This document shows, piece by piece, positions 1-64,000 of a DNA stretch of 64,000 bases; within the stretch, counting starts at the first letter, position 1; every line of letters begins with the position of its first letter. The position numbers and the translations under genes were made by a program. The DNA is taken from contig PGYS01000002.1 of assembly GCA_002839795.1 (NCBI GenBank), positions 11,274 through 75,273 of the forward strand, written 5' to 3'. Source of the stretch: Ignavibacteriae bacterium HGW-Ignavibacteriae-3. GTDB lineage: Bacteria > Bacteroidota > Ignavibacteria > Ignavibacteriales > Melioribacteraceae. Under the pieces are notes generated by a model, which was not told the origin of the DNA, made no database searches, and saw only the letters and a list, made by a program, of their open reading frames with translations.

Positions 1-3000
1 GAGCTGGCCAATGCGGTTCAGATAATAAACGAACGGAATTCTCATTATTCCGATAAGCTTGTTGATGCTGCTTTTAAGAATGTCTACGAAAAATCCGAAA
101 AACTGGATTTTAAAAGTTTAGTTCAATTCAGTTCTACGAAAAGACTTTTCAGAATCTGCTTGATTGTTCTGACCGCAAGCATAATAACAGTTTCAATCAC
201 CCCCGGTTTAGATTCAGCGGTACATCGATTAATCAACTTCGGGACAAATTTTTCCCCGCCGCCGAAATTTCTTTTTTCAGTTATTCCCGGCAACCTGGAA
301 ATATCAAAAGGAGACAATGTAAAAATCATTATTAAAACCGAGGCCGAGCAGCAATCTGAAATATTCCTTTCGACAAAATCAGAGGAGCAGTCGGAGCATA
401 TAGTTAAAAAATTATCACCGGACTCACTTGGTAATTTTAATTATGAAGAATTTTCGGTTAAAAGTTCGTTTGAATATTTTGCATCTGCCGGAAAGATTAA
501 AAGTGAATCATACATGATTTCAGTTGTCAATCGTCCGGCGATTACGGGCTTTGAAATAACTATATCGCCTCCTGCGTATTCGCAGATGCCGGATCAGATA
601 CAAAAAGACAACGGAAATATTAGCGCCATGCCCGGAAGCATTTTGAAAATTGCCTTGAACTCATCCCGCGAATTATCAAAAGCTGTTATCTCTTTCAGCG
701 ACAACACTCGTAAAAACATGAGCGTCTCTTCGGCAAAGTCATCGATTATTTTTCCGGTTTTTAAAGAAGCGAACTATCAAATTCTGATTGAAGACAAACA
801 GGGCTTTGTAAATCTCAATCCGATTACATATTCAATTAAATTGTTGACTGACGCCTCTCCTTCGATTGAAATGCTCTCGCCGGACCAGAATATCAAACTT
901 GCGAACGAGACAAAAATATCACTTGTCTCAAAGATCAGCGACGATTACGGTTTCAGCAGAATGAATTTGAATTACCGTCTATCCGCGTCAAAGTACCGTC
1001 AGATTACAGATGAGTTCACAAAAATTCCGATTACCATTTCCAATCAATTAAAAGAAGATGAAATTTATTTTGTCTGGGATCTTGGCCAACTTGTTCTGGC
1101 AGAGGGTGAAGTTATAGCCTACTATCTTGAAGTTTTCGATAACGACATCGTCAACGGTCCGAAGCCGGCTAGGACTCCGCAATTTACAATCGCTGTTCCG
1201 TCAATGGACGCTCTCTTTGCCGATGCCGATATCAAACAGGAAGACGCATCAAAGGAATTGACAGAAATACTTAAAGAAGCCGGGCATCTTAAACAGGAAA
1301 TGCAGAAGATCAGCGATGATCTGAAACAGAATTCAAAGGATATTTCGTGGCAGGAAAAAGAAAAGGTTGAAAAAGCCGCCGAAAAATTCAAGGATATCGG
1401 CAAAAAGATCGATGAGATTTCGGAGAAGCTTTCTGAAATGAAAAATGATCTTGCAAAAAATAATCTACTTTCCGAGGAGACTCTTAAAAAATATAATGAA
1501 CTTCAGGAACTTCTGGAGAAGATGAGCACGGACGAGATGAAAGATGCATTCAAAAGACTGCAGGAGGCGCTCAAGAGTCTGAACCGGGATAATGTTCAAA
1601 TGTCCATGGAAGAGATGAAGGCAAACGAAGAATACATAAGGAAAAGCATCGAACGCACACTTAATCTTCTTAAGCGCGTCCAGATTGAACAAAAAGTTGA
1701 TGAGCTGTTAAAAAGAACCGAGGAACTAACGGAAAAAATAGATGATCTGAAAAACAAAACCGAGCAGTCAAATCTTTCAGATAAACCGAAACGCGATGAA
1801 CTGGCAAACCGGCAAAAGGATATATCGCAGGATTTGAAAAGTCTTAGTGAAGAAATGAATAAGCTTGACGTTAAGATGGACGGTATGAATGATATGCCTC
1901 AGGATCAGCTGGATAATATCAGGAAAGATCTTGAAAAACAGAATAATGAAAATATTTCTGACGAAGCGGCAAAAGATATTCAGCAGCAGCAAAAACAGGG
2001 GGCGATGCAAAATCAGCAGCAGCTTTCTCAGAATATGAAAAATCTCGGCAAACAGATGAAAAGCATGCAGTCTGGCATGCAGCAGATGAACCAGATGAAT
2101 ACGTTTTTAGATATGATGAAGATACTGGACGATCTGCTCACGCTTTCCAAGGATCAGGAAAAACTTAAAAACGATACAGAGCAATTGAGTCCGTACTCAA
2201 ATGAATTCTCAAATAATCTCCGCGAACAGAGCAAACTTCAGAGTAATCTGGGAAAAGTACTTCAGAAGATGGGCGATCTTTCCCAGAAAACTTTTGCGAT
2301 TACACCAGAAATGGGTAAATCACTTGGACAGGCGCTTTCCGACATGCAGCAATCGATGAATGCGATGATGAGCAATCAGGGGCCTCCGGCAACCCAGATG
2401 CAGAAAAGCGCTATGAGTTCATTGAATAATGCCGCCGGCATGATGAAAAGCGCAATGGATCAGCTTATGAGCGGAGGCGGATCGGGCGGCGGTATGATGA
2501 GCATGATGCAGCAGCTCCAGCAGCTCGGTCAGCAGCAGATGGGTCTCAATCAGTTAACTCAGATGATGAACAACGGGCAAATGTCACAGGAAATGATGGC
2601 GCAGACCCAGCGGCTCGCGCAGCAGCAGGAGGCAATTCGTAAATCTCTTGAACAATTAAATCGGGAAGCCAAAGAAAGCGGACAATCTAAACGCATCGCC
2701 GGAAATCTTGAAAAAATATTGAGTGAAATGAGAGAGGTAGTTTCAAATCTTCAATCGCAGAAACTGGACAACGACATTGTGAAGCAGCAGGAGAGAATTC
2801 TAACAAAACTTCTCGACGCACAGAGATCAATGAATGAACGTGATTACGAAAAAGATAGAAAATCGGAATCCGGTAAAGATTTTACAAGAACTTCCCCGCC
2901 CGATTTAATCCTGAATACAGATGAAGGAAAGAATAAACTGAAAGATGAACTGTTGAAAGCTGTGAGAGAGGGATATAAAAAAGATTATGAAGACTTGATA

Positions 3001-3042
3001 AGAAAATATTTTGAGCTTTTGCAGAAAAAAACTAAAAAATAA
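1..3042 (+). CDS. Large membrane-anchored coiled-coil protein with Gln/Met-rich low-complexity C-terminal half (DUF4175-like, function unknown); 5' end lies outside the window
   Basis: Frame 1 is open from nt 1 (ELANAVQIINERNSHYSDKL...) into the track ORF 160..3042, so the gene is cut by the window edge. It has a hydrophobic segment LFRICLIVLTASIITVSITPGL, a long K/E-rich heptad-like region, then MQQ/MMS/GGSGGG low complexity. The DUF4175 assignment is from memory only. Confidence 0.6.
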   Translation, partial: ELANAVQIINERNSHYSDKLVDAAFKNVYEKSEKLDFKSLVQFSSTKRLFRICLIVLTASIITVSITPGLDSAVHRLINFGTNFSPPPKFLFSVIPGNLEISKGDNVKIIIKTEAEQQSEIFLSTKSEEQSEHIVKKLSPDSLGNFNYEEFSVKSSFEYFASAGKIKSESYMISVVNRPAITGFEITISPPAYSQMPDQIQKDNGNISAMPGSILKIALNSSRELSKAVISFSDNTRKNMSVSSAKSSIIFPVFKEANYQILIEDKQGFVNLNPITYSIKLLTDASPSIEMLSPDQNIKLANETKISLVSKISDDYGFSRMNLNYRLSASKYRQITDEFTKIPITISNQLKEDEIYFVWDLGQLVLAEGEVIAYYLEVFDNDIVNGPKPARTPQFTIAVPSMDALFADADIKQEDASKELTEILKEAGHLKQEMQKISDDLKQNSKDISWQEKEKVEKAAEKFKDIGKKIDEISEKLSEMKNDLAKNNLLSEETLKKYNELQELLEKMSTDEMKDAFKRLQEALKSLNRDNVQMSMEEMKANEEYIRKSIERTLNLLKRVQIEQKVDELLKRTEELTEKIDDLKNKTEQSNLSDKPKRDELANRQKDISQDLKSLSEEMNKLDVKMDGMNDMPQDQLDNIRKDLEKQNNENISDEAAKDIQQQQKQGAMQNQQQLSQNMKNLGKQMKSMQSGMQQMNQMNTFLDMMKILDDLLTLSKDQEKLKNDTEQLSPYSNEFSNNLREQSKLQSNLGKVLQKMGDLSQKTFAITPEMGKSLGQALSDMQQSMNAMMSNQGPPATQMQKSAMSSLNNAAGMMKSAMDQLMSGGGSGGGMMSMMQQLQQLGQQQMGLNQLTQMMNNGQMSQEMMAQTQRLAQQQEAIRKSLEQLNREAKESGQSKRIAGNLEKILSEMREVVSNLQSQKLDNDIVKQQERILTKLLDAQRSMNERDYEKDRKSESGKDFTRTSPPDLILNTDEGKNKLKDELLKAVREGYKKDYEDLIRKYFELLQKKTKK

Positions 3043-3364
3043 TCAATGAAAATTATTTAGTGAAAAATTTTTTCCTCCTTTTAATTTTCTCACATTTTCA
3101 GAAATCAATCTGAATCCAAGCTCCGCTGAGCCACACCGTCCGTGTTTTAATAAGATCCGGATATATATCGGCAGTCGAGACGCATGGCAATTCATCGCTG
3201 TCTTAAGTTTTTTAAACATCAACATTTGTAAAATTGATGAAGTTAGAGAAACAGTTAATCCTTCTATTTTAATCCCGCATTATTTCATTAAAGTTATTAA
3301 TTGAACCATTGTCTCGGCACATATGTTTTATTTGCGAAATCAATTTTATAGAAAGGTTATAACA

Positions 3365-4315
3365 ATGGCAGATAAAAAAATTATTGCAGTTCTGGGAGCA
3401 ACCGGCGCGCAGGGCGGGGGATTAGTCCGGGCAATTCTTAGCGATAAAACCGACGATTTCACAGCCCGGGCATTAACCAGAAACATAAATGCAGATAAAG
3501 CAAAGGCTCTTAAAGAGGCCGGCGCTGATGTTGTAACGGTAGATATAGATAATTTTGAAAGTTTAAAGTCGGCTTTTACAGGTGCTTATGCTGTTTATGC
3601 CGTTACTTTTTTCTGGGAGCATTTTTCGGTTGATAAAGAATTATCACAAGCCGAAATGATAGCAAAGGCGGCAAAGGAAGCCGGCGTCAAACATATAATC
3701 TGGTCAACACTCGAAGACACACGGAAATGGGTTCCGCTTGAAGATAACAGAATGCCGACACTTCAAGGCAAATACAAAGTTCCCCACTTCGACGGCAAAG
3801 GCCAGGCCAATAAATTTTTTACAGACCTTGGACTTCCTGTTACATTTCTTCAAACATCTTTTTACTGGGACAATTTTATTCACTTCGGGATGGGTCCAAA
3901 GAAAACAGCCGACGACACTTATGCGTTAACGCTTCCGATGGGGGACAAAAAGCTTCCCGGAATTGCCGCTGAGGATATAGGAAAATGTGCTTACGGTATT
4001 TTCAAAAAAGGAAACGACTTTATAAGTAAAACCGTGAGCATTGCGGGCGGTCACACGTCAGGAAAAGAAATGGCGGAATCAATGGGTAAAGCTCTTGGAA
4101 AAAATGTTATTTACAATAGTGTTCCTTTTGACACATACCGCGGTTTTGGATTTCCCGGTGCAGACGATTTGGGAAATATGTTTCAATTTACACATGACTT
4201 TGAGGAGTATTTCTGCGGGGTGCGGGATATGAATTTTTCCAGATCGATAAATCCGGAATTGAAATCTTTTGACAATTGGCTAAGCGAGAATAAAGATCGC
4301 ATTCCACTGGAGTAA
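3365..4315 (+). CDS. NmrA-family NAD(P)-binding protein
   Basis: N-terminal Rossmann motif KIIAVLGATGAQGGGLVRAIL is typical of NmrA/HSCARG-like proteins. I moved the start to the ATG at 3365 (MADKK). Confidence 0.8.
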   Translation: MADKKIIAVLGATGAQGGGLVRAILSDKTDDFTARALTRNINADKAKALKEAGADVVTVDIDNFESLKSAFTGAYAVYAVTFFWEHFSVDKELSQAEMIAKAAKEAGVKHIIWSTLEDTRKWVPLEDNRMPTLQGKYKVPHFDGKGQANKFFTDLGLPVTFLQTSFYWDNFIHFGMGPKKTADDTYALTLPMGDKKLPGIAAEDIGKCAYGIFKKGNDFISKTVSIAGGHTSGKEMAESMGKALGKNVIYNSVPFDTYRGFGFPGADDLGNMFQFTHDFEEYFCGVRDMNFSRSINPELKSFDNWLSENKDRIPLE

Positions 4316-4325
4316 TTCCATTTAT

Positions 4326-4355
4326 CGTAGAGGCGATGAGCCCATCGTCTCTACG
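4326..4355. terminator. Bidirectional stem-loop between convergent genes
   Basis: cgtagaggcgatg-agcc-catcgtctctacg forms a 13-bp stem (one G-U) with a 4-nt loop. It lies between the stop at 4315 (+) and the stop at 4365 (-), with T-rich flanks. Confidence 0.55.
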
Positions 4356-4364
4356 CTTATCTTA

Positions 4365-5018
4365 TTATTCCCATCTCAAATATTTTGAATTACCGAGCAG
4401 TTCCTGAATTCTTCTCTGAATAATTTCGTCCTTATTTTGTTTTCTGGCCTGAAGAGATTCCTTTAATTCCTGAAGACGCTTTTCGAGTTGCTTAACTTCT
4501 TCCTGCTTCTGGGATTCCCGAATATCAAACAACTGGCCGAGTGCCGATTGAAGATCTTTCTTCAATAATGCCTGATTCGCATTATCGGCATTTTTTAATT
4601 TTAGCACGTAAAGTTCAACATCAATCTCAAGCTCTTTCTGCTTTTTAATTTTCTCATTTCTTTCTTTAGAGACCTCTTCATATACCGAAAGCGCCTTTCC
4701 GGTAGTGTACCTCTCCGCTAAAGAAGATTGAAAATAATATGATAACGAAGACGACTCCCTAAGCAGCTGATAATATTTGTCCTTATTTAACTTCTTCACA
4801 TCTTCAAGCTTGGCTTTTATCTCCGGAGACAGGCTCTTAAGAAGCTTCTCCTCCTCCTCTTTAGACATCTCTTTGCCCTGAGACTGAACAATAAACTCCT
4901 GGGTTGCGTCATTAAACGCGTACCCGAGACTTGAAGAAACGCCCGAACTTTGTCCCGCTGTTCTATTCAGCGGAAGTGTCAATATTGCAACACAGACTAT
5001 GGTTATTAATTTTTTCAT
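4365..5018 (-). CDS. Secreted/periplasmic coiled-coil protein, third gene of an ECF sigma/anti-sigma operon
   Basis: Signal peptide MKKLITIVCVAILTLPLN followed by K/E/Q-rich heptad-like sequence. It starts 11 nt downstream of the anti-sigma stop. No specific family recognised. Confidence 0.55.
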   Translation of the reverse strand: MKKLITIVCVAILTLPLNRTAGQSSGVSSSLGYAFNDATQEFIVQSQGKEMSKEEEEKLLKSLSPEIKAKLEDVKKLNKDKYYQLLRESSSLSYYFQSSLAERYTTGKALSVYEEVSKERNEKIKKQKELEIDVELYVLKLKNADNANQALLKKDLQSALGQLFDIRESQKQEEVKQLEKRLQELKESLQARKQNKDEIIQRRIQELLGNSKYLRWE

Positions 5019-5029
5019 TATGTTCTCCT

Positions 5030-5599
5030 TTAATTAAATGAAAACTCGTCCGATTCCTTTTCCATTTTTTGAATTTTTTTATCTATAAAGAGAATTTCTC
5101 TATCCCATTTATCACCGGACAAAATGTTTATTTGGTTTTTTATCTGGTTAATTTGAGTTGCTATCTCTGCCCCGTTCCAGTCAAGAATTTTTTCAGGAAT
5201 TTTTTCGACTGGGACCGGCTGATGAGTAATTAGTGAGATTATAATTGCAATTACAGCCAAAGCTCCCGTGAATGCCGCCTTACCGTATATGTTTTTACTA
5301 TGTCTTGATGTATTCCCGGTGCCAAAAATATTTTTCAGCTCAAATTTTCTTTTTCGGGAGGCGGAGTTGATCATCCGCTTGAATGATTCGTCATCAATGT
5401 CAACCAGAGTTTCTTTTTTCAGATCCGAGATAATTTTCATTTCAGCTTCCATCTCGCACATGCAAAGATCGCATTCCGATAAATGATTTTTCCAGAAGTC
5501 CATTTGCTCTACGGGCAGTTCTTTTGAAATGAAGAGCCACATTTCATTCTCAAAATCCAGACAGACCGCTTTTTTTCCGTTAGACATCTTTCTTTCCAA
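5030..5599 (-). CDS. Zinc-finger (ZAS-type) anti-sigma factor, single-pass membrane protein
   Basis: HxxxCxxC motif (HLSECDLC) in the N-terminal domain and a TM segment AAFTGALAVIAIIISLI. It overlaps the 3' end of the sigma gene. An alternative ATG at 5587 gives an 8-nt overlap. Confidence 0.7.
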   Translation of the reverse strand: MERKMSNGKKAVCLDFENEMWLFISKELPVEQMDFWKNHLSECDLCMCEMEAEMKIISDLKKETLVDIDDESFKRMINSASRKRKFELKNIFGTGNTSRHSKNIYGKAAFTGALAVIAIIISLITHQPVPVEKIPEKILDWNGAEIATQINQIKNQINILSGDKWDREILFIDKKIQKMEKESDEFSFN

Positions 5600-6125
5600 T
5601 GATTTTTCTGATTTTTTTTACCGCGTAATGCATATGCGAGAGCACCGTATTTATTGGCTCATCCGTTAGTCTGGAGATTTCTTTGAAACTCATATCTCCG
5701 TACAGACGCAGAAGAAGAACATTCTTCTGTTTTACCGGTAGTATTTCTATCGCACTCTCTATCATTTTATTTGTTTCATTGCTTATAAACTCTTTGTGCG
5801 GATCACTTCCGCCGTGTAAATTTTCCGCATCAATTTCCAGTTTCAAAATATTTCGTTTTCTTTTTCGAAGAACATCCATTGCAGTATTGTGCGCAATTGT
5901 GAAAAGCCAAGATGAAAACTTCTGCTGTTCAGAATATTTCTTAATTCCCCTCCATGTTTTAATAAGTGTTTCCTGAAACAGATCATCCGTTTGAGTTTTA
6001 TCTCCGCATAATTTGAACAGATAGGAGAACAGCTGCCGCCGGTACGGTTGTATTAAAGGCCCAAAAGCGGGAGAGTCTCCATTGCGGCACCTTTCTATAA
6101 GATTCTGTTCCTGAGTCGCACTCAT
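5580..6125 (-). CDS. ECF-type RNA polymerase sigma-70 family factor
   Basis: Region 2 (DDLFQETLIKTWRGIKKY...FSSWLFTIAHNTAMDVLRKRKR) and region 4 HTH (MSFKEISRLTDEPINTVLSHMHYAVKKIR). Confidence 0.9.
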   Translation of the reverse strand: MSATQEQNLIERCRNGDSPAFGPLIQPYRRQLFSYLFKLCGDKTQTDDLFQETLIKTWRGIKKYSEQQKFSSWLFTIAHNTAMDVLRKRKRNILKLEIDAENLHGGSDPHKEFISNETNKMIESAIEILPVKQKNVLLLRLYGDMSFKEISRLTDEPINTVLSHMHYAVKKIRKIIGKKDV

Positions 6126-6515
6126 AAAGCTCTTATTTCTACTATTGTAAACGGGGTGATTGCTGTTTTATTGTGGTATTACTAAAAATGTTTCGAAAGT
6201 ATATCATTGTTTTTTTAACTTATCAAAAGGCCGAGTTTGCCCTTACGAACTGCCCTTTTAAATAATTCGAATAGGGGAATACGCCACTCAGAGCCATGAT
6301 CTCCGCAATAAAGGGCGAAAATTCATCCCGGTCAATTATTTTCTCTTATATATACAAGAAAACGGCTATTTTTTCCTGCCTGGCCGTTTTTACGATTTCC
6401 CTGTTCATTGACTAAGAGTCCTTAAGGTGGTATAATCCTGAGTATCAATATCGAATCTTTTGATTATCTTTATGGTGAAAATGAGTATATCAGAATGAAA
6501 ACGGAACTATGATTC

Positions 6516-7955
6516 ATGAAACATATATTAATCCTAGTCTTTTTATCCTCTCTATTATCGGCAAGACCCATAGAACCAAGCCCGACAGATCAGCAGATCA
6601 TATCATATACTTTTAACGAACAGTTTGATCAGGCAAAAAAATTATGCCAGGAGCAGATCAATTCAAATCCGAATTCTCCTAAATACTATTACTATCTCAT
6701 AAATACCAAAATGATGGAGTATTATCAAAAAGTCTCGGAACTAGATCCGGAGAAAAGAGACGAAGCAAGAAAAATTCTGAATAAGGAGATAATTGATTAC
6801 TGCGAAAAGGTTCTTGAGAGGTTCGATGAATCAAAACTTAACACGGAAAATAAATTTTACTATGGAACCATCTACGCCTACCTTGCAAGAATCTACGGCG
6901 TGGACGCTTCGTGGTGGAGCGCATTTAAAAGCGGGAAAAAAGCCAAAAGCACCATGCAGGATATTTTAAAAGCAGATTCCCTATTCTACGATGCATACCT
7001 CATTCTCGGAATGCTCGAATACTATGCCGACAGGATGAGCGGAATTACAAGTTTTATCGCCGGCGTCCTGGGCCTTTCCGGTGATCGTGATATAGGATTG
7101 AATTATTTAAAAATTTCTTACGAGAAAGGATCATTAACTTTCGGGCAGACAGCACTTACACTTATCGAGGCGTATTCCAGTCTGGAAGGAAATGAAACAG
7201 CTGCTCTTCCCTACTTTGAAGGTTTCCTGAACCGGTATCCTAAAAACAAAAGAACCCTGAATGCATACTGCCGTACTTTGATGAATTTATGGAATATTAA
7301 AAAGGTAGAGAGCATCATAAAGAGCGATAAAGATAATTTAGTGGACGATTATACAAAGGCCAGATTCTATGATTTAACAGGCAACTCGGCATTGGCCATA
7401 CAGTACGGCGAGATGGCTTTGCAGAACGAAAGAAAACTTTACCGGGGAGGGGGCAACGCAGCAAGACACATCATAGTCTTCAACAGCTGGCTTGCGGGAG
7501 ACTACCTTAAAATGAATAAATATGAGCCGACATTAACGGAACGATATAAAACCGCGTTTGCGGAGGCGAAAAAATTTGAAAAGGAAACGAAATGGCTCCG
7601 TGAGCTGACGATTCAGATTGCGGCCGATAAACCGGTTTCCGCAATTGAAAATTATTCAAAATCAAAACCTGATTTTACATCATTAAAGGGGTTCGAAGAT
7701 GAATATAATATATTGATCGGTTCGTTTTACTTTAAAAATAATGTTTATGATAAATCGGAATATTATTTTAACAGGTCAATAAATTCACCCGATGACCGGG
7801 GCCGTTATACCGCGGCACGCTACTTGCTTGATCTATATATGAAACAAACGGTTGATAAAACAAAAGTTAAAAATCTCCTTAAAATTATCGATAATATTGA
7901 TAATTCACGGCTTTCTTACCGCTCGAAAGATTTGGAGAAAAAATACAATCTTTAA
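6516..7955 (+). CDS. Secreted TPR-like helical-repeat protein, function unknown
   Basis: Signal peptide MKHILILVFLSSLLSA followed by Tyr-rich helical repeat-like sequence. No catalytic motif recognised. Confidence 0.5.
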   Translation: MKHILILVFLSSLLSARPIEPSPTDQQIISYTFNEQFDQAKKLCQEQINSNPNSPKYYYYLINTKMMEYYQKVSELDPEKRDEARKILNKEIIDYCEKVLERFDESKLNTENKFYYGTIYAYLARIYGVDASWWSAFKSGKKAKSTMQDILKADSLFYDAYLILGMLEYYADRMSGITSFIAGVLGLSGDRDIGLNYLKISYEKGSLTFGQTALTLIEAYSSLEGNETAALPYFEGFLNRYPKNKRTLNAYCRTLMNLWNIKKVESIIKSDKDNLVDDYTKARFYDLTGNSALAIQYGEMALQNERKLYRGGGNAARHIIVFNSWLAGDYLKMNKYEPTLTERYKTAFAEAKKFEKETKWLRELTIQIAADKPVSAIENYSKSKPDFTSLKGFEDEYNILIGSFYFKNNVYDKSEYYFNRSINSPDDRGRYTAARYLLDLYMKQTVDKTKVKNLLKIIDNIDNSRLSYRSKDLEKKYNL

Positions 7956-7962
7956 AACGAAT

Positions 7963-7983
7963 TCCGGAACGGAATATTCCGGA
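7963..7983 (+). terminator. Candidate rho-independent terminator after the TPR-like gene
   Basis: tccggaa-cggaata-ttccgga forms a 7-bp perfect stem followed by gaattttattt. Confidence 0.4.
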
Positions 7984-8006
7984 GAATTTTATTTAAAAGG
8001 AGCGAT

Positions 8007-10124
8007 TTGAGTTTTTTTAAACAAATATTTCTGCCTCTGGTGATAATCGCCATTTGCGTTATACTGCTGTACTCTTCATACGAGGATGTTAGAAAAGAAA
8101 CCATCCATCAATTAAATAATGAACACGTCACGCACGCACGGCAAGCCGCAACGGGAATAAAATTATTCTTTGAGGATTATAATATACTTCTCAATTTTAT
8201 GGCGAAACAAAACTCTATTATTAATTTGACCGGCGATGGAAAAAGTTTAATTGAGGCATTTTACAAAAGTCACACGCCCGAAATAAAAGCTATTACGCGT
8301 ATAGACGAAAACGGAAGAATAATTCACACAGTACCTTATGATCCCAAGTTCATTGGCGCTGATATCTCGTACCAGACTCATATTAAAAAATTTCTTTCCT
8401 CGCGTTCTTATGTTCTGAGCGATGTTTTTGATGCGGTTCAGGGATACAGGAGCATCGCATATTATGTACCGGTTTTTAAGAACGGTCTTTTTAAAGGCGG
8501 GATTGCCGTACTTATTCCCTTCGAGGAACTCTCCAAGAACTATCTCGGCAACATCAAGGTGAGAGAAACCGGAGCCGCATGGACTATAAGCCAGAGCGGG
8601 GCTATTATCTACAGTCCATTTCCGGAATACAACAACAAAAATATTTTTGATCTATTCAAAAATTCTCCATCGATGAACTTGATGTTAAAAAACGCCACTG
8701 CGGGCAAAACCGGTTCGGATTTTTATTCATGGGTCAACCCGGGCATACATACCGCCGAAGAAGAAGAAAATGTTTATATAACATATTATCCTATAAGAGC
8801 CGCCGACCAGTACTGGTCCATTATAATATCAACGCCTGAACGTGAAATAGTCGGCACGATGAGAGTATTTATGAATAAGTGGTTCATCATTGTATTTTTA
8901 TTGATTCTCGGAACATCCATATATTTGTACTACATTCTGAAAGCCCGGGCCGTTTTAAAAGAGGAAATGAAAAGAAAAAAAGCGGAAGAGGCGTTACGGC
9001 AATCTGAACAGAAATTCAAAACTCTTTTTCAGGCAGCCGGCGATGCAATTCTTCTTCATGAGCTGGACGGCAGAATTATCGAGGTAAACAATTACGCAAT
9101 CGATCTTCTCGGATATACCAGGAAAGAATTCCTGAAACTGACCAATTTTGAATTAAATCTTCCTGTTAATTCTGAACAAGTAATCGAGCGCAGAAAACTT
9201 TTAGAAGAGAGAGGCGAACTCTATTTTGAGACAATTTACAGAACAAAAAACGGGTCTCATATTCCCGTTAGCATAAGCAAGCGGCTCATTGATTACGACG
9301 ACAGAAAAGTGGCTCTTTCCATAATCAGAGATATCTCCGCGAAGAAAAAAGAGGAAGAAGATCTGATACATGCCAAGGAAGAGGCGGAAAAAGCAAGCAG
9401 ATTAAAGTCCGAGTTCCTGGCACAGATGTCTCACGAAATCAGATCCCCATTGAATGTAGTTGTGGGGTTCACTCAGTTATTAAGAGATGAATTACAGGGG
9501 ACTATTCCCGAAGATATCTCCGAAAGTTTTAAGGGAATTGATACTGCCGGTCAAAGAATTATCAGAACAGTTGAAATGATTTTAAATATGTCCGAACTCC
9601 AGACAGGCATGTATGAATCGACGCGGGTGTATTTTGACCTTGTGGAAGATTCCCTCAGAAAGATCTATTCAGAATATGAAATAGCCGCAAGAAAAAAAGG
9701 GTTGTTAATTTCCCTTTCTGTTAAAGCTTCCGATACTCATCTTTACGCGGACTTATTCAGTACGGGACAGATTTTTGTGAATCTCCTGGATAATGCTATT
9801 AAATACACGCACACAGGTGATATTCTGATAACCGTCGACAGGGATGATAAGGATAATTTGACCGTTAGCATTGCAGATACGGGAATCGGAATTTCAGAGG
9901 AATATTTGCCTAAACTTTTTGACCCGTTTACACAAGAGGAACAGGGTTATTCCAGAAAATACGAGGGCTCCGGTTTGGGGATGGCCCTTGTTAAAAGATA
10001 TTGTCAGATCAACAATATCGATATTGAAGTGGATTCGGCCAAAGGTGTCGGGACAAAATATTTATTGCACTTTTCGAATAATTCGGGAAGTTCAAAACAT
10101 TCTTTTAATAAAATGGATTTATAA
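8007..10124 (+). CDS. Sensor histidine kinase (periplasmic Cache-like domain, PAS, HisKA, HATPase_c)
   Basis: TTG start preceded by AAGGAG. Two TM segments flank a sensor domain of about 270 aa. PAS region follows (FQAAGDAILLHELDGRIIEVN). H-box SHEIRSPLN, N-box LLDNAIKYT, G1 DTGIGI and G2 GSGLGMALV are all present. Confidence 0.9.
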   Translation: MSFFKQIFLPLVIIAICVILLYSSYEDVRKETIHQLNNEHVTHARQAATGIKLFFEDYNILLNFMAKQNSIINLTGDGKSLIEAFYKSHTPEIKAITRIDENGRIIHTVPYDPKFIGADISYQTHIKKFLSSRSYVLSDVFDAVQGYRSIAYYVPVFKNGLFKGGIAVLIPFEELSKNYLGNIKVRETGAAWTISQSGAIIYSPFPEYNNKNIFDLFKNSPSMNLMLKNATAGKTGSDFYSWVNPGIHTAEEEENVYITYYPIRAADQYWSIIISTPEREIVGTMRVFMNKWFIIVFLLILGTSIYLYYILKARAVLKEEMKRKKAEEALRQSEQKFKTLFQAAGDAILLHELDGRIIEVNNYAIDLLGYTRKEFLKLTNFELNLPVNSEQVIERRKLLEERGELYFETIYRTKNGSHIPVSISKRLIDYDDRKVALSIIRDISAKKKEEEDLIHAKEEAEKASRLKSEFLAQMSHEIRSPLNVVVGFTQLLRDELQGTIPEDISESFKGIDTAGQRIIRTVEMILNMSELQTGMYESTRVYFDLVEDSLRKIYSEYEIAARKKGLLISLSVKASDTHLYADLFSTGQIFVNLLDNAIKYTHTGDILITVDRDDKDNLTVSIADTGIGISEEYLPKLFDPFTQEEQGYSRKYEGSGLGMALVKRYCQINNIDIEVDSAKGVGTKYLLHFSNNSGSSKHSFNKMDL

Positions 10125-10507
10125 TGAAAACAAAGCCAAGACTTCTCATAATAGAAGATGACGAATGGATTATTCAGATCTTCGGAAAGGTGTTAGCAAA
10201 TAATTTTCAGATAGACATCGCCCAGACTATTGCTAAATTTTATTCGCTGCTGGAAAAAAACGTCTATGACGGATTTCTTGTTGATCTTTCGCTTAGAAGC
10301 GAAAAGAATGGACTTATGCTTATGGAAGAACTCCGGCAAATGGAGGCGTATAAGCACGCGCCGATCGTAGTTGTAACGGCGAATGCATTGAGAAAAGACA
10401 GAGAGGGGGCTTTCAATGCCGGGGCAACGAAGTTCATAACAAAGCCGGTTGAAAACAGCGTTCTGCTCCGCGAGTTTCTCGAACTATTTCCCGAATCGGC
10501 AAATTGA
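10124..10507 (+). CDS. Single-domain response regulator (receiver only)
   Basis: LLIIEDDE acidic pocket, phospho-acceptor context FLVDLSL, VVVTA and KPV motifs. The start overlaps the kinase stop (TAATG). Confidence 0.85.
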   Translation: MKTKPRLLIIEDDEWIIQIFGKVLANNFQIDIAQTIAKFYSLLEKNVYDGFLVDLSLRSEKNGLMLMEELRQMEAYKHAPIVVVTANALRKDREGAFNAGATKFITKPVENSVLLREFLELFPESAN

Positions 10508-10530
10508 TTATTTTTTAGATCTGATCTGGT

Positions 10531-10899
10531 TTATTGGAGCGAATGAAAAGCTATACGGTTTCCTTCACTGTCAATTATCACCGCCATATATCCGTACTCC
10601 TCTGAAATCTGTCTTTTCGGTATAATTATTTCACCGCCGGCAGATTCCACTCTGGATAGAGGAACCGATAAATCCTCTCCTCCATTCAGGTAAACAAGCG
10701 TACCGCTCTGGCTCGGTTTATACCATTCCCCGTGGCAGAGAGCGCCGCCCACACCCGTTCCATCCGTTGGAAATGCCGCCATCTTAACGACTCCAAAATC
10801 CATCTCATGCAGCGTTACGGATAGAACGCTTGAGTAGAATTTCTTGGCACGGTCAAAATTATCGACCGGAATTTCAAACCAATTTATAGCGTTTTTCAT
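10531..10899 (-). CDS. VOC (glyoxalase/bleomycin-resistance fold) family protein
   Basis: N-terminus MKNAINWFEIPVDNFDRAKKFYSSVL and C-terminal DSEGNRIAFHS are typical of small VOC proteins. Confidence 0.75.
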   Translation of the reverse strand: MKNAINWFEIPVDNFDRAKKFYSSVLSVTLHEMDFGVVKMAAFPTDGTGVGGALCHGEWYKPSQSGTLVYLNGGEDLSVPLSRVESAGGEIIIPKRQISEEYGYMAVIIDSEGNRIAFHSLQ

Positions 10900-10917
10900 G
10901 ATTCACATTCCTTTCAG

Positions 10918-11565
10918 TTATAATAATTGCCGCAAGACATCGGCTTTAATTTCATGACCGCCTTTAAAACGCTTAATCTGATAATTAAGTTTAATTGAAT
11001 TCAGTCTTTCAGTTTCTCTCGAAATCTCTTCCTCGGTAACAAATTGATCTTTATCTCCCGCCACAATTATAAGCGGAGTCATATCAGAATAAGATTTTAT
11101 TTTATCCGCATCAACATCACTGGGAATACCGCCGCCCCAGAGAATCATACGGTCCGACTTTGATCTGCCCCGTGTAGCCCATCTGACCGCGGAATATGAC
11201 CCTTGCGAAAATCCAAGTATTGTAATTTTTGCTTTTCTAAAGTGGCCTTCCCTTATAACTTCGTCATAAACAGAGTCAAGATAACTTACGTAATCATCTA
11301 CTTCCTCTTCGCGGTCCTCTCTTGTCATCCAGGCAGCCCCGATTTTTCCATCGAATCCTTTTAAATAAAATTTATTAAGCGCCTCCGGAGCGACTACAAT
11401 TGCCGATTCACTTACGACGGGTCTGAAGTACTTAATAAAATCCCGAGCCAGTTGTCCGTATCCATGGAGAACAAACCAGACGGAAGAAATTTTTTCGGAT
11501 GGTTTACCGATTATATAATACCGTCCGGTCTTGGAAACTTTTATTTTTTTTGAGGTTATTTCCAT
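10918..11565 (-). CDS. Alpha/beta hydrolase (phospholipase/carboxylesterase-like)
   Basis: Nucleophile elbow GFSQGS and HGYG oxyanion-like motif. Start moved to the ATG at 11565 (MEITSKK). Confidence 0.7.
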   Translation of the reverse strand: MEITSKKIKVSKTGRYYIIGKPSEKISSVWFVLHGYGQLARDFIKYFRPVVSESAIVVAPEALNKFYLKGFDGKIGAAWMTREDREEEVDDYVSYLDSVYDEVIREGHFRKAKITILGFSQGSYSAVRWATRGRSKSDRMILWGGGIPSDVDADKIKSYSDMTPLIIVAGDKDQFVTEEEISRETERLNSIKLNYQIKRFKGGHEIKADVLRQLL

Positions 11566-11625
11566 TTTATTAATTCCGGCTGCAATTATTACAAACCCCC
11601 GCAAACACTTAGGGCTGATTCATCG

Positions 11626-12156
11626 TTAAGAACTGCTGAGTTTTGTAAATTCGGCAAGCAAGTGTCTCCCCCTGGCTTTAATAGCCGGAGCGCCGGAAAT
11701 CATTTGTTTTTCAATTTCATCGCGTACAGTTTTCAGCAGCTTGGCATCCCGCTTGGCAAATTCCGCAAGCGTCTGCATGCAAGACACTTTAACGATTATA
11801 CTATCGGAAGAATTCAGCCAGCGGCTGAGATGAATAAATACTTTTTCTGTTTCTCTTGGGGTTAGCTTAATATATCCGAGTATTTGAGCGATATGCCAGA
11901 TAACTTCTTTCTGATCAAAAGAATTCAGTTTTTTAATTATAACCGTTTTTTTTCTTTGCGCATATTCCGGAAATTTTTTTGCCACTTTTTCAACTGCATC
12001 AGCGCATCTTGCTCGCACAACTTTATCATCATGAAAGATACCCCTAAATACTTCTTCGAATAGATCAGGATCGCTTGTGACAAGAGCAACAACTTCATTT
12101 GATTTTCCGATTGAACGGAGATCGTTTCCCTTCAGCAAATCGTAGATTGTAAGCAT
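11626..12156 (-). CDS. HEAT/ARM-like helical repeat protein (DNA alkylation repair-like fold?)
   Basis: All-helical composition with a weak resemblance to AlkD-like HEAT proteins. It abuts the MOSC gene stop with 0 nt spacing. Confidence 0.35.
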   Translation of the reverse strand: MLTIYDLLKGNDLRSIGKSNEVVALVTSDPDLFEEVFRGIFHDDKVVRARCADAVEKVAKKFPEYAQRKKTVIIKKLNSFDQKEVIWHIAQILGYIKLTPRETEKVFIHLSRWLNSSDSIIVKVSCMQTLAEFAKRDAKLLKTVRDEIEKQMISGAPAIKARGRHLLAEFTKLSSS

Positions 12157-12966
12157 TTACTTTTTCTCAAGTACTTCAATCTCATCACCGACGCGCACAG
12201 TCCCGGTTCCGTCATGAATCAGATTCATTCCAAAATAGGTTTTGTTTCCGACCTTCCTGTATGTGGATAATGTTTTTAATGGCTCTTCATCCCCGTCTGC
12301 ACTATCCTGATCGACCGTAATCGTAGCGCACCGGGAACAGGGTTTTACTCCTTCAAAGGCTATATTCCCGATTTTAAATTTCAACCATGAATCCTCTTCA
12401 TAGGGCTCGCCTCCGGTAAACACAAAATTCGGACGGAAGCGGTTCATCGGGATGCTCTCCTCAAGCCGTGAATTCAAATCATCCAGCGAGGATTGACCGA
12501 TAATAAGAAAAGGAAAGGCATCGGCAAAGCTAACTATTTCATTCTGAGCCGCATATTCTCTGTCCACAAAACGCTGGGAGTCGTCAGGCATAAATACCAG
12601 TCTGCATTTGAAACCCAGGACTTCATTAAGCCATTCATCGGCATACCGCCCTACGGCCAGGGCCCAGACAAGGTCATCCCAGACATTTACAATAGTTATC
12701 TCTGTAAGATTTGAATTAGTTGGAACAACAAGCGGCGAAATATCTTTGGTCTTATGGCTCAAGATCAATTTGTTGTGATTTATTTTTGTTTTCAGGAGTG
12801 CAAGCTGAGGGTGATGTCTCTGAGTTATAAATTTTTCATCTCTATCAACAATCATCCATCTCCGGTCATATTTTAAGCCCCGGTCCGTTACTTCGGCTTC
12901 CTTTAGAGAAATCCCGCCAAGAGATTTAACGGGGTAGATATTGAGTTCGGATAGTTTACATTTCAT
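12157..12966 (-). CDS. MOSC domain protein (YcbX-like: MOSC N-terminal beta-barrel plus MOSC)
   Basis: N-terminus LNIYPVKSLGGISL and the conserved Cys context KPCSRCATITVDQ. Confidence 0.85.
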   Translation of the reverse strand: MKCKLSELNIYPVKSLGGISLKEAEVTDRGLKYDRRWMIVDRDEKFITQRHHPQLALLKTKINHNKLILSHKTKDISPLVVPTNSNLTEITIVNVWDDLVWALAVGRYADEWLNEVLGFKCRLVFMPDDSQRFVDREYAAQNEIVSFADAFPFLIIGQSSLDDLNSRLEESIPMNRFRPNFVFTGGEPYEEDSWLKFKIGNIAFEGVKPCSRCATITVDQDSADGDEEPLKTLSTYRKVGNKTYFGMNLIHDGTGTVRVGDEIEVLEKK

Positions 12967-13182
12967 GATTAATATAGATTATTGTTTTTGAATTCAATAT
13001 TGATGGTGATTTAATTCCGGCGGGATATTCGCTAAGGACTTCAAAAATAGTGCATTTTGATTCTTCGTTGAGTTTCCGTTTACAAAATCCCGATTTCATA
13101 ATTTTTCTTTCGAAAACGACTTTAAGATTTCCCGATTTCCATTATATAAAATATTCCAACTTCAAAACTGCACATTCTTAAG

Positions 13183-15570
13183 TTACTTTTTATTTATGTT
13201 TTGTTCAAAGAGTTTAAATATCCGTTTATATTCATCTGTCCAGCTGCTGGGTTCTTTAAAACCGTGGCTTTCGGCCGGATAAATAGCGAGTTCCCAATTT
13301 TCTTTTCCCAGTTCAATTAATTTTTGAGTAAGCCTGACCGCATCCTGAAAATGAACATTATCATCCAACACACCGTGGCAGATAAGCAGCGCACCTTTCA
13401 ATCCATCGGCATAATAGATTGGCGAACTTCTATGATACGCAATGCTATCCAGAACCGGAATATTCAGAATATTTGACGTATAACCGTGATTGTAGTGCGC
13501 CCAATCTGTAACGGGGCGAAGCGCCGCGCCCGCCGCAAAAACGTCCGGCTCTTTGAACATTGCCATCAATGTAACAAATCCGCCGTAAGAACCTCCGTAT
13601 ATTCCGATCTTTTGCTGATCAACTTCATGGCGTTCAATAAGATATTTAACGCCGTCTACCTGATCCGACAGATCCTTGCCTCCCATATCGCGATAGATAT
13701 CAGTTCTCCATTTTTTTCCGTAGCCGGAACTTGCTCTGTAATCAATATCAAGAACGGTATAGCCCTTATCTGCCAGAAAATTATTGAACATATATTCGCG
13801 ATAATATTCGCTCCACCATTTATGCACATTCTGAAGATATCCCGCTCCGTGAACAAATATCACGGCAGCTTTATTTTTTTTTGAATTTTCCGGTTTATAA
13901 AGACGCGCATAAACGGTTGCCCCGTCCCGAGCTTTAAATGTAACAATCTGCGGATCTCGCCACGGATAGGAATTAAACTCCCGCGATGTTGAATAAGTTA
14001 TCTGTTTCGATCCGGCGCCCGGCTTATTATTCATTACAAATAACTCCCATGGTTTATTCGAATAAGAAAACCGGAGAGCGATTGCAGACTCATCGGGCGA
14101 AAGGGTAACTTCGTTATTGCCGGTCATAGTCGTTATTTTTTCGGCTTTTCCCCCGTCAACGGATATTTTATAAAAATGTCTCTCCCCGGGATGAACTTCG
14201 TTCGAAGTAAAATAGAAATAATTTTTGTCCCCGGATAGCTGGGGATTATACACCTCAAAGTTTCCTTTAGTGATTTGTTTCTTTTCTCCTGTTTTAACAT
14301 TGAGAGTATAAATGTGGGAATAGCCGCTTTCTTCCGATTGAAAATAGATCCGTAAATTATCCCGCAGCCAGCCGGTATTACCGGCTCCCCATCCTATTCC
14401 AGGTCCGCCGATCCACTCTTCATCATGCTGATGATCCAGATTTTTTAATTTCCCGGTAGAATGATCAAGAAGAGCAATCCATCTGTCTTTATTGTCGGCT
14501 GATTTTACAACCATTAAAGCGAAAGCTCCGTCTTCCGAATAAACCGGTCCTGCGTACAGCGCTTCGCGCGATTGCTCTTTTACGGTTGTTTTTTTCGAAG
14601 AGTCCGACTTGATTTTATAGTCATCAAGATATTCCGGCTTCCGGTTAATGCCGTCCAGATCTTTAGTATCAGCAAAATAAACAGTGTCTTTCATTATATC
14701 ATAAATTCCGAATTCAAAAGTAGTCTGCTCTGCACCCACTTTTGTTCTGGAATTTATATCTTCCGTAAACCCGCGTTCCGTAAGATAGTTTGGAACTATT
14801 GTATTCTTTGAATTTTTGGACGGCTTGTCAAGGCGGAAGGTTATAAAGTTTTCATCCGGTGATAGTTGAATATTAGCAACCCTTTTATCTTGAGTATAAA
14901 TTTCCTTTGGCCTTTTGGGCTGCAGTTTCCTGTTTACTATATCTCTCTGGTCCTGGATTTCTTTCCGTTCCCGAAGAACCTCGAATAATTTTAACTCCTC
15001 TTTCTTTAAGTGTTTTTCCTGTTCCGTGGCCGGTTCCTTTGAATCCGGCGGTTTTATACCCGTTCGGAAATCCGTAAGCTGAACAACACTGCCATTTGAT
15101 ATATTCCACGTAAAAAGATTGCCGTTTAATGTATAAACTATTTTCTTTTCGTCCGAAGAAAATCTGGGGCCGGATTCACGGTCATTTGTATTTGTGATTC
15201 TTTTCTGCGCTCCGGTTTTTATATCCAAAAGAAATATATCCCCGTTTTTTTCATAAACCTTTTGTGATCTGTTATTGTTGAATGATCCAAAAGACGAAGG
15301 AAGGCTCTTCTGTTCTTCGGAACTAAGGGGTTTTATAGTTCCGTCCTTTAATGAATAATAAAAGAGTGAATCATTTTTAGCTCCTGTTCTATTCCAGTTA
15401 AAAAAGATTTTAGTTCCATCCTCGCTCCAGTAAACATTCTCGGGCGAAGTTCCCATCCACCTGGAATCACGCATGATATTCTCAATAGACATTTTAAAGT
15501 CCTGCGCCTGAACGGTTTGCAGAACAATCGTACAAAAGAACAGAAGTTTAAGCATGTTTTTTAATTTCAT
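13183..15570 (-). CDS. S9 family serine peptidase (dipeptidyl-peptidase IV / prolyl oligopeptidase-like)
   Basis: Signal peptide and beta-propeller-type N-terminal region. Catalytic motifs are GGSYGG (Ser), HGVLDDNV (Asp) and ESHGF (His). Start moved to the ATG at 15570. Confidence 0.85.
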   Translation of the reverse strand: MKLKNMLKLLFFCTIVLQTVQAQDFKMSIENIMRDSRWMGTSPENVYWSEDGTKIFFNWNRTGAKNDSLFYYSLKDGTIKPLSSEEQKSLPSSFGSFNNNRSQKVYEKNGDIFLLDIKTGAQKRITNTNDRESGPRFSSDEKKIVYTLNGNLFTWNISNGSVVQLTDFRTGIKPPDSKEPATEQEKHLKKEELKLFEVLRERKEIQDQRDIVNRKLQPKRPKEIYTQDKRVANIQLSPDENFITFRLDKPSKNSKNTIVPNYLTERGFTEDINSRTKVGAEQTTFEFGIYDIMKDTVYFADTKDLDGINRKPEYLDDYKIKSDSSKKTTVKEQSREALYAGPVYSEDGAFALMVVKSADNKDRWIALLDHSTGKLKNLDHQHDEEWIGGPGIGWGAGNTGWLRDNLRIYFQSEESGYSHIYTLNVKTGEKKQITKGNFEVYNPQLSGDKNYFYFTSNEVHPGERHFYKISVDGGKAEKITTMTGNNEVTLSPDESAIALRFSYSNKPWELFVMNNKPGAGSKQITYSTSREFNSYPWRDPQIVTFKARDGATVYARLYKPENSKKNKAAVIFVHGAGYLQNVHKWWSEYYREYMFNNFLADKGYTVLDIDYRASSGYGKKWRTDIYRDMGGKDLSDQVDGVKYLIERHEVDQQKIGIYGGSYGGFVTLMAMFKEPDVFAAGAALRPVTDWAHYNHGYTSNILNIPVLDSIAYHRSSPIYYADGLKGALLICHGVLDDNVHFQDAVRLTQKLIELGKENWELAIYPAESHGFKEPSSWTDEYKRIFKLFEQNINKK

Positions 15571-15617
15571 TTTATTCCGCTTTAGATGCACATAATGAAT
15601 GAATTATTAATTTTAAA

Positions 15618-16421
15618 TTACTCGATTATTTTCAAATATTTCAAAATATCGCGCGAAGCGCTGCTTCTCAAATCACGCACTTCTTCAAATGTTTCGGCTT
15701 CTACATTAAACGCGAAAACGCAGACGTCCTTTTCCTTTTCTACATAACCAACGAGCCAGCCGATGTAAGCGCCATTTTCCTTCTGTCCGGTCCCCGTCTT
15801 GTATTTTAAAAGCGATTTGGAATATTTTTCTCCGGACATAATATTTTTTACTATATCAATATTCCGTCTTGAGAATGGAAGTGAATATTCATAAAAACGC
15901 TTTAGAAATATTATCTGCTCATCCGCTGAAATTTTAAGAGAATTATCAAGCCAGAACTCATCCGTTTTCTTCCCGATAATTTTATTTCCGTAGTTGAGAT
16001 TTTTTAAGTATTTATTATAATTCCTCTTCCCGACACGCCTGGCTAATTCCTGGTAATAAGGAACAACCGAATATTTAATTGCGGAGGCCAAATTATGATC
16101 CTTATTCCAGTCATTGTTCCAGCGATTAACGCCATCCCATTTAATTACAAAATTCTCGTCCGGAATAACTCCCGTTTCCAGACCAATAAGAGAGTTCGGA
16201 ATTTTAAAAGTTGAGGCGGGAAGAAACCGTTCTGCACAGCGTTTTGAATTGTAACGGAAATATTCATCTGTCTGAAGATCAAGCGAAACGAAAGCCCCGG
16301 TATGCTCTTTTAATATTTTGGCTATTATAGTTGAGTCAGGCGCGGGCTTCCGGGCAATTATCGGACCCGACAAGAAAAAGACCATTAATGCTACGGAGGC
16401 TATTATGAATTTACTTTTCAT
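15618..16421 (-). CDS. Class D (OXA-type) beta-lactamase
   Basis: Signal peptide plus the complete class D motif set in order: STFK, SVV (AIKYSVVP), YGN, FWLDNSLKIS...EQ, KTGTG and WLVGY. Confidence 0.85.
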   Translation of the reverse strand: MKSKFIIASVALMVFFLSGPIIARKPAPDSTIIAKILKEHTGAFVSLDLQTDEYFRYNSKRCAERFLPASTFKIPNSLIGLETGVIPDENFVIKWDGVNRWNNDWNKDHNLASAIKYSVVPYYQELARRVGKRNYNKYLKNLNYGNKIIGKKTDEFWLDNSLKISADEQIIFLKRFYEYSLPFSRRNIDIVKNIMSGEKYSKSLLKYKTGTGQKENGAYIGWLVGYVEKEKDVCVFAFNVEAETFEEVRDLRSSASRDILKYLKIIE

Positions 16422-16433
16422 GCAAGTATTCGA

Positions 16434-16775
16434 TTAATAATCTTTCGCGATAGATTCGTGGGGCAGTAAAAATTCTACCGGCGCCCCGTTATTGATTATA
16501 AGTGCTAACGTTACGCCCGGCGAAGGATAAATGGGTTCTATTAATATTTCCTTTTCCTTTATAGCGTCGTTTAGATCGTCAACTTCAAATGCAACGCGCG
16601 GAATTGTCTTAACAAGTTTAGGCGTGCGGAAATTCTTTTCGAACCTCATCCATTCAATCTTATAAGGACCGGACTCGTAACCGGAAGCATGAACTTTAAA
16701 ATCCTCAAGAAATGTCTCATTGTCCCGTTTTTGATTTGTGGGAATTCCCGGGTGATGATATTTAAGAGTGGCCAA
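16434..16775 (-). CDS. Small hypothetical protein (possibly VOC/glyoxalase fold)
   Basis: 113-aa ORF with no signal peptide, only loosely reminiscent of VOC half-domains. It sits 12 nt upstream of the beta-lactamase start. Confidence 0.35.
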   Translation of the reverse strand: MATLKYHHPGIPTNQKRDNETFLEDFKVHASGYESGPYKIEWMRFEKNFRTPKLVKTIPRVAFEVDDLNDAIKEKEILIEPIYPSPGVTLALIINNGAPVEFLLPHESIAKDY

Positions 16776-16918
16776 ATTATTCTACTTTTTGTTGAGTGTT
16801 ACTTTAAAAAGTATCTTTTTGAGAGACAAAACGCAACGGTACGGGCTGTCTATTCTACTCGCGGGCAGAGAATTTTAAACAGGCGTGGATATTAGATTAT
16901 TATCCGGAAAGTTATTCA

Positions 16919-17770
16919 TTAAATTGAAAATGCCACTCCCAGCGATAACGAAAAAGATCTCTTCAAGCCGTCAACATTTACAGGTCGTTTTTTTAAAGGA
17001 AGGGCGATCTCACCGTTCAGACTGAAGGAATCAGAAAATTTTTTTGAAATCTTTCCAAGAAGATTTACCTGCAGCTGATCGCTTCCATCCAGATCAGCAT
17101 AAAGTGAATTTGAATTGAGAGAAGCAATCACGGAGGAATTCTGAAGTCTCTTTATTATAAGCATTTCAAGGCCAAGATTAATATTATTTGATAATTGTTC
17201 CGAATATCCGGCTTTAAACAGCAGATCATCTCCGCGCTTTAAGCCATTAATTTTATTTGCGCTCCGCCCGCCGCTCACTTGATAACCGAGCCCGACAGAA
17301 TATTTTTCGATGGAATAATCAACACCAAGAAGTATATCGTTTGAGCCTAATCCCGGCTGGTATGGCTGTGGCAGATCATTCACGTTAACTTGTCCGGTTG
17401 CCAGTTTCATTCCTATGGAAAAATTGACTGAAGATTCAGAAGATATTTCAACCGGCTGAGTGATGCCCAGAATTATATCCCCGATACCGTTTACCGAACC
17501 GAGCGGTCCGTCAATAAGATTATACGGAATTGATATGTATAGATTCGTCTCTTCGAATATGCTTATTCTGGAAGAAATAGATATCGAATTGAAATTAAGA
17601 TTGTCATCGCCGCCGCTTTTGCCAAACGAATAATTTACAGAGAGAAGATCATCGTTTTTCTCCGCACCGGGACTTTTGCCCAGGCTGCATATTCCGGCAT
17701 CAGAGCATTGCGCTTCAACAGGAATGTTTATAGCGACCACTATCAGCATTAGTACAAATATTTTTTTCAT
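16919..17770 (-). CDS. Outer-membrane beta-barrel protein (MetA/phenol-degradation-like transporter fold?)
   Basis: Signal peptide MKKIFVLMLIVVAINIPVEAQ, alternating amphipathic strands and a C-terminal aromatic end (GVAFSI). Confidence 0.55.
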   Translation of the reverse strand: MKKIFVLMLIVVAINIPVEAQCSDAGICSLGKSPGAEKNDDLLSVNYSFGKSGGDDNLNFNSISISSRISIFEETNLYISIPYNLIDGPLGSVNGIGDIILGITQPVEISSESSVNFSIGMKLATGQVNVNDLPQPYQPGLGSNDILLGVDYSIEKYSVGLGYQVSGGRSANKINGLKRGDDLLFKAGYSEQLSNNINLGLEMLIIKRLQNSSVIASLNSNSLYADLDGSDQLQVNLLGKISKKFSDSFSLNGEIALPLKKRPVNVDGLKRSFSLSLGVAFSI

Positions 17771-17836
17771 AGAATTAATCCCTAATTCAATTAAAGACGG
17801 TACGTTTTTTTTGCATCATTAAGCAAAGCCCGACAG

Positions 17837-18883
17837 TTATTTCTGAAGTAGCATTTTCTTATAAAAATTCTTGCCCCCGGCGTTTAGAACATAAAAATAA
17901 ACACCGCTGGAAAATTGAGAACCCTGCGTGCCTGCAGGCATGTTGAGAATTGAGAATTGAGAATTATACCTTCCGGCTGACTGAAATTCATTTACAAGAG
18001 TTGCGACCTCTCTTCCGAGCAGATCATAAATCTTTAATGAAACATTTCCGGGAGCGGATAATTGGTAACTTATTACTGTTTCAGGATTAAACGGGTTCGG
18101 ATAATTCTGATAAAGTATATAATCCGCAGGGATATTTTCGGCCTCTTCTTTTATTCCCGTCGCAACCATGTCTTTATAAGAAATATATTCAGACTGAATT
18201 ACTTCTTTGGTTCCGGTCCTCTGGACAAAAACAACTACTCCGAGATTTTCCCTTATCCACGCAGACTTGAGCTGAATCGATGAAGCGATTTTTTGAGAAA
18301 CGGACGTTATATTTTTTCCTCCCGCCGGGGCCGAAATCATTCTCATCACATTTTTATGATTTACAATTCCATTTCTTCCCTGATAATTAACATTTTCAAC
18401 AACTACAAGCTGCAAAACCAGATCGCCTGCGTTGAAGCCGGGTGTTACTGTCATATCCGCATCTATTTTCATGGCATCGGCAGTATGTGTACCTGATAAT
18501 TTAATTTCTAAAGGAGATTTTATTGCAATCCTTGAATCTATTACCGAAGACCATTGGCTGTAATTTCCGGGCGCGGTGCTTCCGTCAAAAAATGACTGCG
18601 GTGTGCTGCTGAATGGTCCGTAAAAACTATTTCTTGAATTCGCATCAGATACATTTGCAAGATTAAGCTGATCATCCGGATAGGGAAAATTCATATGGTA
18701 ATATATCAGCCTCACTCGTCCGGAGTTGCTGTTTAACGTCATGTACGAATCTATTGTGCCGTGCGCCGCCGGACATAATACGCAATGGGAATTAGTCAAC
18801 ACTTCAACAAGAATATTCCTGTTGTAATCCTGAGCAAAAAGGATAAATGGAAATATTAAAAACAGATAAATTGTTTTTTTCAT
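17837..18883 (-). CDS. T9SS-sorted surface protein with thioredoxin-like CxxC N-terminal domain (Omp28-related)
   Basis: Signal peptide, then EVLTNSHCVLCPAAH (CxxC). C-terminal Por secretion tail: NYPNPFNPETVISYQL...GVYFYVLNAGGKNFYKKMLLQK. Confidence 0.65.
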   Translation of the reverse strand: MKKTIYLFLIFPFILFAQDYNRNILVEVLTNSHCVLCPAAHGTIDSYMTLNSNSGRVRLIYYHMNFPYPDDQLNLANVSDANSRNSFYGPFSSTPQSFFDGSTAPGNYSQWSSVIDSRIAIKSPLEIKLSGTHTADAMKIDADMTVTPGFNAGDLVLQLVVVENVNYQGRNGIVNHKNVMRMISAPAGGKNITSVSQKIASSIQLKSAWIRENLGVVVFVQRTGTKEVIQSEYISYKDMVATGIKEEAENIPADYILYQNYPNPFNPETVISYQLSAPGNVSLKIYDLLGREVATLVNEFQSAGRYNSQFSILNMPAGTQGSQFSSGVYFYVLNAGGKNFYKKMLLQK

Positions 18884-18892
18884 TTTGGACTC

Positions 18893-20485
18893 TTAAATAT
18901 TGCTTATAAATGTTACTCTGATTCCGTCAAACGGTTGTATATATCGGCAAACACCGTTGGAGCAGATCTGTCCGCCCCGCTCTCTGCCGTAGGAAATGGA
19001 AAAATTGTGTTCGCCGGAAATACGGTATCCGCCCTCTATTGAGAACCAATCCTTCCTGCCGGAAATTTCATTTTCATTGTTTGTGAATTCATACCGCATG
19101 CCAAAAGTAAATTTTGAAATGAAGTTCCCGGTAAATGCTATTAACTGATTACTAAAGTTGTTCTGGCCGGAATTATAGTTGTCAAAAACGGATTCATGCT
19201 CGTATTGTACTGTTACCGAGTACTCTTGAGAAATACTGTGCTGTAAATAAAAAGGAAAAACTGTCGATCTAATTTTATGCGTTCCGGCATCGCCCGTAAA
19301 ATCGTTGTAAATTGTTTTGATCCTCCGGGCTATTCCGAAATTTACATCCGTCGATTCACTCAGCGAGTGTTCAACTTCCAGAAATCCTTCTCTGAAAGGA
19401 GAGTACCTGTCGTCCAACGAGGGAAGAAAATTATTTGAGCGAACCTCTTTGTCAAACTGAAAATTAGCGCGGTTGAGTTTATAAAAATCGTGTCTGCTTG
19501 ATGCGCTTGCGTTCAGATTTATATTTGTATTCTCTCCCAAAGAATAAAATATTTCAACTTGCAATCCGACCTCATCATTAAAATCAATTTCCTGCAGTGA
19601 CCTGGAAAGGAACAGATAACTATGTTCTTTCATGACAGTCGGCGGATTCTGAAAAGGAAGCATTCTTGTGGACCGCGTAAAGTCATTGCGTTCATACGGA
19701 TTTCTTTCGTCATAGCTGTAATTTTTATAATCAAATGTCAGTCCGCCACGGTCAAAGTTGTAGCCGATTAAGGAGTAAATACCAAATCCTCTTGAAGATT
19801 CCCCCGCTTTTACTCCGGTCCATTTATGGGAATAATCAATTAGCCATCTGAAATTCCCGGTATTTAGAGAGAAATAGAATTCACCGACTTCCGCCTTAAG
19901 CTCGCTGGTAATTTGGGGAAGAGGGATTGTTCCGTTTGCCCTTACAAATGAAACTCCGAATGAAAACATTTTATTCAATTTGTATTCAGTGTTGGCCCCA
20001 AAAAGCAAATATTCCTCCGTTCTCCAAAAATTTGTTGAGTCGGTAAATTCGAGCCATCCCGATAATATTGAGGCCTTTAAATCTCCGATCTCATATTTAG
20101 CTGTAATTCCATTTAGCCAAGTATCATAAGACAATCCCCGGTTTTCAAATAAATTAATTGCGAGACCTTTACCATACAGCTCCGATGAATTTCCAAGTCT
20201 TATTTCAAGATCATCGTTTCTGTAAGCAATAAATTTTCTGCTTATGCCGGTGAACCGTTTTCCAACTTCCGGCGGATCATCGTAAAGTATCCGGGCTCCC
20301 GCAGTAAAATTTGACAGAAATTTAAATTTCACTTCGGTCAAATTCTCGCGATAGACATATGAATTTTTTAAAGAGCCAATTGAACGCTCACCGCTTCCAT
20401 AACGGAATAAATTAGATACCGAAAAATCAGTCTGTGCCGCCATGGTTCCGCTCAATATTATAAAGAGAAATACTTTCAGCGCCAT
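18893..20485 (-). CDS. Porin-like outer-membrane beta-barrel protein (DUF6029-like)
   Basis: Signal peptide MALKVFLFIILSGTMAAQ, Tyr/Gly/Asn-rich alternating strands and a terminal aromatic-rich strand. Its ATG directly abuts the TlpA stop. The family name is from memory. Confidence 0.5.
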   Translation of the reverse strand: MALKVFLFIILSGTMAAQTDFSVSNLFRYGSGERSIGSLKNSYVYRENLTEVKFKFLSNFTAGARILYDDPPEVGKRFTGISRKFIAYRNDDLEIRLGNSSELYGKGLAINLFENRGLSYDTWLNGITAKYEIGDLKASILSGWLEFTDSTNFWRTEEYLLFGANTEYKLNKMFSFGVSFVRANGTIPLPQITSELKAEVGEFYFSLNTGNFRWLIDYSHKWTGVKAGESSRGFGIYSLIGYNFDRGGLTFDYKNYSYDERNPYERNDFTRSTRMLPFQNPPTVMKEHSYLFLSRSLQEIDFNDEVGLQVEIFYSLGENTNINLNASASSRHDFYKLNRANFQFDKEVRSNNFLPSLDDRYSPFREGFLEVEHSLSESTDVNFGIARRIKTIYNDFTGDAGTHKIRSTVFPFYLQHSISQEYSVTVQYEHESVFDNYNSGQNNFSNQLIAFTGNFISKFTFGMRYEFTNNENEISGRKDWFSIEGGYRISGEHNFSISYGRERGGQICSNGVCRYIQPFDGIRVTFISNI

Positions 20486-21004
20486 TTATTTGCCATAAAT
20501 GAGGGTTTTAATCTCTGCTTCGAGCTTGAATTCATCCCCCGGAAGATAGCCGATGTGCCGGGAAACGATGATCCCGTTTTTATCAATCAGAAGCGAGAAG
20601 GGAAGACTTTGGACATTAAACAAGTCTGAATATTCATTATTTGGGTCGAGGCCAATCGGATATTTAATTCCCAACGATTTGATAAATGATTTAACTTTAC
20701 CGCTGCTTCTGGGAGAATCCTGATTAATGCCCAATATACTAAAGCCGTCCGGTGAATATTTCTCATACAGCTCTTTCAGCGCTTTCATTTCCGTACGGCA
20801 CGGCTTGCACCACAATGCCCAAAAGTTTACAAGAACCGGTCCGTTAGAATAAATACTGCTCAGTTTAATTTTTTCGTCATTAATCAAGCGAACGGTAAAG
20901 TCAGTTTTACTCTGAGCAGTAATTTGCATTGTAAATATTATAACGAACAACAAAATTCCCGGACACGTTCGAAATGCTTTTTTTCCGTTTACATCATTCA
21001 ACAC
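20486..21004 (-). CDS. TlpA/ResA-family thiol:disulfide oxidoreductase (periplasmic redoxin)
   Basis: Signal/anchor segment, thioredoxin motif FWALWCKPC, and YPIGLD plus cis-Pro context LPFSLLIDKNG. GTG start overlaps the DoxX stop by 1 nt. Confidence 0.85.
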   Translation of the reverse strand: MLNDVNGKKAFRTCPGILLFVIIFTMQITAQSKTDFTVRLINDEKIKLSSIYSNGPVLVNFWALWCKPCRTEMKALKELYEKYSPDGFSILGINQDSPRSSGKVKSFIKSLGIKYPIGLDPNNEYSDLFNVQSLPFSLLIDKNGIIVSRHIGYLPGDEFKLEAEIKTLIYGK

Positions 21005-21456
21005 TAATTCCTTGACAGATATTTCTGAATAAAATTATCGGCGCTAATTTTTCCCGCTCCGTTAATGACTAAAGTCAATAACATAATAAAATAGTATAAG
21101 GGAATTTCAAATCCATTTTCCGCCGCCTCGAAACCGTTATGAAGATGAACCGTCACGATAGCAACGACCATAGTTATGATCAGAGGAATCGAAATTATGC
21201 GGGTTGCAAATCCAAGCGTCAGAAGAACGACTCCGGCGGCTTCTGCCGAGGCGGCAAGATAAGTATTAAGTAACGGCGCGGGTATTCCCAGCGAGCCGAA
21301 CCATTCGGACACGCCTTCGATATTAGACCACTTAACGGCGGCTGTTGTGTAAAAGCCGTATGCCAGAACAAGACGCATCATTAATAAGGGAATATCCTTA
21401 AGCCCTGTTAAAAGCTCCACAACGAAATTATATTTTTGTACAAGTTTCGCGATCAT
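21004..21456 (-). CDS. DoxX family membrane protein
   Basis: Four hydrophobic helices and LRLVLAYGFY...AGKISAD, typical of DoxX. ATGA overlap with the DUF2063 stop. Confidence 0.8.
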   Translation of the reverse strand: MIAKLVQKYNFVVELLTGLKDIPLLMMRLVLAYGFYTTAAVKWSNIEGVSEWFGSLGIPAPLLNTYLAASAEAAGVVLLTLGFATRIISIPLIITMVVAIVTVHLHNGFEAAENGFEIPLYYFIMLLTLVINGAGKISADNFIQKYLSRN

Positions 21457-22211
21457 ATATAAAATCCCGGAATAAATTTATTAGCCTTCAATTCTTCAAG
21501 GAACGGAAGCGTGTTTTCGAAAAGCGCTTTTTCATTCACGCCGAATACTTGCGCCGCCTCTTTAAGTATTTTAATCAGCGGTGTATTTTCAATTTCAACT
21601 TTTTCTATAAGCCATGAGAAATAAACCGATAAATTCATAAACCTAACTTTTCCGCTTTCTTTTTCTCTAAATAATAATACGTAGTACTCTCCGCGATCAT
21701 TTTCCGTAATTCCTTTTGGATTTTTTAAATGAACGGGGTAATTCAACTGCAAGATTTTGTATTCAGGGTTAACCGCAATGACCTCGCTCAGCCATCCTCC
21801 ATCGGTTTTTGATTCAGGATATGCAATATCCGGCATCATATATATTTCCACCTCTGTCCATTCGAAATTCAGAAGATCCTCTAAAAAAATATATTTTTCT
21901 TTTATTTCAAGGCCGGTCTCTTCCACAAAGCGGTAAAATTCGCTTGGCATTTTCCAAATTGAGGTTGATTGACACTTATAATTCGATAAGAAAGCATCAA
22001 CCACGCCGTACCACTCTTCCTGCGAAAGCAAATCACATGTTAATGGAAACGCCGACTGAAGAGTGTCGTCTATAACGCCATGAATCAGTCTGCGGTAATG
22101 ATGGACACGGTTCTCTGTCAACCCGTCTATCTTCGGCGGATCTCCCGTTCTGCAATAATCTGCGAGCCTGCTCTGTTGTGTGTGTGTGTAGTTATGCAAG
22201 TGAGTGTTCAT
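21453..22211 (-). CDS. DUF2063-family RiPP maturase partner (HvfC/BufC/MbnC-role protein)
   Basis: YRRLIHGVIDDTLQSAFPLT...F...SIWKMPSEFYRFVEE matches my recollection of the DUF2063 N-terminal domain. It always pairs with DUF692. Start moved to the ATG at 22211 (20-nt overlap with the MNIO gene). Confidence 0.75.
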   Translation of the reverse strand: MNTHLHNYTHTQQSRLADYCRTGDPPKIDGLTENRVHHYRRLIHGVIDDTLQSAFPLTCDLLSQEEWYGVVDAFLSNYKCQSTSIWKMPSEFYRFVEETGLEIKEKYIFLEDLLNFEWTEVEIYMMPDIAYPESKTDGGWLSEVIAVNPEYKILQLNYPVHLKNPKGITENDRGEYYVLLFREKESGKVRFMNLSVYFSWLIEKVEIENTPLIKILKEAAQVFGVNEKALFENTLPFLEELKANKFIPGFYI

Positions 22212-23034
22212 AGTCCCACGCCTTTGTACAGATATTTTCAAGTCTGTTTAATTCATATTGAAGTTCATTTAATTCGGGAATGTTGAAATCCCTTTCAAGA
22301 AGAACAGGAACTGTTTTGGGAAGTTTATGAGCGGTAAATTCAAATAGTTCATAAACCGGATCGATAATTGGTTCACCGTGAGTATCTATTATTAAATCCG
22401 GAGCAACCTGCTCGTGACCCGCCATATGAATATATTCAACTTTGTCCAAAGGCAGTTTTTCAATGAATTCTTTTGAATCATAATTATGATTGAAAGCATT
22501 AACATAGATATTGTTTACATCGAGCAACAAATTGCAATCGGCCTCTTTAACTATAGAACTTATAAATTCAACTTCGCTCATTTCCGCCGCAACCGGCGTA
22601 TAATAAGAAACAATTTCGATGGCAATCTTTCTTTCCAGAAAATCCTGAACTGATTTAATACGTTGAGATATATGCTTCACCGCATCCCACCGGAACGGGA
22701 TTGGAAGAAGATCATACAGATGAGCATTATCACATTTAGAATAGCTCAGGTGTTCGGAATAAATCTGAACATTATGTTCGTTGAGGAAATATTTAACCTT
22801 CTTCAGAAAATCCCAGTCAAGTTCATCCGGAGTTCCGATTGAAAGAGAGAGTCCGTGTGTATAAATGGGATACTGCGCGGCAATTTTATTAAAAACTTTT
22901 TTCCAGTAACCGCCGATCTCCATCCAATTCTCCGGCGCGACCTCAAGAAAGGCCGGGGTTAAATCTTTTCCTTCCAGAAATTCTTCAGCAAAATCTTTTC
23001 TGAATCCGATCCCGACATGTTTATTTCTTTCCAT
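22192..23034 (-). CDS. DUF692 / MNIO (multinuclear non-haem iron oxidase; MbnB/HvfB/BufB family)
   Basis: Collinear DUF692 motifs: VGIGFRKDF, LEVAPENW, YPIYTHGLSLSIG, SEHLSY, LYDLLPIPF, LLLDVNNIYVNAFNHNYD, YIHMAGH, IIDTHGEPI and LLERDFNIP. Confidence 0.9.
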   Translation of the reverse strand: MERNKHVGIGFRKDFAEEFLEGKDLTPAFLEVAPENWMEIGGYWKKVFNKIAAQYPIYTHGLSLSIGTPDELDWDFLKKVKYFLNEHNVQIYSEHLSYSKCDNAHLYDLLPIPFRWDAVKHISQRIKSVQDFLERKIAIEIVSYYTPVAAEMSEVEFISSIVKEADCNLLLDVNNIYVNAFNHNYDSKEFIEKLPLDKVEYIHMAGHEQVAPDLIIDTHGEPIIDPVYELFEFTAHKLPKTVPVLLERDFNIPELNELQYELNRLENICTKAWDYEHSLA

Positions 23035-23100
23035 TTCAATTCCTCTTAAGCAAAATCCCGCCTTAGGATTAATCCGCCGGCGGGATTAATTTTGATATTA

Positions 23101-23565
23101 TTATTTCTTCTCTGCCGGTTTGGATTCTTTTTTCTCTTTCATTTCCTTCATCTCTTTCTTATCCATAGATTTGGCGTCTTTCTTTTTTTCGCCGCATTTT
23201 CCTTCTCCGCACTTACCGTCTTTTGCTTTGGAATCCATCGGCTTGGTAGCTTTTGCGTCGTTCATTTTTTTATCGCCGCATTTACCTTCCCCGCACTTTC
23301 CATCTTTAGCTTTTGAATCTTTCGCCTTGGGGTCATCGGCTTTCGGGGATTTGCTATCGCTCTTATTTCCGCATTTCATTTCAAGCGTTCGCTCCGGGGA
23401 TGTATTAAGTAAGGATGCCCTCAGCTCTGCGCCCGAGCCCAAATTGTTAAAATCAAAAAGATTTGCAGCATTTAAAGTGCTTGGGGCGCCGGCGCCGAAA
23501 ATCGCTCCGGCGATAATTGAGCCTGTTACAAGTATGCGTTTTGTGTTTTTATAGTGGTTTTGCAT
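23101..23565 (-). CDS. Secreted Lys-rich precursor peptide with five KCG motifs (HvfA-like RiPP metallophore precursor candidate)
   Basis: Sec-type signal peptide (...GAGAPSTLNA/ANLF). Every Cys sits in K-C-G: MKCGN plus two copies of SKAKDGKCGEGKCG[D/E]KK. It lies immediately upstream of the DUF692/DUF2063 pair on the same strand. Confidence 0.75.
   Translation of the reverse strand: MQNHYKNTKRILVTGSIIAGAIFGAGAPSTLNAANLFDFNNLGSGAELRASLLNTSPERTLEMKCGNKSDSKSPKADDPKAKDSKAKDGKCGEGKCGDKKMNDAKATKPMDSKAKDGKCGEGKCGEKKKDAKSMDKKEMKEMKEKKESKPAEKK
23189..23319 (-). repeat. Imperfect 47-bp direct repeat (period 84 bp) encoding the duplicated DGKCGEGKCG module
   Basis: 23189-23235 tcgccgcattttccttctccgcacttaccgtcttttgctttggaatc versus 23273-23319 tcgccgcatttaccttccccgcactttccatctttagcttttgaatc. 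Confidence 0.8.
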
Positions 23566-23653
23566 GGTAGAACCTCTTATTAAGTGAAGTATTGATAATT
23601 GATTGACACTTATAAAGACGTGGTGTCCGCGATAACCTTACAAGAGGCTGAAA

Positions 23654-23911
23654 TTAATTTTTATCGGCGATGGAATTGATAAGAATGTGCATTTTTTCCA
23701 TTTCGGAATCGGAAAAAGAGTCCCGGGAGTGTAAATTTATTATTTGAAGAGACAGAAATTTCTGCTGTTTGTTAAAAAGCCTGCAGAATTTACAAATTAG
23801 CAGATGAATGAAAAGTTTGATTTTCTCTCCTAAAGGAAGGTTCTTTTCCTCTTTTCGAACAGAAATGAAAGATGCCTCTTCACAGGTGATTAAAATTTTA
23901 GATGATTTCAT
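23654..23911 (-). CDS. Small zinc-finger (HxxxCxxC) anti-sigma factor
   Basis: 85-aa product MKSSKILITCEE...IHLLICKFCRLF carries an H-x3-C-x2-C motif. Its ATG (23911-23909) overlaps the sigma TGA (23910-23908) as ATGA. The track ORF start at 23977 lies inside the sigma gene and is unlikely. Confidence 0.6.
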   Translation of the reverse strand: MKSSKILITCEEASFISVRKEEKNLPLGEKIKLFIHLLICKFCRLFNKQQKFLSLQIINLHSRDSFSDSEMEKMHILINSIADKN

Positions 23912-24477
23912 TTTATAAACCATTTTTCTTCTATACAGCTCCTCAACTGCAGTTTGGAGCGATGAATTATTACCCAATAGTTAGACGAAGTTATCTTTAA
24001 TTCCTTACAGATCTCATGCGAATCTTTTTCATCAAGATATTTCATTGAAAATACGATTCTCATAATCTCGGACAGGCGTTCCATACATTTATTAAGAATC
24101 TCCATAAATTCTTCTGACTCAAGTGTTGAATTATAGTCCACGCCCCAATCCTTTGGGCCCCTGCTTTTAATCCAGTGACTCTCTTCATCAAAAAATCCGC
24201 CTTCATCATTCAAGGTATCAATCTGATCCAATATTGAAGCGGTTTTTTTTCTGTAATGGTCGATTATTTTGTTTTTGAGAATCATATACAGCCAGTTCTT
24301 TTCAGAAATTTCCCCCTTGAACGTTTCAAGATTTTTGAGCGCGGCCAGAAAAGTCTCCTGAACCAGATCTTTTGCGGAATCTTTATCATTAACTCTGATT
24401 ACGGCAAAGCGGAAAAGCGGATCCGCATAAGTTTTAACCCAAAGCTTGGGGTTGAGAATTTTTTTTTCAGTACTCAA
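23908..24477 (-). CDS. ECF-type RNA polymerase sigma-70 family factor
   Basis: Region 2 DLVQETFLAALKNLETFKG...NWLYMILKNKIIDHYRKK and region 4 HEICKELKITSSNYWVIIHRSKLQLRSCIEE. Confidence 0.9.
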   Translation of the reverse strand: MSTEKKILNPKLWVKTYADPLFRFAVIRVNDKDSAKDLVQETFLAALKNLETFKGEISEKNWLYMILKNKIIDHYRKKTASILDQIDTLNDEGGFFDEESHWIKSRGPKDWGVDYNSTLESEEFMEILNKCMERLSEIMRIVFSMKYLDEKDSHEICKELKITSSNYWVIIHRSKLQLRSCIEEKWFIK

Positions 24478-24482
24478 TGCTG

Positions 24483-25244
24483 TTATTTATCCTTAAATGC
24501 CTTAATATACCTTTTCGTGAACTCGCTCAAGACAAGATTACCGCTTATTTCAGCACGCTCTTCAAGAAGTTTATCCCAATTTTCAGTTCCGGCCCAGAAT
24601 ATTTTTTTCATTTGGGCGATCGCTTCCGGATTGCAGGCCGTCAGCTTCTTCACAAGAGCTGAAACCGCTTCATCAAGATCGTGATTATTGGCAAAAACTT
24701 TTGTGAATAAACCATTTTGTTTAGCCCAGAAAGCGTCATGCCATTCCGCATCTATCGACATTGTGATAAAAGCAGTATTCCCGATCTTTCTTTCAACTGC
24801 GGGTCCGACAACAAATGGACCGATTCCCAACATTAGTTCGCTAAGTCTTACAGAGGCGACGCTAGAGGCAAGCGTATAATCAGCGGCGGCGATAATTCCC
24901 ACTCCTCCTCCGACTGCCTTTCCCTGAACTCGCGCGACAATAAATTTAGGACATTTGCGCATTGCATTTATCAACCGGGCAAAACCCATAAAAAATTCTT
25001 TTCCGGTTTTAAAATCCTTTATGCGAAGCAGTTCATCAAATGACGCGCCCGCGCAGAATGTTTTTTCACCTTCGCTTCTTATTACAATTACATGCGCGCG
25101 CTTATCGGTCGCAAAATCATTTATTGCTTCCGTGATTTTTTTGATTGTTGGAGATGGCAGCGAGTTGCTTTTGGGGTGAGAAAATGAAATCGTAGCAATT
25201 CCATTTATCATGCTTGTAGTAACGGTTCCGCTTTTTTCCATATG
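24483..25244 (-). CDS. Enoyl-CoA hydratase/isomerase (crotonase) family protein
   Basis: Crotonase motifs FCAGASFDEL and RVQGKAVGGGVGIIAAADY. Start moved to the ATG at 25244, preceded by AAGGAG with 6-nt spacing. The stop lies 5 nt upstream of the ECF sigma start. Confidence 0.85.
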   Translation of the reverse strand, partial: HMEKSGTVTTSMINGIATISFSHPKSNSLPSPTIKKITEAINDFATDKRAHVIVIRSEGEKTFCAGASFDELLRIKDFKTGKEFFMGFARLINAMRKCPKFIVARVQGKAVGGGVGIIAAADYTLASSVASVRLSELMLGIGPFVVGPAVERKIGNTAFITMSIDAEWHDAFWAKQNGLFTKVFANNHDLDEAVSALVKKLTACNPEAIAQMKKIFWAGTENWDKLLEERAEISGNLVLSEFTKRYIKAFKDK

Positions 25245-25596
25245 AATCTCCTTTTTGTTCATCATTTTCTCAGAGACGCCAAGCATCGACGACAAATAAT
25301 AAAACACACTTAAAAAACAAATTCTCTAAAAAAATTACTAAACAGATTTGGAAAACCAAAGAGAAAAAGAACTATTTATCATTCCGCTAAGTGGATTTCT
25401 GAGCGATCTATGCCATAAAAAAGGAGGGGGATTATTTTAAGCTATAACGCAAGGCGTTATCGGGCCCGCGATCACAATTTTCGTTTATTCCGTAAATTCC
25501 ACTCCGATGACATTGCCTGAAAAAATTATAATTAACATGTTCATTGAGATCCGCGGAGAGTCCGCAGGTGATTAATATTATTTTCCGGGTGAAACA

Positions 25597-26585
25597 TTAT
25601 ACTTTAAATACTTCAAGCAGTCGGTTCTTGAATTGTTCTTCATAAATTTTTCCATAATTGACAGTCTCTATGGCTCGGGGAAGAATTTTAACAAACTTTG
25701 TTTTTTCATTCTCCCAATTTTCCAATATGGATTCCGCAATTGTTGATCCGGTATGGAACTGGTGATTAACCGGATATTTGAAAATCAGATCTTCGTCGGA
25801 CAGTTTTAGCTCGTCTATCTTTACATATTCCGAATTCAAATTTTTCTCAACTTGGGAGCGGTTATAATTGCCGGCAGAACCTCTTCGCTGATTCCCTCAG
25901 CAAAATGCTGCTCGAATTTTACCGAGTGTGGATTTATTTTTTGCTTCGGTCTAAAAATAAATTTCGGTTTTCATTTTTGGCAGTAAAAATAGACAGATCA
26001 ATATTTTTTTCTAAGCTCCGGATCCCGGGTCGCGATTCCAACCGGACATGTATTTAAGTGGCACTGCCTTGCCATGACGCAGCCTACAGATACAAGCGCC
26101 GATGTACCGAAATCGAATTCTTCGGCACCAAGCATAGCCGCAACAACAACATCTCTTCCGCTTTTCAGTCCGCCGTCCACGCGCAAAGTAACCATATTCC
26201 TTAAACTGTTTTCGGTTAAGGTCCTGTGAACTTCAAAGAGACCGAGCTCCCACGGAAGACCGGTGTGCTTCAGAGAACCGAGCGGACTTGCTCCCGTTCC
26301 GCCGTCGTTTCCGCTTATTAATATAATTTCCGCGCCTGCTTTTACGACTCCAGAAGCAATAATTCCTATTCCAGGCTGGGAAACAAGCTTAACACAGATA
26401 TTCGCTCTCGGGTTTACCTGTTTAAGATCATAGATCAGCTGGGCAAGATCTTCTGTACTATATATACCATGGTGAGAGGGAGGCGAAATCAACGGAACGC
26501 CGGGTGTAGTATGCCCGCTGTTTGCGATTGACAATGTAACTTTTTCCCTCGGAAGCTGGCCGCCTTCACCCCGTCTGGCCCCCAC
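25597..26585 (-). pseudogene. gltB: Decayed glutamate synthase large-subunit (gltB-like) relic: FMN-domain fragment plus extreme C-terminal fragment
   Basis: 25998-26585 encodes only GEGGQLP...[24 protein letters not shown]...[10 protein letters not shown]...GLPWELGL...[21 protein letters not shown] then a stop. 25597-25839 encodes the C-terminal tail (HTGSTIAESILENWENEKTKFVKILP). The amidotransferase domain, central domain, first half of the FMN barrel and most of the GXGXG domain are absent. Confidence 0.6.
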
Positions 26586-26614
26586 ACCCGGTCCGAAATT
26601 AGATTTTGTAAGAA

Positions 26615-29600
26615 CTACCCATTTTCTCCGGTAAGGCGTGCAATCTGCAAAAGATAAAATCTTAAAAGGTCCTGCTGCTTTGGCGAAAGCGCCTGTTCTT
26701 CAATCTTTATTATTCTTTCCACTTCCTTTATTGCCCTAACTATATTTATGGGTACTTCAACCATTCCCTCGGAAACCGAGGATAGATATTCAAATGCGGC
26801 AGCAAGAAATTGACGCATATTATCATCGCCGGACATTCGGAAAAAACTGCTTATCTCAGTGGAGAATTTTAATTTTTTAGGCGCAAATGGTAATTCTTTT
26901 GTGCTGCTATTCGCCGATAACGAATGCAGAGCAACCGCCAATTCGGAGAAGCTCGCAACTCTCTGAAATACGGGCTGTTCAAGAAGATCCCAGCTTTTTT
27001 CTCTCCACATTTTAATATGAACCGGCACGACAAGAAGATTTTTCATAGCATCAATCCATTGCGGATCGACTTTACCTTTTATTGATGAAAGAACTGCTTC
27101 CGGATCCGTATTGAACAAATTTGACTGAAGAAGAACGGCTAGATCGGGGCGAAGGGTCGGCAATAGATCAGGAATAAATTTTCCGTTCTCAAAAAAATCG
27201 GTTACATCCAGCCCGTGTCTTCTCATTAATTCACGCTGGAAAAGATAAAGGTACGTGTTCATTGAATCGATATCTTCACGCAATGCCACAAAAGCAGAAT
27301 TGGCGGCAGGAAATGCTTTTTCCAATTTATTCAGATAGATCAGATCATAATCATGATAAATTCTTAAGGAATGTAAAATTTCATAAACGGGCAGGTTGGG
27401 CAGAATCCTGTCTTCTATTAATGCAACGGCTTCCCCTTCCGAAAAATCTTTTTGGGAAAAAATATTCAGGGCTCTGAATAAACCCGTTGTTAACTGATTA
27501 ATTCCGAGCACAGCCGTCTGAGATTGATTATGAGCAATTGCCCTTAGCATGCTTCCGTATCGGGAAAAAGGAATTGTCTCCGAAATTTTTTCGAGAATTT
27601 TCTGTCCAGCGCTTTCGGAGACTCCCTGTCCGGGACGTATGGTCGGCCTATCCCTCAGCGGCGGTGTGGTTCTTGCAATGAAATATGAAATTATATGAAT
27701 TCCAAAAACGTCTTCTTCCCGTCCGTACAGTATTTGTCTGAAATTCTCAGTTACGATAGAAAGAAATTCATCAAACAGAATATCTTTTCTTCCGATTGTA
27801 AGTCTTTCCAGTTCCTGAAGGCCGCGCGACCGGAATTGCAGACGTGTTTCAACCAGAGGTTCCCCGGCACGGATAATTTCCGTCTCGTAAAATTTTTGTG
27901 ATTCTTTCGCATGAAAAAGAATCTGAGCCAATTCTCCGGCGGGAATATTCCGGAAGTTTTCGGAAAGACCGCTTTGGAAAGTACGCAGATCCCCTCCGGC
28001 AAAAATTCCCATCAATGGAGTCGTGGCATACCCGGTGCTTTTCTTTGTAGATTCCTTTAAGTGAGTTGAAAATCTTCTTTGTGAGTCGGTGGAATTTGAA
28101 AACGCCGCAGATCCCGCGACGGCAGAATAATAACCTCCCTGACGCTGCATCGGTTCCCCGCTTCCCATTTTCATTCTTACTGTTCCGCTCAATCCTTTTT
28201 CAGCGAGCCAGGAAGTCAGATCATATTTTGCTTTTTTGTAAAGCATCATTCCGGCAGCCTGCCCAACTTGCTGACTAAGGTCCGATCCGGCGACGAATAC
28301 TTCACAAATAATTTCAAGGAATCGTTCACCTGTGTCTTGGTTTAGCCTTCTGCTCTGCAGCGAATGCTCCCAGATTTTATTAAGATAATTATTAAGTCCT
28401 TCAACAGTATCCAGCTCTTCAAATAGCGGAATCAGCCATAGCGGCGGATTTTCTTTGTTTAAATTTTTACGCTGACCCTGTTCCCTTCTCGACCTGATTT
28501 TCCTGTCGAGGGCGATCAAAGCCTCAGGTTTTGTTGACATGCTTACCTGCAGCGCCAGGATCATGCCGGGATTATCATACTTGCCTGCAATTTCATTAAT
28601 CTCATTTATATTATGAACGGTGGTATCCATCGCGAACTGATCCTGCGAGGTAATCATTTTCTGATGAATCCGGGGTGTTATTATAAATCTTTTCATCAAG
28701 TCTTTATAAAGACACGCCTCAAGCAGCAGTTCTTTGTTGCCGATATTCTTTTCAATCTCAGGCAGAAGAGAGTTTAATGTTTTCCTGATTTTCTTGTTCA
28801 GCGAGAAATAGTATTCGAGAGCTTTTCTTCTCTGCTGGCGAAGCTCGATCATTTTTCGTTCAAGACGGTCATTGTGATGCCACAATGAAGTAAGCGGATC
28901 CCGGGCAACATGCAGTTTCATTCCGAGCTGTCTGAAACGGCCGGGTTTAAGGTTGAATGGAAGAACGCCCCTGTATCTTTTTTCAAGCTGATGGGTAAGT
29001 TCCGTAATCTCTTTGAGCAATTTAGAGAAGCGTAAATTGGTTTCGGGAAATTTTTCTATTTCCCCAAGCAGAAAAGAATCAATTTTAATTGAACTTTCTT
29101 GTTTGAGAATAAGATTCAGCAATTTTGACTGCCGGGAAATATTTTCTATTACAACCGACGCAACAAGACTGTGCCCCTGACCCGAAGGTCGGTTGCTTCC
29201 GTCCCAATCTCCCCAGAACGAGTGAAAGACCTGATATGATTTATCAGAATAAAGTCCGGTATAATTTTCAGCCGCTATGAATGATTTTAAGTCTGTCAAA
29301 AGTTCCGCAGGTTCATCACCCGATACAATAGCAACATTCAATCCTAAAAATTCTTTAACCAATTCAGCGGAAGATTTTTTAAGAATAGACTCGGTAATGT
29401 TTTTATTCCTGATTGCGAGGTCGATCATCTCTTCGAAGAGCAGTTCCAGTTTAAGCGAGTACATCTGCGTAGGATGGACGGTACGGTCATATAATCTTTC
29501 TTTAAAAACTTTCTTTCTTCTTTCAAGATTATCTTTGTAAAATTCATTTTGCAGCATTCCGATAAGATTTTTTCCCTTATCAGCCAGGGATTTTTCCATC

Positions 29601-32233
29601 AGGTCAAAGGCGATGGTAAGCCTGTCGCGGAATCTCTGTTTGAATAGAGAAAGTCTTTCCGGTAAAAAATCAGTTTCAAAGCGCGCCTCATAGTTCCGGT
29701 TCTTCAACTGGCCGCTGTATGAATTCAATTCTATCCGGAATCTTTCTTTCGAAAAATTCAGTATGCTTTTTTCAATCTCATCCCATTTATCAAAATATTC
29801 AGTCCTTGAAATTAATTTTTTTTCAGAACCTTGATTAAGAATAAATTTTTTCCTGCTGTAATTCGCAGATTCTTCTGCAATCATTCTATTAAGGTCAATC
29901 AGAACGCGTCTGGTTTTTTTCAACAGAATGGATGCATTGTCGGCGCCGCCGAGCGTCAGGCGAAAAGTTTTTCTGCCCCGTTCAAATCCCTTTTCTGTGC
30001 GCGCAAAAGTTGAAAGCGGAAGAAGCCCTATTCCCTGTCTGGCCAATCCCGATGCAAGCCAGTCGAGAGATAATCCATCGGGAAGTCTGTCAATTATCAT
30101 TTGCGGGTACATGCTCCCCTTGGGGGACGTAATGCTTATTTCGAACCGGTTTCTTTCTTTAGGCAGAATATTCACCGCTTCCCGGATCGAATTCATTCTT
30201 TCGTAAAATATTTTATTACGCAGACGCCAGTATGAATTAACAGTCTCTGCCCTGTTTCTGTAAAACAGATAAGTTAAAAACAGAGCGGCAGTGTTCGGTT
30301 CGATTGATGCATTAATCTCCTTAAATTTTTTGTGTATCCCGGGATGCCTTATTTCCACCACGGATAATCTGGCCCCGGCCAGAGAGTCGGTTTTAGAAAC
30401 CGAATGCACCGTGATCAGATAATCTGTCTCTTCGCTCCCAAGGTAGCCGGAGGCCTGCAGTTCATCGGCCAACTGACGGATCGTTTTGATTTTCCGCAGC
30501 CTGTCCGCCGGTTCTACGTTCTGATATGATAAATCGTCGATGACAAATATTTTTCTTTCAAGAAGCCACTTAGTTAGCCGTGTAACCGATTCCGGGGCGA
30601 ATTCCTGACCGGTGGCATTATGTGGATTATTAAGAACAACAGCGCCATAAGTTTTCCAATTCGGGTCCCTCAGAATTTTATCCTTAACCATCTCAATCAT
30701 CGCATCAACATCAAGCTCATAATCATCCGTAAGCGGAACAACGCAAACCGAAGGAAAACAATGTTCGTAAGTCCAGCTTAAATCCGGAATGATGACTTCT
30801 TTAATGCCACAATGAAATCCCAGCAATCCCAATCCAGTTCTTGAAGAACCGCTAACCGCTACCGTACTCGATTTTCTATACTCGGGATGATGTTTCAGAA
30901 ACGAGAAAAGGAAACTATTTGCCAATTCATCATTCCACTCAACTGAATTGATATTCTTAACATACTTATCCAACAGTTCTTTTGAATCGATATCTGAATA
31001 AAGATCATAAGGAAAAAGAGAGGTATATTTTTCAATTTTTCCGGTTAGGTAATTTTCATCATAAATTTTTCTTTCAAGAAGACTTTCTATCTTGCCGGCA
31101 CTTTTATCTACAATTCCGGAAAGTTTTTTCTCCGCATCTTTAACATAAGCGGATGCAAAGGCAACACTGTCAGAGTGAAGATTGGATTCTTCATAAGCCG
31201 GTTCAATTTCTATTGCGGTTTTATTTTGATCATGATCTTCCCTTAGAAGATTTTCCTTCAATATATATGAGAGGAATTCGGCTTCTGAAGCGGAGGGAGT
31301 ACCCTTCAGCTGGAACTGAACAGTTTCCATCACTCTTATATAATCAGAGTTCCCGGCTATGAATACAGTTGAGAGATTATTTAACACCGGGGAAAATATG
31401 CCGGGGGTTAAAAACCGCACTACCCGGTTGATCATTTTAGCTTCGCGGGCAAGTGAAAGATGATTGGGGGCATTATTTATCTCAACGAAAAAGAGGGGAA
31501 ATTCAAGTCCCAGCAGGCGCAGTTTTCTTCTGGTTTCTTCTTTTGTTTCTTTGCCCAATAGGAGAAAGACCGGAATAGTGTCTGATTGATCGAAATTTCT
31601 CTGCAGATCGCCGATCAGTTCATCTTCAATATTTGAAGAGGCAGTTATCTTTAAATTCTGAAATGTCTTCAGGTGTTCGGGAAGCTTGATGCAGTAGGTA
31701 TAAACAGAGGCAGTATTTGAAATCAGGAAATTTGACAGAGAATGAAATAATAGCCGTATAGCTTCGAATACACCACCTGACGAGAGGATTATTTCTCTTT
31801 TCCCTGTGATCTCTCCCAGATCATATGAAAGGGGCTCCTGCTGATTTTTGATAAGCCATTCATTAAAATAATTGACAAGAAAGCCCGGATTTTTTTTGTT
31901 GAATCCGCCGCGCGGCATGTAAGGGGCGCTCTTTTTTATCAGGTCCAGAAAAAGCTGAAGCTTCACAGATTCCTTTTCATCCCAGCCGAGCTCAGTTCTG
32001 ATCAACTCCGGATTATTCACGGAGAGATTTTGATCATCTATCGCCAATCCGAGAACTATTCTTAAAAAAGCTGACGACAGGACATCATCCTGCACAGGAT
32101 TTCCGATATGAAAGTTAACGCGCTCTTCGGCCGCGACCGATGAAGATGCGGTTGCCTCGCTCACCTCCGATACCCTTGCTGCCTTTATCGGCCGGAGTTT
32201 AAAATATTCCAGTGGATCTGTGTGTTGTTTCAT
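26615..32233 (-). CDS. Giant fusion protein: degenerate plus intact class I/II aminotransferase modules fused to a divergent PEP-carboxylase-like domain
   Basis: Uninterrupted 1872-codon ORF. Aminotransferase motifs are NNPHNATG (aa 535-542), DDLSY, and SVSK with Lys614. PEPC-like motifs are collinear with E. coli Ppc: TVHPTQ (H920), FWGDWDGSN (1006-1014), PLFEE (1269-1273), AGSDLS (1315-1320), [13 protein letters not shown] (1355-1367), LRAI (1563-1566) and C-terminal RLTGENG. Confidence 0.8.
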
Positions 32234-32257
32234 TTATTATTTATTCGATATTCTCAT

Positions 32258-33238
32258 TTATTTATTTTTCTTTTCATCGTTCTTTTGTGAAGAACTGTTA
32301 ACTGCATTCTGGAAATATTTTTGGAACATGCTGATTAAGTCCGAGCCCTGTGAAATATCGTTGGGTGAAAGAGAAATTATGGTCCTGGCATTTTTTAATG
32401 ATTGACTTGCTTCGGCTAATCTTGCCGCCTGTGGAGTAAGCATTAACAATTCTGGATTTTTCTTAAGCATTTCCAGCTCCTGATTGTCGAATTCAAGCTG
32501 CATTTTTTTTCTTTTCAATTCATCTTCCATTCTTTGCTGGGCAAGTTGGGATTCTTTTTCCATCTGATTTTTTTTCAGTTCATATTTCTTCATTTCGAGT
32601 TCATTTTCCATCACCGCAATTTCTTCATCAGCTCTAAGTTTTGTTTTAGCCGCAGAAATTCGCGCCTTCTGATTCAACAATTCAGTCTGCTCGATAATTC
32701 TTGCAGATTCCTGCCGGCGCATTGAGTCTGATATTTCGGGATCAAGCGCTTCCAAAGACTGAACTGTGAGAGAAATAACTTCAAGACCGAATTTATCGGC
32801 CCGGGCAGTTACCTTTTCGTGCAGATAGTTAGAGATATTCTCAGAAGATAATTCCTCAATTCCATATTTTTCGGCATGTTCTTTTACGAGATCATGAATT
32901 ACTATTTCGAGTTCCTTTACGGCTTTTGCCGGCGCGGTGCTATTCCAGCCGCCGACACGTATCAGCGTTGAAATATTTTTCAAGGATGCGGCTACGGTAG
33001 CAGAAAGTTTGATTTTAATATCGAGATTGCCTTTTGCCGCCGCTTCAACACTTAATTGAGTCGATTGTGTTGTGTTAGACAATGCAAGACAAAAATGACG
33101 GGGATAAAACCGACTCTTGCGGAATTCAATTTTTCCCTTCGATTCGAAAAGAATTATCTGATCCGGTTTCCGCAAACGGTATTCATAAATAAAAATTATT
33201 ACCGCCGCGAATAATAAAATACCTGTGATAATCCACAT
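32258..33238 (-). CDS. SPFH/band-7 (flotillin-like) membrane protein
   Basis: N-terminal TM WIITGILLFAAVIIFIY, an SPFH-like core, then a long E/K/Q coiled coil. The stop is 24 nt upstream of the giant ORF start. Confidence 0.65.
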   Translation of the reverse strand: MWIITGILLFAAVIIFIYEYRLRKPDQIILFESKGKIEFRKSRFYPRHFCLALSNTTQSTQLSVEAAAKGNLDIKIKLSATVAASLKNISTLIRVGGWNSTAPAKAVKELEIVIHDLVKEHAEKYGIEELSSENISNYLHEKVTARADKFGLEVISLTVQSLEALDPEISDSMRRQESARIIEQTELLNQKARISAAKTKLRADEEIAVMENELEMKKYELKKNQMEKESQLAQQRMEDELKRKKMQLEFDNQELEMLKKNPELLMLTPQAARLAEASQSLKNARTIISLSPNDISQGSDLISMFQKYFQNAVNSSSQKNDEKKNK

Positions 33239-33450
33239 AGTTCTTTCTCCTAATGATTTTAATCTTTTATCAGATGATTTTTGAGATTTGATGAAGATAG
33301 TTTAAAATCTCACTTAAAAACGTAAATTCAAGATAGAGTGACGGCCAATTTCTGTTTGCCCGATCCGGCCGACAATATACGAAATCCGGCCTGATGGTTT
33401 TTGCTTTTAGGCATTATCCGGTTCTGAAAAACTTTTCTTAGATTATAAAT

Positions 33451-35052
33451 TCACGGCCGATCAACCGGTGTAAACATTTTTTCACTTTCAATTTTAAAAA
33501 GCTTGTAGTTGATGCTGTCGCACAACGCCTGCCAGCTTGCTTCGATAATATTTTCCGAAACTCCAACCGTAGACCAGGTTTCGATTCCATCGCCGGATTG
33601 AATCAGAACCCGGACCTTCGCAGCGGTACCGTTTTTCTCATCCAGTACCCGAACCTTGTAATCGAGCAGTTTTATTGAGGCGATATCCGGATAAAATCTG
33701 AGAAGTGCCTTGCGCAATGCGTTATCAAGAGCGTTTACCGGTCCGTCTCCGTTGGATGCCGTATGCTCAATTTCACCGTCAACTTCGATCTTTAAGACAG
33801 CTTCGACGCTTGAATGATTCTGATTATCAAAAGCTACATGGATTTTTGAATCAAGCAATTTAAAAAACGGCGAAAACTCGTTTGTCTCGGAACGAAGCAT
33901 CAACTCGAATGAAGCTTCGGCCCCGTCGAACTGATAACCTTCATACTCAAGAGACTTAATATGCCTAACCAGTTTTTTGCTTAGATCGTTCTCTTCGGAA
34001 AGGTCAATTCCGAATTCTTTTGCTTTATACTTTATGTTGCTCTGGCCGGAAAGATCAGATACCAGAACTCTCTGTTTATTGCCTACAGATTTAGGACTAA
34101 TGTGTTCATACATTTTGCTATCCTTCATTACCGCGCTTACATGAATTCCCCCTTTGTGGGCGAACGCAGATTTGCCTACAAACGCGGCGCGGGTGTTCGG
34201 GGCAAGATTCATCAATTCACTTACATAGTTTGACAACATTGTAAGTTCATCCAAATTTAAATTCTGTTTGGTCTTCAGATTCATCTTTAACATCAGGTTT
34301 GGAATTATGCTGATCAGGTTTGCGTTACCGCATCTTTCTCCGACTCCATTAACCGTGCCCTGTACATGAACAGCACCGGCCTCAAGTGCAATTAGGGAAT
34401 TTGCCACGGCAAGTTCGCCATCATTATGAGTATGAATTCCGATTGGTTTATTTATTGCCCCCTCAACCTCTTTAACAGCATCATAAATTTCATTGGGGAG
34501 CGAACCGCCGTTTGTATCGCACAGCGTTATTACGTCCGCGCCGGCTTCCTGCGCGGCTCTAATCATTTTCAACGCGAACTGTTTATCATTTTTAAATCCG
34601 TCGAAAAAATGCTCAGCGTCAAATACAACTTTTCTGCCATGTTCTTTTAAATATAGAACAGATTTGTAGATTAGCTCTTCATTTTCGGATTCGGATAATC
34701 CAAGTCCCTTTTCGGCATGAAACCTCCAGGTTTTTCCAAATATTGAAACGATTGGAGTTTCCGCCTTCAGAAGCGCATTTAAATTCGAATCATCCAAAAT
34801 TTTATCCGGGAATCTTGCTGTCGATCCAAACGCGCAGATAAGGGCCTTTTTTAATTTTAGTTTTGCGACTTTTTGAAAGAACTCCTCGTCGCGCGGATTA
34901 CTGCCCGGCCAGCCGCCTTCTATTATATCAATTCCAAATTCATCAAGTTTTTGGGCAATGCTAAGTTTGTCATTGATGGAAAGATTAACTCCTTCCCCCT
35001 GGGTTCCGTCGCGGAGTGTTGTATCGAACAATTCTATGTATTCGGATTTCAT
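33451..35052 (-). CDS. cimA: (R)-citramalate synthase (LeuA-family paralogue)
   Basis: DTTLRDGTQGEG, HTHNDGELAVANS, a C-terminal LeuA-dimer-type regulatory domain and a length of about 530 aa. A second bona fide leuA sits in the same operon. The CimA versus LeuA assignment is by resemblance only. Confidence 0.7.
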   Translation of the reverse strand: MKSEYIELFDTTLRDGTQGEGVNLSINDKLSIAQKLDEFGIDIIEGGWPGSNPRDEEFFQKVAKLKLKKALICAFGSTARFPDKILDDSNLNALLKAETPIVSIFGKTWRFHAEKGLGLSESENEELIYKSVLYLKEHGRKVVFDAEHFFDGFKNDKQFALKMIRAAQEAGADVITLCDTNGGSLPNEIYDAVKEVEGAINKPIGIHTHNDGELAVANSLIALEAGAVHVQGTVNGVGERCGNANLISIIPNLMLKMNLKTKQNLNLDELTMLSNYVSELMNLAPNTRAAFVGKSAFAHKGGIHVSAVMKDSKMYEHISPKSVGNKQRVLVSDLSGQSNIKYKAKEFGIDLSEENDLSKKLVRHIKSLEYEGYQFDGAEASFELMLRSETNEFSPFFKLLDSKIHVAFDNQNHSSVEAVLKIEVDGEIEHTASNGDGPVNALDNALRKALLRFYPDIASIKLLDYKVRVLDEKNGTAAKVRVLIQSGDGIETWSTVGVSENIIEASWQALCDSINYKLFKIESEKMFTPVDRP

Positions 35053-35078
35053 TTTGCTTCTCTAATAAATAATAAATT

Positions 35079-35636
35079 TCATATCATCCCGGAAGTGCGG
35101 GCGAATTCAAATAAACCGCCTGCCGCGACAATTTCAAAAACATCTCCAAGCGGATTAAGCTGATAAATTTTTCCGTCGGTGTGATTAGTTAACCGGTTCT
35201 CTTCGACATTGAGTTCAACCTGATCTCCCGTTTTAATTTTGTCGTTAAGCTTAAGCTGACTTTCGTACGGAATCACAAATCCGCCGTCAACAGAGTTCCG
35301 GTAAAATATTCTGGCATAAGATTGGGCGATAACAACTTTCACTCCGGCAACCTGAAGCGAAAGGGGCGCGTGTTCACGCGATGATCCACAGCCGAAATTC
35401 GTACCGCCAATAACTATGCTGTACTCTGATTTATGATCATCCCCTTTTATAAACGGTATTCCTCCGTCCGGCAATCCCGCTTTTTCTACAGGGACACTTG
35501 AAAGTGCGTAGTGGCCGTATTTTTTTAATTCTTCGGGGTCGTTTGTGCTGTAGACAAGATGTTCCGCAGGAATTATTTGATCGGTATCGATATTATCTCC
35601 TAAAACATATGCCTTGCCGATTATTTTCTTTTCCAT
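35079..35636 (-). CDS. leuD: 3-isopropylmalate dehydratase small subunit
   Basis: GTNFGCGSSREHAP aconitase swivel-domain motif and a short (archaeal-type) length. Confidence 0.85.
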   Translation of the reverse strand: MEKKIIGKAYVLGDNIDTDQIIPAEHLVYSTNDPEELKKYGHYALSSVPVEKAGLPDGGIPFIKGDDHKSEYSIVIGGTNFGCGSSREHAPLSLQVAGVKVVIAQSYARIFYRNSVDGGFVIPYESQLKLNDKIKTGDQVELNVEENRLTNHTDGKIYQLNPLGDVFEIVAAGGLFEFARTSGMI

Positions 35637-35660
35637 AATAATTTCCTATACCAAACTGTA

Positions 35661-36956
35661 TTATAAGAGCTCTCTTGGATCTGTTATCACACCTCTTATT
35701 GCGGAGGCGGCGACAGTCAGCGGTGATGCCAAATATACCTGTGACGATTTGCTTCCCATTCTTCCGGGGAAATTTCTATTTGTTGTCGATATTACAACAT
35801 CACCTTCCACACTTCTTCCAATTGTATCAGAAGGACCGCCGAGACAGGCGGCGCAAGAGGATTCCGCAAGAATGCAGCCGGCGTTTTCAAAAATATTTTT
35901 AAGAGAAAAGCCCTTAATGGTTTCTTCTTCCAGCTGTTTTGCTACAGCAGTGCTTGCGGGAACAACAAATGTGGTTACTTTCACTTCGTTGCCTAACAGA
36001 ATTTCTGCGGCGTACCTGAAATCGGTTATCTTTCCTCCCGTACAAGAGCCTATATAGCATTTTGTCAATTTGGTGCCTTCGACATTGCGTACCGTGTCCC
36101 TGTTATCGGGGCTGTGTGGTTTTGCAACCAGCGGTTCAATTTTTGAAACATCGTATGAATATTTTGAATGATAGACTGCATCATCGTCACTCTTAAACTC
36201 ATCATATTCATCAACTCCGATGTCGCCAAGATAATTTTTCGTGGTTTCATCAACCGCAATTATTCCATTCATTCCGCCTGCTTCTATGGCCATATTTGTT
36301 AAAGTCATCCTTTCGTACATTGAGAGAGAATTTACCGCCTCGCCATCGAATTCCATTGCTCTATAGGTGGCTCCGTCTGTTCCGATATCTCCAAGTATCT
36401 GAAGGATCAAATCTTTGGCGGTTAAATACCCCGGCATTTTTCCATAAAATGTAAACTTCATCGACTCCGGAATTTTCTCCCAGATTTTTCCCGTTCCAAG
36501 AATAAATGCGGCGTCGGTATTTCCAACTCCGGTCGCGAACATTCCGAAAGCTCCCGATGTACACGTGTGAGAGTCCGTCCCGAACAATACAGTTCCGGGA
36601 ACATTATAGCCTTCTTCCGCCAGAGCAATGTGACATACACCTTTATAGCGTTCTGTTCCGACATCATAATAGTTCGGTAAATCATATTCACTTGCAAACT
36701 GGCGAAGTATATCAACATTTCTGTTCGCGTGAGAATTTTTTGTGAATATATAATGATCCGGAAAAATCACCAGCTTTTCTTTATCCCAGATTTTTGCCTT
36801 CTCGCCGAATTCTTTTTTCCAGATCGCAATCGTAGGAGGTCCGCAAACATCGTGCGTCATGAGAACATCAACATCGAGCCAGACATTCTCGCCGGGTATA
36901 ACTGAAGTACGTTTTGAGGATTTTGCTAATATTTTTTCAGTGATGGTCATTCGCAT
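35661..36956 (-). CDS. leuC: 3-isopropylmalate dehydratase large subunit
   Basis: Fe-S ligand contexts GTDSHTCT, GSCTGG and SCAACLGG, plus NRNFPGRMG. Confidence 0.9.
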   Translation of the reverse strand: MRMTITEKILAKSSKRTSVIPGENVWLDVDVLMTHDVCGPPTIAIWKKEFGEKAKIWDKEKLVIFPDHYIFTKNSHANRNVDILRQFASEYDLPNYYDVGTERYKGVCHIALAEEGYNVPGTVLFGTDSHTCTSGAFGMFATGVGNTDAAFILGTGKIWEKIPESMKFTFYGKMPGYLTAKDLILQILGDIGTDGATYRAMEFDGEAVNSLSMYERMTLTNMAIEAGGMNGIIAVDETTKNYLGDIGVDEYDEFKSDDDAVYHSKYSYDVSKIEPLVAKPHSPDNRDTVRNVEGTKLTKCYIGSCTGGKITDFRYAAEILLGNEVKVTTFVVPASTAVAKQLEEETIKGFSLKNIFENAGCILAESSCAACLGGPSDTIGRSVEGDVVISTTNRNFPGRMGSKSSQVYLASPLTVAASAIRGVITDPRELL

Positions 36957-36972
36957 AAAAATCTCTTTGTGT

Positions 36973-38547
36973 TTATTTGAGAGCGATTCCGTTCTCGTTT
37001 ATTTCAACTTTTGTGTTTGCGAAAAGAAGAAACTGATTTATTGCCTGCAGATATGCCTTGGCGCTTGCTTCAATAATATCCGTTGAAGTTCCTCTTCCCG
37101 TAAATGAATTTTCTTCGCTCCTGATTCTGATTATTGATTCTCCAAGAGCCTGTCTTCCGGAAGTAACCGAGCGAACACTGTAAGATTCAACAGTAGGCTT
37201 TATGTCAAGCGCTCTTTCGATTGCGTTGAATACAGCGTCCACCGGTCCGTCGCCGGTTGATGATTCCTGAATAACTTCCTCTCCCGTTTTAATTCTAACG
37301 GTAGCTGTCGGGATAGTATTAGTTCCTGCATTAACGTGCATATATTCAAGTTCGTAATATTCTTCCGTTTTAAAAATTTCATCTCCCATTAAAACTCTGA
37401 GATCGTCATCAAACACTTCTTTCTTTTTATCCGCCAGGTCAACAAACGCGTTATAAACTTTTTGCAATTCCTCTTCGGTCAGATGATATCCTAATTCCTT
37501 CAGTCTTACTTTTAAGCCGTGTCTACCGGAATGTCTGCCTAAAACTATTTTTGTTTTATTTACGCCCACCGATTCCGGGGTCATTATTTCATACGTCTGT
37601 TTATTCTTGAGCATCCCATCCTGATGAATTCCCGATTCATGAGCAAAAGCATTATCCCCGACAATGGCTTTATTCGGCTGGACAACAATTCCCGTAAAGC
37701 CGGAGACCATTTTACTGGTATTATAGATTTCTGAAATATTAATTCCGGTGAAATAGTTTACAATATCTTTTCGAACTCTCAACGCCATAGCGATCTCTTC
37801 GAGAGACGCATTACCGGCCCGCTCCCCGATTCCGTTTATTGTACATTCAACCTGTCTCGCTCCGTTTTGAATAGCCGCAAGAGAGTTTGCAACGGCAAGA
37901 CCGAGATCATTATGGCAATGAACACTTATAACGGCTTTATCTATATTTTTTACTCTTTTTTTCAATTCAAAAATTTTAGCTCCGAATTCTTGCGGAAAAT
38001 TGTATCCGGTAGTATCGGGTATATTAACCGTTGTAGCACCCGCATCGATAGCCGCTTCAATAATGTCGGCCAGATAACCGATGTCCGTTCTTCCGGCATC
38101 TTCGGCTGAAAATTCAACGTCTTGTACAAATGTTTTTGCAAAAGCAACGGCATCGTATGACATTTTCAAAACGGTTTTTCTTTTCTCCTCAAGTGTAGCA
38201 CCGTATTTGCTGTCGCCGAATTTTCCAAGAACATGAATATCGGACGTGCTTGAAAAAGTATGTATGCGGGGATTTTTGGCATTTCTCAGGGCATCGTAAG
38301 CAGATTTAATATCAACCTCTTTAGCCCGTGCAAGCCCTGCGACGATCACTTCCAGTTCACCGGCAATTCTTTTAACCGCTTCGAACTGTGCCGGTGAGGA
38401 GACGGGAAAGCCGGCTTCAATTACATCAACATTCAGCGCAGCCAGCTGACGCGCAATTTCAAGTTTTTCAAATACATTCAATGAGGCACCGGGAGATTGT
38501 TCCCCGTCTCTTAATGTTGTGTCGAAGATTATTATTTTTTCATCCAT
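36973..38547 (-). CDS. leuA: 2-isopropylmalate synthase
   Basis: DTTLRDGEQSPG, HCHNDLGLAVANS, HESGIHQDG and a C-terminal regulatory domain. Confidence 0.9.
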   Translation of the reverse strand: MDEKIIIFDTTLRDGEQSPGASLNVFEKLEIARQLAALNVDVIEAGFPVSSPAQFEAVKRIAGELEVIVAGLARAKEVDIKSAYDALRNAKNPRIHTFSSTSDIHVLGKFGDSKYGATLEEKRKTVLKMSYDAVAFAKTFVQDVEFSAEDAGRTDIGYLADIIEAAIDAGATTVNIPDTTGYNFPQEFGAKIFELKKRVKNIDKAVISVHCHNDLGLAVANSLAAIQNGARQVECTINGIGERAGNASLEEIAMALRVRKDIVNYFTGINISEIYNTSKMVSGFTGIVVQPNKAIVGDNAFAHESGIHQDGMLKNKQTYEIMTPESVGVNKTKIVLGRHSGRHGLKVRLKELGYHLTEEELQKVYNAFVDLADKKKEVFDDDLRVLMGDEIFKTEEYYELEYMHVNAGTNTIPTATVRIKTGEEVIQESSTGDGPVDAVFNAIERALDIKPTVESYSVRSVTSGRQALGESIIRIRSEENSFTGRGTSTDIIEASAKAYLQAINQFLLFANTKVEINENGIALK

Positions 38548-38574
38548 TCCAAACCTTTTATTTATAAATATTTT

Positions 38575-39672
38575 TTACAGAGTAAAAACGCCCAGAGCCT
38601 GTTCATTGTAAATTTCCGTGAAATAATTAATCACATGATCTGTCATCTGCTCTGTGGAGACCAATTCGCAGCCGACTGAATCAATATCACCCGTTCTTAA
38701 ATTCTTCTGCAACGCTCGCTCAATTGCCTTCTCAATAATTTCCGCGGCTTTCTGCATTCCGAAAGAATAATTAAACATCATCGCCGCAGAGGAAATCGCA
38801 GCGATCGGATTTGCTCTGCCCCTGCCCGCAATATCAGGCGCGCTGCCATGCACCGGTTCATACAGCGAATACCTGTTCCCTAAGCTTGCAGAAGGAAGCA
38901 TGCCGAGACTTCCGGTTATCATTCCGGCGATATCGCTCAAAATATCACCGAACAGGTTAGATGTAAGGAGAACATCAAATTGTCTTGGATTTCTAACAAT
39001 CTGCATCGCAGCGTTATCGACGTACATATGATTCAATTCTACATCGGGAAATTCCTTGTGGACATCATTAACAACGTTTCTCCAGAATTGGGAGACTTCG
39101 AGGACATTAGCTTTATCAACCGAGGTAACTTTTTTTCCTCTTCCGCGTGCAGTTTTAAATGCCATTTTTGCTATGCGTTCTACTTCTACATGAGTATATA
39201 CCATTGTATTGAAGCCGCGTTTTTCATCGAAACCCCGCGGTTCGCCGAAATAAATTCCTCCCGTTAATTCGCGAAGAACAATAAAATCCGTCCCGGTTAG
39301 AATTTCTTTTTTAAGTGACGATGAATCCGCCAGCGCATCATATACTTTCGCGGGGCGGATGTTCGCATAAAGCCCGAGAGCTTTTCTTAGTTTGAGCAAT
39401 GCGGCTTCGGGTTTTAAGTTATGCGGAAGCGTTTCCCATTTCGGACCGCCCACAGCCCCGAGAAAAACCGCATCGGAATCATAGCATGTCTGGAGTACAT
39501 CGTCGGTCAACGGAGTTTTATTTTTTTCATAGGAAGAGCCGCCGATCAATTCCGTTTTAAATTCGAGTGAAACATTAAAGCTCTCGGCGGCGACCTTCAT
39601 TACTTTCACGGCCGCTTCTGTTACCTCGGGACCAATTCCATCCCCGGGAAGCAGAACAATCCTATAACTCAT
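38575..39672 (-). CDS. leuB: 3-isopropylmalate dehydrogenase
   Basis: [20 protein letters not shown] and GSAPDIAG motifs. Confidence 0.95.
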
Positions 39673-40685
39673 ACTCCGACCTCTTCCTTTTTGTTTTTCT
39701 TAAAGAGCCAGCTCATCATTCCCCTCAATGTTTCGCCTACTTTTTCGATTGGATGCTCTCTGTTTTCTTTTCGCAGCTTATCAAAATTTTTGGAACCGGA
39801 GTTATATTCATCCAGCCATTCTTTTGCGAATTGTCCGCTCTGAATTTCCGAGAGAATTTTTTTCATCTCTTTTCTTGTTTCGGCCGTAATCAATCTGGAG
39901 CCCCTTGTCATTCCGCCATATTCAGCAGTATCGCTAACGGAATAATTCATTCTTGAAAGTCCCCCCTCGTAATAAAGATCGACGATCAGTTTCATTTCAT
40001 GCATACATTCAAAGTAAGCGAGGTCGGGTGGATATCCTGCATCAACGAGAGTTTCAAATCCCGCTTTAATCAATTCCGCCGAACCTCCGCACAATACCGC
40101 TTGCTCTCCTAACAGGTCCGTTTCCGTTTCATTTTTAAAATTTGTTTCTATAACTCCGGAACGCGCGCCGCCGATTCCCTTGGACCACGCAAGCGCTAAA
40201 CCTTTTGTATTGCCAGAAGGATCCTGATGAACAGCAATCAGGCATGGAACTCCGGATCCTTCAAGAAATGTTCTGCGGACTAAATGGCCGGGCCCTTTCG
40301 GAGCTATCATCATAACGTTTACATCGGCAGGCGGAACGATTTGTTTGTAGTGAATATTAAATCCATGACCGAAAGCCAATGTGTCGCCGGATTTCAAAGT
40401 AGGCCCAATTTCGCTTTCGTAAACCTCTCTCTGGTTTTGATCAGGCAAAAGCACCATGATTACATCCGCCCACTTAACTGCTTCGGGAACAGTTTTAACT
40501 TCGAGACCGGCATTCTCAGCTTTTTGCCATGATGAAGATGTTTTTCTTAAACCAACGCAAACATTCATTCCGCTCTCATGTAGATTTAAACTGTGAGCAT
40601 GCCCCTGGCTTCCGAAACCGAGGACTGCGATTTTTTTTGAGCTTAGCAGATTGAGATCCGCATCCTGTTCGTAATAAACTTTCAT
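39669..40685 (-). CDS. ilvC: Ketol-acid reductoisomerase (class I)
   Basis: [18 protein letters not shown] motif and LCGG...[15 protein letters not shown]. 4-nt overlap with leuB. Confidence 0.95.
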
Positions 40686-40703
40686 TTTATTATTCCTTAT
40701 TTA

Positions 40704-41213
40704 TTATGTAACATTTTCTTTCTTTTGAATTTTCACCTGCTCGCCCCTTCTTAGAGCCACAATTCCGGTGCGGGCCATTTCTTTAATACCAAACGGGGCA
40801 AGCACATTTACGGCGGCATCAATTTTATCCGGCGGACCGGTAATCTCTATCATCATAGATTTGATTGTTATATCCACAATATTTCCCCTGAAGATGTCGC
40901 AGATATTTTTTAATTCCTCCATTGAGCCTTTATGCATACCCACCGAGATCAATGCAAGCTCTCTTTCCACGTGATAAGTTTCCGAAAGATCAACCACCTT
41001 GATTGTATCTACCAGCCGGTTAAGCTGTTTAACAACCTGATCGATAATCTGATCATCACCGTCGGTAACAATTGTCATGCGGGATACTTCCGAGATTTCT
41101 GTTTCACCCACGGAGATGCTTTTAATGTTGAATCCCTTGCCGCTGAACATTGTTGCAACGCGGTCGAACGCCCCAAAATGATTTTCAACAAGTACAGAGA
41201 TTGTGTGTTTCAT
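40704..41213 (-). CDS. ilvN: Acetolactate synthase small (regulatory, ACT-domain) subunit
   Basis: HTISVLVENHFGAFDRVATMFSGKGFNIKSISVG is the typical IlvH/IlvN ACT domain. Confidence 0.9.
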   Translation of the reverse strand: MKHTISVLVENHFGAFDRVATMFSGKGFNIKSISVGETEISEVSRMTIVTDGDDQIIDQVVKQLNRLVDTIKVVDLSETYHVERELALISVGMHKGSMEELKNICDIFRGNIVDITIKSMMIEITGPPDKIDAAVNVLAPFGIKEMARTGIVALRRGEQVKIQKKENVT

Positions 41214-41215
41214 AT

Positions 41216-42934
41216 TTATGTCATCCTTTTAGGATTTAAGCGTTTTACCATCATTTCAGAAATCGATCCGCCGGAAGGAACCATCGGAAAGACCATGTCC
41301 TCCTTTACAACTTTGAATTCGAGAAGAACCGGTTTGTTTTTTACGGCCAGTGCTTTATCTAAAAGAGATTCGACTTCTTTGGGGTTATCCGTTGAGTAAG
41401 ATTCAATTCCGAATGCTTCCCCGACTTTTACGAAATCCGGATTACTTTTGCTCAAATCAGTAAAGCTGAATTTTTCAGCATGAAACAATTCCTGCCATTG
41501 CCTCACCATTCCGAGAAAACTGTTATTGATGATTATAAATATCACAGGTACGCTGTAAGCCGACGCGGTAATCAACTCCTGAATGTTCATCTGAAATCCG
41601 CCGTCGCCGCTTATGGAGATAATCTGTTTATCCTTAACCGCAAATGAGGCTCCTATTGCAGCGGGAACAGAAAATCCCATCGTGCCCAATCCTCCGCTGG
41701 TAAGGTTTGTGCGCGGATAATTGTACTTAAAGTACTGAGCGGTCCACATCTGATGCTGGCCGACGTCTGTTACAATTACAGCTTCGCCTTTTGTTTTTTC
41801 TGACAGTTTTTCAATAATATATTCTGTTCTAAGCCTTCCATCTTTATCCTCGTAGACCAGGGGGCATTCATCTTTCCAGGAATTAATCTGCGCCCACCAT
41901 TCCCCGGTATCCGGTGATTTGGAAATTTCAGACGCCATCTCGGCAAGAATATGTTTAACATCTCCTACTATCGGTAAATCGACAACAACATTTTTATCAA
42001 TGCATGTAGGATCAATATCAACATGAATTTTGTAAGCATTTGTCGCAAACGTTTCAACTTTTCCCGTAACCCTGTCATCGAACCGTGCGCCGAGAGAAAC
42101 AAGAACATCGCAATTGTTCACCGCCTGGTTTGCCCAATAAGTTCCATGCATTCCCAGCATACCGAGAGATAATTCATCGGTTCCGGGAAAAGCACCAAGA
42201 CCCTGGAGTGTCATTGTAACAGGCAATTTATTTTCGTGGGCAAAAAGCGACAGCTCTCTAAAACCTCCGGACATAATCACTCCGCCGCCGACATAAAGAA
42301 GGGGTTTTTTTGCGGCTGCAATTACTTCCGCTGCTTTTTTAATTTGATTTACATGCCCCTTATAATTCGGTTTGTATCCTCTTATTTCAACATCCTCCGG
42401 ATAAACAAATTCACAATAAGAATTAATTACATCCTTGGGCAGATCAACAACAACCGGTCCCGGTCTTCCCGTGCATGCTATATAAAAAGCCTTGCGAATA
42501 GTTGAGGCAAGTTCTTTTATGTCCCTTACAAGAAAATTATGTTTTGTGATCGGGCGCGTGATTCCAATTATGTCGGCTTCCTGAAAAGCATCGTTTCCTA
42601 TAAGATGTGAGGGCACTTGTCCCGTAAAGACCACTATCGGAACTGAGTCCATATACGCGTCAGCAATTCCGGTGACTGTGTTAGTTGCCCCCGGACCTGA
42701 TGTGACAAGAACAACTCCCGGCTTTCCGGATGCTTTTGCATAACCTTCGGCCGCATGTACCGCTCCTTGTTCATGACGGACAAGGATATGCTTAAGAAAA
42801 TCAACATCATAAAGATGTTCATAAAGTTTTAGTACGGCTCCCCCCGGATAACCAAAGATATATTCGACTTTTTCGCGCCTCAAACATTCAAAGAATATAT
42901 CAGCGCCTGCCATTAATTTTTCTGGAGTTTTCAT
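41216..42934 (-). CDS. ilvB: Acetolactate synthase large subunit (ThDP-dependent)
   Basis: HEQGAVHAAEGYA, ThDP motif GDGGFQMNIQEL...NN and GLGTMGF. Confidence 0.95.
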   Translation of the reverse strand: MKTPEKLMAGADIFFECLRREKVEYIFGYPGGAVLKLYEHLYDVDFLKHILVRHEQGAVHAAEGYAKASGKPGVVLVTSGPGATNTVTGIADAYMDSVPIVVFTGQVPSHLIGNDAFQEADIIGITRPITKHNFLVRDIKELASTIRKAFYIACTGRPGPVVVDLPKDVINSYCEFVYPEDVEIRGYKPNYKGHVNQIKKAAEVIAAAKKPLLYVGGGVIMSGGFRELSLFAHENKLPVTMTLQGLGAFPGTDELSLGMLGMHGTYWANQAVNNCDVLVSLGARFDDRVTGKVETFATNAYKIHVDIDPTCIDKNVVVDLPIVGDVKHILAEMASEISKSPDTGEWWAQINSWKDECPLVYEDKDGRLRTEYIIEKLSEKTKGEAVIVTDVGQHQMWTAQYFKYNYPRTNLTSGGLGTMGFSVPAAIGASFAVKDKQIISISGDGGFQMNIQELITASAYSVPVIFIIINNSFLGMVRQWQELFHAEKFSFTDLSKSNPDFVKVGEAFGIESYSTDNPKEVESLLDKALAVKNKPVLLEFKVVKEDMVFPMVPSGGSISEMMVKRLNPKRMT

Positions 42935-42936
42935 TT

Positions 42937-44634
42937 TCAGTTCTTTCCGCTGTGATTGTCAAAATTTTTTAGTACCGCGCCGGTGTTTGCCGAGGAGACC
43001 ATTCTCGCATAGCGGGCAAGGTAACCGGATTTAATCTTTGGCTCGAACAAAGGAAGTTCACTTAATCTTTTTGATATTTCCTCATCGTTCAATTCAACAT
43101 TTATCGTTCTGTCTGGAATATCAATTTTAATGATGTCTCCATTTTGAATAGCGGCGATAGGCCCCCGCTCAGCCGCCTCCGGAGAAATATGCCCTATGCA
43201 TGCGCCTCTTGTTCCGCCCGAAAATCTTCCGTCGGTTATCAGAGCAACTTTATCCCCCAGCCCCAATCCCATTATTACACTGGTAGGAGAAAGCATTTCC
43301 GGCATACCGGGACCACCTTTCGGACCTTCATACCTTATGACAACAACGTCTCCCGGTTTTACTTCTCCTTTTAAAATTCTCTCAACCGCTTCTTCCTGCG
43401 ATTCAAATATTCTGGCGGGTCCAGAAAAAACTTTCATTTCTTCGCTGACTGCTCCTGTTTTTACAACGGATCCGTCCGGGGCAATATTTCCAAACAGTAT
43501 TGAGAGTCCGCCGGTTTTAGAATAAGGATTTTCAACAGTTTTAATTACAGTGCTGTCAAGAATTTTAGATTCTGAAATATTTTCGCCGATAGTTTTTCCG
43601 GTAACTGTGGGGCAGGATAAATCGAGCACTCCCGCTTTCGAAATTTCGTTCAGTATCGCGGAAATTCCCCCTGCTCTGTCAACATCTTCCATGTGAACAT
43701 TTTTTGTTGCGGGACTTACTTTGCAGATATATGGCACACTATCAGAAATATCATTTAAAATTTTCAAATCAAAATCTATATGAGCTTCATTTGCAATAGC
43801 GAGCGCATGGAGGACTGTGTTGGTGCTTCCGCCCATTGCCATATCAAGAGCGAATGCATTAATAAAAGATTTTCTCGAAAGTATTTTACTTGGTTTAAGA
43901 TCTTTCTCAACAAGGTACATGATCTGCTTCGCCGCTTTAACAGCAAGTACTTTTCTTTGAGGTGAAACCGCAAGGATTGATCCGTTACCGGGAAGGGCAA
44001 GCCCCAAAGCTTCCATCAGGCAGTTCATGGAATTTGCGGTGAACATACCCGAACAGGATCCGCAGGTAGGACATCCGAAGTTTTCATACTCTAATAATTT
44101 TTTCTCATCTATTCCTCCCGCCTGGAATTTCCCGACCCCTTCAAAGACGGAAATCAAATCTACTTTTTCACCATCCGGAGTTACACCGGCCTTCATCGGG
44201 CCGCCGGAAATAAAAATTGTAGGAACATCAATCCGCACCGCCGCCATCAGCATGCCGGGAACAATCTTGTCGCAGTTGGGAATACAAACCATTCCATCGA
44301 GACGATGAGCTTCAACAACCGTTTCAACGCTGTCGGCAATCAATTCGCGGCTCGGCAAAGAATAGCGCATTCCAAGATGCCCCATTGCAATTCCGTCATC
44401 AACACCGATAGTGTTGAATTCAAATGGAACTCCGCCGGCTTCGCGTACCGCTTCTTTAATAACTCTGCCGAATTCCTGAAGATGCACATGACCGGGAATT
44501 AAATCTATATAAGAATTACAGATACCAATAAAGGGTTTGTTGAAATCCGCATCACTTTTGATGACGCCGGTTGCTTTCAATAGGCTTCTGTGTGGAGCTT
44601 TTTCAAACCCTTTTTTGATTAAATCAGACCGCAT
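42937..44634 (-). CDS. ilvD: Dihydroxy-acid dehydratase
   Basis: [24 protein letters not shown] and [12 protein letters not shown] motifs. GGAG lies 7 nt upstream of the ATG. Confidence 0.95.
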
Positions 44635-44648
44635 TGAATCTCCGAAAT

Positions 44649-44677
44649 AAAAAAACCTTCAGAAATTTCTCAGGGTT
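44649..44677 (-). terminator. Candidate attenuator terminator just upstream of ilvD
   Basis: Minus-strand RNA AACCCUGAGAAAUUUCUGAAGGUU followed by U7 ends 14 nt before the ilvD ATG. The stem is imperfect (two mismatches). Its 5' arm AACCC can alternatively pair with GGGUU (44683-44687). Confidence 0.35.
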
Positions 44678-44745
44678 CGGTTAACCCCAATCTGATCATT
44701 TGCTTAAATATATTTTGATATGAATTTGGAATTAACCTATTATTT

Positions 44746-44907
44746 TCAGCCTTGTATGGTAATTAGAATACCAAGAAGGCTAAGAATAATAATAATCCCT
44801 AGGAGAATAATTGAAGGTGAGTTAGTAATAGAAAAAGACGCAGCGCCACTGATACCCGTTCCGGTACGTGCGAACAAAGAATCAATATTTAGCGTTACGT
44901 TTTTCAT
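44746..44907 (-). CDS. Candidate Ile/Leu-rich leader peptide of the ilv-leu operon
   Basis: 53-aa ORF (63 aa from the ATG at 44937) ending SIILLGIIIILSLLGILITIQG, with 15 of the last 22 residues Ile or Leu. Its stop lies 111 nt upstream of ilvD. It could instead be a small membrane protein. Confidence 0.35.
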   Translation of the reverse strand: MKNVTLNIDSLFARTGTGISGAASFSITNSPSIILLGIIIILSLLGILITIQG

Positions 44908-45033
44908 TTTAGTTTTATCGTGGGACGAAGATAGCATTAGAAAAATGTCATGTCAAGAGAAAAAATATAATATCGATTTTTTTTTAAAGATAGAGAATTA
45001 AATCGGGCGTCCAAGTCGGATACTAATTTAATT

Positions 45034-45681
45034 TCATTCCGGATAAATTATTTTTACCAGGCTAAATATCTCATCAATCAGAAAATCGGGTTTCTGTTTT
45101 TTTAATTCTTCGCGGGATCTGTATCCGTACGAAACTCCGCATGTCATTGCGCCGGCATTCTGTCCGCATTGAATATCCATTTCAGAGTCTCCCACCATAA
45201 GAATGTTTCTGACATCTATATTTATGTCACTGCAAATTTTTAAGAGCGGTTCAGGCGATGGTTTATGGGCAATTCCCGGACGGCGGCCCATTACATAATC
45301 AAATTTATCAAATAAAGAAAAATGCTTTAAAATTTTTTCCGCCTGATCCTGCCCCTTAGTTGTAAGCAGGCCGATTTTGAGTTTATTTTCACGCAGCTTC
45401 TTTAAAATGTCCTCAACTCCCGGATAAACAAAGGAGCGATTGATGAAATCAAAGTAGACGGATTTATAAACATTTATAAACTGTTCGAAATCCGGAACAG
45501 AGAAACCAAATTCTTCAAAAATATCTTCGAAGTGGAGTCCGATCATATTATAAAATTTTTGTTCCGGCATTTCTGTCATGATGCCAATTTCTTTAAGGGA
45601 ATGTTGGGTTGCTTTATATATGGTTTCATGGGACCTGATTAGAGTTCCATCCAGGTCAAACACAACAAGATTTATCGTCAT
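45034..45681 (-). CDS. HAD-superfamily hydrolase (phosphoglycolate phosphatase-like)
   Basis: Motif I VVFDLDGTL, motif II LLTTK and motif IV MVGDSEMDIQCGQNAG. Confidence 0.85.
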   Translation of the reverse strand: MTINLVVFDLDGTLIRSHETIYKATQHSLKEIGIMTEMPEQKFYNMIGLHFEDIFEEFGFSVPDFEQFINVYKSVYFDFINRSFVYPGVEDILKKLRENKLKIGLLTTKGQDQAEKILKHFSLFDKFDYVMGRRPGIAHKPSPEPLLKICSDINIDVRNILMVGDSEMDIQCGQNAGAMTCGVSYGYRSREELKKQKPDFLIDEIFSLVKIIYPE

Positions 45682-45737
45682 TAAAATATGCCGTTAAAAT
45701 TAGTGAACAGAAATCAATTGCGTGCTGCCGGTAAAAT

Positions 45738-46157
45738 TCAAATAGGCCAGGCGCCGATAATAATTCCGAATATGAGAATTACAATCAGATGATGGCCCGA
45801 ATCGACTAATAGCAGTTTTACGGACTTTCCTTCGAACATTGAGTTGATAATCATAGGCGCAAGAATAAAACCGAACCAGCATAAAAATGATAGCCGGATT
45901 CCGGATGCAACGGTAGTTGCATTAATGTGCGCCATCACTTGAGCCAGAGAAAAAGCAATGAACAAATTGCACAGAAACGCGATACCGTAAGTTTTAATTG
46001 GGTTGAAATCTTTTTTTAATTCTTCTTCGGATTTATCGATCTCTTCCATCCATGTTCTTCCAAGAAGGATCGGACTGTACCAGACAAATCCGATAATCAT
46101 AGAAACTACCCCGCAAACCAAAACTGCTAAATAATTAACCTGTAATATTACCGGCAT
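45738..46157 (-). CDS. DUF1761-family small membrane protein
   Basis: Four hydrophobic helices. The N-terminus NYLAVLVCGVVSMIIGFVWYSPILLGRTWME resembles DUF1761. Confidence 0.55.
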   Translation of the reverse strand: MPVILQVNYLAVLVCGVVSMIIGFVWYSPILLGRTWMEEIDKSEEELKKDFNPIKTYGIAFLCNLFIAFSLAQVMAHINATTVASGIRLSFLCWFGFILAPMIINSMFEGKSVKLLLVDSGHHLIVILIFGIIIGAWPI

Positions 46158-46238
46158 TTATCCTCCTGAAGTATAAATATTATTCCCCCTTATTGATTGT
46201 AGATCCGGAATTAAAATTTTTATTAAACGAAAACCGGT

Positions 46239-47237
46239 TTATTCTTTGTAAATCATTACAACCGGCGATTCGTTATTCAGATAATATCCGCGGTACATTC
46301 CGCTCGTATTAAAAGGCATTGCAATATTACCGTTTTTATCTATGGCAATTATTCCCCCATCACCGCCTAATTTACCAAGTTTATTTACAGTTACTTCGGA
46401 AGCCGCATCAATCAATGATAAATTTTTATATTCCATTAAGGCGGATATATCCCGCGCGACGCCTAAACGGATAAAATATTCACCGTGGCCCGTTGCAGAA
46501 ATTGCGCAAGTATTATTATTGGCATAAGTGCCTGCGCCTATAATGGGGGCGTCGCCGACCCTTCCGAATTTTTTCATCATCATTCCGCCGGTGGAAGTTC
46601 CCGCCGCAAGATTTCCGTGTTTATCAAGAGCAACAGCACCGACCGTTCCGTGTTTTTCGGTTTTCTTTTTTTCTTCTTCCCGCTTTAATATTCTCTGATA
46701 AGATTCCCATCTTTCTTTGGTGATGAAATAACTGTTCTCGACCATTTCAATATTATTTTCTTTTCCGAACTCTTCTGCGCCCTCTCCGACCATCATGACA
46801 TGCGGCGATTTTTCCATAACTAAACGGGCTAAATTAATCGGATTTTTTACATGCTTCACTCCGGCGACCGCGCCGGCCATCAAATTTTTTCCATCCATTA
46901 TTGACGCGTCAAGTTCGGCGGCTCCTTTTTCGGTGAGCACTGCACCCTTACCCGCATTGAAAAGAGGTGAATCCTCCATGATATTAATAGAGGCGTTTAC
47001 TGCGTCTAAAGCGGCGCCCCCGCTGCTTAGAATTTTATGACCCGCTTCAAGAGCTTCATTCAATTTCGCAATGTACTCCGCTTCCCTGTCAGGAGTCATA
47101 TTGGCTTTTATTATAGTGCCGGCGCCCCCATGAATTACTATTCCGAATTTTCCGGACTGGGCGAATACCGGTTGTGAAAAGAAAATTGCCAAAATGAAAA
47201 TAATTTTTATGATGTAATACTTCATAATTGCTCTCAT
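46239..47237 (-). CDS. Isoaspartyl peptidase / L-asparaginase (Ntn hydrolase)
   Basis: Signal peptide, IHGGAG, autoprocessing site HGTVGAVALD and GAGTYANN. An alternative start at 47225 is possible. Confidence 0.9.
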   Translation of the reverse strand: MRAIMKYYIIKIIFILAIFFSQPVFAQSGKFGIVIHGGAGTIIKANMTPDREAEYIAKLNEALEAGHKILSSGGAALDAVNASINIMEDSPLFNAGKGAVLTEKGAAELDASIMDGKNLMAGAVAGVKHVKNPINLARLVMEKSPHVMMVGEGAEEFGKENNIEMVENSYFITKERWESYQRILKREEEKKKTEKHGTVGAVALDKHGNLAAGTSTGGMMMKKFGRVGDAPIIGAGTYANNNTCAISATGHGEYFIRLGVARDISALMEYKNLSLIDAASEVTVNKLGKLGGDGGIIAIDKNGNIAMPFNTSGMYRGYYLNNESPVVMIYKE

Positions 47238-47368
47238 CTCCTGAAATGGGTTTCAAATTATCTACACAGACTCTAAAAATCAATTTTAGAACAGGATTAT
47301 AAATGCTATGAAATGTTTTGCTTAATAGATAAATTTAAGCAACTATAATATAAACAGGTGGAGCAGAT

Positions 47369-48532
47369 ATGAAGCCCCGACATATTTTATTCTTATTCCT
47401 CGCGGTAATTGTATTTCCCGATCTCGTCAACGCCCAGGGAAAGAAAAAGAAAGATGTTTATGAATTCGAGATTGTTAAAGAAATAATGACTACTCCGGTT
47501 AAAAATCAGGCAAATACCGGAACATGCTGGTCATTCGCCACGACTTCCTTTGTAGAAACCGAACTCATACGTATGGGAAAAGGCGAACATATTCTTTCGC
47601 CTATGTTCAATGTACGTTATTCATATCTCCCCAAGGCAGTAAATTATGTGCGCTATTCAGGAGCTGCAACTTTTGGGATGGGCGGGCAAGCTCACGATGC
47701 AATGAATGTGATCAGACAGCATGGTTTTATCCCGGAAGAAATTTATAACGGGATGAACATAGGAGAGGAAAAACACAATCATGCGGAAATGGATGGCGTG
47801 CTTAAAGCAATTGTTGATGCAATTTCCAGAGCCCGGGGCGGTAAAATTACTCCAAGATGGCAGGAAGTATGCGAATCTTCGCTGGGTATATATCTCGGAA
47901 ATCCGCCCAAAGAATTTTCTTATATGGGAAAAATTTATACTCCAAAAAGTTTTGCAGAGTCCACCGGGTTCAACCCCGACGACTATGTTGAAATAACATC
48001 CTATACTCATCATCCATTCTATTCGAAATTTGATCTCGAGGTTCCGGATAATTGGAGTAAAGCTCAGTATTACAATGTTCCTATAGATGATCTTATGAAG
48101 ATTATCGACAACTCGATTATGAACGGATACTCCGTTGCCTGGGACGGTGATACAAGTGAAAAATATTTCAACAGAAAAAAGAGTGTGTCCATAGTTCCCC
48201 TTGACGAGGAAGCGCCCGCGACGGAAGACGCCAAGAAAGAAGATGCCGAAGATGAAACACCCGAGACCGAAAAGGCGGTAACCCAGTTGATGCGCCAGGA
48301 GACATTTGACAATCACACGACAACGGATGACCACCTGATGCATCTCACGGGAATCGCAAAAGACCAGAACGGAAATAAATTTTATTATACAAAAAACTCA
48401 TGGGGAACAAAGGATAAACTTTATGGCGGATACTGGTATATGTCCATACAGTATGTACGTTTGAAAACTATTGCCATCATGGTACATAAGGATACAATAC
48501 CCATAGAGATTAAAACAAAACTTGGTTTGTAA
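47369..48532 (+). CDS. pepC: Aminopeptidase C / bleomycin hydrolase-type C1 cysteine peptidase
   Basis: QANTGTCWSFATTSF (catalytic Cys), HLMHLTG (His) and NSWG (Asn) contexts. Confidence 0.85.
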   Translation: MKPRHILFLFLAVIVFPDLVNAQGKKKKDVYEFEIVKEIMTTPVKNQANTGTCWSFATTSFVETELIRMGKGEHILSPMFNVRYSYLPKAVNYVRYSGAATFGMGGQAHDAMNVIRQHGFIPEEIYNGMNIGEEKHNHAEMDGVLKAIVDAISRARGGKITPRWQEVCESSLGIYLGNPPKEFSYMGKIYTPKSFAESTGFNPDDYVEITSYTHHPFYSKFDLEVPDNWSKAQYYNVPIDDLMKIIDNSIMNGYSVAWDGDTSEKYFNRKKSVSIVPLDEEAPATEDAKKEDAEDETPETEKAVTQLMRQETFDNHTTTDDHLMHLTGIAKDQNGNKFYYTKNSWGTKDKLYGGYWYMSIQYVRLKTIAIMVHKDTIPIEIKTKLGL

Positions 48533-48544
48533 ATAATAATATAT

Positions 48545-48566
48545 GGGGCCTGATTAATCAGGCTCC
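48545..48566. terminator. Stem-loop between convergent genes
   Basis: ggggcctga-ttaa-tcaggctcc forms a 9-bp stem (one G-U) with a 4-nt loop, between the stops at 48532 (+) and 48604 (-). No strong U-run. Confidence 0.45.
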
Positions 48567-48603
48567 TCAGATTAATAGATTAAGATGATTTTTACATTTT
48601 CAA

Positions 48604-49263
48604 TTACATTTGAATCAGAGCTTCTCTATTCCTATCGATCCAATATCCCCAGAAAACAAACAGCCACATAAATAACCCGGCTATCGCAATCGCGGTTTCG
48701 GATGGGGGCGGGGAGCCGAATATATTCACAAAATATATCACGCCAAGAAATATGAGCAGAGCCCATATGCCATACCTTCCCTTTTTACTTCCTGATTTGG
48801 TCACGCTTAAATAGAGATAGGAGCCGGCCGCAAAAATTGATCCCTCAATAATTATTGTTAGTATAACTGAATTCCACAATCCAAGTCCAACTTTCAAATC
48901 CGACCCTGGAAGCACGGGAAGATCGGGGCGGTGAGTTATAAGATCGAGTATCCAGTGGCTCATTACAATAGCGGCTAATAGAAGAGAGCTTTTAATATTT
49001 TTTTTATATAAAAAATATACAAATCCAAAGAGGACCGACCAGACAAGAACTCCCAAGAAACTATGGGTATAAGGATATGAGACAAAATCCAATGGTGTAA
49101 ACGCTGTGTTGCCCGGTTCAATCTTAACATGTTCAATGCCCAGCAGCAAAAACACTGGGCAGAGAAGATCGATAAACTGTGCAGCAAGAAATAATGTTCC
49201 CAGAGAAATTTTTTTGTCTAGTTTCTTGGCGGCTAATCCGGTTCCGAAGTGTCCGATAAACAT
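48604..49263 (-). CDS. Membrane-bound metal-dependent hydrolase-like protein (YdjM/DUF457-like)
   Basis: MFIGHFG N-terminus, six or more hydrophobic helices and His-containing loops (YTHS, SHWILDLITH). Confidence 0.5.
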   Translation of the reverse strand: MFIGHFGTGLAAKKLDKKISLGTLFLAAQFIDLLCPVFLLLGIEHVKIEPGNTAFTPLDFVSYPYTHSFLGVLVWSVLFGFVYFLYKKNIKSSLLLAAIVMSHWILDLITHRPDLPVLPGSDLKVGLGLWNSVILTIIIEGSIFAAGSYLYLSVTKSGSKKGRYGIWALLIFLGVIYFVNIFGSPPPSETAIAIAGLFMWLFVFWGYWIDRNREALIQM

Positions 49264-49403
49264 AGCGAATGTCCTTTTTGTCTTGAAATTTAATTACCGT
49301 CAATTTTACAGGCAAGAAGAATTTAGACCTGTTCAGTTTGGCGCGAAAGAGAAACAGAATTTTTTTATGTATATTAAACCGAAATCACAAAAGGAGAATA
49401 TCT

Positions 49404-50096
49404 ATGAAAAATAAAATAGCACTTAATTTTTTCGGGGTATTGATGCTGATGGCAATGATATCCTTAACCATACAGGCGCAGCCCGCAATGCTGAATCAGC
49501 CGATGAAGAATTTTACACTACCGACAACAGACGGCAAGACTGTATCGCTGACCGATTTTAAAGGAAAAAATGTTCTTGTGGTTTTTCCGCGAGTCTTTGC
49601 TGCCGAAGGCAGATATTGTTCCATCTGCAATTATCAATATGCCGAGCTTCTTTCTCTGGCGCAAAAGGCCAAGGCGAAATACAATCTTGAAATTCTTTAC
49701 GTCGTCTCATTTCCCGAAAAAACAATTAACAATTGGATTGACGCGTTTCCGGATCAAATGGCCTCAATAGAGCAAATGAAAAATCCGAAAGAAATTACTG
49801 AACAGAGCACGCGCAGAGCTGATTTTGCCAAAAACTTTTTTGTAAATAAATATGAATTCACAAAGGGTGATGTTCCAACGCCGTTTCCGATTCTTATTGA
49901 TTCCGCGCGAACAGTTTCAAAATCATTGGGAATTTTTATGACAGAGTGGGGCGGATCGAAAGTGGAGCAGGATATTCCGTCGGTATTTCTTTTGAATAAA
50001 GATGGAATACTGAAATTTAAATATGTGAGTCAGTCAACCGTAGACCGCCCGAATAATGATTATCTTACTATGGTCTTTGAATCTTTTCTCAAATAA
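49404..50096 (+). CDS. Secreted thioredoxin-fold protein (AhpC/TSA redoxin-like)
   Basis: Start at the ATG at 49404, preceded by AAGGAG. Signal peptide, GKNVLVVFPR and a CSIC (CxxC) motif. Confidence 0.6.
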   Translation: MKNKIALNFFGVLMLMAMISLTIQAQPAMLNQPMKNFTLPTTDGKTVSLTDFKGKNVLVVFPRVFAAEGRYCSICNYQYAELLSLAQKAKAKYNLEILYVVSFPEKTINNWIDAFPDQMASIEQMKNPKEITEQSTRRADFAKNFFVNKYEFTKGDVPTPFPILIDSARTVSKSLGIFMTEWGGSKVEQDIPSVFLLNKDGILKFKYVSQSTVDRPNNDYLTMVFESFLK

Positions 50097-50168
50097 TTAA
50101 TTTAGAACGATCCGGCTTTATTATCTTCCCGGGTTTCGTGGCGCTGACTATTAATGTACAGTCTAGAA

Positions 50169-52187
50169 CTATTCTTTAATCAATTTTTTCAGTTTTTCAA
50201 TTTCGTCGCGGAGGCTTGCCGCTCGCTCAAACTCAAGATCCTTCGCCGCAGCAAACATCTCTTCTTCCATTTGCTCCAGCAGCTCTTTGCGCTGATCGTC
50301 GGTCATAAATCTTATAACCGGTTCAGCGACTTTGGTAAATGAAGCATCCTGCCTTTCGTAGTCTTTTTTCCGGACATCGGCAATGGATGTTGAGTTCATT
50401 ATCTCCTCGACACTTTTGTAAATTGTTGCCGGGGAGATATTGTTTGCAATATTATATTCGGTTTGAAGTTTGCGGCGGCGGGTTGTCTCTTCTATTGTTT
50501 TCCGCATCGATTCGGTAATTTTATCAGCGTACATAATTACCCTTCCATTCGCATTACGGGCTGTTCGGCCCGCTGTCTGCATAAGCGATCTTTCGCTTCT
50601 AAGAAATCCCTCTTTATCCGCATCAATAATTGCAACAAGAGATACCTCGGGAAGATCAAGGCCCTCGCGCAGAAGATTCACCCCGACTAATACATCAAAT
50701 TCTCCAATGCGAAGGTCCCGGATAATTTCAACCCGCTCAAGCGTTACTACTTCGCTATGGATGTAGCGCACTTTGATTTTCAACTTGTCGAGATAATCCG
50801 CGAGGTCTTCAGCCATTTTTTTCGTTAATGTGGTGACAAGTATGCGTTCTTTTAACACTACTCTTTTCCGGATCTCACCAATCAAATCATCGATCTGCCC
50901 CTTCACGGGACGAATTTCAATTTCCGGATCCAGCAAGCCCGTGGGGCGTATAACCTGTTCTACAAATGTCCCATCACTCCTTGAGAATTCATAATCTGCC
51001 GGAGTAGCGCTCACATATATAACCTGATTTGTCAGCTTGTCGAATTCTTCGAATTTAAGAGGACGGTTGTCAAGTGCAGATGGAAGACGGAATCCGTACT
51101 CAACCAGAACTTCTTTTCTGGAGCGGTCCCCGTTATACATTCCGCGCACCTGCGGAATTGTTACGTGAGATTCATCGATAATCAAAAGATAGTCTTTGGG
51201 AAAATAATCGAACAGGCAGTACGGGCGGGAGCCGGGCGCCCGCGCATCCATGTGCCTGGAATAGTTTTCTATTCCGGAACTGTATCCGATCTCGCGCATC
51301 ATTTCGATATCGTATTTTGTCCTCTGTTCCAGTCTTTGTGCTTCCACATATTTTTCTTCAGCCCAGAAATATTTCAATCTTTCTTTAAGTTCGTCCTCAA
51401 TCGTAATTATTGCCCGGTTAACCTGATCCCTTGTAGTAACAAAATATTTAGCCGGATAAATGGGCACCGTTTCGACCTCGCGGATCACATCACCGGTTAT
51501 GGAATCTATAACCGAAAGCCGCTCAATCTCATCGCCCCAGAATTCAATTCTTACTGCCTCTTCATATTGATAAGCGGGAATGACTTCAACTACGTCGCCT
51601 CGCGCGCGGAATGTTCCCCGTGTAAAGTCTGCGTCGTTTCTTGTAAAGTATATATCAATCAAATTTCTTAAAAGTTTTTTTCTTTCAATGGATTGACCCT
51701 TTCGTAAGAATAAAATTTGCCGGGCGTATTCTTCTGGCGCGCCTATTCCATAAATACAGCTTACGCTCGCAACAATTATTACATCGCTTCTGCCTTCAAT
51801 GAGCGATGTTGTAGCCTTGAGGCGAAGCCGGTCAATTTCCTCATTAACGGCAAAATCTTTTTCTATGAAAAGGTCCCTCTTAACTACATATGCCTCCGGC
51901 TGGTAATAATCATAATAGCTGATAAAAAATTCCACCGCATTATTCGGGAAGAATGATTTAAATTCGGAATAGAGCTGTGCTGCGAGGGTCTTATTGTGAG
52001 AGATGATTAATGTCGGGCGGTTGTACTCCTGAATAACATTGCTCATTGTATAAGTCTTTCCGCTGCCGGTGACGCCGAGAAGCACCTGGTGCTTATCGCC
52101 GCGCTTCAGTCCTTCCAGAAGTTCAGATATTGCCTTGGGCTGATCTCCGGAAGGTTTATAATTCGAAACCAATTCAAATTTATTCAT
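50169..52187 (-). CDS. uvrB: Excinuclease ABC subunit B
   Basis: Walker [13 protein letters not shown] box (IIDESHVT), helicase motifs and a C-terminal UVR domain ([18 protein letters not shown]). Confidence 0.97.
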
Positions 52188-52210
52188 TGATACAGCAATG
52201 TCCCGGTATT

Positions 52211-52555
52211 CTAATCTTTAACCTTTAATTCATGCACATGAAATGAACTGCCATTATAATGTCCCATCAATTCAACCCTGGTTGCTGATCCAAAATCAGC
52301 CGGAAGTGATACCGAACCCGAAACGAGAACCTGTTTTCCAACACGGTCTTCTACATAAAAACTAACTTCTCCCGATCCGTCATTCTCTATTCCCTTTTCC
52401 GGGAGCAGTTTAACAACGATTTCCCTGTTTGCGTTGCTTTTAGTGTCGAATTCGGAAAAGAGCCCGAGCTCGTCTCCATGACCAAAGTATGAAAAGTAAA
52501 TTAATGCAATAACGCCGGCGACCAGCAGAGGAAGGATAAAATTTTCTTTTTTCAT
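52211..52555 (-). CDS. Membrane-anchored OB-fold-like protein (CcmE-like?)
   Basis: Start moved to the ATG at 52555 ([21 protein letters not shown] anchor). The soluble part loosely resembles CcmE-type OB domains. Weak call. Confidence 0.35.
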
Positions 52556-52707
52556 GTAATTATCTTTCTTTTTTTGTAAATGATATGCGAATATATAAAA
52601 TGATTTGTGCCGCCCCAAAATTGTTTGTCGTTTACTTTTTTGAAAATAGAAAGAGGGACAAAAAATATTTAACTTTGCGACATTAATTGCTAATCAAAAG
52701 GTAAATT

Positions 52708-53541
52708 GTGAACAAAATAATACTATTCTTCCTGTTTGTAACCACACTATCGGTTTCCGGACAAGCTCCGGATTCACTTAAAAATAAATGGATACCGTCT
52801 TTTGTGGCGGGAATCGGAATAAATCAGATCGCCTTTACAAATTGGGTAAAGGGCGGAGATAATTCAATCGCATGGACATTAATGGGTGATTTTCGGTATG
52901 ACAGGATTGGAACACCCTGGACATTTAAAAATTCCATTAAAGCCTCTTACGGCAGATCGAAGATCGGTTCGGGCATATACAAAACAACCGACAATGATCT
53001 TTACATTGAAAATGTTGTAGTATATGACATCGGATGGGCGGTTAGCCCCTTTCTCTCAAATTCAATTAGAACTCAGGTCTCCAGGGGATTTGATTATAAA
53101 TCTGACCCTGCGGTTGAAATAGCGGATTTTTTTGATCCCGGCTATATTACACAGACAATCGGGTTTACATACGATAAGTATCAAAATATAGTAACGCGTC
53201 TCGGTCTAGGTTTTCAGGAAATTATCACAAACAATTACAGACAGTATTCCGACCCTGCTAACATGAGGGATAAATTCCGTTTTGAAACCGGCATTGAGTC
53301 AGTTACAGATATTAATTACAAGATCGAAGACAATATCGTGTATACAGGAAAGATCAGATTTTTCAGCCAGTTTAAAAGCCTCGACACATGGGATGTGCGC
53401 CTCGATAACGTTATAGCGGCTAAAATTACAAAGCATATTACTGTCAATTTTCAATATCTTGTAGTATATGAAAAAGTTCAGTCGCCGTATACACAGATTA
53501 AAGAAGGATTACAGGTTGGGATCGTTTTTAATCTTTTATAG
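52708..53541 (+). CDS. DUF3078-like outer-membrane beta-barrel protein
   Basis: GTG start, signal peptide, alternating strand pattern and a terminal VGIVFNLL strand. Confidence 0.55.
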   Translation: MNKIILFFLFVTTLSVSGQAPDSLKNKWIPSFVAGIGINQIAFTNWVKGGDNSIAWTLMGDFRYDRIGTPWTFKNSIKASYGRSKIGSGIYKTTDNDLYIENVVVYDIGWAVSPFLSNSIRTQVSRGFDYKSDPAVEIADFFDPGYITQTIGFTYDKYQNIVTRLGLGFQEIITNNYRQYSDPANMRDKFRFETGIESVTDINYKIEDNIVYTGKIRFFSQFKSLDTWDVRLDNVIAAKITKHITVNFQYLVVYEKVQSPYTQIKEGLQVGIVFNLL

Positions 53542-53553
53542 TAAGGAAGCCGT

Positions 53554-53997
53554 GTGACAATCGCAGAAACGCAGGATGAAATTGTAAAAGAGTTCGAACA
53601 GTATATCGACTGGGAAGATAAGTACAGGCATATTATTGAATTGGGCAGACAACTGCCTCCGATCGATGAACTGGCCCGGACCGACAAGAATAAATTGGCC
53701 GGATGCCAATCCCAGGTTTGGATTAACGCAAAACTCGAGGACGGCAAAGCAGTGTTTGAGGCCGACAGCGATGCAGCAATTGTTAAAGGTTTGATCGCGC
53801 TGGTGATAAGGGTATACTCTAATCATACTCCCGAAGAAATTCTTGCTACACCGCCCGAGTTTGTAAAAAAGATAGGAATTGATAATCATCTTTCTCCCAC
53901 AAGAAAGAACGGACTTGGCGCAATGATGAAACAAATACAATTGTATGCGCTGGCGTTTAAATCGTTAGAAACGAGGCGCGGTAAGAATACCGATTGA
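53554..53997 (+). CDS. sufE: SufE-family cysteine desulfuration (sulfur acceptor) protein
   Basis: LAGCQSQVWI active-site Cys motif, ADSDAAIVKGL and LSPTRKNGL. GTG start preceded by AAGGAAG. Confidence 0.85.
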   Translation: MTIAETQDEIVKEFEQYIDWEDKYRHIIELGRQLPPIDELARTDKNKLAGCQSQVWINAKLEDGKAVFEADSDAAIVKGLIALVIRVYSNHTPEEILATPPEFVKKIGIDNHLSPTRKNGLGAMMKQIQLYALAFKSLETRRGKNTD

Positions 53998-54007
53998 ATG
54001 CTTCACC

Positions 54008-54937
54008 CTATTTGTGTTTTCCCAGCAGTCCGTTTTCCGGACAGCTGTTGCATTCGAACTGAAGTGTTATGTGGTGAATTCCAAACTTTGACTCGAAGAG
54101 CTGTTCTATTTTCATCCGAAGCTGATCACTCTCGCTTACCTTCATATCATTCACGTTAACATGCGCTTCAAGATGTACATCGTTGTCGCCTACGGTCCAA
54201 ACATGAATATGGTGAATATCTTCAACCTCGGAAAATTTTTCAACTTCCTCTTTAATAGCATCAAGAGAAATATCAGGAGGCGCGCCTTCCATCAGGACGT
54301 GAATTGCCTCTCCAAGAATATCGTAGCTTTCCTTAATGATATAGAGGCCTATCAGAATTGTGAGGAACGGGTCAACCCACCAGGCGCTCCAAACGGAAAT
54401 GGCAATACCGCCCAGTATAACAGCAACCGACGAAACCGAATCGCTTAGAAGATGCATGTATGACGAACGTATATTGATACTGTTTTTGGAATCTCGTTTA
54501 AGCAATAGTGTTCCGACAATATTCGCAACCAGGCCGATTGCCGCAACAATTGTCATCATATATGCTTCAATTACTTTCGGTTCATAGAACCTTATAAAAG
54601 ATTCATAAAAAAGAAATACATAGATTACAATAAGCACTGAGGCGTTTATTACCGCGGCAAGAATCTCGGCACGCTTTAATCCGAATGTATGCTTGTATGA
54701 ATTGTCCCGCCTCTTCAGCCTTATTGCGATGTATGAAATAATGATAGAGATTCCGTCGCTGAAATTGTGAAGCGCGTCGGAGATAAGCGCCAGACTTCCC
54801 GATAAAATCCCGCCGACAATCTGCACTACAGTTATCACAAAGTTGAGAATCATTGTAATTACCAGTCTTCCGGTAGTACTGTTCAGCGTATCTTTTGCGT
54901 GATGGTGTGTATGTTTATAAGACAATTTATTATTCAC
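54008..54937 (-). CDS. Cation diffusion facilitator (CzcD/ZitB-type) divalent metal efflux transporter
   Basis: Six TM helices, metal-site motifs SDALHNFSD and HLLSDSV, and a C-terminal cytoplasmic domain with HHIHVW. Confidence 0.9.
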   Translation of the reverse strand: MNNKLSYKHTHHHAKDTLNSTTGRLVITMILNFVITVVQIVGGILSGSLALISDALHNFSDGISIIISYIAIRLKRRDNSYKHTFGLKRAEILAAVINASVLIVIYVFLFYESFIRFYEPKVIEAYMMTIVAAIGLVANIVGTLLLKRDSKNSINIRSSYMHLLSDSVSSVAVILGGIAISVWSAWWVDPFLTILIGLYIIKESYDILGEAIHVLMEGAPPDISLDAIKEEVEKFSEVEDIHHIHVWTVGDNDVHLEAHVNVNDMKVSESDQLRMKIEQLFESKFGIHHITLQFECNSCPENGLLGKHK

Positions 54938-54986
54938 TCTATTATTTATTAAATTGTTTTATTACTTCACAAAAATGTGAACGAAG

Positions 54987-56255
54987 ATGATGAAAAACAA
55001 ATTTTACACCGATTTTGATCTGGAAAGATTAAAGCCGAGCAACCGCCAAAGCGACTACAGATCACCCTTCCAAATAGACCGGGACAGAATTATTCACTCT
55101 TCTGAATTCCGCCGGCTTCAGGGAAAGACCCAGGTGTTTCTTCCCGGTGAATATGATTTCTACCGCACAAGACTGACCCACTCTATTGAGGTTGCTCAAA
55201 TCGGCAGAGCAATATGCAGCTATCTGCATTCAAAAGAGAAAAAAATCTTCGGCGAAGAATATTTTATTGATGAGGATCTTGTAGAATCGGTGTGTCTTGC
55301 GCACGATCTGGGACATCCTCCGTTCGGGCACTCAGGTGAACGCACTCTAAATGAACTTATGAAAAATTACGGCGGCTTCGAAGGCAACGCGCAAACGCTG
55401 AGAATGATTACAGAAATTTTCTACCGAGACGAAAATAAACACCGCGGCATGAATCCTACTCGGGCTTTTCTTGACGGAATCTTAAAGTACAAATCCTGCT
55501 TCGGCGAATTTAGATCGCCTGAGAATCATTTTATATACGACGAGCAGAAAAAATATATCAATTTTGTCTTCGGGGGAAAGAAAATCCCGTTAAAAATATC
55601 TTCTCCAAAAGATTTGAACAATTTCCAGAGTATCGAGTGCCAGATAATGGACTGGGCGGATGATACCGCTTATGTGATCAACGATCTTGTTGACAGTATC
55701 TCGGGCGGATTCATAAATATTGTAAAGCTTATGAACTGGCAGGAAAAAAATTCAAACACCAAGCAAAATGAAATCATCGCCGAGATGATCGGCTGGATCA
55801 AAGCCGGAAATTATAAAAAGAAATTCGGCGCTCTGATCGGCGAGTTTGTCCGTTCGTGCAGTATTAAGGAAAGAAAAACATTTATGGATAAGTCCACAAA
55901 CCGTTACAAATATATTCTGGTCGTTGATAAAGAAATTCTTGATCGGGCTAGTCTTTACAAAAAAATCTCCGTCGACCTGGTTTTTCGTTCATCACAGCTT
56001 CATCAGATGGAATTCAAGGGAAACAGCATGATTAGAAATTTGTTCGAACTGTTTTTCGACAACTACGTTCATTCGGTCAAGAGCACAAAACTTCTTCCCG
56101 ATTTCAATGATCAGCTTATAAGGGGAGAAAAAAATAAAAAAATACGCGCAAGGATGGTGTGCGATAATTTATCCGGCGCGACAGATTCATATGCAATGAG
56201 AATGTACCGGCGCCTGTTTGATCCCGAATACAGTTCCCTCGCTGATCTGGTTTGA
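54987..56255 (+). CDS. dgt: dGTP triphosphohydrolase-like HD-domain protein
   Basis: FQIDRDRIIHSSEFRRLQGKTQV, RLTHSIEVAQIG and LAHDLGHPPFGH. Confidence 0.85.
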   Translation: MMKNKFYTDFDLERLKPSNRQSDYRSPFQIDRDRIIHSSEFRRLQGKTQVFLPGEYDFYRTRLTHSIEVAQIGRAICSYLHSKEKKIFGEEYFIDEDLVESVCLAHDLGHPPFGHSGERTLNELMKNYGGFEGNAQTLRMITEIFYRDENKHRGMNPTRAFLDGILKYKSCFGEFRSPENHFIYDEQKKYINFVFGGKKIPLKISSPKDLNNFQSIECQIMDWADDTAYVINDLVDSISGGFINIVKLMNWQEKNSNTKQNEIIAEMIGWIKAGNYKKKFGALIGEFVRSCSIKERKTFMDKSTNRYKYILVVDKEILDRASLYKKISVDLVFRSSQLHQMEFKGNSMIRNLFELFFDNYVHSVKSTKLLPDFNDQLIRGEKNKKIRARMVCDNLSGATDSYAMRMYRRLFDPEYSSLADLV

Positions 56256-56283
56256 TCTAAAGAAAACGGCGTTAGTATTACCA

Positions 56284-57510
56284 TTAAGGGTGTTCGGAAA
56301 TGGCCAAGACCTCTTCTTTGCTCTTTGTATTTCTGAAAAACGAAAGCAGCTTGTTTAAAACTTCATCTACGACAGAGTCCGGACATGACGCGCCGCTTGT
56401 TATCGCAATGGCAACCTTCTTTTTATTGGGCAGGTAGTTTTCCGTCGCAATTTCTTTCCGCGAATGAATATCAAAATGGCTGATTAGTTCTTCCGAGACA
56501 ATCCTGCCTTCACCGGATATAAAATAAGTCGGGAATTTGCCTTGAAGGAGTTCAACTATGTGTGATGTGTTGGAACTGTTGTAGCCTCCGATAACAATAG
56601 CCAGGTCGGCATCATGTTCCAGCAGACCGATGGTTGCGCTCTGATTATCGTTGGTGGCATAACATAAAGTATCGCGGGTGTCCGCGAAATGGTTTTTAAG
56701 ATTTTCCTCCCCGTACTTTTTCATCAATGTATTCCTGAAAAGTTCGGCTATCGCCTGAGTATCCGATGCCAGCATTGTGGTTTGATTCACAACACCGATT
56801 CTTTCTAAATCCTTTTCGATATCAAAGCCTTCGGAAAACTTTTCTTGAAAAATTTGATAAAATTCTTCCTTGCTCCTGACTCCAAGAATTAAATCGGCCA
56901 GAATTTTAGCTTCCCCAATATCGCGCACAATAATGGATTTGCCGCTGCGTTCAGTATGGGAAAATGTAGCGCGTGTTTCTTCGTGCCCGGCTTTACCGTG
57001 AATTATTACTGTAAATTCTTCCTTCCCGAGAGTTTCCGCACGCGTCCAGACCTTTTCCACAAAAGGGCAGGTCGTATTGTATCTTAAAGTGTCTATCCCT
57101 TTTTCTTCAAGAAGCTTTTCAATTTCAAGGGTTGTTCCGAATGCCGGTATGATCATTAAATCGTCTGACCCGACTTCGCCCCAATCAATCAATTGATTTC
57201 CGTAGGTGTCCATAACGAACTGAATGCCACGGCTTTGAAGATCAAGATTCACCATGGGATTGTGAATCATTTCGCTGAGAAGAAAAATTCTTTTTCCGGG
57301 ATTCTCTTCGATCGTTTTGTAGGCTATCTCAATGGCGTTTTCCACTCCGTAGCAGAATCCGAAATGCCGCGCAACTAAAAATTTCACGGGACCGAAATCA
57401 AGTTCCGTAGGCGAAAAATCTTTCTTGCGCGGATCTTGCGATTTACGGTATTCCTTCAGTCTGGAAATTATTGAGCTTTTATATATCTCCGGTATATCAA
57501 AATTTTTCAT
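56284..57510 (-). CDS. ispH: 4-hydroxy-3-methylbut-2-enyl diphosphate reductase (long form)
   Basis: Three cluster Cys contexts: GFCYGVENA, TTCPFVEKV and SGASCPD. Confidence 0.9.
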   Translation of the reverse strand: MKNFDIPEIYKSSIISRLKEYRKSQDPRKKDFSPTELDFGPVKFLVARHFGFCYGVENAIEIAYKTIEENPGKRIFLLSEMIHNPMVNLDLQSRGIQFVMDTYGNQLIDWGEVGSDDLMIIPAFGTTLEIEKLLEEKGIDTLRYNTTCPFVEKVWTRAETLGKEEFTVIIHGKAGHEETRATFSHTERSGKSIIVRDIGEAKILADLILGVRSKEEFYQIFQEKFSEGFDIEKDLERIGVVNQTTMLASDTQAIAELFRNTLMKKYGEENLKNHFADTRDTLCYATNDNQSATIGLLEHDADLAIVIGGYNSSNTSHIVELLQGKFPTYFISGEGRIVSEELISHFDIHSRKEIATENYLPNKKKVAIAITSGASCPDSVVDEVLNKLLSFFRNTKSKEEVLAISEHP

Positions 57511-57556
57511 TAAGCCTTTCCACTATCAAAACATTTCCATTTTTCTGGATAAATAA

Positions 57557-58408
57557 TCAGTTCATCTTGGACTTAATTTGTTTTTCAAGTAGATCCACCT
57601 GAGATACGAATGAATTCCAGTTCTTATCGGTACGCCCTGTCTCTCTGCATTTGTCAAGCGCTATCAAAGCGTCCTTGAATTTATTTTGTTTGAACAAAAT
57701 TTTTCCTTTCACAAAGTAGGGAACGTAATTCGGTCCAAATGAAATTGCTTTATCCGCCCACTGAAGGGCCTCATCTAAAAATACGTTGTTATCATAAGCA
57801 AAACTTGCGCCGTCCGTATAATTCTGCCACCTGTCCGGCTTTGCTGCAATAGATTCTTTTATCTTTATGTATGCCTGCCCGGCTGCATCGGATTCTATGG
57901 CAAACGATACCTGCAATAATTCCCAATTAAGAACCAGCACGGCGGAAGAATTAGAAACGTTTGAAAACGAAAACATAAGCTGCTCGTTGAAACTTGCTTC
58001 CGACGGCTTTACGGTAAAGCGCAAAATATCGTCTTCCTGCTTATAATTGTAGGCGCCCCATTGCTTATCTGTTTTATTCAGAATGATAGTCCATTCTTCC
58101 TTTGTTGGAATTGTAAACAAAGAATATCTTCCTGCGGGCACTTTGTTTCCGCTCACAACAACATCTGTCGTGAATTGAATCGTAGTCGCCTCATTAGCTC
58201 CGGTTCTCCAGACTTGACCGTAAGGAACAAGTGCGCCCCAGATAGTTCTTTCATGCACCGAGGGCCGGCAATATGTTACAGTAATATTTGTATAACCTAC
58301 CGTTTGTGAAACCGCGGCGTTCGGACTCACGCGCGGAAACTCAATCTGCGCGTTTATTGCCGTACCGAATAAACCGACAGCCAATAGAATGACTAAATAT
58401 TTCTTCAT
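57557..58408 (-). CDS. DUF2911 domain protein with C-terminal TPR-like region
   Basis: Signal peptide. VSPNAAVSQTVGYTNITVTYCRPSVHERTIWGALVPYGQVWRTGANEATTI matches the DUF2911 signature as I remember it. Confidence 0.7.
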   Translation of the reverse strand: MKKYLVILLAVGLFGTAINAQIEFPRVSPNAAVSQTVGYTNITVTYCRPSVHERTIWGALVPYGQVWRTGANEATTIQFTTDVVVSGNKVPAGRYSLFTIPTKEEWTIILNKTDKQWGAYNYKQEDDILRFTVKPSEASFNEQLMFSFSNVSNSSAVLVLNWELLQVSFAIESDAAGQAYIKIKESIAAKPDRWQNYTDGASFAYDNNVFLDEALQWADKAISFGPNYVPYFVKGKILFKQNKFKDALIALDKCRETGRTDKNWNSFVSQVDLLEKQIKSKMN

Positions 58409-58512
58409 TTTATCCTCTTTCTTTGATTTACGCTCTAAACAAATAATGGGGCGGTATAAGTTTCATAAAGAAGGGCTCTCTTTCGCCACCGTTTAAAGAT
58501 AAAAAGAGAATG

Positions 58513-58526
58513 TGTGGAATTCCACA
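58513..58526. promoter_or_regulatory. Perfect 14-bp palindrome TGTGGAATTCCACA, candidate dimeric regulator site
   Basis: Seen directly. It lies about 105 nt upstream of the DUF2911 gene start (58408) and 74 nt downstream of the stop at 58600. There is no loop, so a terminator is unlikely. Confidence 0.2.
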
Positions 58527-58599
58527 ACATAAAAACAGCATTGATGGGACATGTTTTGATTGGTTGTTTGATGGGGTCTCATGGAACAAAATGAATGAT

Positions 58600-59370
58600 T
58601 TACAAAAAGATCGTATTCAGATTCCTTTCGGAATCCACGTCGAGTTCTTTAATCTCAGCTTCATAGGAGATAACTTTTTTAACTGAAAAACCATTTAGAA
58701 TATTTTTATGGCCGGGCTGACTGAGAACAACACCGACTTTTAGATTATTTGTTTCATTCATTTCTTTGAATTTTGCGAATGAAATAACAGCCCCCACCAG
58801 AGTCTGAACTATCCTCGAAATCTCTCCCGAATCGAGATTTATCATCTTCTCCACATTTTTCTGATCGAGAATAATTGTCCTTAAGCTTTTTTGCCCGTCG
58901 TTGAATCTGTCGAAAATATCACTCACAACCCTTTGAATAAATTTGAGAATGTCCTCCTGCGGAATTTTTTCTGAACAGGAAGATGCTTCCCCGTAAACGG
59001 CCTTTATGGTAAGAGTGAACAGGAATTGCTTACATATACAACTTCCCCTCCGGACTATCTCCCTTGGGAATTCATAACTGAAGTTGATCTCAATGGTTTT
59101 TTCTTCTTTATTGATAAATCCGCCTGCCGCAAAAGTTGTTAGAGGAACGGCAAGATAAATCAGATTAAAATTGATCTGAGTGTTTGTTACTTCAACGTTG
59201 GATTTATTCGGATCAACATTACGGAGATTTTTAGAATCCTCGGAAATCTTCTTAATGTCAGACATAAACTCAAGCTTAAATTTATTTAACTCCGGCGCAG
59301 GAATTTTTTTAAGTTCGAGTGTAATCTGCTGAATTATCTTCCCGCTGTTAAGATCTATTTTAACGCTCAT
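58600..59370 (-). CDS. Hypothetical protein, no recognisable family
   Basis: 256-aa ORF with ordinary composition, no signal peptide or TM, and no motif I can place. Confidence 0.5.
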   Translation of the reverse strand: MSVKIDLNSGKIIQQITLELKKIPAPELNKFKLEFMSDIKKISEDSKNLRNVDPNKSNVEVTNTQINFNLIYLAVPLTTFAAGGFINKEEKTIEINFSYEFPREIVRRGSCICKQFLFTLTIKAVYGEASSCSEKIPQEDILKFIQRVVSDIFDRFNDGQKSLRTIILDQKNVEKMINLDSGEISRIVQTLVGAVISFAKFKEMNETNNLKVGVVLSQPGHKNILNGFSVKKVISYEAEIKELDVDSERNLNTIFL

Positions 59371-59450
59371 AGCCAGAAAAAATGTTTCTCTTATTATCGG
59401 TTAAAAAACCAGTAAGTGTAATTTGCGGATGGGAAAAGTGCCTTTCCGCC

Positions 59451-60371
59451 CTAAAACAGAAGCTTTATTCTGCCTTCCATTCCCGCAATTCCCTGAAGTC
59501 CCCCGGTGTGAAGCGCAACTATTGTTTGCCCCGCTTCAAAAAATCCTTTTAATGCGAGATCGAATATTCCGTACATCATTTTGCCCGTATAAATCGGGTC
59601 AAGACCGATTCCGTTGATCTCCTCAAATTCTCTGATAAACGTAATCAGTTCTCTATTGATTTTCGCATACCCGCCGAAATGATAGTCCAGAATGATGGAC
59701 CAGTTCGTGTATTCATTTCCGGAATAATCTAAAACGTTTTTTTTTGTATTCTTAATTAAAAAATCCGCGCCGCGCAGCACGGCAAATCCTAAAATATTTT
59801 TTTCTCCCTTCAATCCGCCAATAATTCCGGAAATAGTTCCCGCCGTTCCGCACGGTGTTGTTATATAATCGTAATCCGTTTCAATCAGTGACGGGATTCC
59901 GGCTGCGCCATTTATGGCTAAAAGATTAGTTCCTCCTTCGGGGATTATGTATACATCTCCGAATTTTTCGAAAATCCATTCCTCAAATTCCCGAGAATGT
60001 TTATCTCTATAATCACCTCTGCTCACGTATTGGATCAGCATTCCATTCTCATTCGCAAATTTTAAAGTTGGATTCAGAGGCAGGTGCTGTTCCCCGCGGA
60101 TTAAACCAATCGTATTAAATCCGAATTCTTTTCCCGCGGCAGAAGTTGAGTAAATGTGGTTTGAATATGCCCCGCCGAATGTGAGAAGTGTTTTGTACCC
60201 TTTTTCTGCGGCGTTAATCAGATTGTATTTCAGCTTGAACCATTTATTGCCGTGGATGAATGGATGAATGAGATCGAGACGCTTCATTAGAATCTTTACC
60301 GGAATGGGCGACGGGAATTCAACCGGCTGAAGAACTGCTTTTGAAAGATCTACCGCAGAATCAAAATTCAA
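59451..60371 (-). CDS. PLP-dependent ACC deaminase / D-cysteine desulfhydrase family protein
   Basis: LMKRLDLIHPFIHGNKWFKLKYNL (PLP Lys in GNK), GGAYSNH and HTGG motifs. A TTG start at 60371 is required to keep the conserved N-terminus. Confidence 0.8.
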   Translation of the reverse strand: MNFDSAVDLSKAVLQPVEFPSPIPVKILMKRLDLIHPFIHGNKWFKLKYNLINAAEKGYKTLLTFGGAYSNHIYSTSAAGKEFGFNTIGLIRGEQHLPLNPTLKFANENGMLIQYVSRGDYRDKHSREFEEWIFEKFGDVYIIPEGGTNLLAINGAAGIPSLIETDYDYITTPCGTAGTISGIIGGLKGEKNILGFAVLRGADFLIKNTKKNVLDYSGNEYTNWSIILDYHFGGYAKINRELITFIREFEEINGIGLDPIYTGKMMYGIFDLALKGFFEAGQTIVALHTGGLQGIAGMEGRIKLLF

Positions 60372-60457
60372 TATTACCTCAAAATTCCTGAAACTATTTT
60401 AACAAAGCTCCACTATAAATGCCATGAATCAATAAACAAAAGAATGAGGAGTATTTT

Positions 60458-61354
60458 ATGAAAAGGAGCGAAGCGCCGAGAATCTATAAAAGCCTTTCAG
60501 ATATATTTATGAAATACTTCAAAGAATATGGGAAAATGGTTTTGATCCTTTTTATTGTAACCTCTTCTTTTATTCAGGGATCGCGTGTACCTACACCGTC
60601 TATGGAAACCACCATAATGACCGGGGATTTTTTAATGACGAATAAATTAGCCTACGGACTTACAACACCGCGGAACATTCCTTTCACGGACATTTCCCTT
60701 CCTTTTACAGATCTGCTGCGATGGGGTAATCCGGAAAGAGGCGATATAGTTGTGTTTGAATTTCCGGGCAATCGCGATGAAATTAAAAACGCAAAAATAG
60801 ATAACTATGTAAAACGCTGCCTCGCTCTCCCGGGTGATTTAGTTGAAGTGCGGAATAAAATTCTATATGTAAACTGCACGGAGGCGCCGATTCCGCTTCA
60901 TATTCAGTATGAAAGAAATTTTACAATGCCGGAAAATTTTGCGGAGGAAGGAATTTTTCCCAAAGGAAGCGGCTGGAATGGGGATAATTACGGGCCGATA
61001 AAAGTTCCGGGAAAAGGGGATATTATCAATTTGACCGTATCAAATCTTGAGGAATGGAAAACTTTCATCAACAGAGAATTTGGGCGCGATGTTGTCGAGA
61101 TTAAGAACGGCAAAATTTATATAGACGGGAATGAAACAAATAAATATAAAGTTCATGACGATTATTATTTCATGATGGGGGATAACCGCGATATAAGTCT
61201 GGATTGCAGATACTGGGGATTTGTACCAAGGAGAAATGTTGTTGGAACACCAATGTTTGTTTACTGGTCATGGGACAGCAACATACCGTTTTCAGATTTT
61301 ATAAATCTGGCTTCTTCGGTACGAATCGAACGGATAGGAAAAATAGTTAATTAA
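60458..61354 (+). CDS. lepB: Signal peptidase I
   Basis: Catalytic Ser context VPTPSMETTI, Lys context YVKRCLALPGD and GDNRDISLDCRYWGFVP. Confidence 0.9.
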   Translation: MKRSEAPRIYKSLSDIFMKYFKEYGKMVLILFIVTSSFIQGSRVPTPSMETTIMTGDFLMTNKLAYGLTTPRNIPFTDISLPFTDLLRWGNPERGDIVVFEFPGNRDEIKNAKIDNYVKRCLALPGDLVEVRNKILYVNCTEAPIPLHIQYERNFTMPENFAEEGIFPKGSGWNGDNYGPIKVPGKGDIINLTVSNLEEWKTFINREFGRDVVEIKNGKIYIDGNETNKYKVHDDYYFMMGDNRDISLDCRYWGFVPRRNVVGTPMFVYWSWDSNIPFSDFINLASSVRIERIGKIVN

Positions 61355-61356
61355 AT

Positions 61357-62313
61357 TTATTCCGAATCGACGCCGGCGTATTTCATAATATATGCCGGTG
61401 TTCCGGGTTCATCTCCGAAAAAATCTTTTTTCTTCCCCTGGGTTAATGCCCAGCGGTGAATCCACGAAATTCCTCCCGCGCCGGTGAATGTATCTTTTGA
61501 TTTGTACGCTTCGTCTTCCAGCGCCTCATCAAGAGAAATGAATCCGTATCCGCTGGAGCGGATCATTTCACAAAGTCTGCTGTAATAATCCGAATTCAGC
61601 GCATTCGCGTGAATAAGCAGAATCTGGTTTATGTTCCTTCCGAATAGCGCGACAGACTGGCTCTCCCAGTAATCAAGTTTTCGTTTCATATAATCGATGT
61701 ATTCTTCGCCAATCCGTTTCATCATCTCCGTTTTGCTTGAATCGATTGCTTTTTTATAAGCAAAGGCAAAAATCCACTCTGCATTATCAAAAGTAACGGG
61801 GGCGATGGTATAACCGTGTTCCGTTAAAAATTTCTCGATCTCATTTTTAACTTCAAGACTTCTTCCTGTTTGAAGAAACGGATGCCTGAAATATTTCAAG
61901 CTCTTTCCTTTTTCCTCGACGAGTCTTTTAATTACCCTTTCCCCGTTTAGAATATCCTTTTCATATTCATCAACAGGAATTCTGTTTGCGCTTGGGTGAG
62001 AAAATGTGTGGTTGCCTAAATCCAGCCCCGCATTAAGCCATTTTCGAAGCAATTCAATTTTTTCGCCGTCATTCTTGCCTTCAACCTGAAGCTTATTCTC
62101 GTTGACAAAACCTGTCACAGGTGCGTTCTCAGATTTTATCTTCTCCAGCAGTTTATCCGTCAAGTCGTGGTTTTGCTTATTATCATATGGCTTAATGTGC
62201 TGAACCGGGAGATCATCTATGGTGATTGAAATTCTTTTGTTGGCTACATTTTGTGGGAAAACAATTGAACAGGTGAAAATGGTAATTATCAGAAAAAGAA
62301 ATCTTGATATCAT
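61357..62313 (-). CDS. Polysaccharide deacetylase (NodB homology, CE4) family protein
   Basis: Start moved to the ATG at 62313 (signal peptide MISRFLFLIITIFTCSIVF). TIDDLP and GNHTFSH metal and catalytic motifs are present. Confidence 0.8.
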   Translation of the reverse strand: MISRFLFLIITIFTCSIVFPQNVANKRISITIDDLPVQHIKPYDNKQNHDLTDKLLEKIKSENAPVTGFVNENKLQVEGKNDGEKIELLRKWLNAGLDLGNHTFSHPSANRIPVDEYEKDILNGERVIKRLVEEKGKSLKYFRHPFLQTGRSLEVKNEIEKFLTEHGYTIAPVTFDNAEWIFAFAYKKAIDSSKTEMMKRIGEEYIDYMKRKLDYWESQSVALFGRNINQILLIHANALNSDYYSRLCEMIRSSGYGFISLDEALEDEAYKSKDTFTGAGGISWIHRWALTQGKKKDFFGDEPGTPAYIMKYAGVDSE

Positions 62314-62432
62314 ATATGGATCCGATTTGATAGTGAGCGCAAAGATATCGCTGTGGAATAAGAGATTCAAATATACGGCGGGATAAAGAAGCGGGCGGAA
62401 TCAATCCGCCCGCTTAATAAGTGTGTAAAATT

Positions 62433-63716
62433 CTACTTCAGCAAAAGCATTTTTCTTGTATGAATTGCACTTCCTGCTGAAAGCTTGTAAAAATAAATTC
62501 CGCTTGATAGGCCGGAAGCGTTAAAGTCAACGGAATATTTTCCGGGCTGCAAATAACCGCTTGCTATTTCGGCTATCTCCCGTCCGATTGAATCAAATAC
62601 TTTTAAGGATACATCATAACTAGATGGAAGCGAAAAAGAAATTTTAGTTGTCGGGTTAAAAGGGTTCGGATAATTCTGACTCAGCTCGAATGAATTTGGA
62701 ATTATATTTTTATCCGCTACAGAAGTTGTTGTTAAAGGCAGCCTGTAAATCGAATAAGCAATAACGCCGCTTGTTGATTTCCAGTATCCGGCAAAATAAT
62801 ACGAACCATTTGCCGCAACAGCGTAATTGGAAAGAATGCTGTTGTTCAATCCGATTACGTCGGTTGTCAGTTCGCTCCAGCTTATGCCATTGTTGCCTGA
62901 AGAGTAATATTTCCTGTTCCCTGTTAAAAAGTCCCCAAATGTGGAAATTAATTTACTTCCGTTTGCTCCGATGCTTATCGGCGAATTAAATGAACCGGGT
63001 GTATAGTTATTCTCCCAGGAATTTGTTGATAAATTATATTTATAGATTCCCGAAAATCCGGCCATTCCCCAAACGTCATTATTCAGTTTATAAACAACTC
63101 CTATGTTTGAGGTGCCGTTTTTTAATGTCCAGTTTAATCCTGCATCTGTCGATACAACACATCCAACCCCTTCCAACACGGCAAGATATGTATTGCCGGA
63201 AACCGCAAAACTTAATATTCCCGATGTTCCCGTATAGTTAATAATAATTTCTGTCCATGTGGTTCCGCCGTCGGCGGATCTGTAAATAGATCTTCTGTTT
63301 GAGACGGCGAACAGATTATTTCCATCCGAAGCCATGCTTAGAATGGCGCCGTTTCCGGAACCGCGGATGATGTTGGATTTTTCCGTCCAGGTCAATCCGT
63401 CATCCGTTGATGCATAAAAAGAGTATTTTGTGGTTCCGAGAGTAGTAGTTACAGCAAAAACAGTATTTCCATAACTTAACATAAAGTACACCGTATAAGG
63501 AAAGGATGATGATATATCCGTCCATGTTGTTCCATTATCGCCCGATCTAAGCGTTTGATTTGTGTTGTTCCCGTAGCCGGTCTGAAATAAAACATTTTTA
63601 TGTATGTACAGTGAAGCACCATTGGCCCACGTACTGTTAGTATAGACTTTTTCCCACTGTGCGTGTAAGTTGTATGAAACTCCAAACAGAATTAATAATA
63701 GTATTTTCTTAATCAT
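62433..63716 (-). CDS. T9SS-sorted BNR/Asp-box beta-propeller protein
   Basis: Signal peptide and five SxDxGxTW-type Asp boxes (SGDNGTTWTD, STDDGLTWTE, SADGGTTWTE, STDAGLNWT, SGNNGISWSE). C-terminal Por tail: NYPNPFNPTTKISFSL...GIYFYKLSAGSAIHTRKMLLLK. Confidence 0.75.
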   Translation of the reverse strand: MIKKILLLILFGVSYNLHAQWEKVYTNSTWANGASLYIHKNVLFQTGYGNNTNQTLRSGDNGTTWTDISSSFPYTVYFMLSYGNTVFAVTTTLGTTKYSFYASTDDGLTWTEKSNIIRGSGNGAILSMASDGNNLFAVSNRRSIYRSADGGTTWTEIIINYTGTSGILSFAVSGNTYLAVLEGVGCVVSTDAGLNWTLKNGTSNIGVVYKLNNDVWGMAGFSGIYKYNLSTNSWENNYTPGSFNSPISIGANGSKLISTFGDFLTGNRKYYSSGNNGISWSELTTDVIGLNNSILSNYAVAANGSYYFAGYWKSTSGVIAYSIYRLPLTTTSVADKNIIPNSFELSQNYPNPFNPTTKISFSLPSSYDVSLKVFDSIGREIAEIASGYLQPGKYSVDFNASGLSSGIYFYKLSAGSAIHTRKMLLLK

Positions 63717-64000
63717 TTCATCTCCCGAATAATTATTATTTAAGCACCATCATTTTATTTGCAATTTGCTCACCGGTTTGATATATAATTCCACAACAGC
63801 AGTACCGGGAAAAAGCTTGATTCACCGGAGTATCTTCTTAATTTCTGCTGTAAAAAGATAATGGGACTTCGTGCCCGCTTCAATACGGCAGATGCCGTAT
63901 TTTGCTCCTCCTGGTTAAAGATGGGTTGAGTCGGGTTAGATAATGTTATGCTTCTGGGCTTTTTGAATGGCTTGGATTTTATTATGAACTTCTAATTTTT

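Follow-up and report, generated by a model that had tools for sequence, protein, structure and literature searches.

Ten genes on the minus strand

A preliminary description of this locus reported ten tightly spaced minus-strand genes, and its coordinates and every junction agree with ours: all ten ORFs are present between positions 16919 and 24477 of the window (the whole stretch of 64,000 nucleotides analysed). In the direction of transcription, and together with two predicted promoters, the features are as follows.

23908..24477, minus strand: ECF sigma factor, 189 aa, of the Neisseria sigmaE / Haemophilus RpoE2 kind (Pfam Sigma70_r2 and Sigma70_r4_2)
23980..24011, minus strand: predicted ECF-type promoter within the 3' end of the sigma ORF, TCTGTAAGGAATTAAAGATAACTTCGTCTAAC (PWM, 28.3 bits)
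23654..23911, minus strand: small cytoplasmic ZAS anti-sigma factor, 85 aa, or 89 aa from an alternative ATG at 23923 (NCBIfam antisigmaE)
23613..23644, minus strand: predicted ECF-dependent hvfA promoter, CTTGTAAGGTTATCGCGGACACCACGTCTTTA (PWM, 30.6 bits, the window's top match)
23101..23565, minus strand: HvfA-type precursor, 154 aa, with a Sec-type signal peptide (NF050137 KCGExKCG_twice, 20.9 against a cut-off of 19.5)
22192..23034, minus strand: HvfB, multinuclear non-haem iron oxidase (MNIO/DUF692; PF05114, MbnB_TglH_ChrH, E 1.4e-96)
21453..22211, minus strand: HvfC, DUF2063-type partner with a RiPP recognition element (PF09836, 50.7 bits; PF22106 NGO1945_C, 31.5 bits)
21004..21456, minus strand: HvfX, DoxX-family membrane protein (PF07681, E 8e-18)
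20486..21004, minus strand: TlpA/ResA-like membrane-anchored thiol:disulfide oxidoreductase (WCKPC), cassette gene 1 (AhpC-TSA, Redoxin, Thioredoxin_8)
18893..20485, minus strand: DUF6029 outer-membrane beta-barrel, 530 aa, cassette gene 2 (PF19494, E 2.4e-39)
17837..18883, minus strand: HBP35-like T9SS cargo, cassette gene 3 (Omp28 and Por_Secre_tail)
16919..17770, minus strand: beta-barrel outer-membrane channel of the FapF/COG4313 fold, 283 aa (AF2 model against PDB)

The sigma stop and anti-sigma start share an ATGA (23908-23911); 88 nt separate the anti-sigma gene from the precursor gene, and 66 nt the precursor gene from the MNIO gene. The MNIO and DUF2063 genes overlap by 20 nt, the DUF2063 and DoxX genes by an ATGA, and the DoxX stop overlaps the TlpA GTG by 1 nt, at 21004. 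The TlpA stop abuts the DUF6029 ATG (20485), and gaps of 9 nt and 66 nt precede the T9SS-protein gene and the 283-aa ORF, respectively. Tight same-strand packing is not distinctive here, and spacing alone does not prove a ten-gene operon, because all ten genes lie within an unbroken minus-strand run of 29 ORFs (10918-47237), the minus strand carries 41 of the window's 50 ORFs that reach 150 aa, and the enoyl-CoA hydratase gene next upstream stops just 5 nt short of the sigma start. Public gene calls on the identical contig in GCA_017973855.1 choose other starts for some genes (anti-sigma, 89 aa; TlpA, 171 aa; DUF6029, 516 aa); the 530-aa start supplies the signal peptide of the DUF6029 protein.

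The first six genes match a known operon type

Profile searches confirmed the earlier assignment of the two regulators as ECF sigma and ZAS anti-sigma, of 22192-23034 to DUF692/MNIO (Pfam E about 1e-96), of 21453-22211 to DUF2063 (DUF2063 and NGO1945_C both found above cut-off) and of 21004-21456 to DoxX, specifically of the HvfX type; the proposed secreted precursor with KCG motifs passed the KCGExKCG_twice model. The MNIO passed the NCBIfam equivalog model for HvfB (NF003818, 384.3 against a cut-off of 360) and matched PDB 3BWW (E 3e-71), with the HGLSLS, SxHLS, DVNNIYVNA, H(M/I)AGH, DTHGE and LERDF motifs aligned. BufB, MbnB, ChrH and ApyH were rejected as identities for 22192-23034, each scoring below its own NCBIfam cut-off. 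HvfX reached 125.6 against a cut-off of 80 with its family model (NF050144). Scores fell below the NCBIfam cut-off for HvfC (NF050145, 115.8 against 142), for the precursor with the full-length HvfA model (NF050188, 27.4 against 95), for the anti-sigma (antisigmaE, E 1e-10, 41 against 50) and, slightly, for the sigma factor (top model TIGR02943, 153.5 bits against 162.2), so that orthology to the Haemophilus proteins is by architecture, without a curated threshold.

All five cysteines of the precursor lie in KCG, two DGKCGEGKCG units included, and the protein also has an FCB-specific LGSGAELR segment and a Lys/Glu-rich tail. Across 75 homologous precursors, Gly follows 98% of Cys. The anti-sigma carries the motif C10-x25-H36-x3-C40-x2-C43, in which C10 stands 26 residues ahead of the His.

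Conservation was assessed on 80 genome loci from Ignavibacteriota and Bacteroidota species, which were taken as the best among 195 hits, a choice that biases the set towards close relatives. Among these 80 loci from other FCB species, HvfB and HvfC were each present in 80, HvfA in 74 and DoxX in 56, and hvfC followed hvfB in 80/80. Within the same best 80 of 195 hits, 64 of the 75 loci whose upstream sequence was long enough have a sigma gene ahead of hvfA. A ZAS-type ORF sits between sigma and hvfA in all 66 loci having both genes, each with a Cys 26-29 residues N-terminal to the His. Judged by sequence, the first six genes are best read as a typical example of an already known type of operon under a stress switch, with a copper-binding modified peptide as predicted product.

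Two predicted ECF-type promoters and a proposed mechanism

The two listed sites were the only strong PWM matches in the window, for which 20 shuffles gave a maximum of 19 bits. The motif upstream of hvfA recurs at fixed spacing in most loci and scores at least 18 bits in 52 of 68; a comparable site inside the sigma ORF was found in 55/68, and none of the 68 had an ECF-type site in the 400 nt ahead of sigma. Some 60-70 nt separate the sigma-internal site from the anti-sigma ATG that follows it. Under this site, almost every sigma gene listed encodes Lys as AAG, and CAG is used in 5/6 genes where that residue is Gln; the residue four codons ahead of the sigma 'NY' is S, T, A or P, and its codon remains NCG, followed by TCN. 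The predicted sigma-internal promoter is maintained at the codon level, through synonymous codons, even as the amino acid changes.

By analogy with homologues, the 85-aa zinc-binding anti-sigma would keep the ECF sigma bound in unstressed cells, and thiol oxidation (HOCl/peroxide type) or a thiophilic metal would break the C-x25-H-x3-C-x2-C site and release it. Released sigma would activate two GTAAGG-N15-CGTC promoters, one in the 88-nt gap for expression of hvfA-B-C-X and one within the sigma ORF for expression of the anti-sigma. This would provide negative feedback without positive autoregulation, because no ECF-type site precedes sigma itself. In the cytoplasm, HvfB (in homologues a mixed-valent diiron oxidase) and HvfC would convert the KCG cysteines of HvfA to 5-thiooxazoles; the product, exported by its Sec signal peptide, would then buffer Cu in the periplasm, as its homologues suggest. 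HvfBC chemistry and Cu binding by the product have been described (PMC11252979; bioRxiv 10.64898/2026.07.17.739211), and the second of these sources reassigned the HvfB product as 5-thiooxazole, replacing oxazolone/thioamide.

The downstream genes: a probable separate cassette and a barrel found alone elsewhere

The top NCBIfam model for the TlpA protein was ResA, below cut-off. The DUF6029 protein has a weak Pfam match to Porin_4, and 34 homologues share its C508 and C513 without exception; the literature ties the family solely via HHpred to Wzi-like polysaccharide porins (PMC9603273). In the HBP35-like protein, a thioredoxin-like domain bearing the CxxC is combined with a beta-sandwich resembling Omp28 and with a type A sorting domain; C34 and C37 do not vary among 43 homologues. 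The top PDB match of its AF2 model (pLDDT 87) is P. gingivalis HBP35 (5Y1A; E 1e-16, TM 0.58/0.64). For the 283-aa barrel, Pfam gave only a weak match to Phenol_MetA_deg, and the AF2 model (pLDDT 81) best matched FapF (5O65/5O68; E 6e-11, TM 0.64) and the COG4313 channel 4RL8. An invariant QCSDAGxCS marks its N-terminus. Its homologues occur in unrelated gene contexts: it is a common stand-alone gene elsewhere, contrary to its earlier listing as a system component.

Neighbourhood conservation, strong for the six core genes, did not extend to the envelope genes, which had been taken as a module of the same system. Among the best 80 of 195 hits, the cassette lies behind hvfX in 1 of the 67 further species-level Hvf loci that extend far enough downstream, and a metagenome scan found Hvf near DUF6029 in 2/45 loci. 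In that scan, a TlpA-like gene immediately preceded DUF6029 in 61 of the 62 loci whose upstream sequence was long enough, and 53/65 DUF6029 loci had an HBP35-like gene. Of four DUF6029 loci from more distant relatives, all had TlpA and the HBP35-like gene without Hvf. Three close metagenome contigs also have the cassette behind hvfX. All loci of this arrangement belong to one Ignavibacteriota sub-clade, cassette-less members included, in which cassette loci (the window, L093, L091, L010/L092) are mixed among cassette-less ones (L009, L013, L014), a gain/loss argument that rests on a crude NJ tree. In L115 hvf and cassette are convergent, which makes a shared transcript impossible. Gene neighbourhoods identify TlpA-DUF6029-HBP35-like as a putatively separate, independently conserved cassette, juxtaposed to hvf and not part of it by descent.

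We favour an explanation in which 21004-24477 holds an hvf operon of six genes under an ECF/ZAS switch, its product an oxazolin or 'Buf_EGKCG'-type peptide predicted to bind Cu in the periplasm through 5-thiooxazoles, and the next four genes are an independent cassette and a stand-alone barrel. Taken jointly, these parts have a probability of about 0.78.

Read-through of the four envelope genes from the hvf promoters is plausible, because the cassette lacks an ECF promoter (none was found ahead of TlpA by PWM scan of the window and related loci, in fused or stand-alone cassettes alike) and in this genome the junction with hvfX leaves no room for a promoter or terminator. Such read-through would be a lineage-specific regulatory hitch-hike, and not a dedicated module to reduce, export or display the peptide. 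It is possible, if doubtful, that the cassette and barrel were fused to the operon end as an envelope thiol-reductase arm, co-induced under the ECF/ZAS switch by thiol or metal stress. Its targets would be envelope proteins generally, HvfA excluded, and it would be a functional analogue of the periplasmic Trx-MsrAB that sigmaE/RpoE2 controls in Neisseria and Haemophilus; both regulons contain the periplasmic methionine sulfoxide reductase MsrAB (for Neisseria, written trx-msrAB; PMC7907618). Such capture is consistent with the position of the TlpA start, which in the window coincides with the doxX stop and in L091-L093 falls 25-43 nt beyond it (at most 45 nt in fused loci). No terminator-like hairpin lies on the minus strand between the genes, whereas cassette-less L013 has one ~65 nt past doxX. 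At least four lineages also keep the fused arrangement although their proteins are only 55-66% identical; this persistence exceeds what a neutral accident would predict and could reflect selection for co-expression. However, the cassette nowhere has its own ECF promoter and therefore falls outside the regulon in other genomes, the linkage was lost or never present in L009, L013 and L014, and the modules are convergent in L115. The flanks are syntenic too (ECH, a 113-aa ORF, an OXA-like gene), so general synteny may explain the persistence, and an internal promoter inside doxX is possible.

As to the peptide, it is rather improbable that oxidant defence (HOCl/disulphide stress) outweighs metal buffering as its main role, a thiooxazole- and Lys-rich product acting in the periplasm as a sacrificial or redox buffer behind an RsrA-type thiol-sensor switch. 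The anti-sigma Cys geometry is that of RsrA/MseR, DoxX homologues are tied to thiol and oxidative stress, and the Haemophilus doxX/hvf operon is RpoE2/HrsE-dependent and HOCl-induced (PMC7907618). Against this, copper is bound by mature oxazolin and by bufferins, the latter aid growth under Cu stress, and NCBIfam labels HvfX 'Cu-binding'; moreover, both roles can coexist.

It is very improbable that all ten genes form one pathway, in which TlpA keeps or restores precursor thiols, a barrel exports the peptide across the outer membrane, and display or handling on the surface falls to the T9SS CxxC protein: although the genes are contiguous in the window and four related contigs, all four envelope proteins have invariant Cys pairs, the 283-aa barrel shares its fold with FapF, an outer-membrane channel for unfolded polypeptides, and Bradyrhizobium TlpA proteins reduce copper-site cysteines, all four genes are absent from 66 of the 67 other Hvf loci (best 80 of 195 hits), 43/45 DUF6029 cassettes lack Hvf and the barrel homologues are solitary. 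A periplasmic reductase would be unneeded for modification, because that cytoplasmic step precedes Sec export. Characterised Hvf and bufferin systems work without such a module, and their product acts in the periplasm (PMC11252979, PMC12452194).

Comparison with known systems

The ECF/ZAS coupling is not unusual and is known experimentally in the same arrangement: the six-gene unit has counterparts in the Neisseria rpoE operon NMB2140-2145 (sigmaE/MseR; PMC2893595) and in Haemophilus hvfABCX plus rpoE2-hrsE (PMC7907618). Nor, judging by published abstracts and by NCBIfam model NF050165, is a characterised MNIO system lacking from T9SS-bearing FCB organisms, as had been supposed; Chryseobacterium ChrH had been overlooked. 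Neisseria MseR, whose Cys requirement was shown experimentally, has Cys/His geometry identical to that of the window anti-sigma (PMC2893595). The hvf promoter form GTAAGGTTA-N12-CGTCTTTA is as in the Neisseria rpoE and Haemophilus hvf operons, and the motif of the window and related loci matches the Neisseria sigmaE consensus GTMAGBWTT-N12-13-CGTCTAAH (PMC2893595). The precursor differs from Haemophilus HvfA in two respects: it has an additional conserved LGSGxE[LV]R segment, and it is without the N-terminal Cys pair of the Haemophilus protein.

Identity of the ten genes

The region 21004-24477 is a standard Hvf/oxazolin-type operon with the usual ECF/ZAS switch, and the neighbouring envelope cassette is a separate unit. 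The locus is to be read as such an operon plus an adjoining cassette, not as a new ten-gene pathway. The preliminary description had listed ten minus-strand ORFs with their junctions, and coordinate and sequence checks confirmed all of them.

Features of the ten-gene block, in order of transcription
24477-23908, minus strand: ECF sigma factor; regions 2 and 4 (Pfam), best NCBIfam model TIGR02943
23911-23654, minus strand: anti-sigma factor; sub-threshold family match, C10-x25-H36-x3-C40-x2-C43
23565-23101, minus strand: HvfA-type precursor; KCGExKCG_twice domain model passed
23034-22192, minus strand: HvfB-family MNIO; NCBIfam 384 against a cut-off of 360
22211-21453, minus strand: HvfC; DUF2063 and NGO1945_C, equivalog sub-threshold (116 against 142)
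21456-21004, minus strand: HvfX-family DoxX; 126 against a cut-off of 80
21004-20486, minus strand: TlpA/ResA-like redoxin; WCKPC
20485-18893, minus strand: DUF6029 protein (Pfam/NCBIfam search)
18883-17837, minus strand: Omp28-like protein with T9SS type A sorting domain (Pfam/NCBIfam search)
17770-16919, minus strand: 283-aa protein; no family, a weak Phenol_MetA_deg match alone

The sigma and anti-sigma genes share an ATGA overlap, and the precursor gene is flanked by gaps of 88 and 66 nt, the latter separating it from hvfB. The MNIO/DUF2063, DUF2063/DoxX and DoxX/TlpA pairs all overlap (hvfC overlaps hvfB by 20 nt). TlpA abuts the 530-aa ORF, and gaps of 9 and 66 nt precede the last two genes. 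The whole block is part of an uninterrupted series of 29 minus-strand ORFs (10918-47237); the enoyl-CoA hydratase gene upstream ends 5 nt ahead of the sigma start; same-strand packing is uninformative at the ten-gene block. At 25597-32233, also on the minus strand, short ORFs matching Glu_synthase (195 aa) and GXGXG (80 aa) come after an ORF of 1872 aa that contains an aminotransferase class I/II domain; these ORFs resemble pieces of one glutamate-synthase-like gene, split or decayed.

The window HvfB passed the equivalog model NF003818 (384.3 bits against a cut-off of 360), matched PF05114 at E 1.4e-96, and fell below the cut-offs of the sister MNIO models ApyH, ChrH, MbnB and BufB. Two other identities were rejected: methanobactin MbnABC (TIGR04159 at 47.9 against 325, with MbnC and MbnA matches absent) and bufferin BufABC (NF050167 at 270 against 310, and a precursor without a DUF2282 match). 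HvfB aligned at E 3e-71 with PDB 3BWW, the Histophilus somni MNIO described in a 2026 preprint as 72% identical to Haemophilus HvfB (10.64898/2026.07.17.739211), and the motifs HGLSLS, SEHLS, DVNNIYVNA, HMAGH, DTHGE and LERDF lined up with identical or near-identical residues. This alignment suggests the identity of the iron ligands; by motif, the Asn and Asp-x-His would correspond to N175, D242 and H244 of HvfB site 3 (10.64898/2026.07.17.739211).

HvfC passed both of its domain models, HvfC_N (PF09836; 50.7 bits against 27.2) and HvfC_C/NGO1945_C (PF22106; 31.5 against 27). It did not pass the equivalog NF050145 (115.8 bits against 142), though the alignment was full length (12-247 of 252). 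HvfX scored 125.6 bits against a cut-off of 80 with NF050144, and E 8e-18 with PF07681. The profile searches placed 22192-23034 in DUF692 and 21453-22211 in DUF2063, as the preliminary description had expected. Its claim of an MNIO-DUF2063-DoxX peptide cluster under ECF/ZAS control thus holds for the core, on these profile matches, and fails for the extension by envelope genes. NCBIfam would already name four of the core genes automatically.

The precursor carries five Cys, in two DGKCGEGKCG units and one MKCGN. It matched NF050137 at 20.9 against a cut-off of 19.5 and did not pass the full-length HvfA equivalog NF050188 (27.4 bits against 95), residues 63-107 alone aligning. Judged by these matches, it belongs to the EGKCG motif class and is not an equivalog of Haemophilus HvfA. 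Read by eye, its sequence begins with a Sec-type signal comprising a basic n-region, the hydrophobic stretch ILVTGSIIAGAIFGAGAP and a ...LNA-A cleavage-type site.

Conservation of the six-gene unit

Scanning genomes with the window HvfB as query yielded 80 species-level loci of 67-89% identity (the best 80 of 195 matches), all from Ignavibacteriota or Bacteroidota (Chitinophaga, Pedobacter, Flavobacteriales, Sunxiuqinia and others). We scored gene presence at these loci by tblastn with the window's proteins. Among these best 80 of 195, HvfB and HvfC were found at all 80, with hvfC as the gene after hvfB, HvfA at 74 and DoxX at 56; a sigma gene lay upstream at 64 of the 75 loci with enough upstream sequence. 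The Hvf operon type is therefore common across Ignavibacteriota and Bacteroidota (at least 80 species in one scan), a breadth that is modestly new. The published landscape assigns the EGKCG class mostly to Pseudomonadota, and sigma genes do not figure in its description of that class (PMC12452194).

The precursor gene stood directly upstream of hvfB at 74 of the 80 loci (best 80 of 195). The 75 FCB precursors contained 3-9 Cys (median 5), with Gly following Cys in 377 of 386 cases (98%). All 75 carried, between the signal peptide and the first Cys, a segment resembling F-x-[YF]-x-x-LGSGxE[LV]R, which occupies residues ~33-62 of the window precursor and lies outside the Haemophilus-based HvfA model. 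HvfC may recognise the precursor through this conserved segment, which would stay on the exported peptide. Since the operon is common in the FCB group and the published landscape is mostly that of Pseudomonadota, FCB genomes represent untapped natural variants with 3-9 Cys and a conserved, lineage-specific leader-like segment; this segment, too, is modestly new.

A conserved, predicted ECF-type promoter and its copy inside the sigma gene

The window sigma factor carries regions 2 and 4 only and scored 153.5 against a cut-off of 162.2 with TIGR02943. C10, H36, C40 and C43 of the anti-sigma factor fit the pattern C/H-x23-26-H-x3-C-x2-C ('ECF group 13' in PMC7907618). A small HxxxCxxC ORF lay between sigma and hvfA at all 66 loci having both, in each case with a Cys 26-29 residues ahead of the His.

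Upstream of hvfA, nearly all loci shared TGTAAGG-N15-CGTCT with fixed spacing. The window version, GTAAGGTTA-N12-CGTCTTTA at 23613-23644, conforms to the Neisseria consensus. Scanned with a PWM derived from 54 distinct instances, the 64-kb window yielded two strong sites and no more (30.6 and 28.3 bits), whereas 20 shuffles reached at most 19. The second copy (23980-24011, minus strand) is contained in the sigma ORF (23908-24477), with the anti-sigma ATG ~70 nt further on, and was kept in 55 of 68 FCB loci.

The sigma-internal motif spans the codons I-C-K-E-L-x-I-T-S-S-N, in which AAG encodes Lys in almost every sigma gene listed. Where Gln replaces this Lys, its codon is CAG in 5 of 6 sigma genes, and three of those loci (L047, L062 and L075) also have TGTCAGG at the hvfA promoter. 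The residue giving the 'CG' of the -10 element is S, T, A or P, and its codon stays NCG, followed by TCN. The motif is thus conserved at the DNA level, because the amino acid varies while the codon stays NCG; maintenance merely through protein conservation was rejected on these grounds and on the near-constant AAG. The nested site is a clean example of a predicted promoter overlapping an ORF and held by codon choice, and it is a modestly new item.

No ECF motif was found within 400 nt upstream of sigma at any of 68 loci, and positive sigma autoregulation is therefore not predicted. From the placement of the motifs, the window sigma probably uses both promoters, and active sigma would raise expression of the anti-sigma factor and hvf but not its own, a negative-only feedback. 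Comparison of 16000-25500 with Rfam (E up to 0.1) gave no match, so the gaps contain no known riboswitch or sRNA, and a sigma-70 promoter and intrinsic terminator scan of 16300-24900 returned chance-level counts (27 against 22.5, and 8 against 8.1). The generic sigma-70 scan is uninformative for FCB promoters.

The envelope cassette is independent of hvf

The cassette and the barrel are independent of hvf. In the window (17837-21004), DUF6029 is immediately preceded by TlpA and immediately followed by a T9SS-sorted Omp28/HBP35-like CxxC gene. Four of four DUF6029 homologues of 44-57% identity likewise had TlpA before them and one or two HBP35-like genes after them, without Hvf. In a metagenome scan with a DUF6029 profile (80 loci, 23-66% identity), TlpA was present at 61 of the 62 DUF6029 loci with enough upstream sequence and an HBP35-like gene at 53 of 65 (at all 29 of those with at least 40% identity). 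HvfB occurred in the vicinity at 2 of 45 loci, the L093 contig and L115. Approached from hvf, 67 loci had at least 3 kb downstream (from the best 80 of 195 matches), and TlpA, DUF6029, the HBP35-like gene and the barrel followed in L010 only. The accessory set had been described as an unusual part of the system; independent as it is, and present in 1 of 67 other Hvf loci, it does not belong to it. Elsewhere hvf was followed by lineage-specific genes (polyprenyl synthase, TonB-dependent receptor, hydrolases, radical SAM, MATE, K+ channel, phosphotriesterase), and no shared redox, metal or export theme was found downstream of hvf in the other FCB loci.

In the cassette-less nearest relatives (L009, L011 and L015), doxX is followed by the window's own downstream 113-aa ORF and OXA-like gene; as a block, the four genes therefore look like an indel. 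The three closest DUF6029 homologues (59-66%; metagenome contigs L091-L093) shared the fused ten-gene layout, flanking synteny included. In a rough NJ tree based on sigma, HvfB and HvfC, the fused loci (the window, L093, L091 and L010, identical to L092) were interspersed with the cassette-less L009, L013 and L014 in one Ignavibacteriota sub-clade, which indicates presence/absence polymorphism. Neighbourhood conservation, which had been proposed as a check, thus holds for the six-gene unit, recurrent in at least 80 FCB species, and not for the ten-gene arrangement, confined to one sub-clade.

Two neighbouring observations concern synteny. The OXA-like gene, just downstream at 15618-16421 (minus strand), encodes a 267-aa secreted protein with Transpeptidase/Beta-lactamase2 matches (class D/OXA-like) and keeps its place beside the hvf region in several relatives (L009, L011, L015, L093). 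At L115 (Ga0233420_10000629, 4877-13483), the cassette and a complete sigma-to-doxX hvf operon stand tail-to-tail, ~1.1 kb apart, with a 27% identical barrel upstream of TlpA; being convergent, the two modules cannot share a transcript.

Neither exact pattern nor PWM detected an ECF-type promoter before TlpA, DUF6029, the HBP35-like gene or the barrel in the window, the fused loci or four stand-alone cassettes, and the cassette is therefore not an independent regulon member. The TlpA start coincides with the doxX stop in the window and follows doxX by 25-45 nt in the other fused loci. With this tight junction and no ECF promoter before the cassette, read-through from the hvf promoters is the simplest expectation. 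The cassette-less L013 has a hairpin terminator ~65 nt after doxX. The cassette is probably co-transcribed with hvf in the fused loci; any functional interplay between the two is hypothetical. A purely regulatory capture of the cassette would fit the tight junction and has the interspersion of fused and cassette-less loci to contend with; we consider it unlikely, though it fares better than the readings below that tie the envelope genes to the peptide.

Proteins of the cassette and the 283-aa barrel

The TlpA-DUF6029-HBP35-like trio, another modestly new item, is widespread and uncharacterised in Ignavibacteriota and Bacteroidota (window; loci L004-L007 and L094-L173). It gives DUF6029 a concrete genomic context, unlike a role as polysaccharide porin, the only idea in the literature. 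Invariant Cys pairs occur in all three members, as WCxPC in TlpA, CSNGVC near the C-terminus of DUF6029 (C508/C513) and CxxC in the HBP35-like protein (C34/C37). On these sequence features, a periplasm-to-surface thiol relay through the trio is conceivable. The HBP35-like protein scored 43.5 against a cut-off of 23 with TIGR04183. AF2 models of this T9SS protein and of the 283-aa protein were built from 43-sequence alignments; the former (pLDDT 87) resembled P. gingivalis HBP35 (5Y1A) in Foldseek at E 1e-16.

The 283-aa model (pLDDT 81) is a barrel of the FapF/COG4313 fold (E 6e-11, TM 0.64). In this clade an invariant Cys pair, QCSDAGxCS, directly follows the predicted signal-peptide cleavage site; the segment was modelled at pLDDT below 50 and may be a mobile plug or a disulphide loop. 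The barrel accompanies the cassette only in the fused sub-clade. A link between the barrel and Hvf or the cassette elsewhere was rejected, the barrel being solitary and in unrelated context in 3 of 3 cases.

A more elaborate reading, confined to one sub-clade, would have the ECF/ZAS switch drive, via hvfX read-through, both a Cu-binding thiooxazole peptide and a thiol relay from periplasm to surface. Its members in order would be TlpA (WCxPC), the DUF6029 barrel (invariant CSNGVC before the last strand) and the HBP35-like surface thioredoxin (CxxC), with the FapF-like channel and its invariant QCSDAGxCS added. We regard this reading as a long shot. If true, it would describe an outer-membrane-spanning redox chain co-induced with a metallophore and possibly servicing it. 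Weaker still is an integrated ten-gene pathway of peptide and envelope genes, which matches the unbroken layout in the window and is very improbable beside the 66 of 67 Hvf loci lacking the four genes. The standard operon with an adjoining, independent cassette remains the preferred reading.

Comparison with known systems

HBP35 of P. gingivalis is a T9SS cargo anchored at the cell surface, with a thioredoxin activity that depends on its CxxC (PMC2907840). The window protein shares its N-terminal thioredoxin-like CxxC domain, beta-sandwich and T9SS C-terminal domain (TM ~0.6) at 16% sequence identity; its gene always comes together with those for TlpA and DUF6029. The barrel resembles FapF (TM 0.62-0.65) and Pput2725 of COG4313 (PDB 4RL8, TM 0.63) at ~12% identity; it differs from both in its invariant QCSDAGxCS N-terminus, the absence of fap genes nearby and the absence of conserved neighbours.

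Bufferin systems (BufABC/D; Caulobacter sigmaF-NrsF, Cupriavidus gig operon) share with the window the MNIO, DUF2063 and DoxX core and a Sec-exported Cys precursor (PMC12452194; PMC3511200). They also show 5-thiooxazole copper chelation and ECF control, which by analogy would extend to the window. Bufferin precursors, however, are of the DUF2282 (Buf1) or Buf_6/12Cys (Buf2) type and their anti-sigma factor is the membrane protein NrsF, whereas the window has an EGKCG-type precursor and a soluble ZAS protein. The 'Buf_EGKCG/oxazolin' class comprises ~2,000 proteins, with precursor, MNIO, DUF2063 and DoxX genes as its core (PMC12452194). The earlier statement that no MNIO system had been characterised in a T9SS-bearing FCB organism overlooks ChrH of Chryseobacterium.

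Haemophilus hvfABCX (oxazolin) is closer. In H. influenzae, the ECF factor RpoE2, held by the 67-aa ZAS protein HrsE, is required for HOCl induction of a doxX cluster (PMC7907618), whose families match the four-gene hvfX-A-B-C operon of NTHi characterised later (PMC11252979). There, HvfB and HvfC act on the AEGKCGEGKCG repeats of HvfA, whose six Cys become heterocycles that bind copper (PMC11252979). The current assignment of these groups is 5-thiooxazole, formed by means of a mixed-valent diiron cofactor (10.64898/2026.07.17.739211). Both systems combine a Sec-signal precursor with repeated GKCGEGKCG, an HvfB MNIO, an HvfC DUF2063/RRE protein, an HvfX DoxX protein and an ECF sigma under the control of a small cytoplasmic ZAS anti-sigma factor. 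The window HvfB and HvfX pass NCBIfam models built on the Haemophilus system, whereas HvfC and full-length HvfA score below their cut-offs. The Haemophilus sigma and anti-sigma genes lie at another locus, beside msrAB, and doxX comes first; in the window they are directly upstream and doxX comes last. The Haemophilus precursor has three units and a disulphide pair, that of the window two units, a single KCG (five Cys in all) and the extra LGSGxE[LV]R segment. By analogy with these homologues, sigma would be released from a thiol-sensitive ZAS protein, HvfB, with HvfC as a necessary partner, would form 5-thiooxazoles from the precursor Cys in a reaction dependent on O2 and Fe, and the peptide would be exported by Sec and bind copper.

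In N. meningitidis, NMB2140-NMB2145 form one operon encoding a DoxX-like protein, three hypothetical proteins, sigmaE and the ZAS anti-sigma factor MseR (PMC2893595), which requires Cys4, Cys34 and Cys37 (PMC2893595). The Neisseria rpoE operon (meningitidis/gonorrhoeae) and the window unite the same six families in one cluster: DoxX, a small secreted protein, DUF692, DUF2063, ECF sigma and ZAS anti-sigma. With Neisseria (PMC2893595) and Haemophilus (PMC7907618) already possessing an ECF/ZAS switch, the regulator is not the unusual feature it had been taken for. The anti-sigma Cys-x25-H-x3-C-x2-C geometry is identical in MseR and the window, and the window HvfC matches Pfam NGO1945_C, a domain named for a gonococcal protein. 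The Neisseria order is permuted, with structural genes first, sigma and anti-sigma last and one autoregulated promoter; the window differs in having two predicted promoters, one inside the sigma ORF, and in lacking the motif upstream of sigma. The Neisseria sigmaE consensus, GTMAGBWTT-N12-13-CGTCTAAH (PMC2893595), is matched by the window hvfA promoter. The promoter motif is thus conserved from Neisseria to Ignavibacteriota, with a second, sigma-embedded copy in the FCB group.

What the first reader, a model, noticed from the sequence alone, without database searches (positions are those of the whole stretch)
23101..23565. Precursor candidate: every cysteine in a KCG triplet, tandem DGKCGEGKCG modules, extremely Lys-rich mature region
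Seen: a signal peptide (MQNHYKNTKRILVTGSIIAGAIFGAGAPSTLNA/ANLF). It is followed by a conserved-looking LFDFNNLGSGAELRASLL segment. Then come MKCGN and two copies of SKAKDGKCGEGKCG[D/E]KK spaced 28 aa apart. These copies are encoded by a 47-bp imperfect direct repeat (23189-23235 and 23273-23319). The tail is KKEMKEMKEKKESKPAEKK. After the leader region there are no aromatic residues, and all five Cys are K-C-G. Established (from memory): EGKCG-type repeats are the hallmark of HvfA-class substrates, where Cys is converted to an oxazolone/thioamide Cu-binding pair. Bufferin precursors (DUF2282) look different. Inference: an HvfA-like core sits in a bufferin-like (DoxX-containing) operon, a hybrid arrangement. 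The module duplication suggests repeat number can evolve.
Basis: partly seen in the sequence, partly recalled or inferred. Interest (0 to 1): 0.8.

Follow-up and report, generated by a model that had tools for sequence, protein, structure and literature searches.

The report
Ordinary HvfA-type copper-peptide precursor gene
This small gene encodes the precursor of a known kind of enzyme-modified, copper-binding secreted peptide (the HvfA/oxazolin or "captophorin" family), sitting in that family's standard operon in an Ignavibacteria genome, so it is a routine new member and not a hybrid or new system.

Summary
A 154-aa ORF on the minus strand (23101-23565) has a signal-peptide-like N-terminus. 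All five Cys are K-C-G, and two SKAKDGKCGEGKCG modules lie 28 aa apart, encoded by a 64-nt direct repeat (84% identical).

The HvfA-like reading is supported. NCBIfam's HvfA-family domain model scores just above its cutoff. The downstream genes are HvfB (MNIO), HvfC, and HvfX (DoxX).

The "hybrid with a bufferin-like DoxX operon" reading is wrong. DoxX/HvfX belongs to the canonical hvf operon of Haemophilus and Neisseria, and is reported in 67.8% of published MNIO-PME1 clusters.

In 78 of 80 related Ignavibacteriota/Bacteroidota loci, a homologous precursor lies just upstream of hvfB. These carry 0-4 double modules, so repeat number does vary.

The adjacent ECF sigma and ZAS anti-sigma genes, and a GTAAGGTT-N13-CGTCT promoter upstream of hvfA, match the Neisseria sigma-E system that controls the same operon.

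Verdict: a new member of a known kind, of low interest. One side observation: a second copy of the promoter lies inside the sigma gene's coding sequence.

The parts
23908..24477 (-). ECF sigma factor gene (TIGR02943-like; same kind as Neisseria sigma-E and H. influenzae RpoE2)
   Evidence: NCBIfam TIGR02943 scores 153.5 bits (cutoff 162.2). TIGR02937 sigma70-ECF scores 85.8 (cutoff 42.9). Pfam finds Sigma70_r2 and r4_2. It is present upstream of hvfA in 69/80 related loci.
23983..24008 (-). Second copy of the sigma-E-type promoter motif (GTAAGGAAT-N12-CGTCTAAC), embedded in the region 4.2 codons C-K-E-L-K-I-T-S-S-N of the sigma gene, about 72 nt upstream of the likely anti-sigma start
   Evidence: It is one of only two matches in the 64 kb window (0.08 expected). 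In 60 sigma orthologues, the Lys codon is AAG in 60/60 and the Cys codon is TGT in 58/60. CGTC is kept in 54/60 through NCG codons, although that residue varies among S, T, A and P.
23654..23911 (-). Small soluble ZAS-type anti-sigma factor. The likely true start is M23 of the listed ORF 23654-23977, with its ATG overlapping the sigma stop codon as ATGA, giving 85 aa.
   Evidence: The ZAS motif C32-x25-H58-x3-C62-x2-C65 is present. Counting from M23, the positions C10/H36/C40/C43 are close to RsrA's C11/H37/C41/C44 (RsrA numbering from PMC2893595). NF052368 anti-sigma scores 40.5 bits, below its cutoff of 50. The sigma-to-anti-sigma gap is -4.
23616..23641 (-). Sigma-E-type promoter upstream of hvfA (GTAAGGTT-N13-CGTCT, continuing TTA), ending about 50 nt before the ATG
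   Evidence: It matches the Neisseria sigma-E consensus of -35 GTMAGBWTT, N12-13, -10 CGTCTAAH (PMC2893595). The same motif lies 32-63 nt upstream of hvfA in 36/78 relatives under a strict pattern, with one-base variants visible in many others.
23467..23565 (-). hvfA codons 1-33: Sec-type signal peptide (MQNHYKNTKRILVTGSIIAGAIFGAGAPSTLNA)
   Evidence: Charge, hydrophobic core and L-N-A site. Conserved in relatives. In HvfA and bufferins the signal peptide also aids recognition by the maturase (bioRxiv 10.64898/2026.07.17.739211).
23371..23466 (-). hvfA codons 34-65: conserved post-signal box (N)LFxYxxLGSGxELRxxLL, followed by ...LEMKC65G, the invariant first Cys
   Evidence: L42, G43, L52, C65 and G66 are invariant among 25 homologues. 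An LGSGxELR-like box is present in 73/77 locus precursors. It is partly shared with FonA (VFQASDLGAG) and absent from H. influenzae HvfA. Residues 45-54 form the only helix predicted after the signal peptide.
23266..23316 (-). hvfA module 1: SKAKDGKCGEGKCGDKK (residues 84-100; Cys91 and Cys96)
   Evidence: The DGKCG and EGKCG 5-mers are substrates of FonBC in vitro (PMC13097082).
23182..23232 (-). hvfA module 2: SKAKDGKCGEGKCGEKK (residues 112-128; Cys119 and Cys124)
   Evidence: The NF050137 match covers residues 110-127. K118 to G125 are invariant or nearly invariant among homologues.
23101..23565 (-). Whole hvfA-like precursor gene (154 aa)
   Evidence: It is 100% identical to GenBank 'hypothetical protein CVV24_00475' of Ignavibacteriae bacterium HGW-Ignavibacteriae-3.
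23054..23087 (-). Stem-loop in the 66-nt hvfA-hvfB spacer (AAUCCCGCC...GGCGGGAUU, then UUUGCUU). Proposed as a leaky terminator or transcript stabiliser.
   Evidence: The fold energy is -19.3 kcal/mol, but the z-score is only -1.8. An 8-12 bp hairpin with unrelated sequence follows the hvfA stop in at least 12 of 13 relatives examined. The function is inferred.
22192..23034 (-). hvfB: MNIO (DUF692) maturase
   Evidence: NF003818 (HvfB family) scores 384.3 against a 360 cutoff. BufB scores 270 against 310, and MbnB 47.9 against 325. PF05114 gives E = 1.4e-96. PDB 3BWW gives E = 3e-71. The motifs HGLSLS, SEHLS, IEIVSYY, LDVNNIY, IHMAGH, DTHG and LLERD are all present.
21453..22241 (-). hvfC: DUF2063 + RRE partner protein (PME type 1)
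   Evidence: PF09836 scores 50.6 and PF22106 (NGO1945_C) scores 31.5, both above their cutoffs. NF050145 HvfC scores 115.6, below its 142 cutoff. PDB 3DEE gives E = 1.3e-5.
21004..21456 (-). hvfX: DoxX-family membrane protein
   Evidence: NF050144 (HvfX family) scores 125.6 against an 80 cutoff. PF07681 DoxX also matches. It overlaps hvfC by 4 nt and is present in 57/80 related loci.
20486..21004 (-). TlpA/ResA-like periplasmic thioredoxin (WCKPC motif), overlapping hvfX by 1 nt. A lineage-specific add-on.
   Evidence: Among the 80 loci it is found only in L003.
18893..20485 (-). DUF6029 porin-like outer-membrane protein, directly abutting the thioredoxin gene. A lineage-specific add-on.
   Evidence: PF19494 scores 135.8 bits. 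The gap is 0 nt. It is shared only with L003.

Best explanation
The ORF is the precursor (HvfA-type, 'Lys-Cys captophorin' / Buf_EGKCG-oxazolin family) of a ribosomally made, enzyme-modified copper-binding peptide. It sits in the family's normal gene set in an Ignavibacteria genome: sigma, anti-sigma, hvfA, hvfB, hvfC, hvfX.

Proposed sequence of events:
1. Oxidative or thiol stress (or copper stress) inactivates the small zinc-binding anti-sigma factor. This step is inferred.
2. The freed ECF sigma factor transcribes hvfA-hvfX from the GTAAGGTT-N13-CGTCT promoter. The motif is shown here; its function is inferred from Neisseria and Haemophilus.
3. A hairpin after hvfA may keep precursor mRNA in excess over enzyme mRNA. 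This is inferred.
4. In the cytoplasm, the HvfB-HvfC heterodimer recognises the signal peptide and N-terminal box. Using O2 and a diiron centre, it converts the Cys of the KCG units to 5-thiooxazoles, with a 4 Da loss each. This rests on homology to HvfBC and FonBC.
5. The four Cys in the two DGKCGEGKCG modules are the confident sites. The lone Cys65 is uncertain.
6. The peptide is then exported by Sec and cleaved after Ala33. This is inferred.
7. The disordered, Lys-rich 121-residue product binds Cu(I) in the periplasm, about one Cu per pair of heterocycles. This rests on homology.

The roles of DoxX/HvfX, and of the extra TlpA-like thioredoxin and porin genes, are unknown.
For: Family models:
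- The precursor reaches the NF050137 cutoff.
- HvfB and HvfX are above their cutoffs.
- HvfC is above both Pfam cutoffs.
- All 25 aligned homologues hit the HvfA models.

Synteny:
- A homologous precursor lies 50-334 nt upstream of hvfB in 78/80 loci.
- HvfC is present in 80/80 loci, the sigma gene in 69/80, and HvfX in 57/80.

Sequence conservation:
- Across the relatives, 337 of 394 post-signal Cys are K-C-G and 389 of 394 are x-C-G.
- The HvfB metal-binding motifs are intact, and the closest solved structure is 3BWW.
- The core is predicted to be disordered.

Biochemistry from the literature:
- HvfBC modifies each Cys of AEGKCGEGKCG, with a 4 Da loss, a 302 nm chromophore and Cu(I) binding (PMC11252979).
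- The modification is 5-thiooxazole (PMC13097082; 10.64898/2026.06.05.730506).
- A DGKCG variant is fully processed by FonBC.

Regulation:
- The promoter matches the Neisseria sigma-E consensus.
- In H. influenzae the hvf genes depend on RpoE2 and are induced by HOCl (PMC7907618).
Against: - Nothing here is experimental for this organism, which is known only as a metagenome-assembled genome.
- The domain-model score is only marginally above its cutoff (20.9 against 19.5).
- The H. influenzae HvfA equivalog model is far below its cutoff (27.4 against 95), and HvfC is below its NCBIfam cutoff.
- The two modules are 28 aa apart, not the 17-residue repeats described for the beta-helix type.
- The signal peptide was judged heuristically.
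- FonBC did not modify a substrate with a single repeat, so modification of Cys65 is doubtful.
- The inducing signal (copper or oxidants) is unknown.
Confidence: 0.82

Rival explanations
1. The peptide is modified, but to oxazolone/thioamide pairs as in methanobactin, not to 5-thiooxazoles.
For: This was the original assignment for H. influenzae oxazolin (PMC11252979). NCBIfam names still say 'oxazolone/thioamide'. The two products are isobaric and spectrally similar.
Against: Two independent groups reassigned HvfA products to 5-thiooxazole by alkylation-assisted HMBC NMR and comparison with methanobactin. The window's maturase scores as HvfB (384 bits) and only 47.9 bits on MbnB.
Confidence: 0.06
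2. It is a hybrid system: an HvfA-like core recruited into a bufferin (DUF2282-type, DoxX-containing) operon.
For: HvfB and BufB enzymes are close relatives that do not separate in published similarity networks (PMC12452194). BufB scores 270 bits on the window enzyme. Sigma and anti-sigma genes are reported in Buf1 clusters.
Against: DoxX is part of the canonical hvf and ngo operons. HvfB and HvfX are above their own cutoffs while BufB is below its cutoff. The precursor has no DUF2282 hit. The anti-sigma is a ZAS protein as in Neisseria and Haemophilus, not the NrsF type of Buf1 clusters. The same layout recurs in dozens of genomes.
Confidence: 0.03
3. The ORF encodes an ordinary secreted, Lys-rich, low-complexity protein whose cysteines stay as thiols or disulfides, and the neighbouring MNIO acts on another substrate.
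For: The core is low-complexity and predicted to be disordered. JGI annotates relatives as 'uncharacterized low-complexity protein'. The family-model score is marginal.
Against: The x-C-G context is conserved in 389/394 Cys while the spacers drift freely. The position immediately upstream of hvfB is fixed in 78/80 loci. No other Cys-rich small ORF with two or more KCG exists in the window.
Confidence: 0.07
4. The real gene is the antisense ORF 23120-23554 (+), and the KCG ORF is a mirror artefact.
For: A 144-aa stop-free frame exists on the plus strand.
Against: It has no family hits. Only 13 of 77 relatives keep any stop-free antisense frame over the gene. Conservation follows the minus-strand reading frame, covering the signal peptide, box and Cys-Gly. 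The RBS, promoter and operon polarity are all on the minus strand. Lys codons AAA/AAG read as TTT/CTT on the other strand, which explains the open frame.
Confidence: 0.01

Closest known systems
Oxazolin precursor HvfA and the hvfX-hvfA-hvfB-hvfC operon of nontypeable Haemophilus influenzae (PMC11252979; 10.64898/2026.06.05.730506)
   Same: Both have a Sec signal peptide and tandem xGKCGEGKCG modules whose Cys are the modification sites. Both have an HvfB-family MNIO, a DUF2063/RRE partner and a DoxX-family HvfX gene. Both are controlled by an ECF sigma with a small ZAS anti-sigma (RpoE2/HrsE, PMC7907618).
   Different: The window protein has two modules plus a lone KCG, against three modules. 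It has no N-terminal Cys-x4-Cys disulfide pair. It carries a conserved LFxYxxLGSGxELR box that H. influenzae HvfA lacks. It is longer and more Lys-rich, with a Lys/Glu tail. Its gene order is different, and sigma/anti-sigma lie in cis. It falls far below the HvfA equivalog cutoff (27.4 against 95).
Fontiphorin precursor FonA and the 'Lys-Cys captophorin' class (Fontimonas thermophila; PMC13097082)
   Same: Both have EGKCG/DGKCG 5-mers in pairs. The N-terminal box is partly shared (F-x3-DLGAG). The class catalogue already counts Bacteroidota (173) and Ignavibacteriota (2) clusters, DoxX in 67.8% of clusters and a TIGR02943 sigma in 8.6%.
   Different: FonA has seven Cys in closely packed double and triple repeats. 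The window protein has long Lys/Asp/Ser spacers (28-aa period). This locus was not itself described.
Neisseria sigma-E operon NMB2140-2145 (doxX, ngoA/gonophorin precursor, ngoB, ngoC, rpoE, mseR) (PMC2893595; PMC3240639)
   Same: The six gene families are the same. The anti-sigma is a ZAS type with RsrA-like Cys/His spacing. The promoter consensus is the same: GTAAGGTT, N12-13, CGTCTAA.
   Different: In Neisseria, one autoregulated promoter lies upstream of doxX, and sigma/anti-sigma are the last genes. Here sigma and anti-sigma come first. One promoter copy precedes hvfA and the other lies inside the sigma coding sequence, ahead of the anti-sigma gene.
Bufferins (Buf1/DUF2282 and Buf2; Caulobacter and Bordetella; PMC11626156, PMC12452194)
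   Same: Both are signal-peptide-bearing precursors with a closely related MNIO, a DUF2063 partner and often DoxX. Both carry Cys-derived thiooxazoles that bind copper in the periplasm.
   Different: The window precursor has no DUF2282 domain. BufB is below its cutoff. Bufferins are folded with ordered Cu sites, whereas this core is repetitive and predicted to be disordered.

Membership tests
HvfA family / Buf_EGKCG-oxazolin / Lys-Cys captophorin precursors | Repeated (E/D)GKCG 5-mers, typically as xGKCGEGKCG pairs | tested here: met
   There are two DGKCGEGKCG modules plus one MKCGN unit. NF050137 (KCGExKCG_twice) scores 20.9 bits against a 19.5 cutoff, which is marginal.
HvfA family / Buf_EGKCG-oxazolin / Lys-Cys captophorin precursors | N-terminal Sec signal peptide in place of a classical RiPP leader | tested here: met
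   This is a heuristic test only. The N-terminus has a basic n-region, a hydrophobic core at residues 11-26 and an L-N-A site. A helix is predicted at residues 8-21. The layout is conserved in homologues. SignalP was not available.
HvfA family / Buf_EGKCG-oxazolin / Lys-Cys captophorin precursors | Encoded next to an HvfB-type MNIO and a DUF2063/RRE (PME type 1) partner | tested here: met
   HvfB scores 384.3 against a 360 cutoff. DUF2063 and NGO1945_C are above the Pfam cutoffs. HvfC NF050145 scores 115.6, below its 142 cutoff. The arrangement recurs in 78/80 loci.
HvfA family / Buf_EGKCG-oxazolin / Lys-Cys captophorin precursors | Cys converted to 5-thiooxazole (4 Da loss each, absorbance near 302-305 nm) and Cu(I) binding | not testable with these tools
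   This needs expression, mass spectrometry, UV-vis, NMR and metal titration.
HvfA proper (NCBIfam equivalog NF050188, H. influenzae-type oxazolin) | Full-length match above the equivalog cutoff (95 bits) | tested here: not met
   The score is 27.4 bits, and only residues 63-107 align to profile positions 22-65. The protein is a family member, not an orthologue-level equivalent.
Bufferin Buf1 | DUF2282 (PF10048) domain in the precursor, and a BufB equivalog maturase | tested here: not met
   The precursor has no Pfam hit. NF050167 BufB scores 270 against a 310 cutoff.
Methanobactin | An MbnA-type leader/core peptide with MbnB/MbnC | tested here: not met
   TIGR04159 MbnB scores 47.9 against a 325 cutoff. 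The precursor has a signal peptide and is 154 aa long.
Sigma-E/MseR-type (RpoE2/HrsE) ECF-ZAS regulatory module | A small cytoplasmic anti-sigma with the C/H-x23-26-H-x3-C-x2-C motif, encoded directly after the sigma gene | tested here: met
   The motif C32-x25-H58-x3-C62-x2-C65 is present. The anti-sigma ATG overlaps the sigma stop codon.
Sigma-E/MseR-type (RpoE2/HrsE) ECF-ZAS regulatory module | Target promoter GTMAGBWTT, N12-13, CGTCTAAH | tested here: met
   GTAAGGTT-N13-CGTCTTTA precedes hvfA, and GTAAGGAAT-N12-CGTCTAAC lies within the sigma gene. These are the only two matches in 64 kb, against 0.08 expected. The consensus is from PMC2893595. Promoter activity was not tested.

The most novel reading that the evidence does not exclude
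The Ignavibacteriota/Bacteroidota hvf loci may form a distinct sub-type of the captophorin system, with three distinguishing features. First, the precursor carries a dedicated post-signal recognition box (LFxYxxLGSGxELR...LExxCG). Second, the regulatory circuit differs from Neisseria: the sigma factor does not amplify itself, but drives its own anti-sigma from a promoter written into the sigma gene's region 4.2 codons, giving negative feedback and a pulse-like response. Third, in this genome and one relative, the operon is extended by a TlpA-like thioredoxin, a DUF6029 porin and a T9SS-sorted Omp28-like protein, which could move copper or the peptide across the outer membrane.
Probability: 0.2. 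Interest if true: 0.4.

Novelty: new member of a known kind. Interest (0 to 1): 0.2.

Why it matters
The practical value is small. The GenBank 'hypothetical protein CVV24_00475' can be re-annotated as an HvfA-family thiooxazole metallophore precursor. The locus adds an Ignavibacteria example to a class known mostly from Pseudomonadota.

It also shows that the sigma-E/ZAS regulatory module and its promoter consensus travel with the hvf genes across phyla. That supports the view that these peptides belong to an ancient oxidative or copper stress response.

The set of 78 natural variants, with 0-4 double modules and varied first-Cys contexts, could guide substrate-scope experiments. It does not reveal a new system or new chemistry.

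Tried and rejected
- **Structure prediction.** AlphaFold2 on a 25-sequence alignment gave a disordered model (pLDDT 50, pTM 0.17). No fold search was run because its matches would be meaningless. The published beta-helix model for 17-residue-repeat members is not reproduced here.
- **Generic promoter and terminator scan.** The sigma-70 promoter and terminator scan found no more sites than shuffled sequence does. The informative promoter came only from aligning upstream regions of relatives.
- **Hairpin after hvfA.** On its own it is not significant (z = -1.8). It is retained only because hairpins recur at the same place in relatives.
- **Other libraries.** Rfam found nothing credible in 18000-26000. 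PADLOC and Pfam gave no hits on the precursor or on the antisense ORFs.
- **Rejected readings.** The bufferin/DUF2282 and methanobactin readings were rejected on family scores. The antisense-gene reading was rejected on lack of conservation.
- **Autoregulatory promoter.** A search upstream of the sigma gene found none, even with a relaxed pattern.
Full report
**Observation**

The ORF is real and lies on the minus strand at 23101-23565 (154 aa).
- It has an ATG start, with AAGAGG 7 nt upstream.
- There are five Cys, all K-C-G, and no aromatic residue after F39.
- Five of five Cys in K-C-G never arose in 200,000 shuffles of the mature region.
- The DNA repeat extends to 64 nt at 84% identity (23183-23246 and 23267-23330).
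- The signal peptide could be judged only heuristically, from its basic n-region, its hydrophobic core at residues 11-26 and its L-N-A site. AlphaFold2 puts a helix at residues 8-21, and the layout is conserved in homologues.

**What it is**

NCBIfam places the protein in the HvfA family. The domain model NF050137 'KCGExKCG_twice' scores 20.9 bits against a 19.5 cutoff. The H. influenzae equivalog NF050188 scores only 27.4 against 95.

The genes downstream on the same strand are:
- an HvfB-family MNIO (384.3 bits against a 360 cutoff; PF05114, E = 1.4e-96);
- a DUF2063/NGO1945_C partner (above both Pfam cutoffs; HvfC model 115.6 against 142);
- an HvfX-family DoxX protein (125.6 against 80).

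The MNIO is closest to PDB 3BWW, the Histophilus homologue of HvfB (E = 3e-71). It keeps the usual His/Glu/Asp/Asn metal motifs. The partner protein matches 3DEE.

The window comes from Ignavibacteriae bacterium HGW-Ignavibacteriae-3, where the protein is deposited as 'hypothetical protein CVV24_00475'.

**Relatives**

A homologue search gave 864 proteins with E <= 1e-3.
- The named ones among the top 120 come from Ignavibacteriota or Bacteroidota metagenome-assembled genomes.
- One is already named 'HvfA family oxazolone/thioamide-modified RiPP metallophore' by NCBI.

Eighty genomic loci encoding HvfB relatives were fetched.
- 78 have a homologous precursor ORF 50-334 nt upstream of hvfB.
- HvfC is present in 80 loci, an ECF sigma gene in 69, and HvfX in 57.

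The precursors share a signal peptide, a box LFxYxxLGSGxELRxxLL (73/77), a first ...LExxCG cysteine, and a variable number of KCG units.
- Double modules range from 0 to 4 and Cys from 2 to 9.
- Close relatives at 68-73% identity differ by whole or half modules.
- Of 394 post-signal Cys, 337 are K-C-G and 389 are x-C-G.
- The residue before the first Cys varies among K, A, S, N and T. 'Every Cys is KCG' is therefore a trait of this clade and not of the family.

The inference that module number evolves is borne out. The literature had already noted variable repeat numbers, from 31 to 506 residues and up to 58 Cys (PMC12452194).

DoxX is not a bufferin-specific marker.
- The original hvf operon of H. 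influenzae is hvfX(DoxX)-hvfA-hvfB-hvfC (PMC11252979; 10.64898/2026.06.05.730506).
- The Neisseria sigma-E operon contains the same genes (PMC2893595; PMC3240639).
- DoxX occurs in 67.8% of catalogued MNIO-PME1 clusters (PMC13097082 supplement).
- Most EGKCG clusters consist of precursor, MNIO, DUF2063 and DoxX genes (PMC12452194).

So there is no hybrid.

The chemistry has also been revised. EGKCG cysteines become 5-thiooxazoles, not oxazolone/thioamide pairs (PMC13097082; 10.64898/2026.06.05.730506; 10.64898/2026.07.17.739211).

The published catalogue already counts 173 Bacteroidota and 2 Ignavibacteriota clusters, and lists a TIGR02943 sigma factor in 8.6% of clusters.

**Mechanism**

By homology, HvfB-HvfC should oxidise the KCG cysteines in the cytoplasm.
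- The signal peptide and N-terminal region aid recognition. HvfBC prefers full-length HvfA.
- The DGKCG and EGKCG units present here are both accepted by FonBC. A small residue after Cys is required, and a single repeat was not processed in vitro.
- The four module cysteines are therefore confident sites, and Cys65 is uncertain.
- Cys65 aligns with the first Cys of a full double module in FonA and in some Flavobacteriales relatives. It looks like the remnant of a half-lost module.

After Sec export and cleavage, the 121-residue product would bind Cu(I) through pairs of heterocycles, as shown for oxazolin. It has pI 9.3 and 31 Lys, and is predicted to be disordered.

The post-signal box is partly shared with FonA (VFQASDLGAG) and absent from H. 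influenzae HvfA. Its role as the HvfC docking site is my inference.

**Regulation**

Upstream lie an ECF sigma gene (23908-24477) and a small anti-sigma gene.
- The anti-sigma has the ZAS motif C32-x25-H58-x3-C62-x2-C65.
- Its likely start is M23, whose ATG overlaps the sigma stop codon. This gives RsrA-like spacing.

Aligning the hvfA upstream regions of relatives revealed TGTAAGGTT-N13-CGTCT about 50 nt before the ATG.
- The pattern TGTAAGG-N14-20-CGTC occurs exactly twice in the 64-kb window, against 0.08 expected.
- It occurs in 59 of 80 loci, and 32 of them have two copies.
- It equals the Neisseria sigma-E consensus GTMAGBWTT, N12-13, CGTCTAAH, which was derived from the promoters of the doxX operon and msrAB (PMC2893595).
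- In H. influenzae the doxX-hvf genes are RpoE2-dependent and induced by HOCl (PMC7907618).

The regulatory logic is therefore the known one, with sigma and anti-sigma placed in cis.

**Side observations**

- *Embedded promoter.* The second promoter copy (23983-24008) lies inside the sigma gene, in the codons for C-K-E-L-K-I-T-S-S-N. Across 60 orthologues the Lys codon is AAG in 60/60 and the Cys codon TGT in 58/60. The residue preceding the Ser varies among S, T, A and P but uses an NCG codon in 54/60, which keeps CGTC. This indicates selection on the DNA itself. It fits a promoter for the anti-sigma gene embedded in coding sequence. No such motif precedes the sigma gene.
- *Hairpin.* A hairpin follows the hvfA stop codon here (-19.3 kcal/mol, z = -1.8) and in at least 12 of 13 relatives examined, where the sequences are unrelated. 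It may be a leaky terminator or a stabiliser.
- *Add-on genes.* A TlpA-like thioredoxin, a DUF6029 porin, an Omp28-like protein with a T9SS sorting domain and a further predicted outer-membrane protein follow hvfX, with gaps of -1, 0, 9 and 66 nt. This block is shared only with locus L003.

**Rivals**

- The antisense ORF 23120-23554 has no family hits. Only 13 of 77 relatives keep a stop-free antisense frame. It mirrors the runs of Lys codons.
- The bufferin and methanobactin assignments fail their defining models.

**Verdict**

The 'hybrid' claim is wrong and the recalled chemistry is out of date. The locus is an unremarkable new member of the HvfA/captophorin family, in a phylum where such clusters are already catalogued.

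Noticed in passing
window 23983-24008 (-), inside the ECF sigma gene 23908-24477: A second copy of the sigma-E-type promoter (GTAAGGAAT-N12-CGTCTAAC) is written into the region 4.2 codons of the sigma gene, about 72 nt upstream of the anti-sigma start. In 60 orthologues the synonymous positions are fixed: AAG in 60/60, TGT in 58/60, and an NCG codon in 54/60 despite S/T/A/P changes. This implies a promoter embedded in coding sequence that would give negative feedback through the anti-sigma. No such motif lies upstream of the sigma gene.
   Followed up: partly
window 23054-23087 (-), hvfA-hvfB spacer; also L001-L019 spacers: A stem-loop directly follows the precursor stop codon. It is weak statistically in the window (z = -1.8). 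An 8-12 bp hairpin with unrelated sequence sits at the same place in at least 12 of 13 relatives examined, which suggests a conserved attenuator or mRNA-stabilising element between the precursor and enzyme genes.
   Followed up: partly
window 16919-21004 (-); L003 8070-12046: hvfX is followed, with gaps of -1, 0, 9 and 66 nt, by four genes: a TlpA/ResA-like thioredoxin (WCKPC), a DUF6029 porin, an Omp28-like protein with a T9SS C-terminal sorting domain, and a 283-aa predicted outer-membrane protein (weak Phenol_MetA_deg hit). The whole block is shared only with locus L003 among the 80 relatives, and is absent from the two closest loci.
   Followed up: partly
window 23120-23554 (+) and 23092-23316 (+): Two stop-free antisense ORFs (144 and 74 aa, Phe/Leu/Ser-rich) mirror the Lys-rich precursor gene. 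They have no family hits, and the open antisense frame is kept in only 13 of 77 relatives. They are by-products of AAA/AAG codon runs.
   Followed up: yes
window 25597-32233 (-): A 195-aa ORF (25998-26585) matches only positions 146-338 of the 369-position glutamate synthase FMN domain. It starts 30 nt after the stop of a 1872-aa ORF (26615-32233) whose only Pfam hit is a class I/II aminotransferase domain at residues 443-745. An 80-aa ORF with no hits follows at 25597-25839. This may be a disrupted or frameshifted giant gene, a pseudogene, or an assembly error.
   Followed up: no
window 22192-23034 (-), hvfB: Compared with the solved Histophilus homologue 3BWW, the window HvfB lacks about 20 residues between the IHxAGH and DTHG metal motifs. 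Query residues 206-209 bridge chain positions 210-230.
   Followed up: no
L012 5755-5868; L025; L074: In a few related loci the precursor is truncated (37 aa in L012, whose upstream sequence still reads KCG-like codons in another frame), or it was not detected by the simple ORF rule. These may be frameshifts or assembly errors, or divergent precursors.
   Followed up: no

Follow-up and report, generated by a model that had tools for sequence, protein, structure and literature searches.

An aminotransferase joined to a diverged PEP carboxylase-fold domain in Ignavibacteria, and its SPFH partner gene

Introduction

PEP carboxylase (PEPC) forms tetramers and is well known for its allosteric sites, and we know of no PEPC that forms part of a fusion, or that has any other activity. 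An arrangement of two PLP-type folds within one protein is found in the glycine decarboxylase P-protein (GcvP), a single chain in which a PLP-free N-terminal fold-type-I half is followed by a PLP-binding C-terminal half. Proteins of the SPFH family are known from tight operons, e.g. NfeD-stomatin and HflK/C-FtsH.

Here we describe a gene in which an aminotransferase is fused to a PEPC-fold domain, and which is paired with an SPFH gene. This combination is without earlier description. The window analysed is a stretch of 64,000 nucleotides of contig PGYS01000002.1 from Ignavibacteriae bacterium HGW-Ignavibacteriae-3, part of a metagenome-assembled genome. All the features discussed lie on the minus strand, and coordinates are those of the window.

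The gene and its family

The large reading frame runs from an ATG start to a stop codon at 26615-26617 (26615..32233) and encodes 1872 aa. It terminates in RLTGENG, an ending typical of its family, and its product is 100% identical to the hypothetical protein CVV24_00505 of Ignavibacteriae bacterium HGW-Ignavibacteriae-3 (P0001). Directly downstream of the frame is a truncated fragment of gltB. Every motif listed for the frame in a first-pass annotation is present in the translation at its assigned position, including NNPHNATG (aa 535-542, nt 30608-30631), WGDWDGSN (aa 1007-1014, nt 29192-29215), PLFE (aa 1269-1272, nt 28418-28429), a 13-residue motif (aa 1355-1367, nt 28133-28171) and LRAI (aa 1563-1566).

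Full-length homologues with 36-100% identity occur in >120 independent assemblies, from Ignavibacteria, Melioribacter, Stygiobacter and candidate division KSB1; one search by itself gave >120 of full length at 54-100% identity. The architecture is found complete in the isolate genomes of Melioribacter sp. OK-6-Me and Stygiobacter electus, and also on megabase contigs. A search of 1.84 billion proteins gave 238 representatives of the C-terminal domain. The full-length representatives are ~1690-1950 aa, with the C-terminal domain extending from about residue 710-850 to the end. No free-standing C-terminal domain was found among the 238, the shorter matches all being collinear fragments. The reading frame is a genuine, vertically conserved protein of three parts, i.e. 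a degenerate module, an aminotransferase and a PEPC-fold barrel. We found no annotation or paper describing a fusion of an aminotransferase with a PEPC-like domain; Pfam and NCBIfam annotation and the literature thus bear out the earlier remark that the architecture was undescribed.

The N-terminal modules

Module 1 (aa 1-330; 31244..32233) is an alpha/beta module, defined by topology only in an AF2 model (mfdfb41522113; pLDDT 87.2, pTM 0.85). It contains seven strands (148-151, 175-180, 194-198, 222-226, 247-251, 271-275 and 290-294), the order of which matches that of the fold-type-I PLP large domain and of module 2. The NPxNPTG, D..Y and S.SK motifs and the PLP lysine are absent, and no sequence match to Pfam, the PDB or module 2 was found. 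The first-pass annotation had placed a degenerate aminotransferase-like segment here; the strand order in the model is compatible with this, whereas no sequence search backs an aminotransferase ancestry. Judged from the modelled fold, module 1 is probably a degenerate (pseudo-)aminotransferase half. Residues 333-357 are disordered in the model (pLDDT below 50), and lead into a long predicted helix (aa 357-406; 31016..31165) that connects to module 2. Module 1 is probably a built-in 'second subunit', so that the two modules would form an intramolecular aminotransferase pseudo-dimer.

Module 2 (aa 410-790; 29864..31006) is a class I/II aminotransferase, as had been read from its motifs. It is matched by Pfam PF00155 (Aminotran_1_2) over aa 443-745 with E = 2.1e-11 (44 bits, the cutoff being 19.7), by profile to yeast Bna3 in the PDB (6.9e-10), and by Foldseek, with E near 1e-13, to ACC synthase, LysN and AspAT. 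The residues that bind PLP and the substrate carboxylate are all present (N539, D567, Y570, K614, R622 and R758), and are invariant in 33 sequences. Lys614, in the SVSK motif (codon 30392..30394) within the PF00155 match, is the predicted Schiff-base lysine. No NCBIfam equivalog, including that for aspartate aminotransferase, comes near its cutoff for this module. By its residues module 2 appears to be an intact, working class I aminotransferase.

The C-terminal domain

Residues 790-1872 (1083 aa; 26618..29866) were modelled by AF2 (me53de29f76da) with a pLDDT of 74.6 and pTM of 0.71, confidence being low for the C-terminal 250 residues and for a loop at residues 716-784 of the domain (aa 1505-1573). 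When the model was compared with the PDB using Foldseek the top 22 matches were all PEPC, with E values from 1.7e-9 to 1.8e-4, and the next match had E = 0.05. They include the maize (5vyj, 1.7e-9), E. coli (1jqn, 4.1e-9) and archaeal-type (3odm, 5e-6 to 1.8e-4) enzymes. TM-scores reach only 0.24-0.32 with normalisation to the query, and at best 0.46 with normalisation to the archaeal-type target, which means that as a whole the model superposes poorly on PEPC. The core is an eight-stranded barrel (aa 915-1421; 27971..29491), defined by the modelled strands (126-129, 215-220, 394-401, 438-442, 477-482, 522-525, 564-567 and 629-631 in the numbering of the domain) and by conserved motifs. A PEPC-like motif lies at the end of each of the eight strands, in the order found in PEPC and with LRTFQS as the last, and these motifs are invariant in 61 sequences.

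Direct profile-profile support comes from aa 1203-1367 (28133..28627), corresponding to residues 449-590 of E. coli Ppc. Alignment of this segment with PEPC by hhalign gave a score of 36.8 (P = 0.0055), compared with 20.2 +/- 2.6 and a maximum of 25.8 in 40 column shuffles. A targeted PEPC profile (HMMER) matched the ISMA/PLFET/GYSDS core in 51 of 61 family members with P<1e-3, always in one register, whereas of 366 control sequences, shuffled or reversed, only 1 was matched. In the homologue P0044 the region equivalent to aa 1203-1367 gave a sub-threshold match to Pfam PEPcase (E = 0.0018), and in an unbiased Pfam scan of a homologue PEPcase was the top family other than aminotransferases.

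The ordinary searches were negative. For the 1872-aa protein itself Pfam and NCBIfam gave no PEPcase match, reporting only Aminotran_1_2, and no PEPC was found by phmmer or profile hmmsearch against the PDB. Neither hmmsearch --max of the family profile against E. coli Ppc nor hhalign against the single Ppc sequence gave a match, and the best BLASTP alignment to PEPC had E = 0.30. The first-pass annotation had recognised a collinear PEPC-like C-terminal part, to be abandoned if domain scans found no PEPcase-family match. Taken literally the empty Pfam and NCBIfam scans speak against it, but Foldseek and the targeted profile support homology. Since ordinary domain scans fail here, a decision based on them would have wrongly rejected a true relationship. 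The evidence of fold and targeted profile supports the conclusion that aa 790-1872 are a genuine, very diverged PEPC homologue.

The active site of the barrel

Glu1272 of PLFE (28418..28420) aligns with the E. coli metal ligand Glu506 by hhalign, BLASTP and the PEPC profile, and Asp1318 of AGSDLSQ (28280..28282) with the metal ligand Asp543 by hhalign and BLASTP; both are invariant. Arg1364 of QRQGG (28142..28144) corresponds by hhalign to Arg587 of the Gly-rich loop. Equivalences beyond aa 1203-1367 are those of short motif matches alone. His920 in TVHPTQ (29474..29476), which none of the 61 sequences lacks, is paired with E. coli His138 in TAHPTE; this is the top hhalign match of that sub-region and agrees with the BLASTP pairing. 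The phosphate/carboxylate-binding arginines are kept by motif as Arg1188, Arg1529 and Arg1564, as is the C-terminal Gly. RAI.H and the other former active-site motifs are invariant across the 61 sequences, down to 36% identity, and QGG, the C-terminal Gly and other flanking positions are nearly so (59-60 of 61).

Four residues that do not vary among 13 diverse PEPCs, ranging from Proteobacteria to haloarchaea, are replaced, i.e. Lys546 by an invariant Gln1321, His579 by Met or Leu at position 1356 (which stays hydrophobic and restricted to these two), Arg581 by Ser1358 (Ser in 54 of 61), and the GDRDGN arginine by an invariant Trp (GDWDGS). The hhalign alignment and the conservation in 61 sequences uphold the earlier tally, in which the Glu and Asp that bind the metal and the His of TAHPTE were counted as kept, and the GYSDSxKD Lys, loop His and one loop Arg as replaced; the Arg replaced is the first of the loop, and the second is kept. 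The four changes make standard PEPC chemistry doubtful. Even in homologues with 36% identity the replacement residues are themselves fixed, nearly fixed or conservatively restricted, as would be expected if the site had been remodelled and stayed active, and not if it had decayed. Mutagenesis of the E. coli enzyme has linked the counterparts of His920 and Arg1364 specifically to carboxylation, and the fact that both are kept is as consistent with ordinary PEPC chemistry as with an altered one.

The SPFH partner gene

A gene of 326 aa (32258..33238) ends 24 nt before the start of the large frame. Its product has a transmembrane helix at the N-terminus, an SPFH/Band-7 domain (Pfam Band_7, 3.8e-8; 34 bits, the cutoff being 23.6) and a coiled coil. 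The gene had no place in the first-pass account of the locus. An SPFH gene of about 325 aa lies immediately upstream of the large gene in all six contexts examined (the others being L002/L003, L004, L005, L098 and L099), with gaps of 8-76 nt. The two genes diverge together, the SPFH gene having no more than 36-40% identity in the lineages farthest removed. No other conserved neighbour that hints at a pathway was found in these contexts. The KSB1 locus L099 also holds a separate, canonical NfeD-Band_7 pair. We infer that the large protein interacts with the SPFH protein, which would probably tether or cage the complex on the cytoplasmic side of the membrane.

Discussion

An artefact of assembly or binning, in which an aminotransferase gene has been joined to an unrelated one, might be suspected for a metagenome-assembled genome, all the more with a truncated gltB fragment immediately downstream. 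However, the same full-length layout recurs in more than 120 independent assemblies, isolates and megabase contigs among them, and every shorter match is a collinear fragment. We therefore rule out a chimera, which is scarcely credible, and the fusion is real, as had been claimed. The resemblance to PEPC could in principle arise from chance short motifs in a long helical protein whose C-terminal region is an unrelated domain, as might be read from the empty curated and family-profile searches and the weak best BLASTP alignment. This is very improbable. PEPCs of both types fill the 22 top Foldseek places, and the E value of the next match is over two orders of magnitude worse, the targeted tests far exceed the shuffled and reversed controls in a constant register, the unbiased scan of a homologue puts PEPcase first outside the aminotransferases, and each of the eight predicted strands carries the matching motif in the same order.

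What the protein does is less certain. Because the metal ligands, His and Arg are kept while Lys546, His579, Arg581 and the GDRDGN Arg are replaced, our best guess, to which we give an even chance, is that the barrel is an active, neofunctionalised relative of PEPC coupled to the PLP aminotransferase, rather than a standard PEPC. Acting on PEP or on an enol-phosphate resembling it, the barrel would form an enolate stabilised by metal, and would handle the bicarbonate/carboxyphosphate half-reaction otherwise than PEPC does; the 2-oxo acid would then be either delivered to the PLP site of the same protein or supplied by it. The architecture, the homology of fold, the conserved residues and the gene pairing are established here, whereas the catalytic competence, the substrate and the coupling of the two sites are inferred. 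The first-pass model was of a bona fide if diverged PEPC (PEP + HCO3- -> oxaloacetate + Pi) with an aspartate aminotransferase, whose fusion would channel unstable oxaloacetate straight to aspartate. The fold match along the whole length, the retained metal ligands, His138 and Arg587 equivalents and C-terminal Gly, the plausible persistence of the Arg396, Arg699 and Arg713 motifs, the full set of class I residues (including the carboxylate-binding Arg758) and the appearance of a lineage-wide core gene, as expected of an anaplerotic enzyme, all accord with it. Yet the four PEPC-invariant residues have been exchanged for others that are fixed or nearly so, the divergence is such that the family profile misses PEPC altogether, and no aspartate-aminotransferase equivalog exceeds its cutoff for module 2, so we consider this model unlikely. 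We give still less credence to a non-catalytic pseudoenzyme acting as an oligomerisation, regulatory or ligand-sensing platform (e.g. for aspartate, malate or PEP) for the aminotransferase, which had also been offered as an option. It would be in keeping with the loss of PEPC-invariant residues, with the tetrameric, allosteric nature of PEPC and with the poorly modelled C-terminal region and loop. But decayed pseudoenzymes normally lose exactly the active-site positions that are here the most strictly conserved of the domain, both metal ligands, the catalytic His and the Arg included, and the near-complete fixation of the altered motifs throughout the family also speaks against a scaffold.

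The remodelled barrel shares with bacterial and plant-type PEPC (PF00311; E. coli Ppc 1JQN, maize C4 PEPC 5VYJ) the overall fold over ~1,000 residues, the eight strands with collinear motifs, and the metal Glu and Asp, TAHPTE His, second Gly-loop Arg, LRAI Arg and C-terminal Gly. It differs in the four substitutions, in scoring below every curated threshold, in being ~200 residues longer, and in never standing free but always following ~790 residues of PLP-fold modules. Archaeal-type PEPC (PF14010; Clostridium perfringens 3ODM) is also matched by Foldseek (5e-6, TM 0.46 normalised to the target), so that a minimal PEPC barrel is common to both; however, that enzyme is half the size (about 530 aa) and free-standing, and no match to it was found at the level of sequence.

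Module 2 has the fold and all the PLP and substrate-carboxylate residues of the class I aminotransferases (PF00155; the kynurenine aminotransferase Bna3 3B46, Thermus LysN 2EGY, ACC synthase 1B8G and AspATs), but has NNPHNATG in place of NPxNPTG and DDLSY in place of DExY, carries a 16-residue insertion before the Lys, and has a further large module on either side. If a degenerate PLP-fold module and the active one behind it make up an intramolecular pseudo-dimer, the arrangement would resemble GcvP; this is a possible analogy, although no sequence relation was found and the fold of module 1 is assigned by strand topology alone. Like the NfeD-stomatin and HflK/C-FtsH operons, the locus is a tight operon for an SPFH protein, which has a membrane anchor and a coiled-coil tail, and a protein that it presumably organises, but here the partner is a giant cytoplasmic enzyme of metabolic type rather than NfeD or a protease.

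Architecture and distribution of the large protein

The large gene is a single uninterrupted open reading frame in the window (26615..32233, minus strand) encoding 1872 amino acids, and the deposited 'hypothetical protein' of Ignavibacteriae bacterium HGW-Ignavibacteriae-3 is identical to its product. The motifs quoted in the first-pass annotation were all found in this frame where it had placed them: NNPHNATG (aa 535-542), the lysine of SVSK (Lys614), the histidine of TVHPTQ (His920), WGDWDGSN (aa 1007-1014), PLFE (aa 1269-1272), AGSDLSQQ (aa 1315-1322), a 13-residue glycine-loop motif (aa 1355-1367), LRAI (aa 1563-1566) and RLTGENG at the C-terminus of the protein.

When 5.8 billion clustered proteins were searched with the large protein, 690 matched. 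All of the best 120 of the 690 are full length (1835-1892 aa) at 54-100% identity; the assemblies that they come from are independent of one another, belong to Ignavibacteria, Melioribacter and Stygiobacter, and include both isolate genomes and megabase contigs. Since the full-length architecture recurs across independent assemblies, the fusion that had been described is not an assembly chimera, and we reject that explanation. An exhaustive HMMER search of 1.84 billion representative proteins, for which the profile was built on the C-terminal 1083 residues, yielded only 238 matches. The full-length matches are about 1690-1950 aa long, with the C-terminal domain running from around residue 710-850 to the end in each, while the shorter matches are all collinear fragments of the same three-module architecture. 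No free-standing C-terminal domain and no other fusion partner was present among the 238 matches; free-standing versions of the domain are therefore rejected. The most distant members, at 36-37% identity, are found in candidate division KSB1 and in unclassified 'Bacteroidota' MAGs. The three-module architecture is thus fixed across the family.

The C-terminal domain and PEP carboxylase

Standard annotation does not connect this protein with PEP carboxylase (PEPC, EC 4.1.1.31). The only Pfam match is Aminotran_1_2 (aa 443-745, E = 2.1e-11), and NCBIfam gives nothing beyond aminotransferase matches that lie far below threshold; neither database contains a model covering aa 1-440 or 790-1872. The Pfam PEPcase model (PF00311, gathering score 22.4 bits) gave no match to the window protein even at E<=1, nor to the core segment alone, and PEPcase was not reported in the NCBIfam scan. 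No PEPC was found when PDB sequences were searched by phmmer with the large protein or with a 33-sequence family profile. Both hhalign against the single E. coli Ppc sequence and a filter-free comparison of the family HMM with Ppc (hmmsearch --max) were blank, global hhalign of the family against PEPC gave nothing, and the exhaustive profile search of 1.84 billion representatives did not reach PEPC. The best BLASTP alignment to Ppc was not significant (E = 0.30), and placed PLFEE on PLFET and AGSDLSQQ on GYSDSAKD. A PEPcase match passed the HMMER filters in just one of 26 homologues, P0044, for which an unbiased Pfam scan gave E = 0.0018 and 16.8 bits against the cutoff of 22.4, spanning aa 1199-1362 (profile positions 471-621). 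Judged by domain scans of the window protein alone, the claim of a PEPC-like domain would have been rejected; the homology comes instead from structure and from targeted profiles.

AlphaFold2, run on 33 sequences, gave for aa 790-1872 a model with a mean pLDDT of 74.6 and a pTM of 0.71, in which eight beta-strands lie within long helices. In the PEPC fold some 40 helices enclose an eight-stranded barrel, and the model together with its Foldseek comparison to the PDB assigns the C-terminal domain to this fold. The top 22 Foldseek matches are all PEPC, each with probability 1.0 and with E values from 1.7e-9 to 1.8e-4. They include the enzymes of maize (5VYJ, 1.7e-9) and E. coli (1JQN, 4.1e-9), those of Arabidopsis and Flaveria, and the archaeal-type 3ODM (5e-6 to 1.8e-4); the first match that is not a PEPC is an ABC transporter, at E = 0.05. 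The TM-scores are low (0.24-0.32 by query length, and 0.46 for 3ODM by target length), so that the global superposition is poor and the homology distant, yet the hit list is strikingly specific.

The targeted profiles used an alignment of 61 C-terminal domains of the family and 13 diverse PEPCs, i.e. that of E. coli and 12 others that belong to gamma-, beta- and alpha-Proteobacteria and to one haloarchaeon. A contig search had given only Enterobacteriaceae at identities of at least 91%, which are useless for a profile; the 12 are regions found by tblastn against plasmid and chromid records. With hhalign there is one collinear stretch, aligning aa 1203-1367 (domain residues 414-578) with E. coli 449-590 at a score of 36.8 (P = 0.0055). 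Scores were lower in the controls: 28.5 for the reversed alignment, and 20.2 +/- 2.6 (at most 25.8) for 40 query alignments with shuffled columns. A filter-free PEPC HMM matched 51 of the 61 family members at a per-sequence P<1e-3 and 17 at P<1e-5 (best 1.6e-7), in the same region as the hhalign stretch and always in the same register, compared with one of 366 shuffled or reversed controls below 1e-3. When sub-regions were aligned by hhalign, the top match in the N-terminal third was TVHPT on TAHPT, and in the C-terminal part LFQRELLRRH was placed on LNVLQAELLHR (E. coli 839-850). The specificity of the structural matches, and targeted profile scores above those of shuffled and reversed controls, bear out the PEPC-like character proposed for this part of the protein, and it is very probably a true, if very diverged, homologue of PEPC.

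Residues of the PEPC active site

In E. coli PEPC H138 and R587 take part in the bicarbonate and carboxyphosphate steps, and arginines of the enzyme bind PEP. The metal ligands are E506 and D543 (E. coli and maize literature of Kai, Matsumura, Izui and colleagues). Both ligands are kept in the family: hhalign, BLASTP and HMMER all place Glu1272 on Glu506 (of PLFET) and Asp1318 on Asp543 (of GYSDS), and neither varies in any of the 61 sequences. Within the same supported hhalign alignment Lys546 of GYSDSxKD is replaced by Gln1321 (glutamine in 61/61), His579 by Met/Leu1356 and Arg581 by Ser1358, while Arg587 is kept as Arg1364. The full signature of the PEPC glycine-rich loop, FHGRGGxxGRGG, is consequently absent, with Arg587 the only one of His579, Arg581 and Arg587 to be retained.

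Other correspondences depend on short motifs. The catalytic His138 of TAHPTE is kept as the invariant His920 of TVHPTQ, where the supporting alignment covers only five columns. Arg1188 (ITPRIHQ, compared with DIRQES around Arg396), Arg1529 (RDRPTIR, compared with GSRPAKR around Arg699), Arg1564 (LRAI, for Arg713 of LRAIPW) and Gly1872 (the C-terminal ...ENG, for Gly883) are candidate counterparts of the substrate-binding arginines and the C-terminal glycine of PEPC. They lie in collinear motifs that are invariant in the family (ITPRIHQ, RDRPxxR, LRAI and ...ENG), outside the statistically supported alignment; the matches to Arg396 and Arg699 are approximate. GDWDGS stands in place of GGDRDGN, and there is an invariant arginine five residues downstream of the tryptophan.

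H138, R396, E506, D543, K546, H579, R581, R587, R699, R713 and G883 are invariant in all 13 PEPCs, and the corresponding residues of the family, whether kept or changed, are essentially invariant in the 61 sequences, down to 36% identity. The first-pass annotation, which had the glutamate, aspartate and histidine kept and one loop arginine, the loop histidine and the lysine replaced, was therefore accurate. By these alignments, the PEPC-type motif set is remodelled but near-invariant.

The N-terminal modules

The AlphaFold2 model of aa 1-800 is confident (pLDDT 87.2, pTM 0.85), and consists of a first alpha/beta module (aa 1-330) and a second (aa 410-790), with a disordered stretch and a 50-residue helix between them. 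Foldseek matches this model to class I aminotransferases and ACC synthases, both at about 1e-13, over some 370 columns, i.e. one module; target-normalised TM-scores for ACC synthase, LysN and AspAT are 0.6-0.69.

Module 2 scores above the gathering score of PF00155 (44 bits, compared with 19.7, over aa 443-745), and PF00155 is matched in 26 of 26 homologues. N539, D567, Y570, K614, R622 and R758 are invariant across the family alignment. In an aminotransferase K614 would be the PLP lysine, D567 would contact the pyridine N, N539 and Y570 would lie at O3', and R622 and R758 would bind the phosphate and the alpha-carboxylate respectively. A profile match of residues 529-572 to 165-208 of Thermus AspAT puts N539, D567 and Y570 in register with N175, D203 and Y206, while K614, R622 and R758 were assigned by motif (SxSK...GxR and FRLT). 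By these residues the aminotransferase signature of module 2 is intact, and its predicted ligands are PLP and an alpha-amino or alpha-oxo acid. No substrate-specific equivalog such as AspAT was identified for it by NCBIfam, where the best scores were 10-23 bits against cutoffs of 276-675.

The model gives module 1 seven strands, ordered as they are in module 2. It is without any PLP motif or Schiff-base lysine, and has TPGIF at the position of S.SK. No homologue of module 1 was found by a Pfam scan at E<=10 or a PDB profile search, and hhalign gave no match between modules 1 and 2. Thus the degenerate aminotransferase-like segment that had been proposed upstream of module 2 is supported by the strand order of the model, the one feature in which module 1 resembles a fold-type-I PLP domain, and has no counterpart in a sequence match; module 1 may reasonably be regarded as a putative degenerate aminotransferase half.

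The SPFH partner and the genomic context

The gene directly upstream of the large gene (32258-33238, minus strand, 326 aa) ends 24 nt from it on the same strand. Its product matches Band_7 in Pfam with 34 bits (cutoff 23.6), and has an N-terminal transmembrane helix, hydrophobic MWIITGILLFAAVIIFIY, and a tail that from its sequence is a long, charged, heptad-rich coiled coil, with a weak erlin match over the tail. The Pfam match, membrane anchor and coiled-coil tail together identify it as an SPFH/Band 7 protein. In each of the five other contexts examined, a homologous gene of 320-330 aa precedes the large gene at a distance of 8-76 nt, and in the two most divergent lineages its product is 36-40% identical to that of the window, a divergence close to that of the large protein. 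The SPFH neighbour is thus obligate. No other conserved neighbour of the large gene was found across the contexts examined, and a promoter and terminator scan of 25200-33600 gave sites no more numerous than in shuffled sequences.

Upstream in the window is an operon of the order ilvD-ilvB-ilvN-ilvC-leuB-leuA-leuC-leuD-cimA-like, and downstream is a gltB fragment. A link of the large gene to either was dropped, because neither neighbour is conserved in relatives. The upstream genes (33451-44634, minus strand) comprise a complete branched-chain amino-acid operon, ilvD to leuD, in which leuD is followed by a second LeuA/citramalate-synthase-like gene (33451-35052, minus strand) directly upstream of the SPFH gene; this adjacency is specific to the HGW-Ignavibacteriae-3 genome. 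On the downstream side a 195-aa ORF (25998-26585, minus strand, with possibly a further part at 25597-25839, minus strand) starts 30 nt after the stop of the large gene. Its product matches positions 146-338 of the 369 in Pfam Glu_synthase (E = 2.1e-84), a clean piece from within the FMN domain of glutamate synthase that lacks both ends, and no sizeable ORF occurs in the next 690 nt or so. It has the look of a remnant of a gltB pseudogene, or of a local rearrangement or mis-assembly, and is not adjacent to the large gene in relatives.

A separate cluster at 21004-24477 (all minus strand) encodes an ECF sigma factor (23908-24477), an unknown ORF of 154 aa (23101-23565), an enzyme of the MbnB/TglH/ChrH family (DUF692; 22192-23034, E = 1.4e-96), a DUF2063/NGO1945-like protein (21453-22241) and DoxX (21004-21456), and is adjoined by an AhpC/thioredoxin-like gene (20486-21004). 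DUF692-DUF2063 pairs are typical of peptide-modification or metal-related clusters.

The surroundings of the pair differ between lineages. In three relatives from Ignavibacteria and Melioribacter (L002 5748-8687, L004 3911-6706 and L005 3850-6779) the SPFH and large genes are preceded by a divergent PspC-domain gene and an unknown gene of about 167 aa, beyond which is an ECF sigma factor with an RskA_C anti-sigma. These PspC and ECF sigma genes are not found at the window or at loci L098 and L099; the neighbourhood is of membrane-stress type, and fits with the SPFH theme. At L099, from KSB1, there is a canonical stomatin-type NfeD-Band_7 pair (16722-18811) some 3 kb beyond the large gene on its downstream side. 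As this is present in addition to the upstream partner, the latter is a distinct SPFH paralogue and not the housekeeping one. At L098 (4315-6855), in the 4.7-Mb genome that carries the homologue P0156, the divergent upstream genes encode a VTC-domain (polyphosphate-related) protein, DUF4956 and an unknown 353-aa protein, a possible link to phosphate metabolism seen in this locus only.

Possible function

The barrel is, we infer, an active catalyst: the two metal ligands, the catalytic histidine and arginine and the residues beside them stay essentially invariant across the divergence of the family, and to our knowledge decayed pseudoenzymes do not keep active-site residues in this way. The same near-invariance, down to 36% identity, makes it improbable that the C-terminal domain is non-catalytic, with a role in regulation or oligomerisation. 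If the barrel is active it might carry out ordinary PEP carboxylation, feeding an aspartate aminotransferase on the same chain. This seems unlikely, given that four residues that do not vary in real PEPCs are replaced here. Their replacement by others that are fixed or nearly so leads us to favour, with middling confidence, altered chemistry in place of the standard PEPC reaction.

As a common mechanistic core we propose that a metal-stabilised enolate would be formed in the barrel from PEP or a close analogue, that a 2-oxo acid would be produced or consumed, and that this acid would pass between the barrel and the PLP site of one polypeptide. The SPFH protein would hold the whole assembly at the cytoplasmic face of the membrane. 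We suggest, tentatively and with some doubt, that this is the first neofunctionalised member of the PEPC fold, with a non-carboxylation reaction, fused to an aminotransferase pseudo-dimer and organised at the membrane by SPFH throughout the lineage. If so, Ignavibacteria, KSB1 and related lineages would have in the large protein and its partner a lineage-wide metabolic module that had so far gone unrecognised. Isolates carrying the gene exist in Melioribacter and Stygiobacter, so the question is directly testable.

Relation to known systems

In public databases these proteins go by 'hypothetical protein', 'aminotransferase class I/II-fold PLP-dependent enzyme' or 'aspartate/methionine/tyrosine aminotransferase', and over 600 entries carry no label beyond 'aminotransferase' or 'hypothetical'. 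Within the library that it covered, our literature search found no description of a PEPC-like domain in a fusion, or of a PEPC paralogue with another function, and nothing relevant on PEPC-aminotransferase fusions, on the active-site residues of PEPC or on PEP-oxaloacetate enzymes of Ignavibacterium and Melioribacter. We rate the system as an undescribed architecture and gene pairing built from known kinds, the PEPC fold and a class I aminotransferase; it would be more than this if the chemistry proves new. The invariant pairing with the SPFH gene makes it a rare candidate for an SPFH scaffold dedicated to a metabolic enzyme. The C-terminal domain also shows how a large conserved domain can escape Pfam, NCBIfam and exhaustive HMMER searches and yet be recovered by structure prediction.

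For modules 1 and 2 the proposed analogue is the single-chain glycine decarboxylase P-protein, which is an intramolecular pseudo-dimer. As far as we know, PEPC has been treated as a monofunctional family that is never fused and whose signature motifs are universally conserved. The large protein is an exception at the level of a whole family: the fold is retained together with part of the catalytic set, four 'universal' residues have given way to new ones that are fixed or nearly so, and the PEPC-fold domain exists only in fusion with PLP modules. If it is active, PEPC chemistry can work with a very different site for bicarbonate and phosphate, or else the fold has acquired a new type of reaction.
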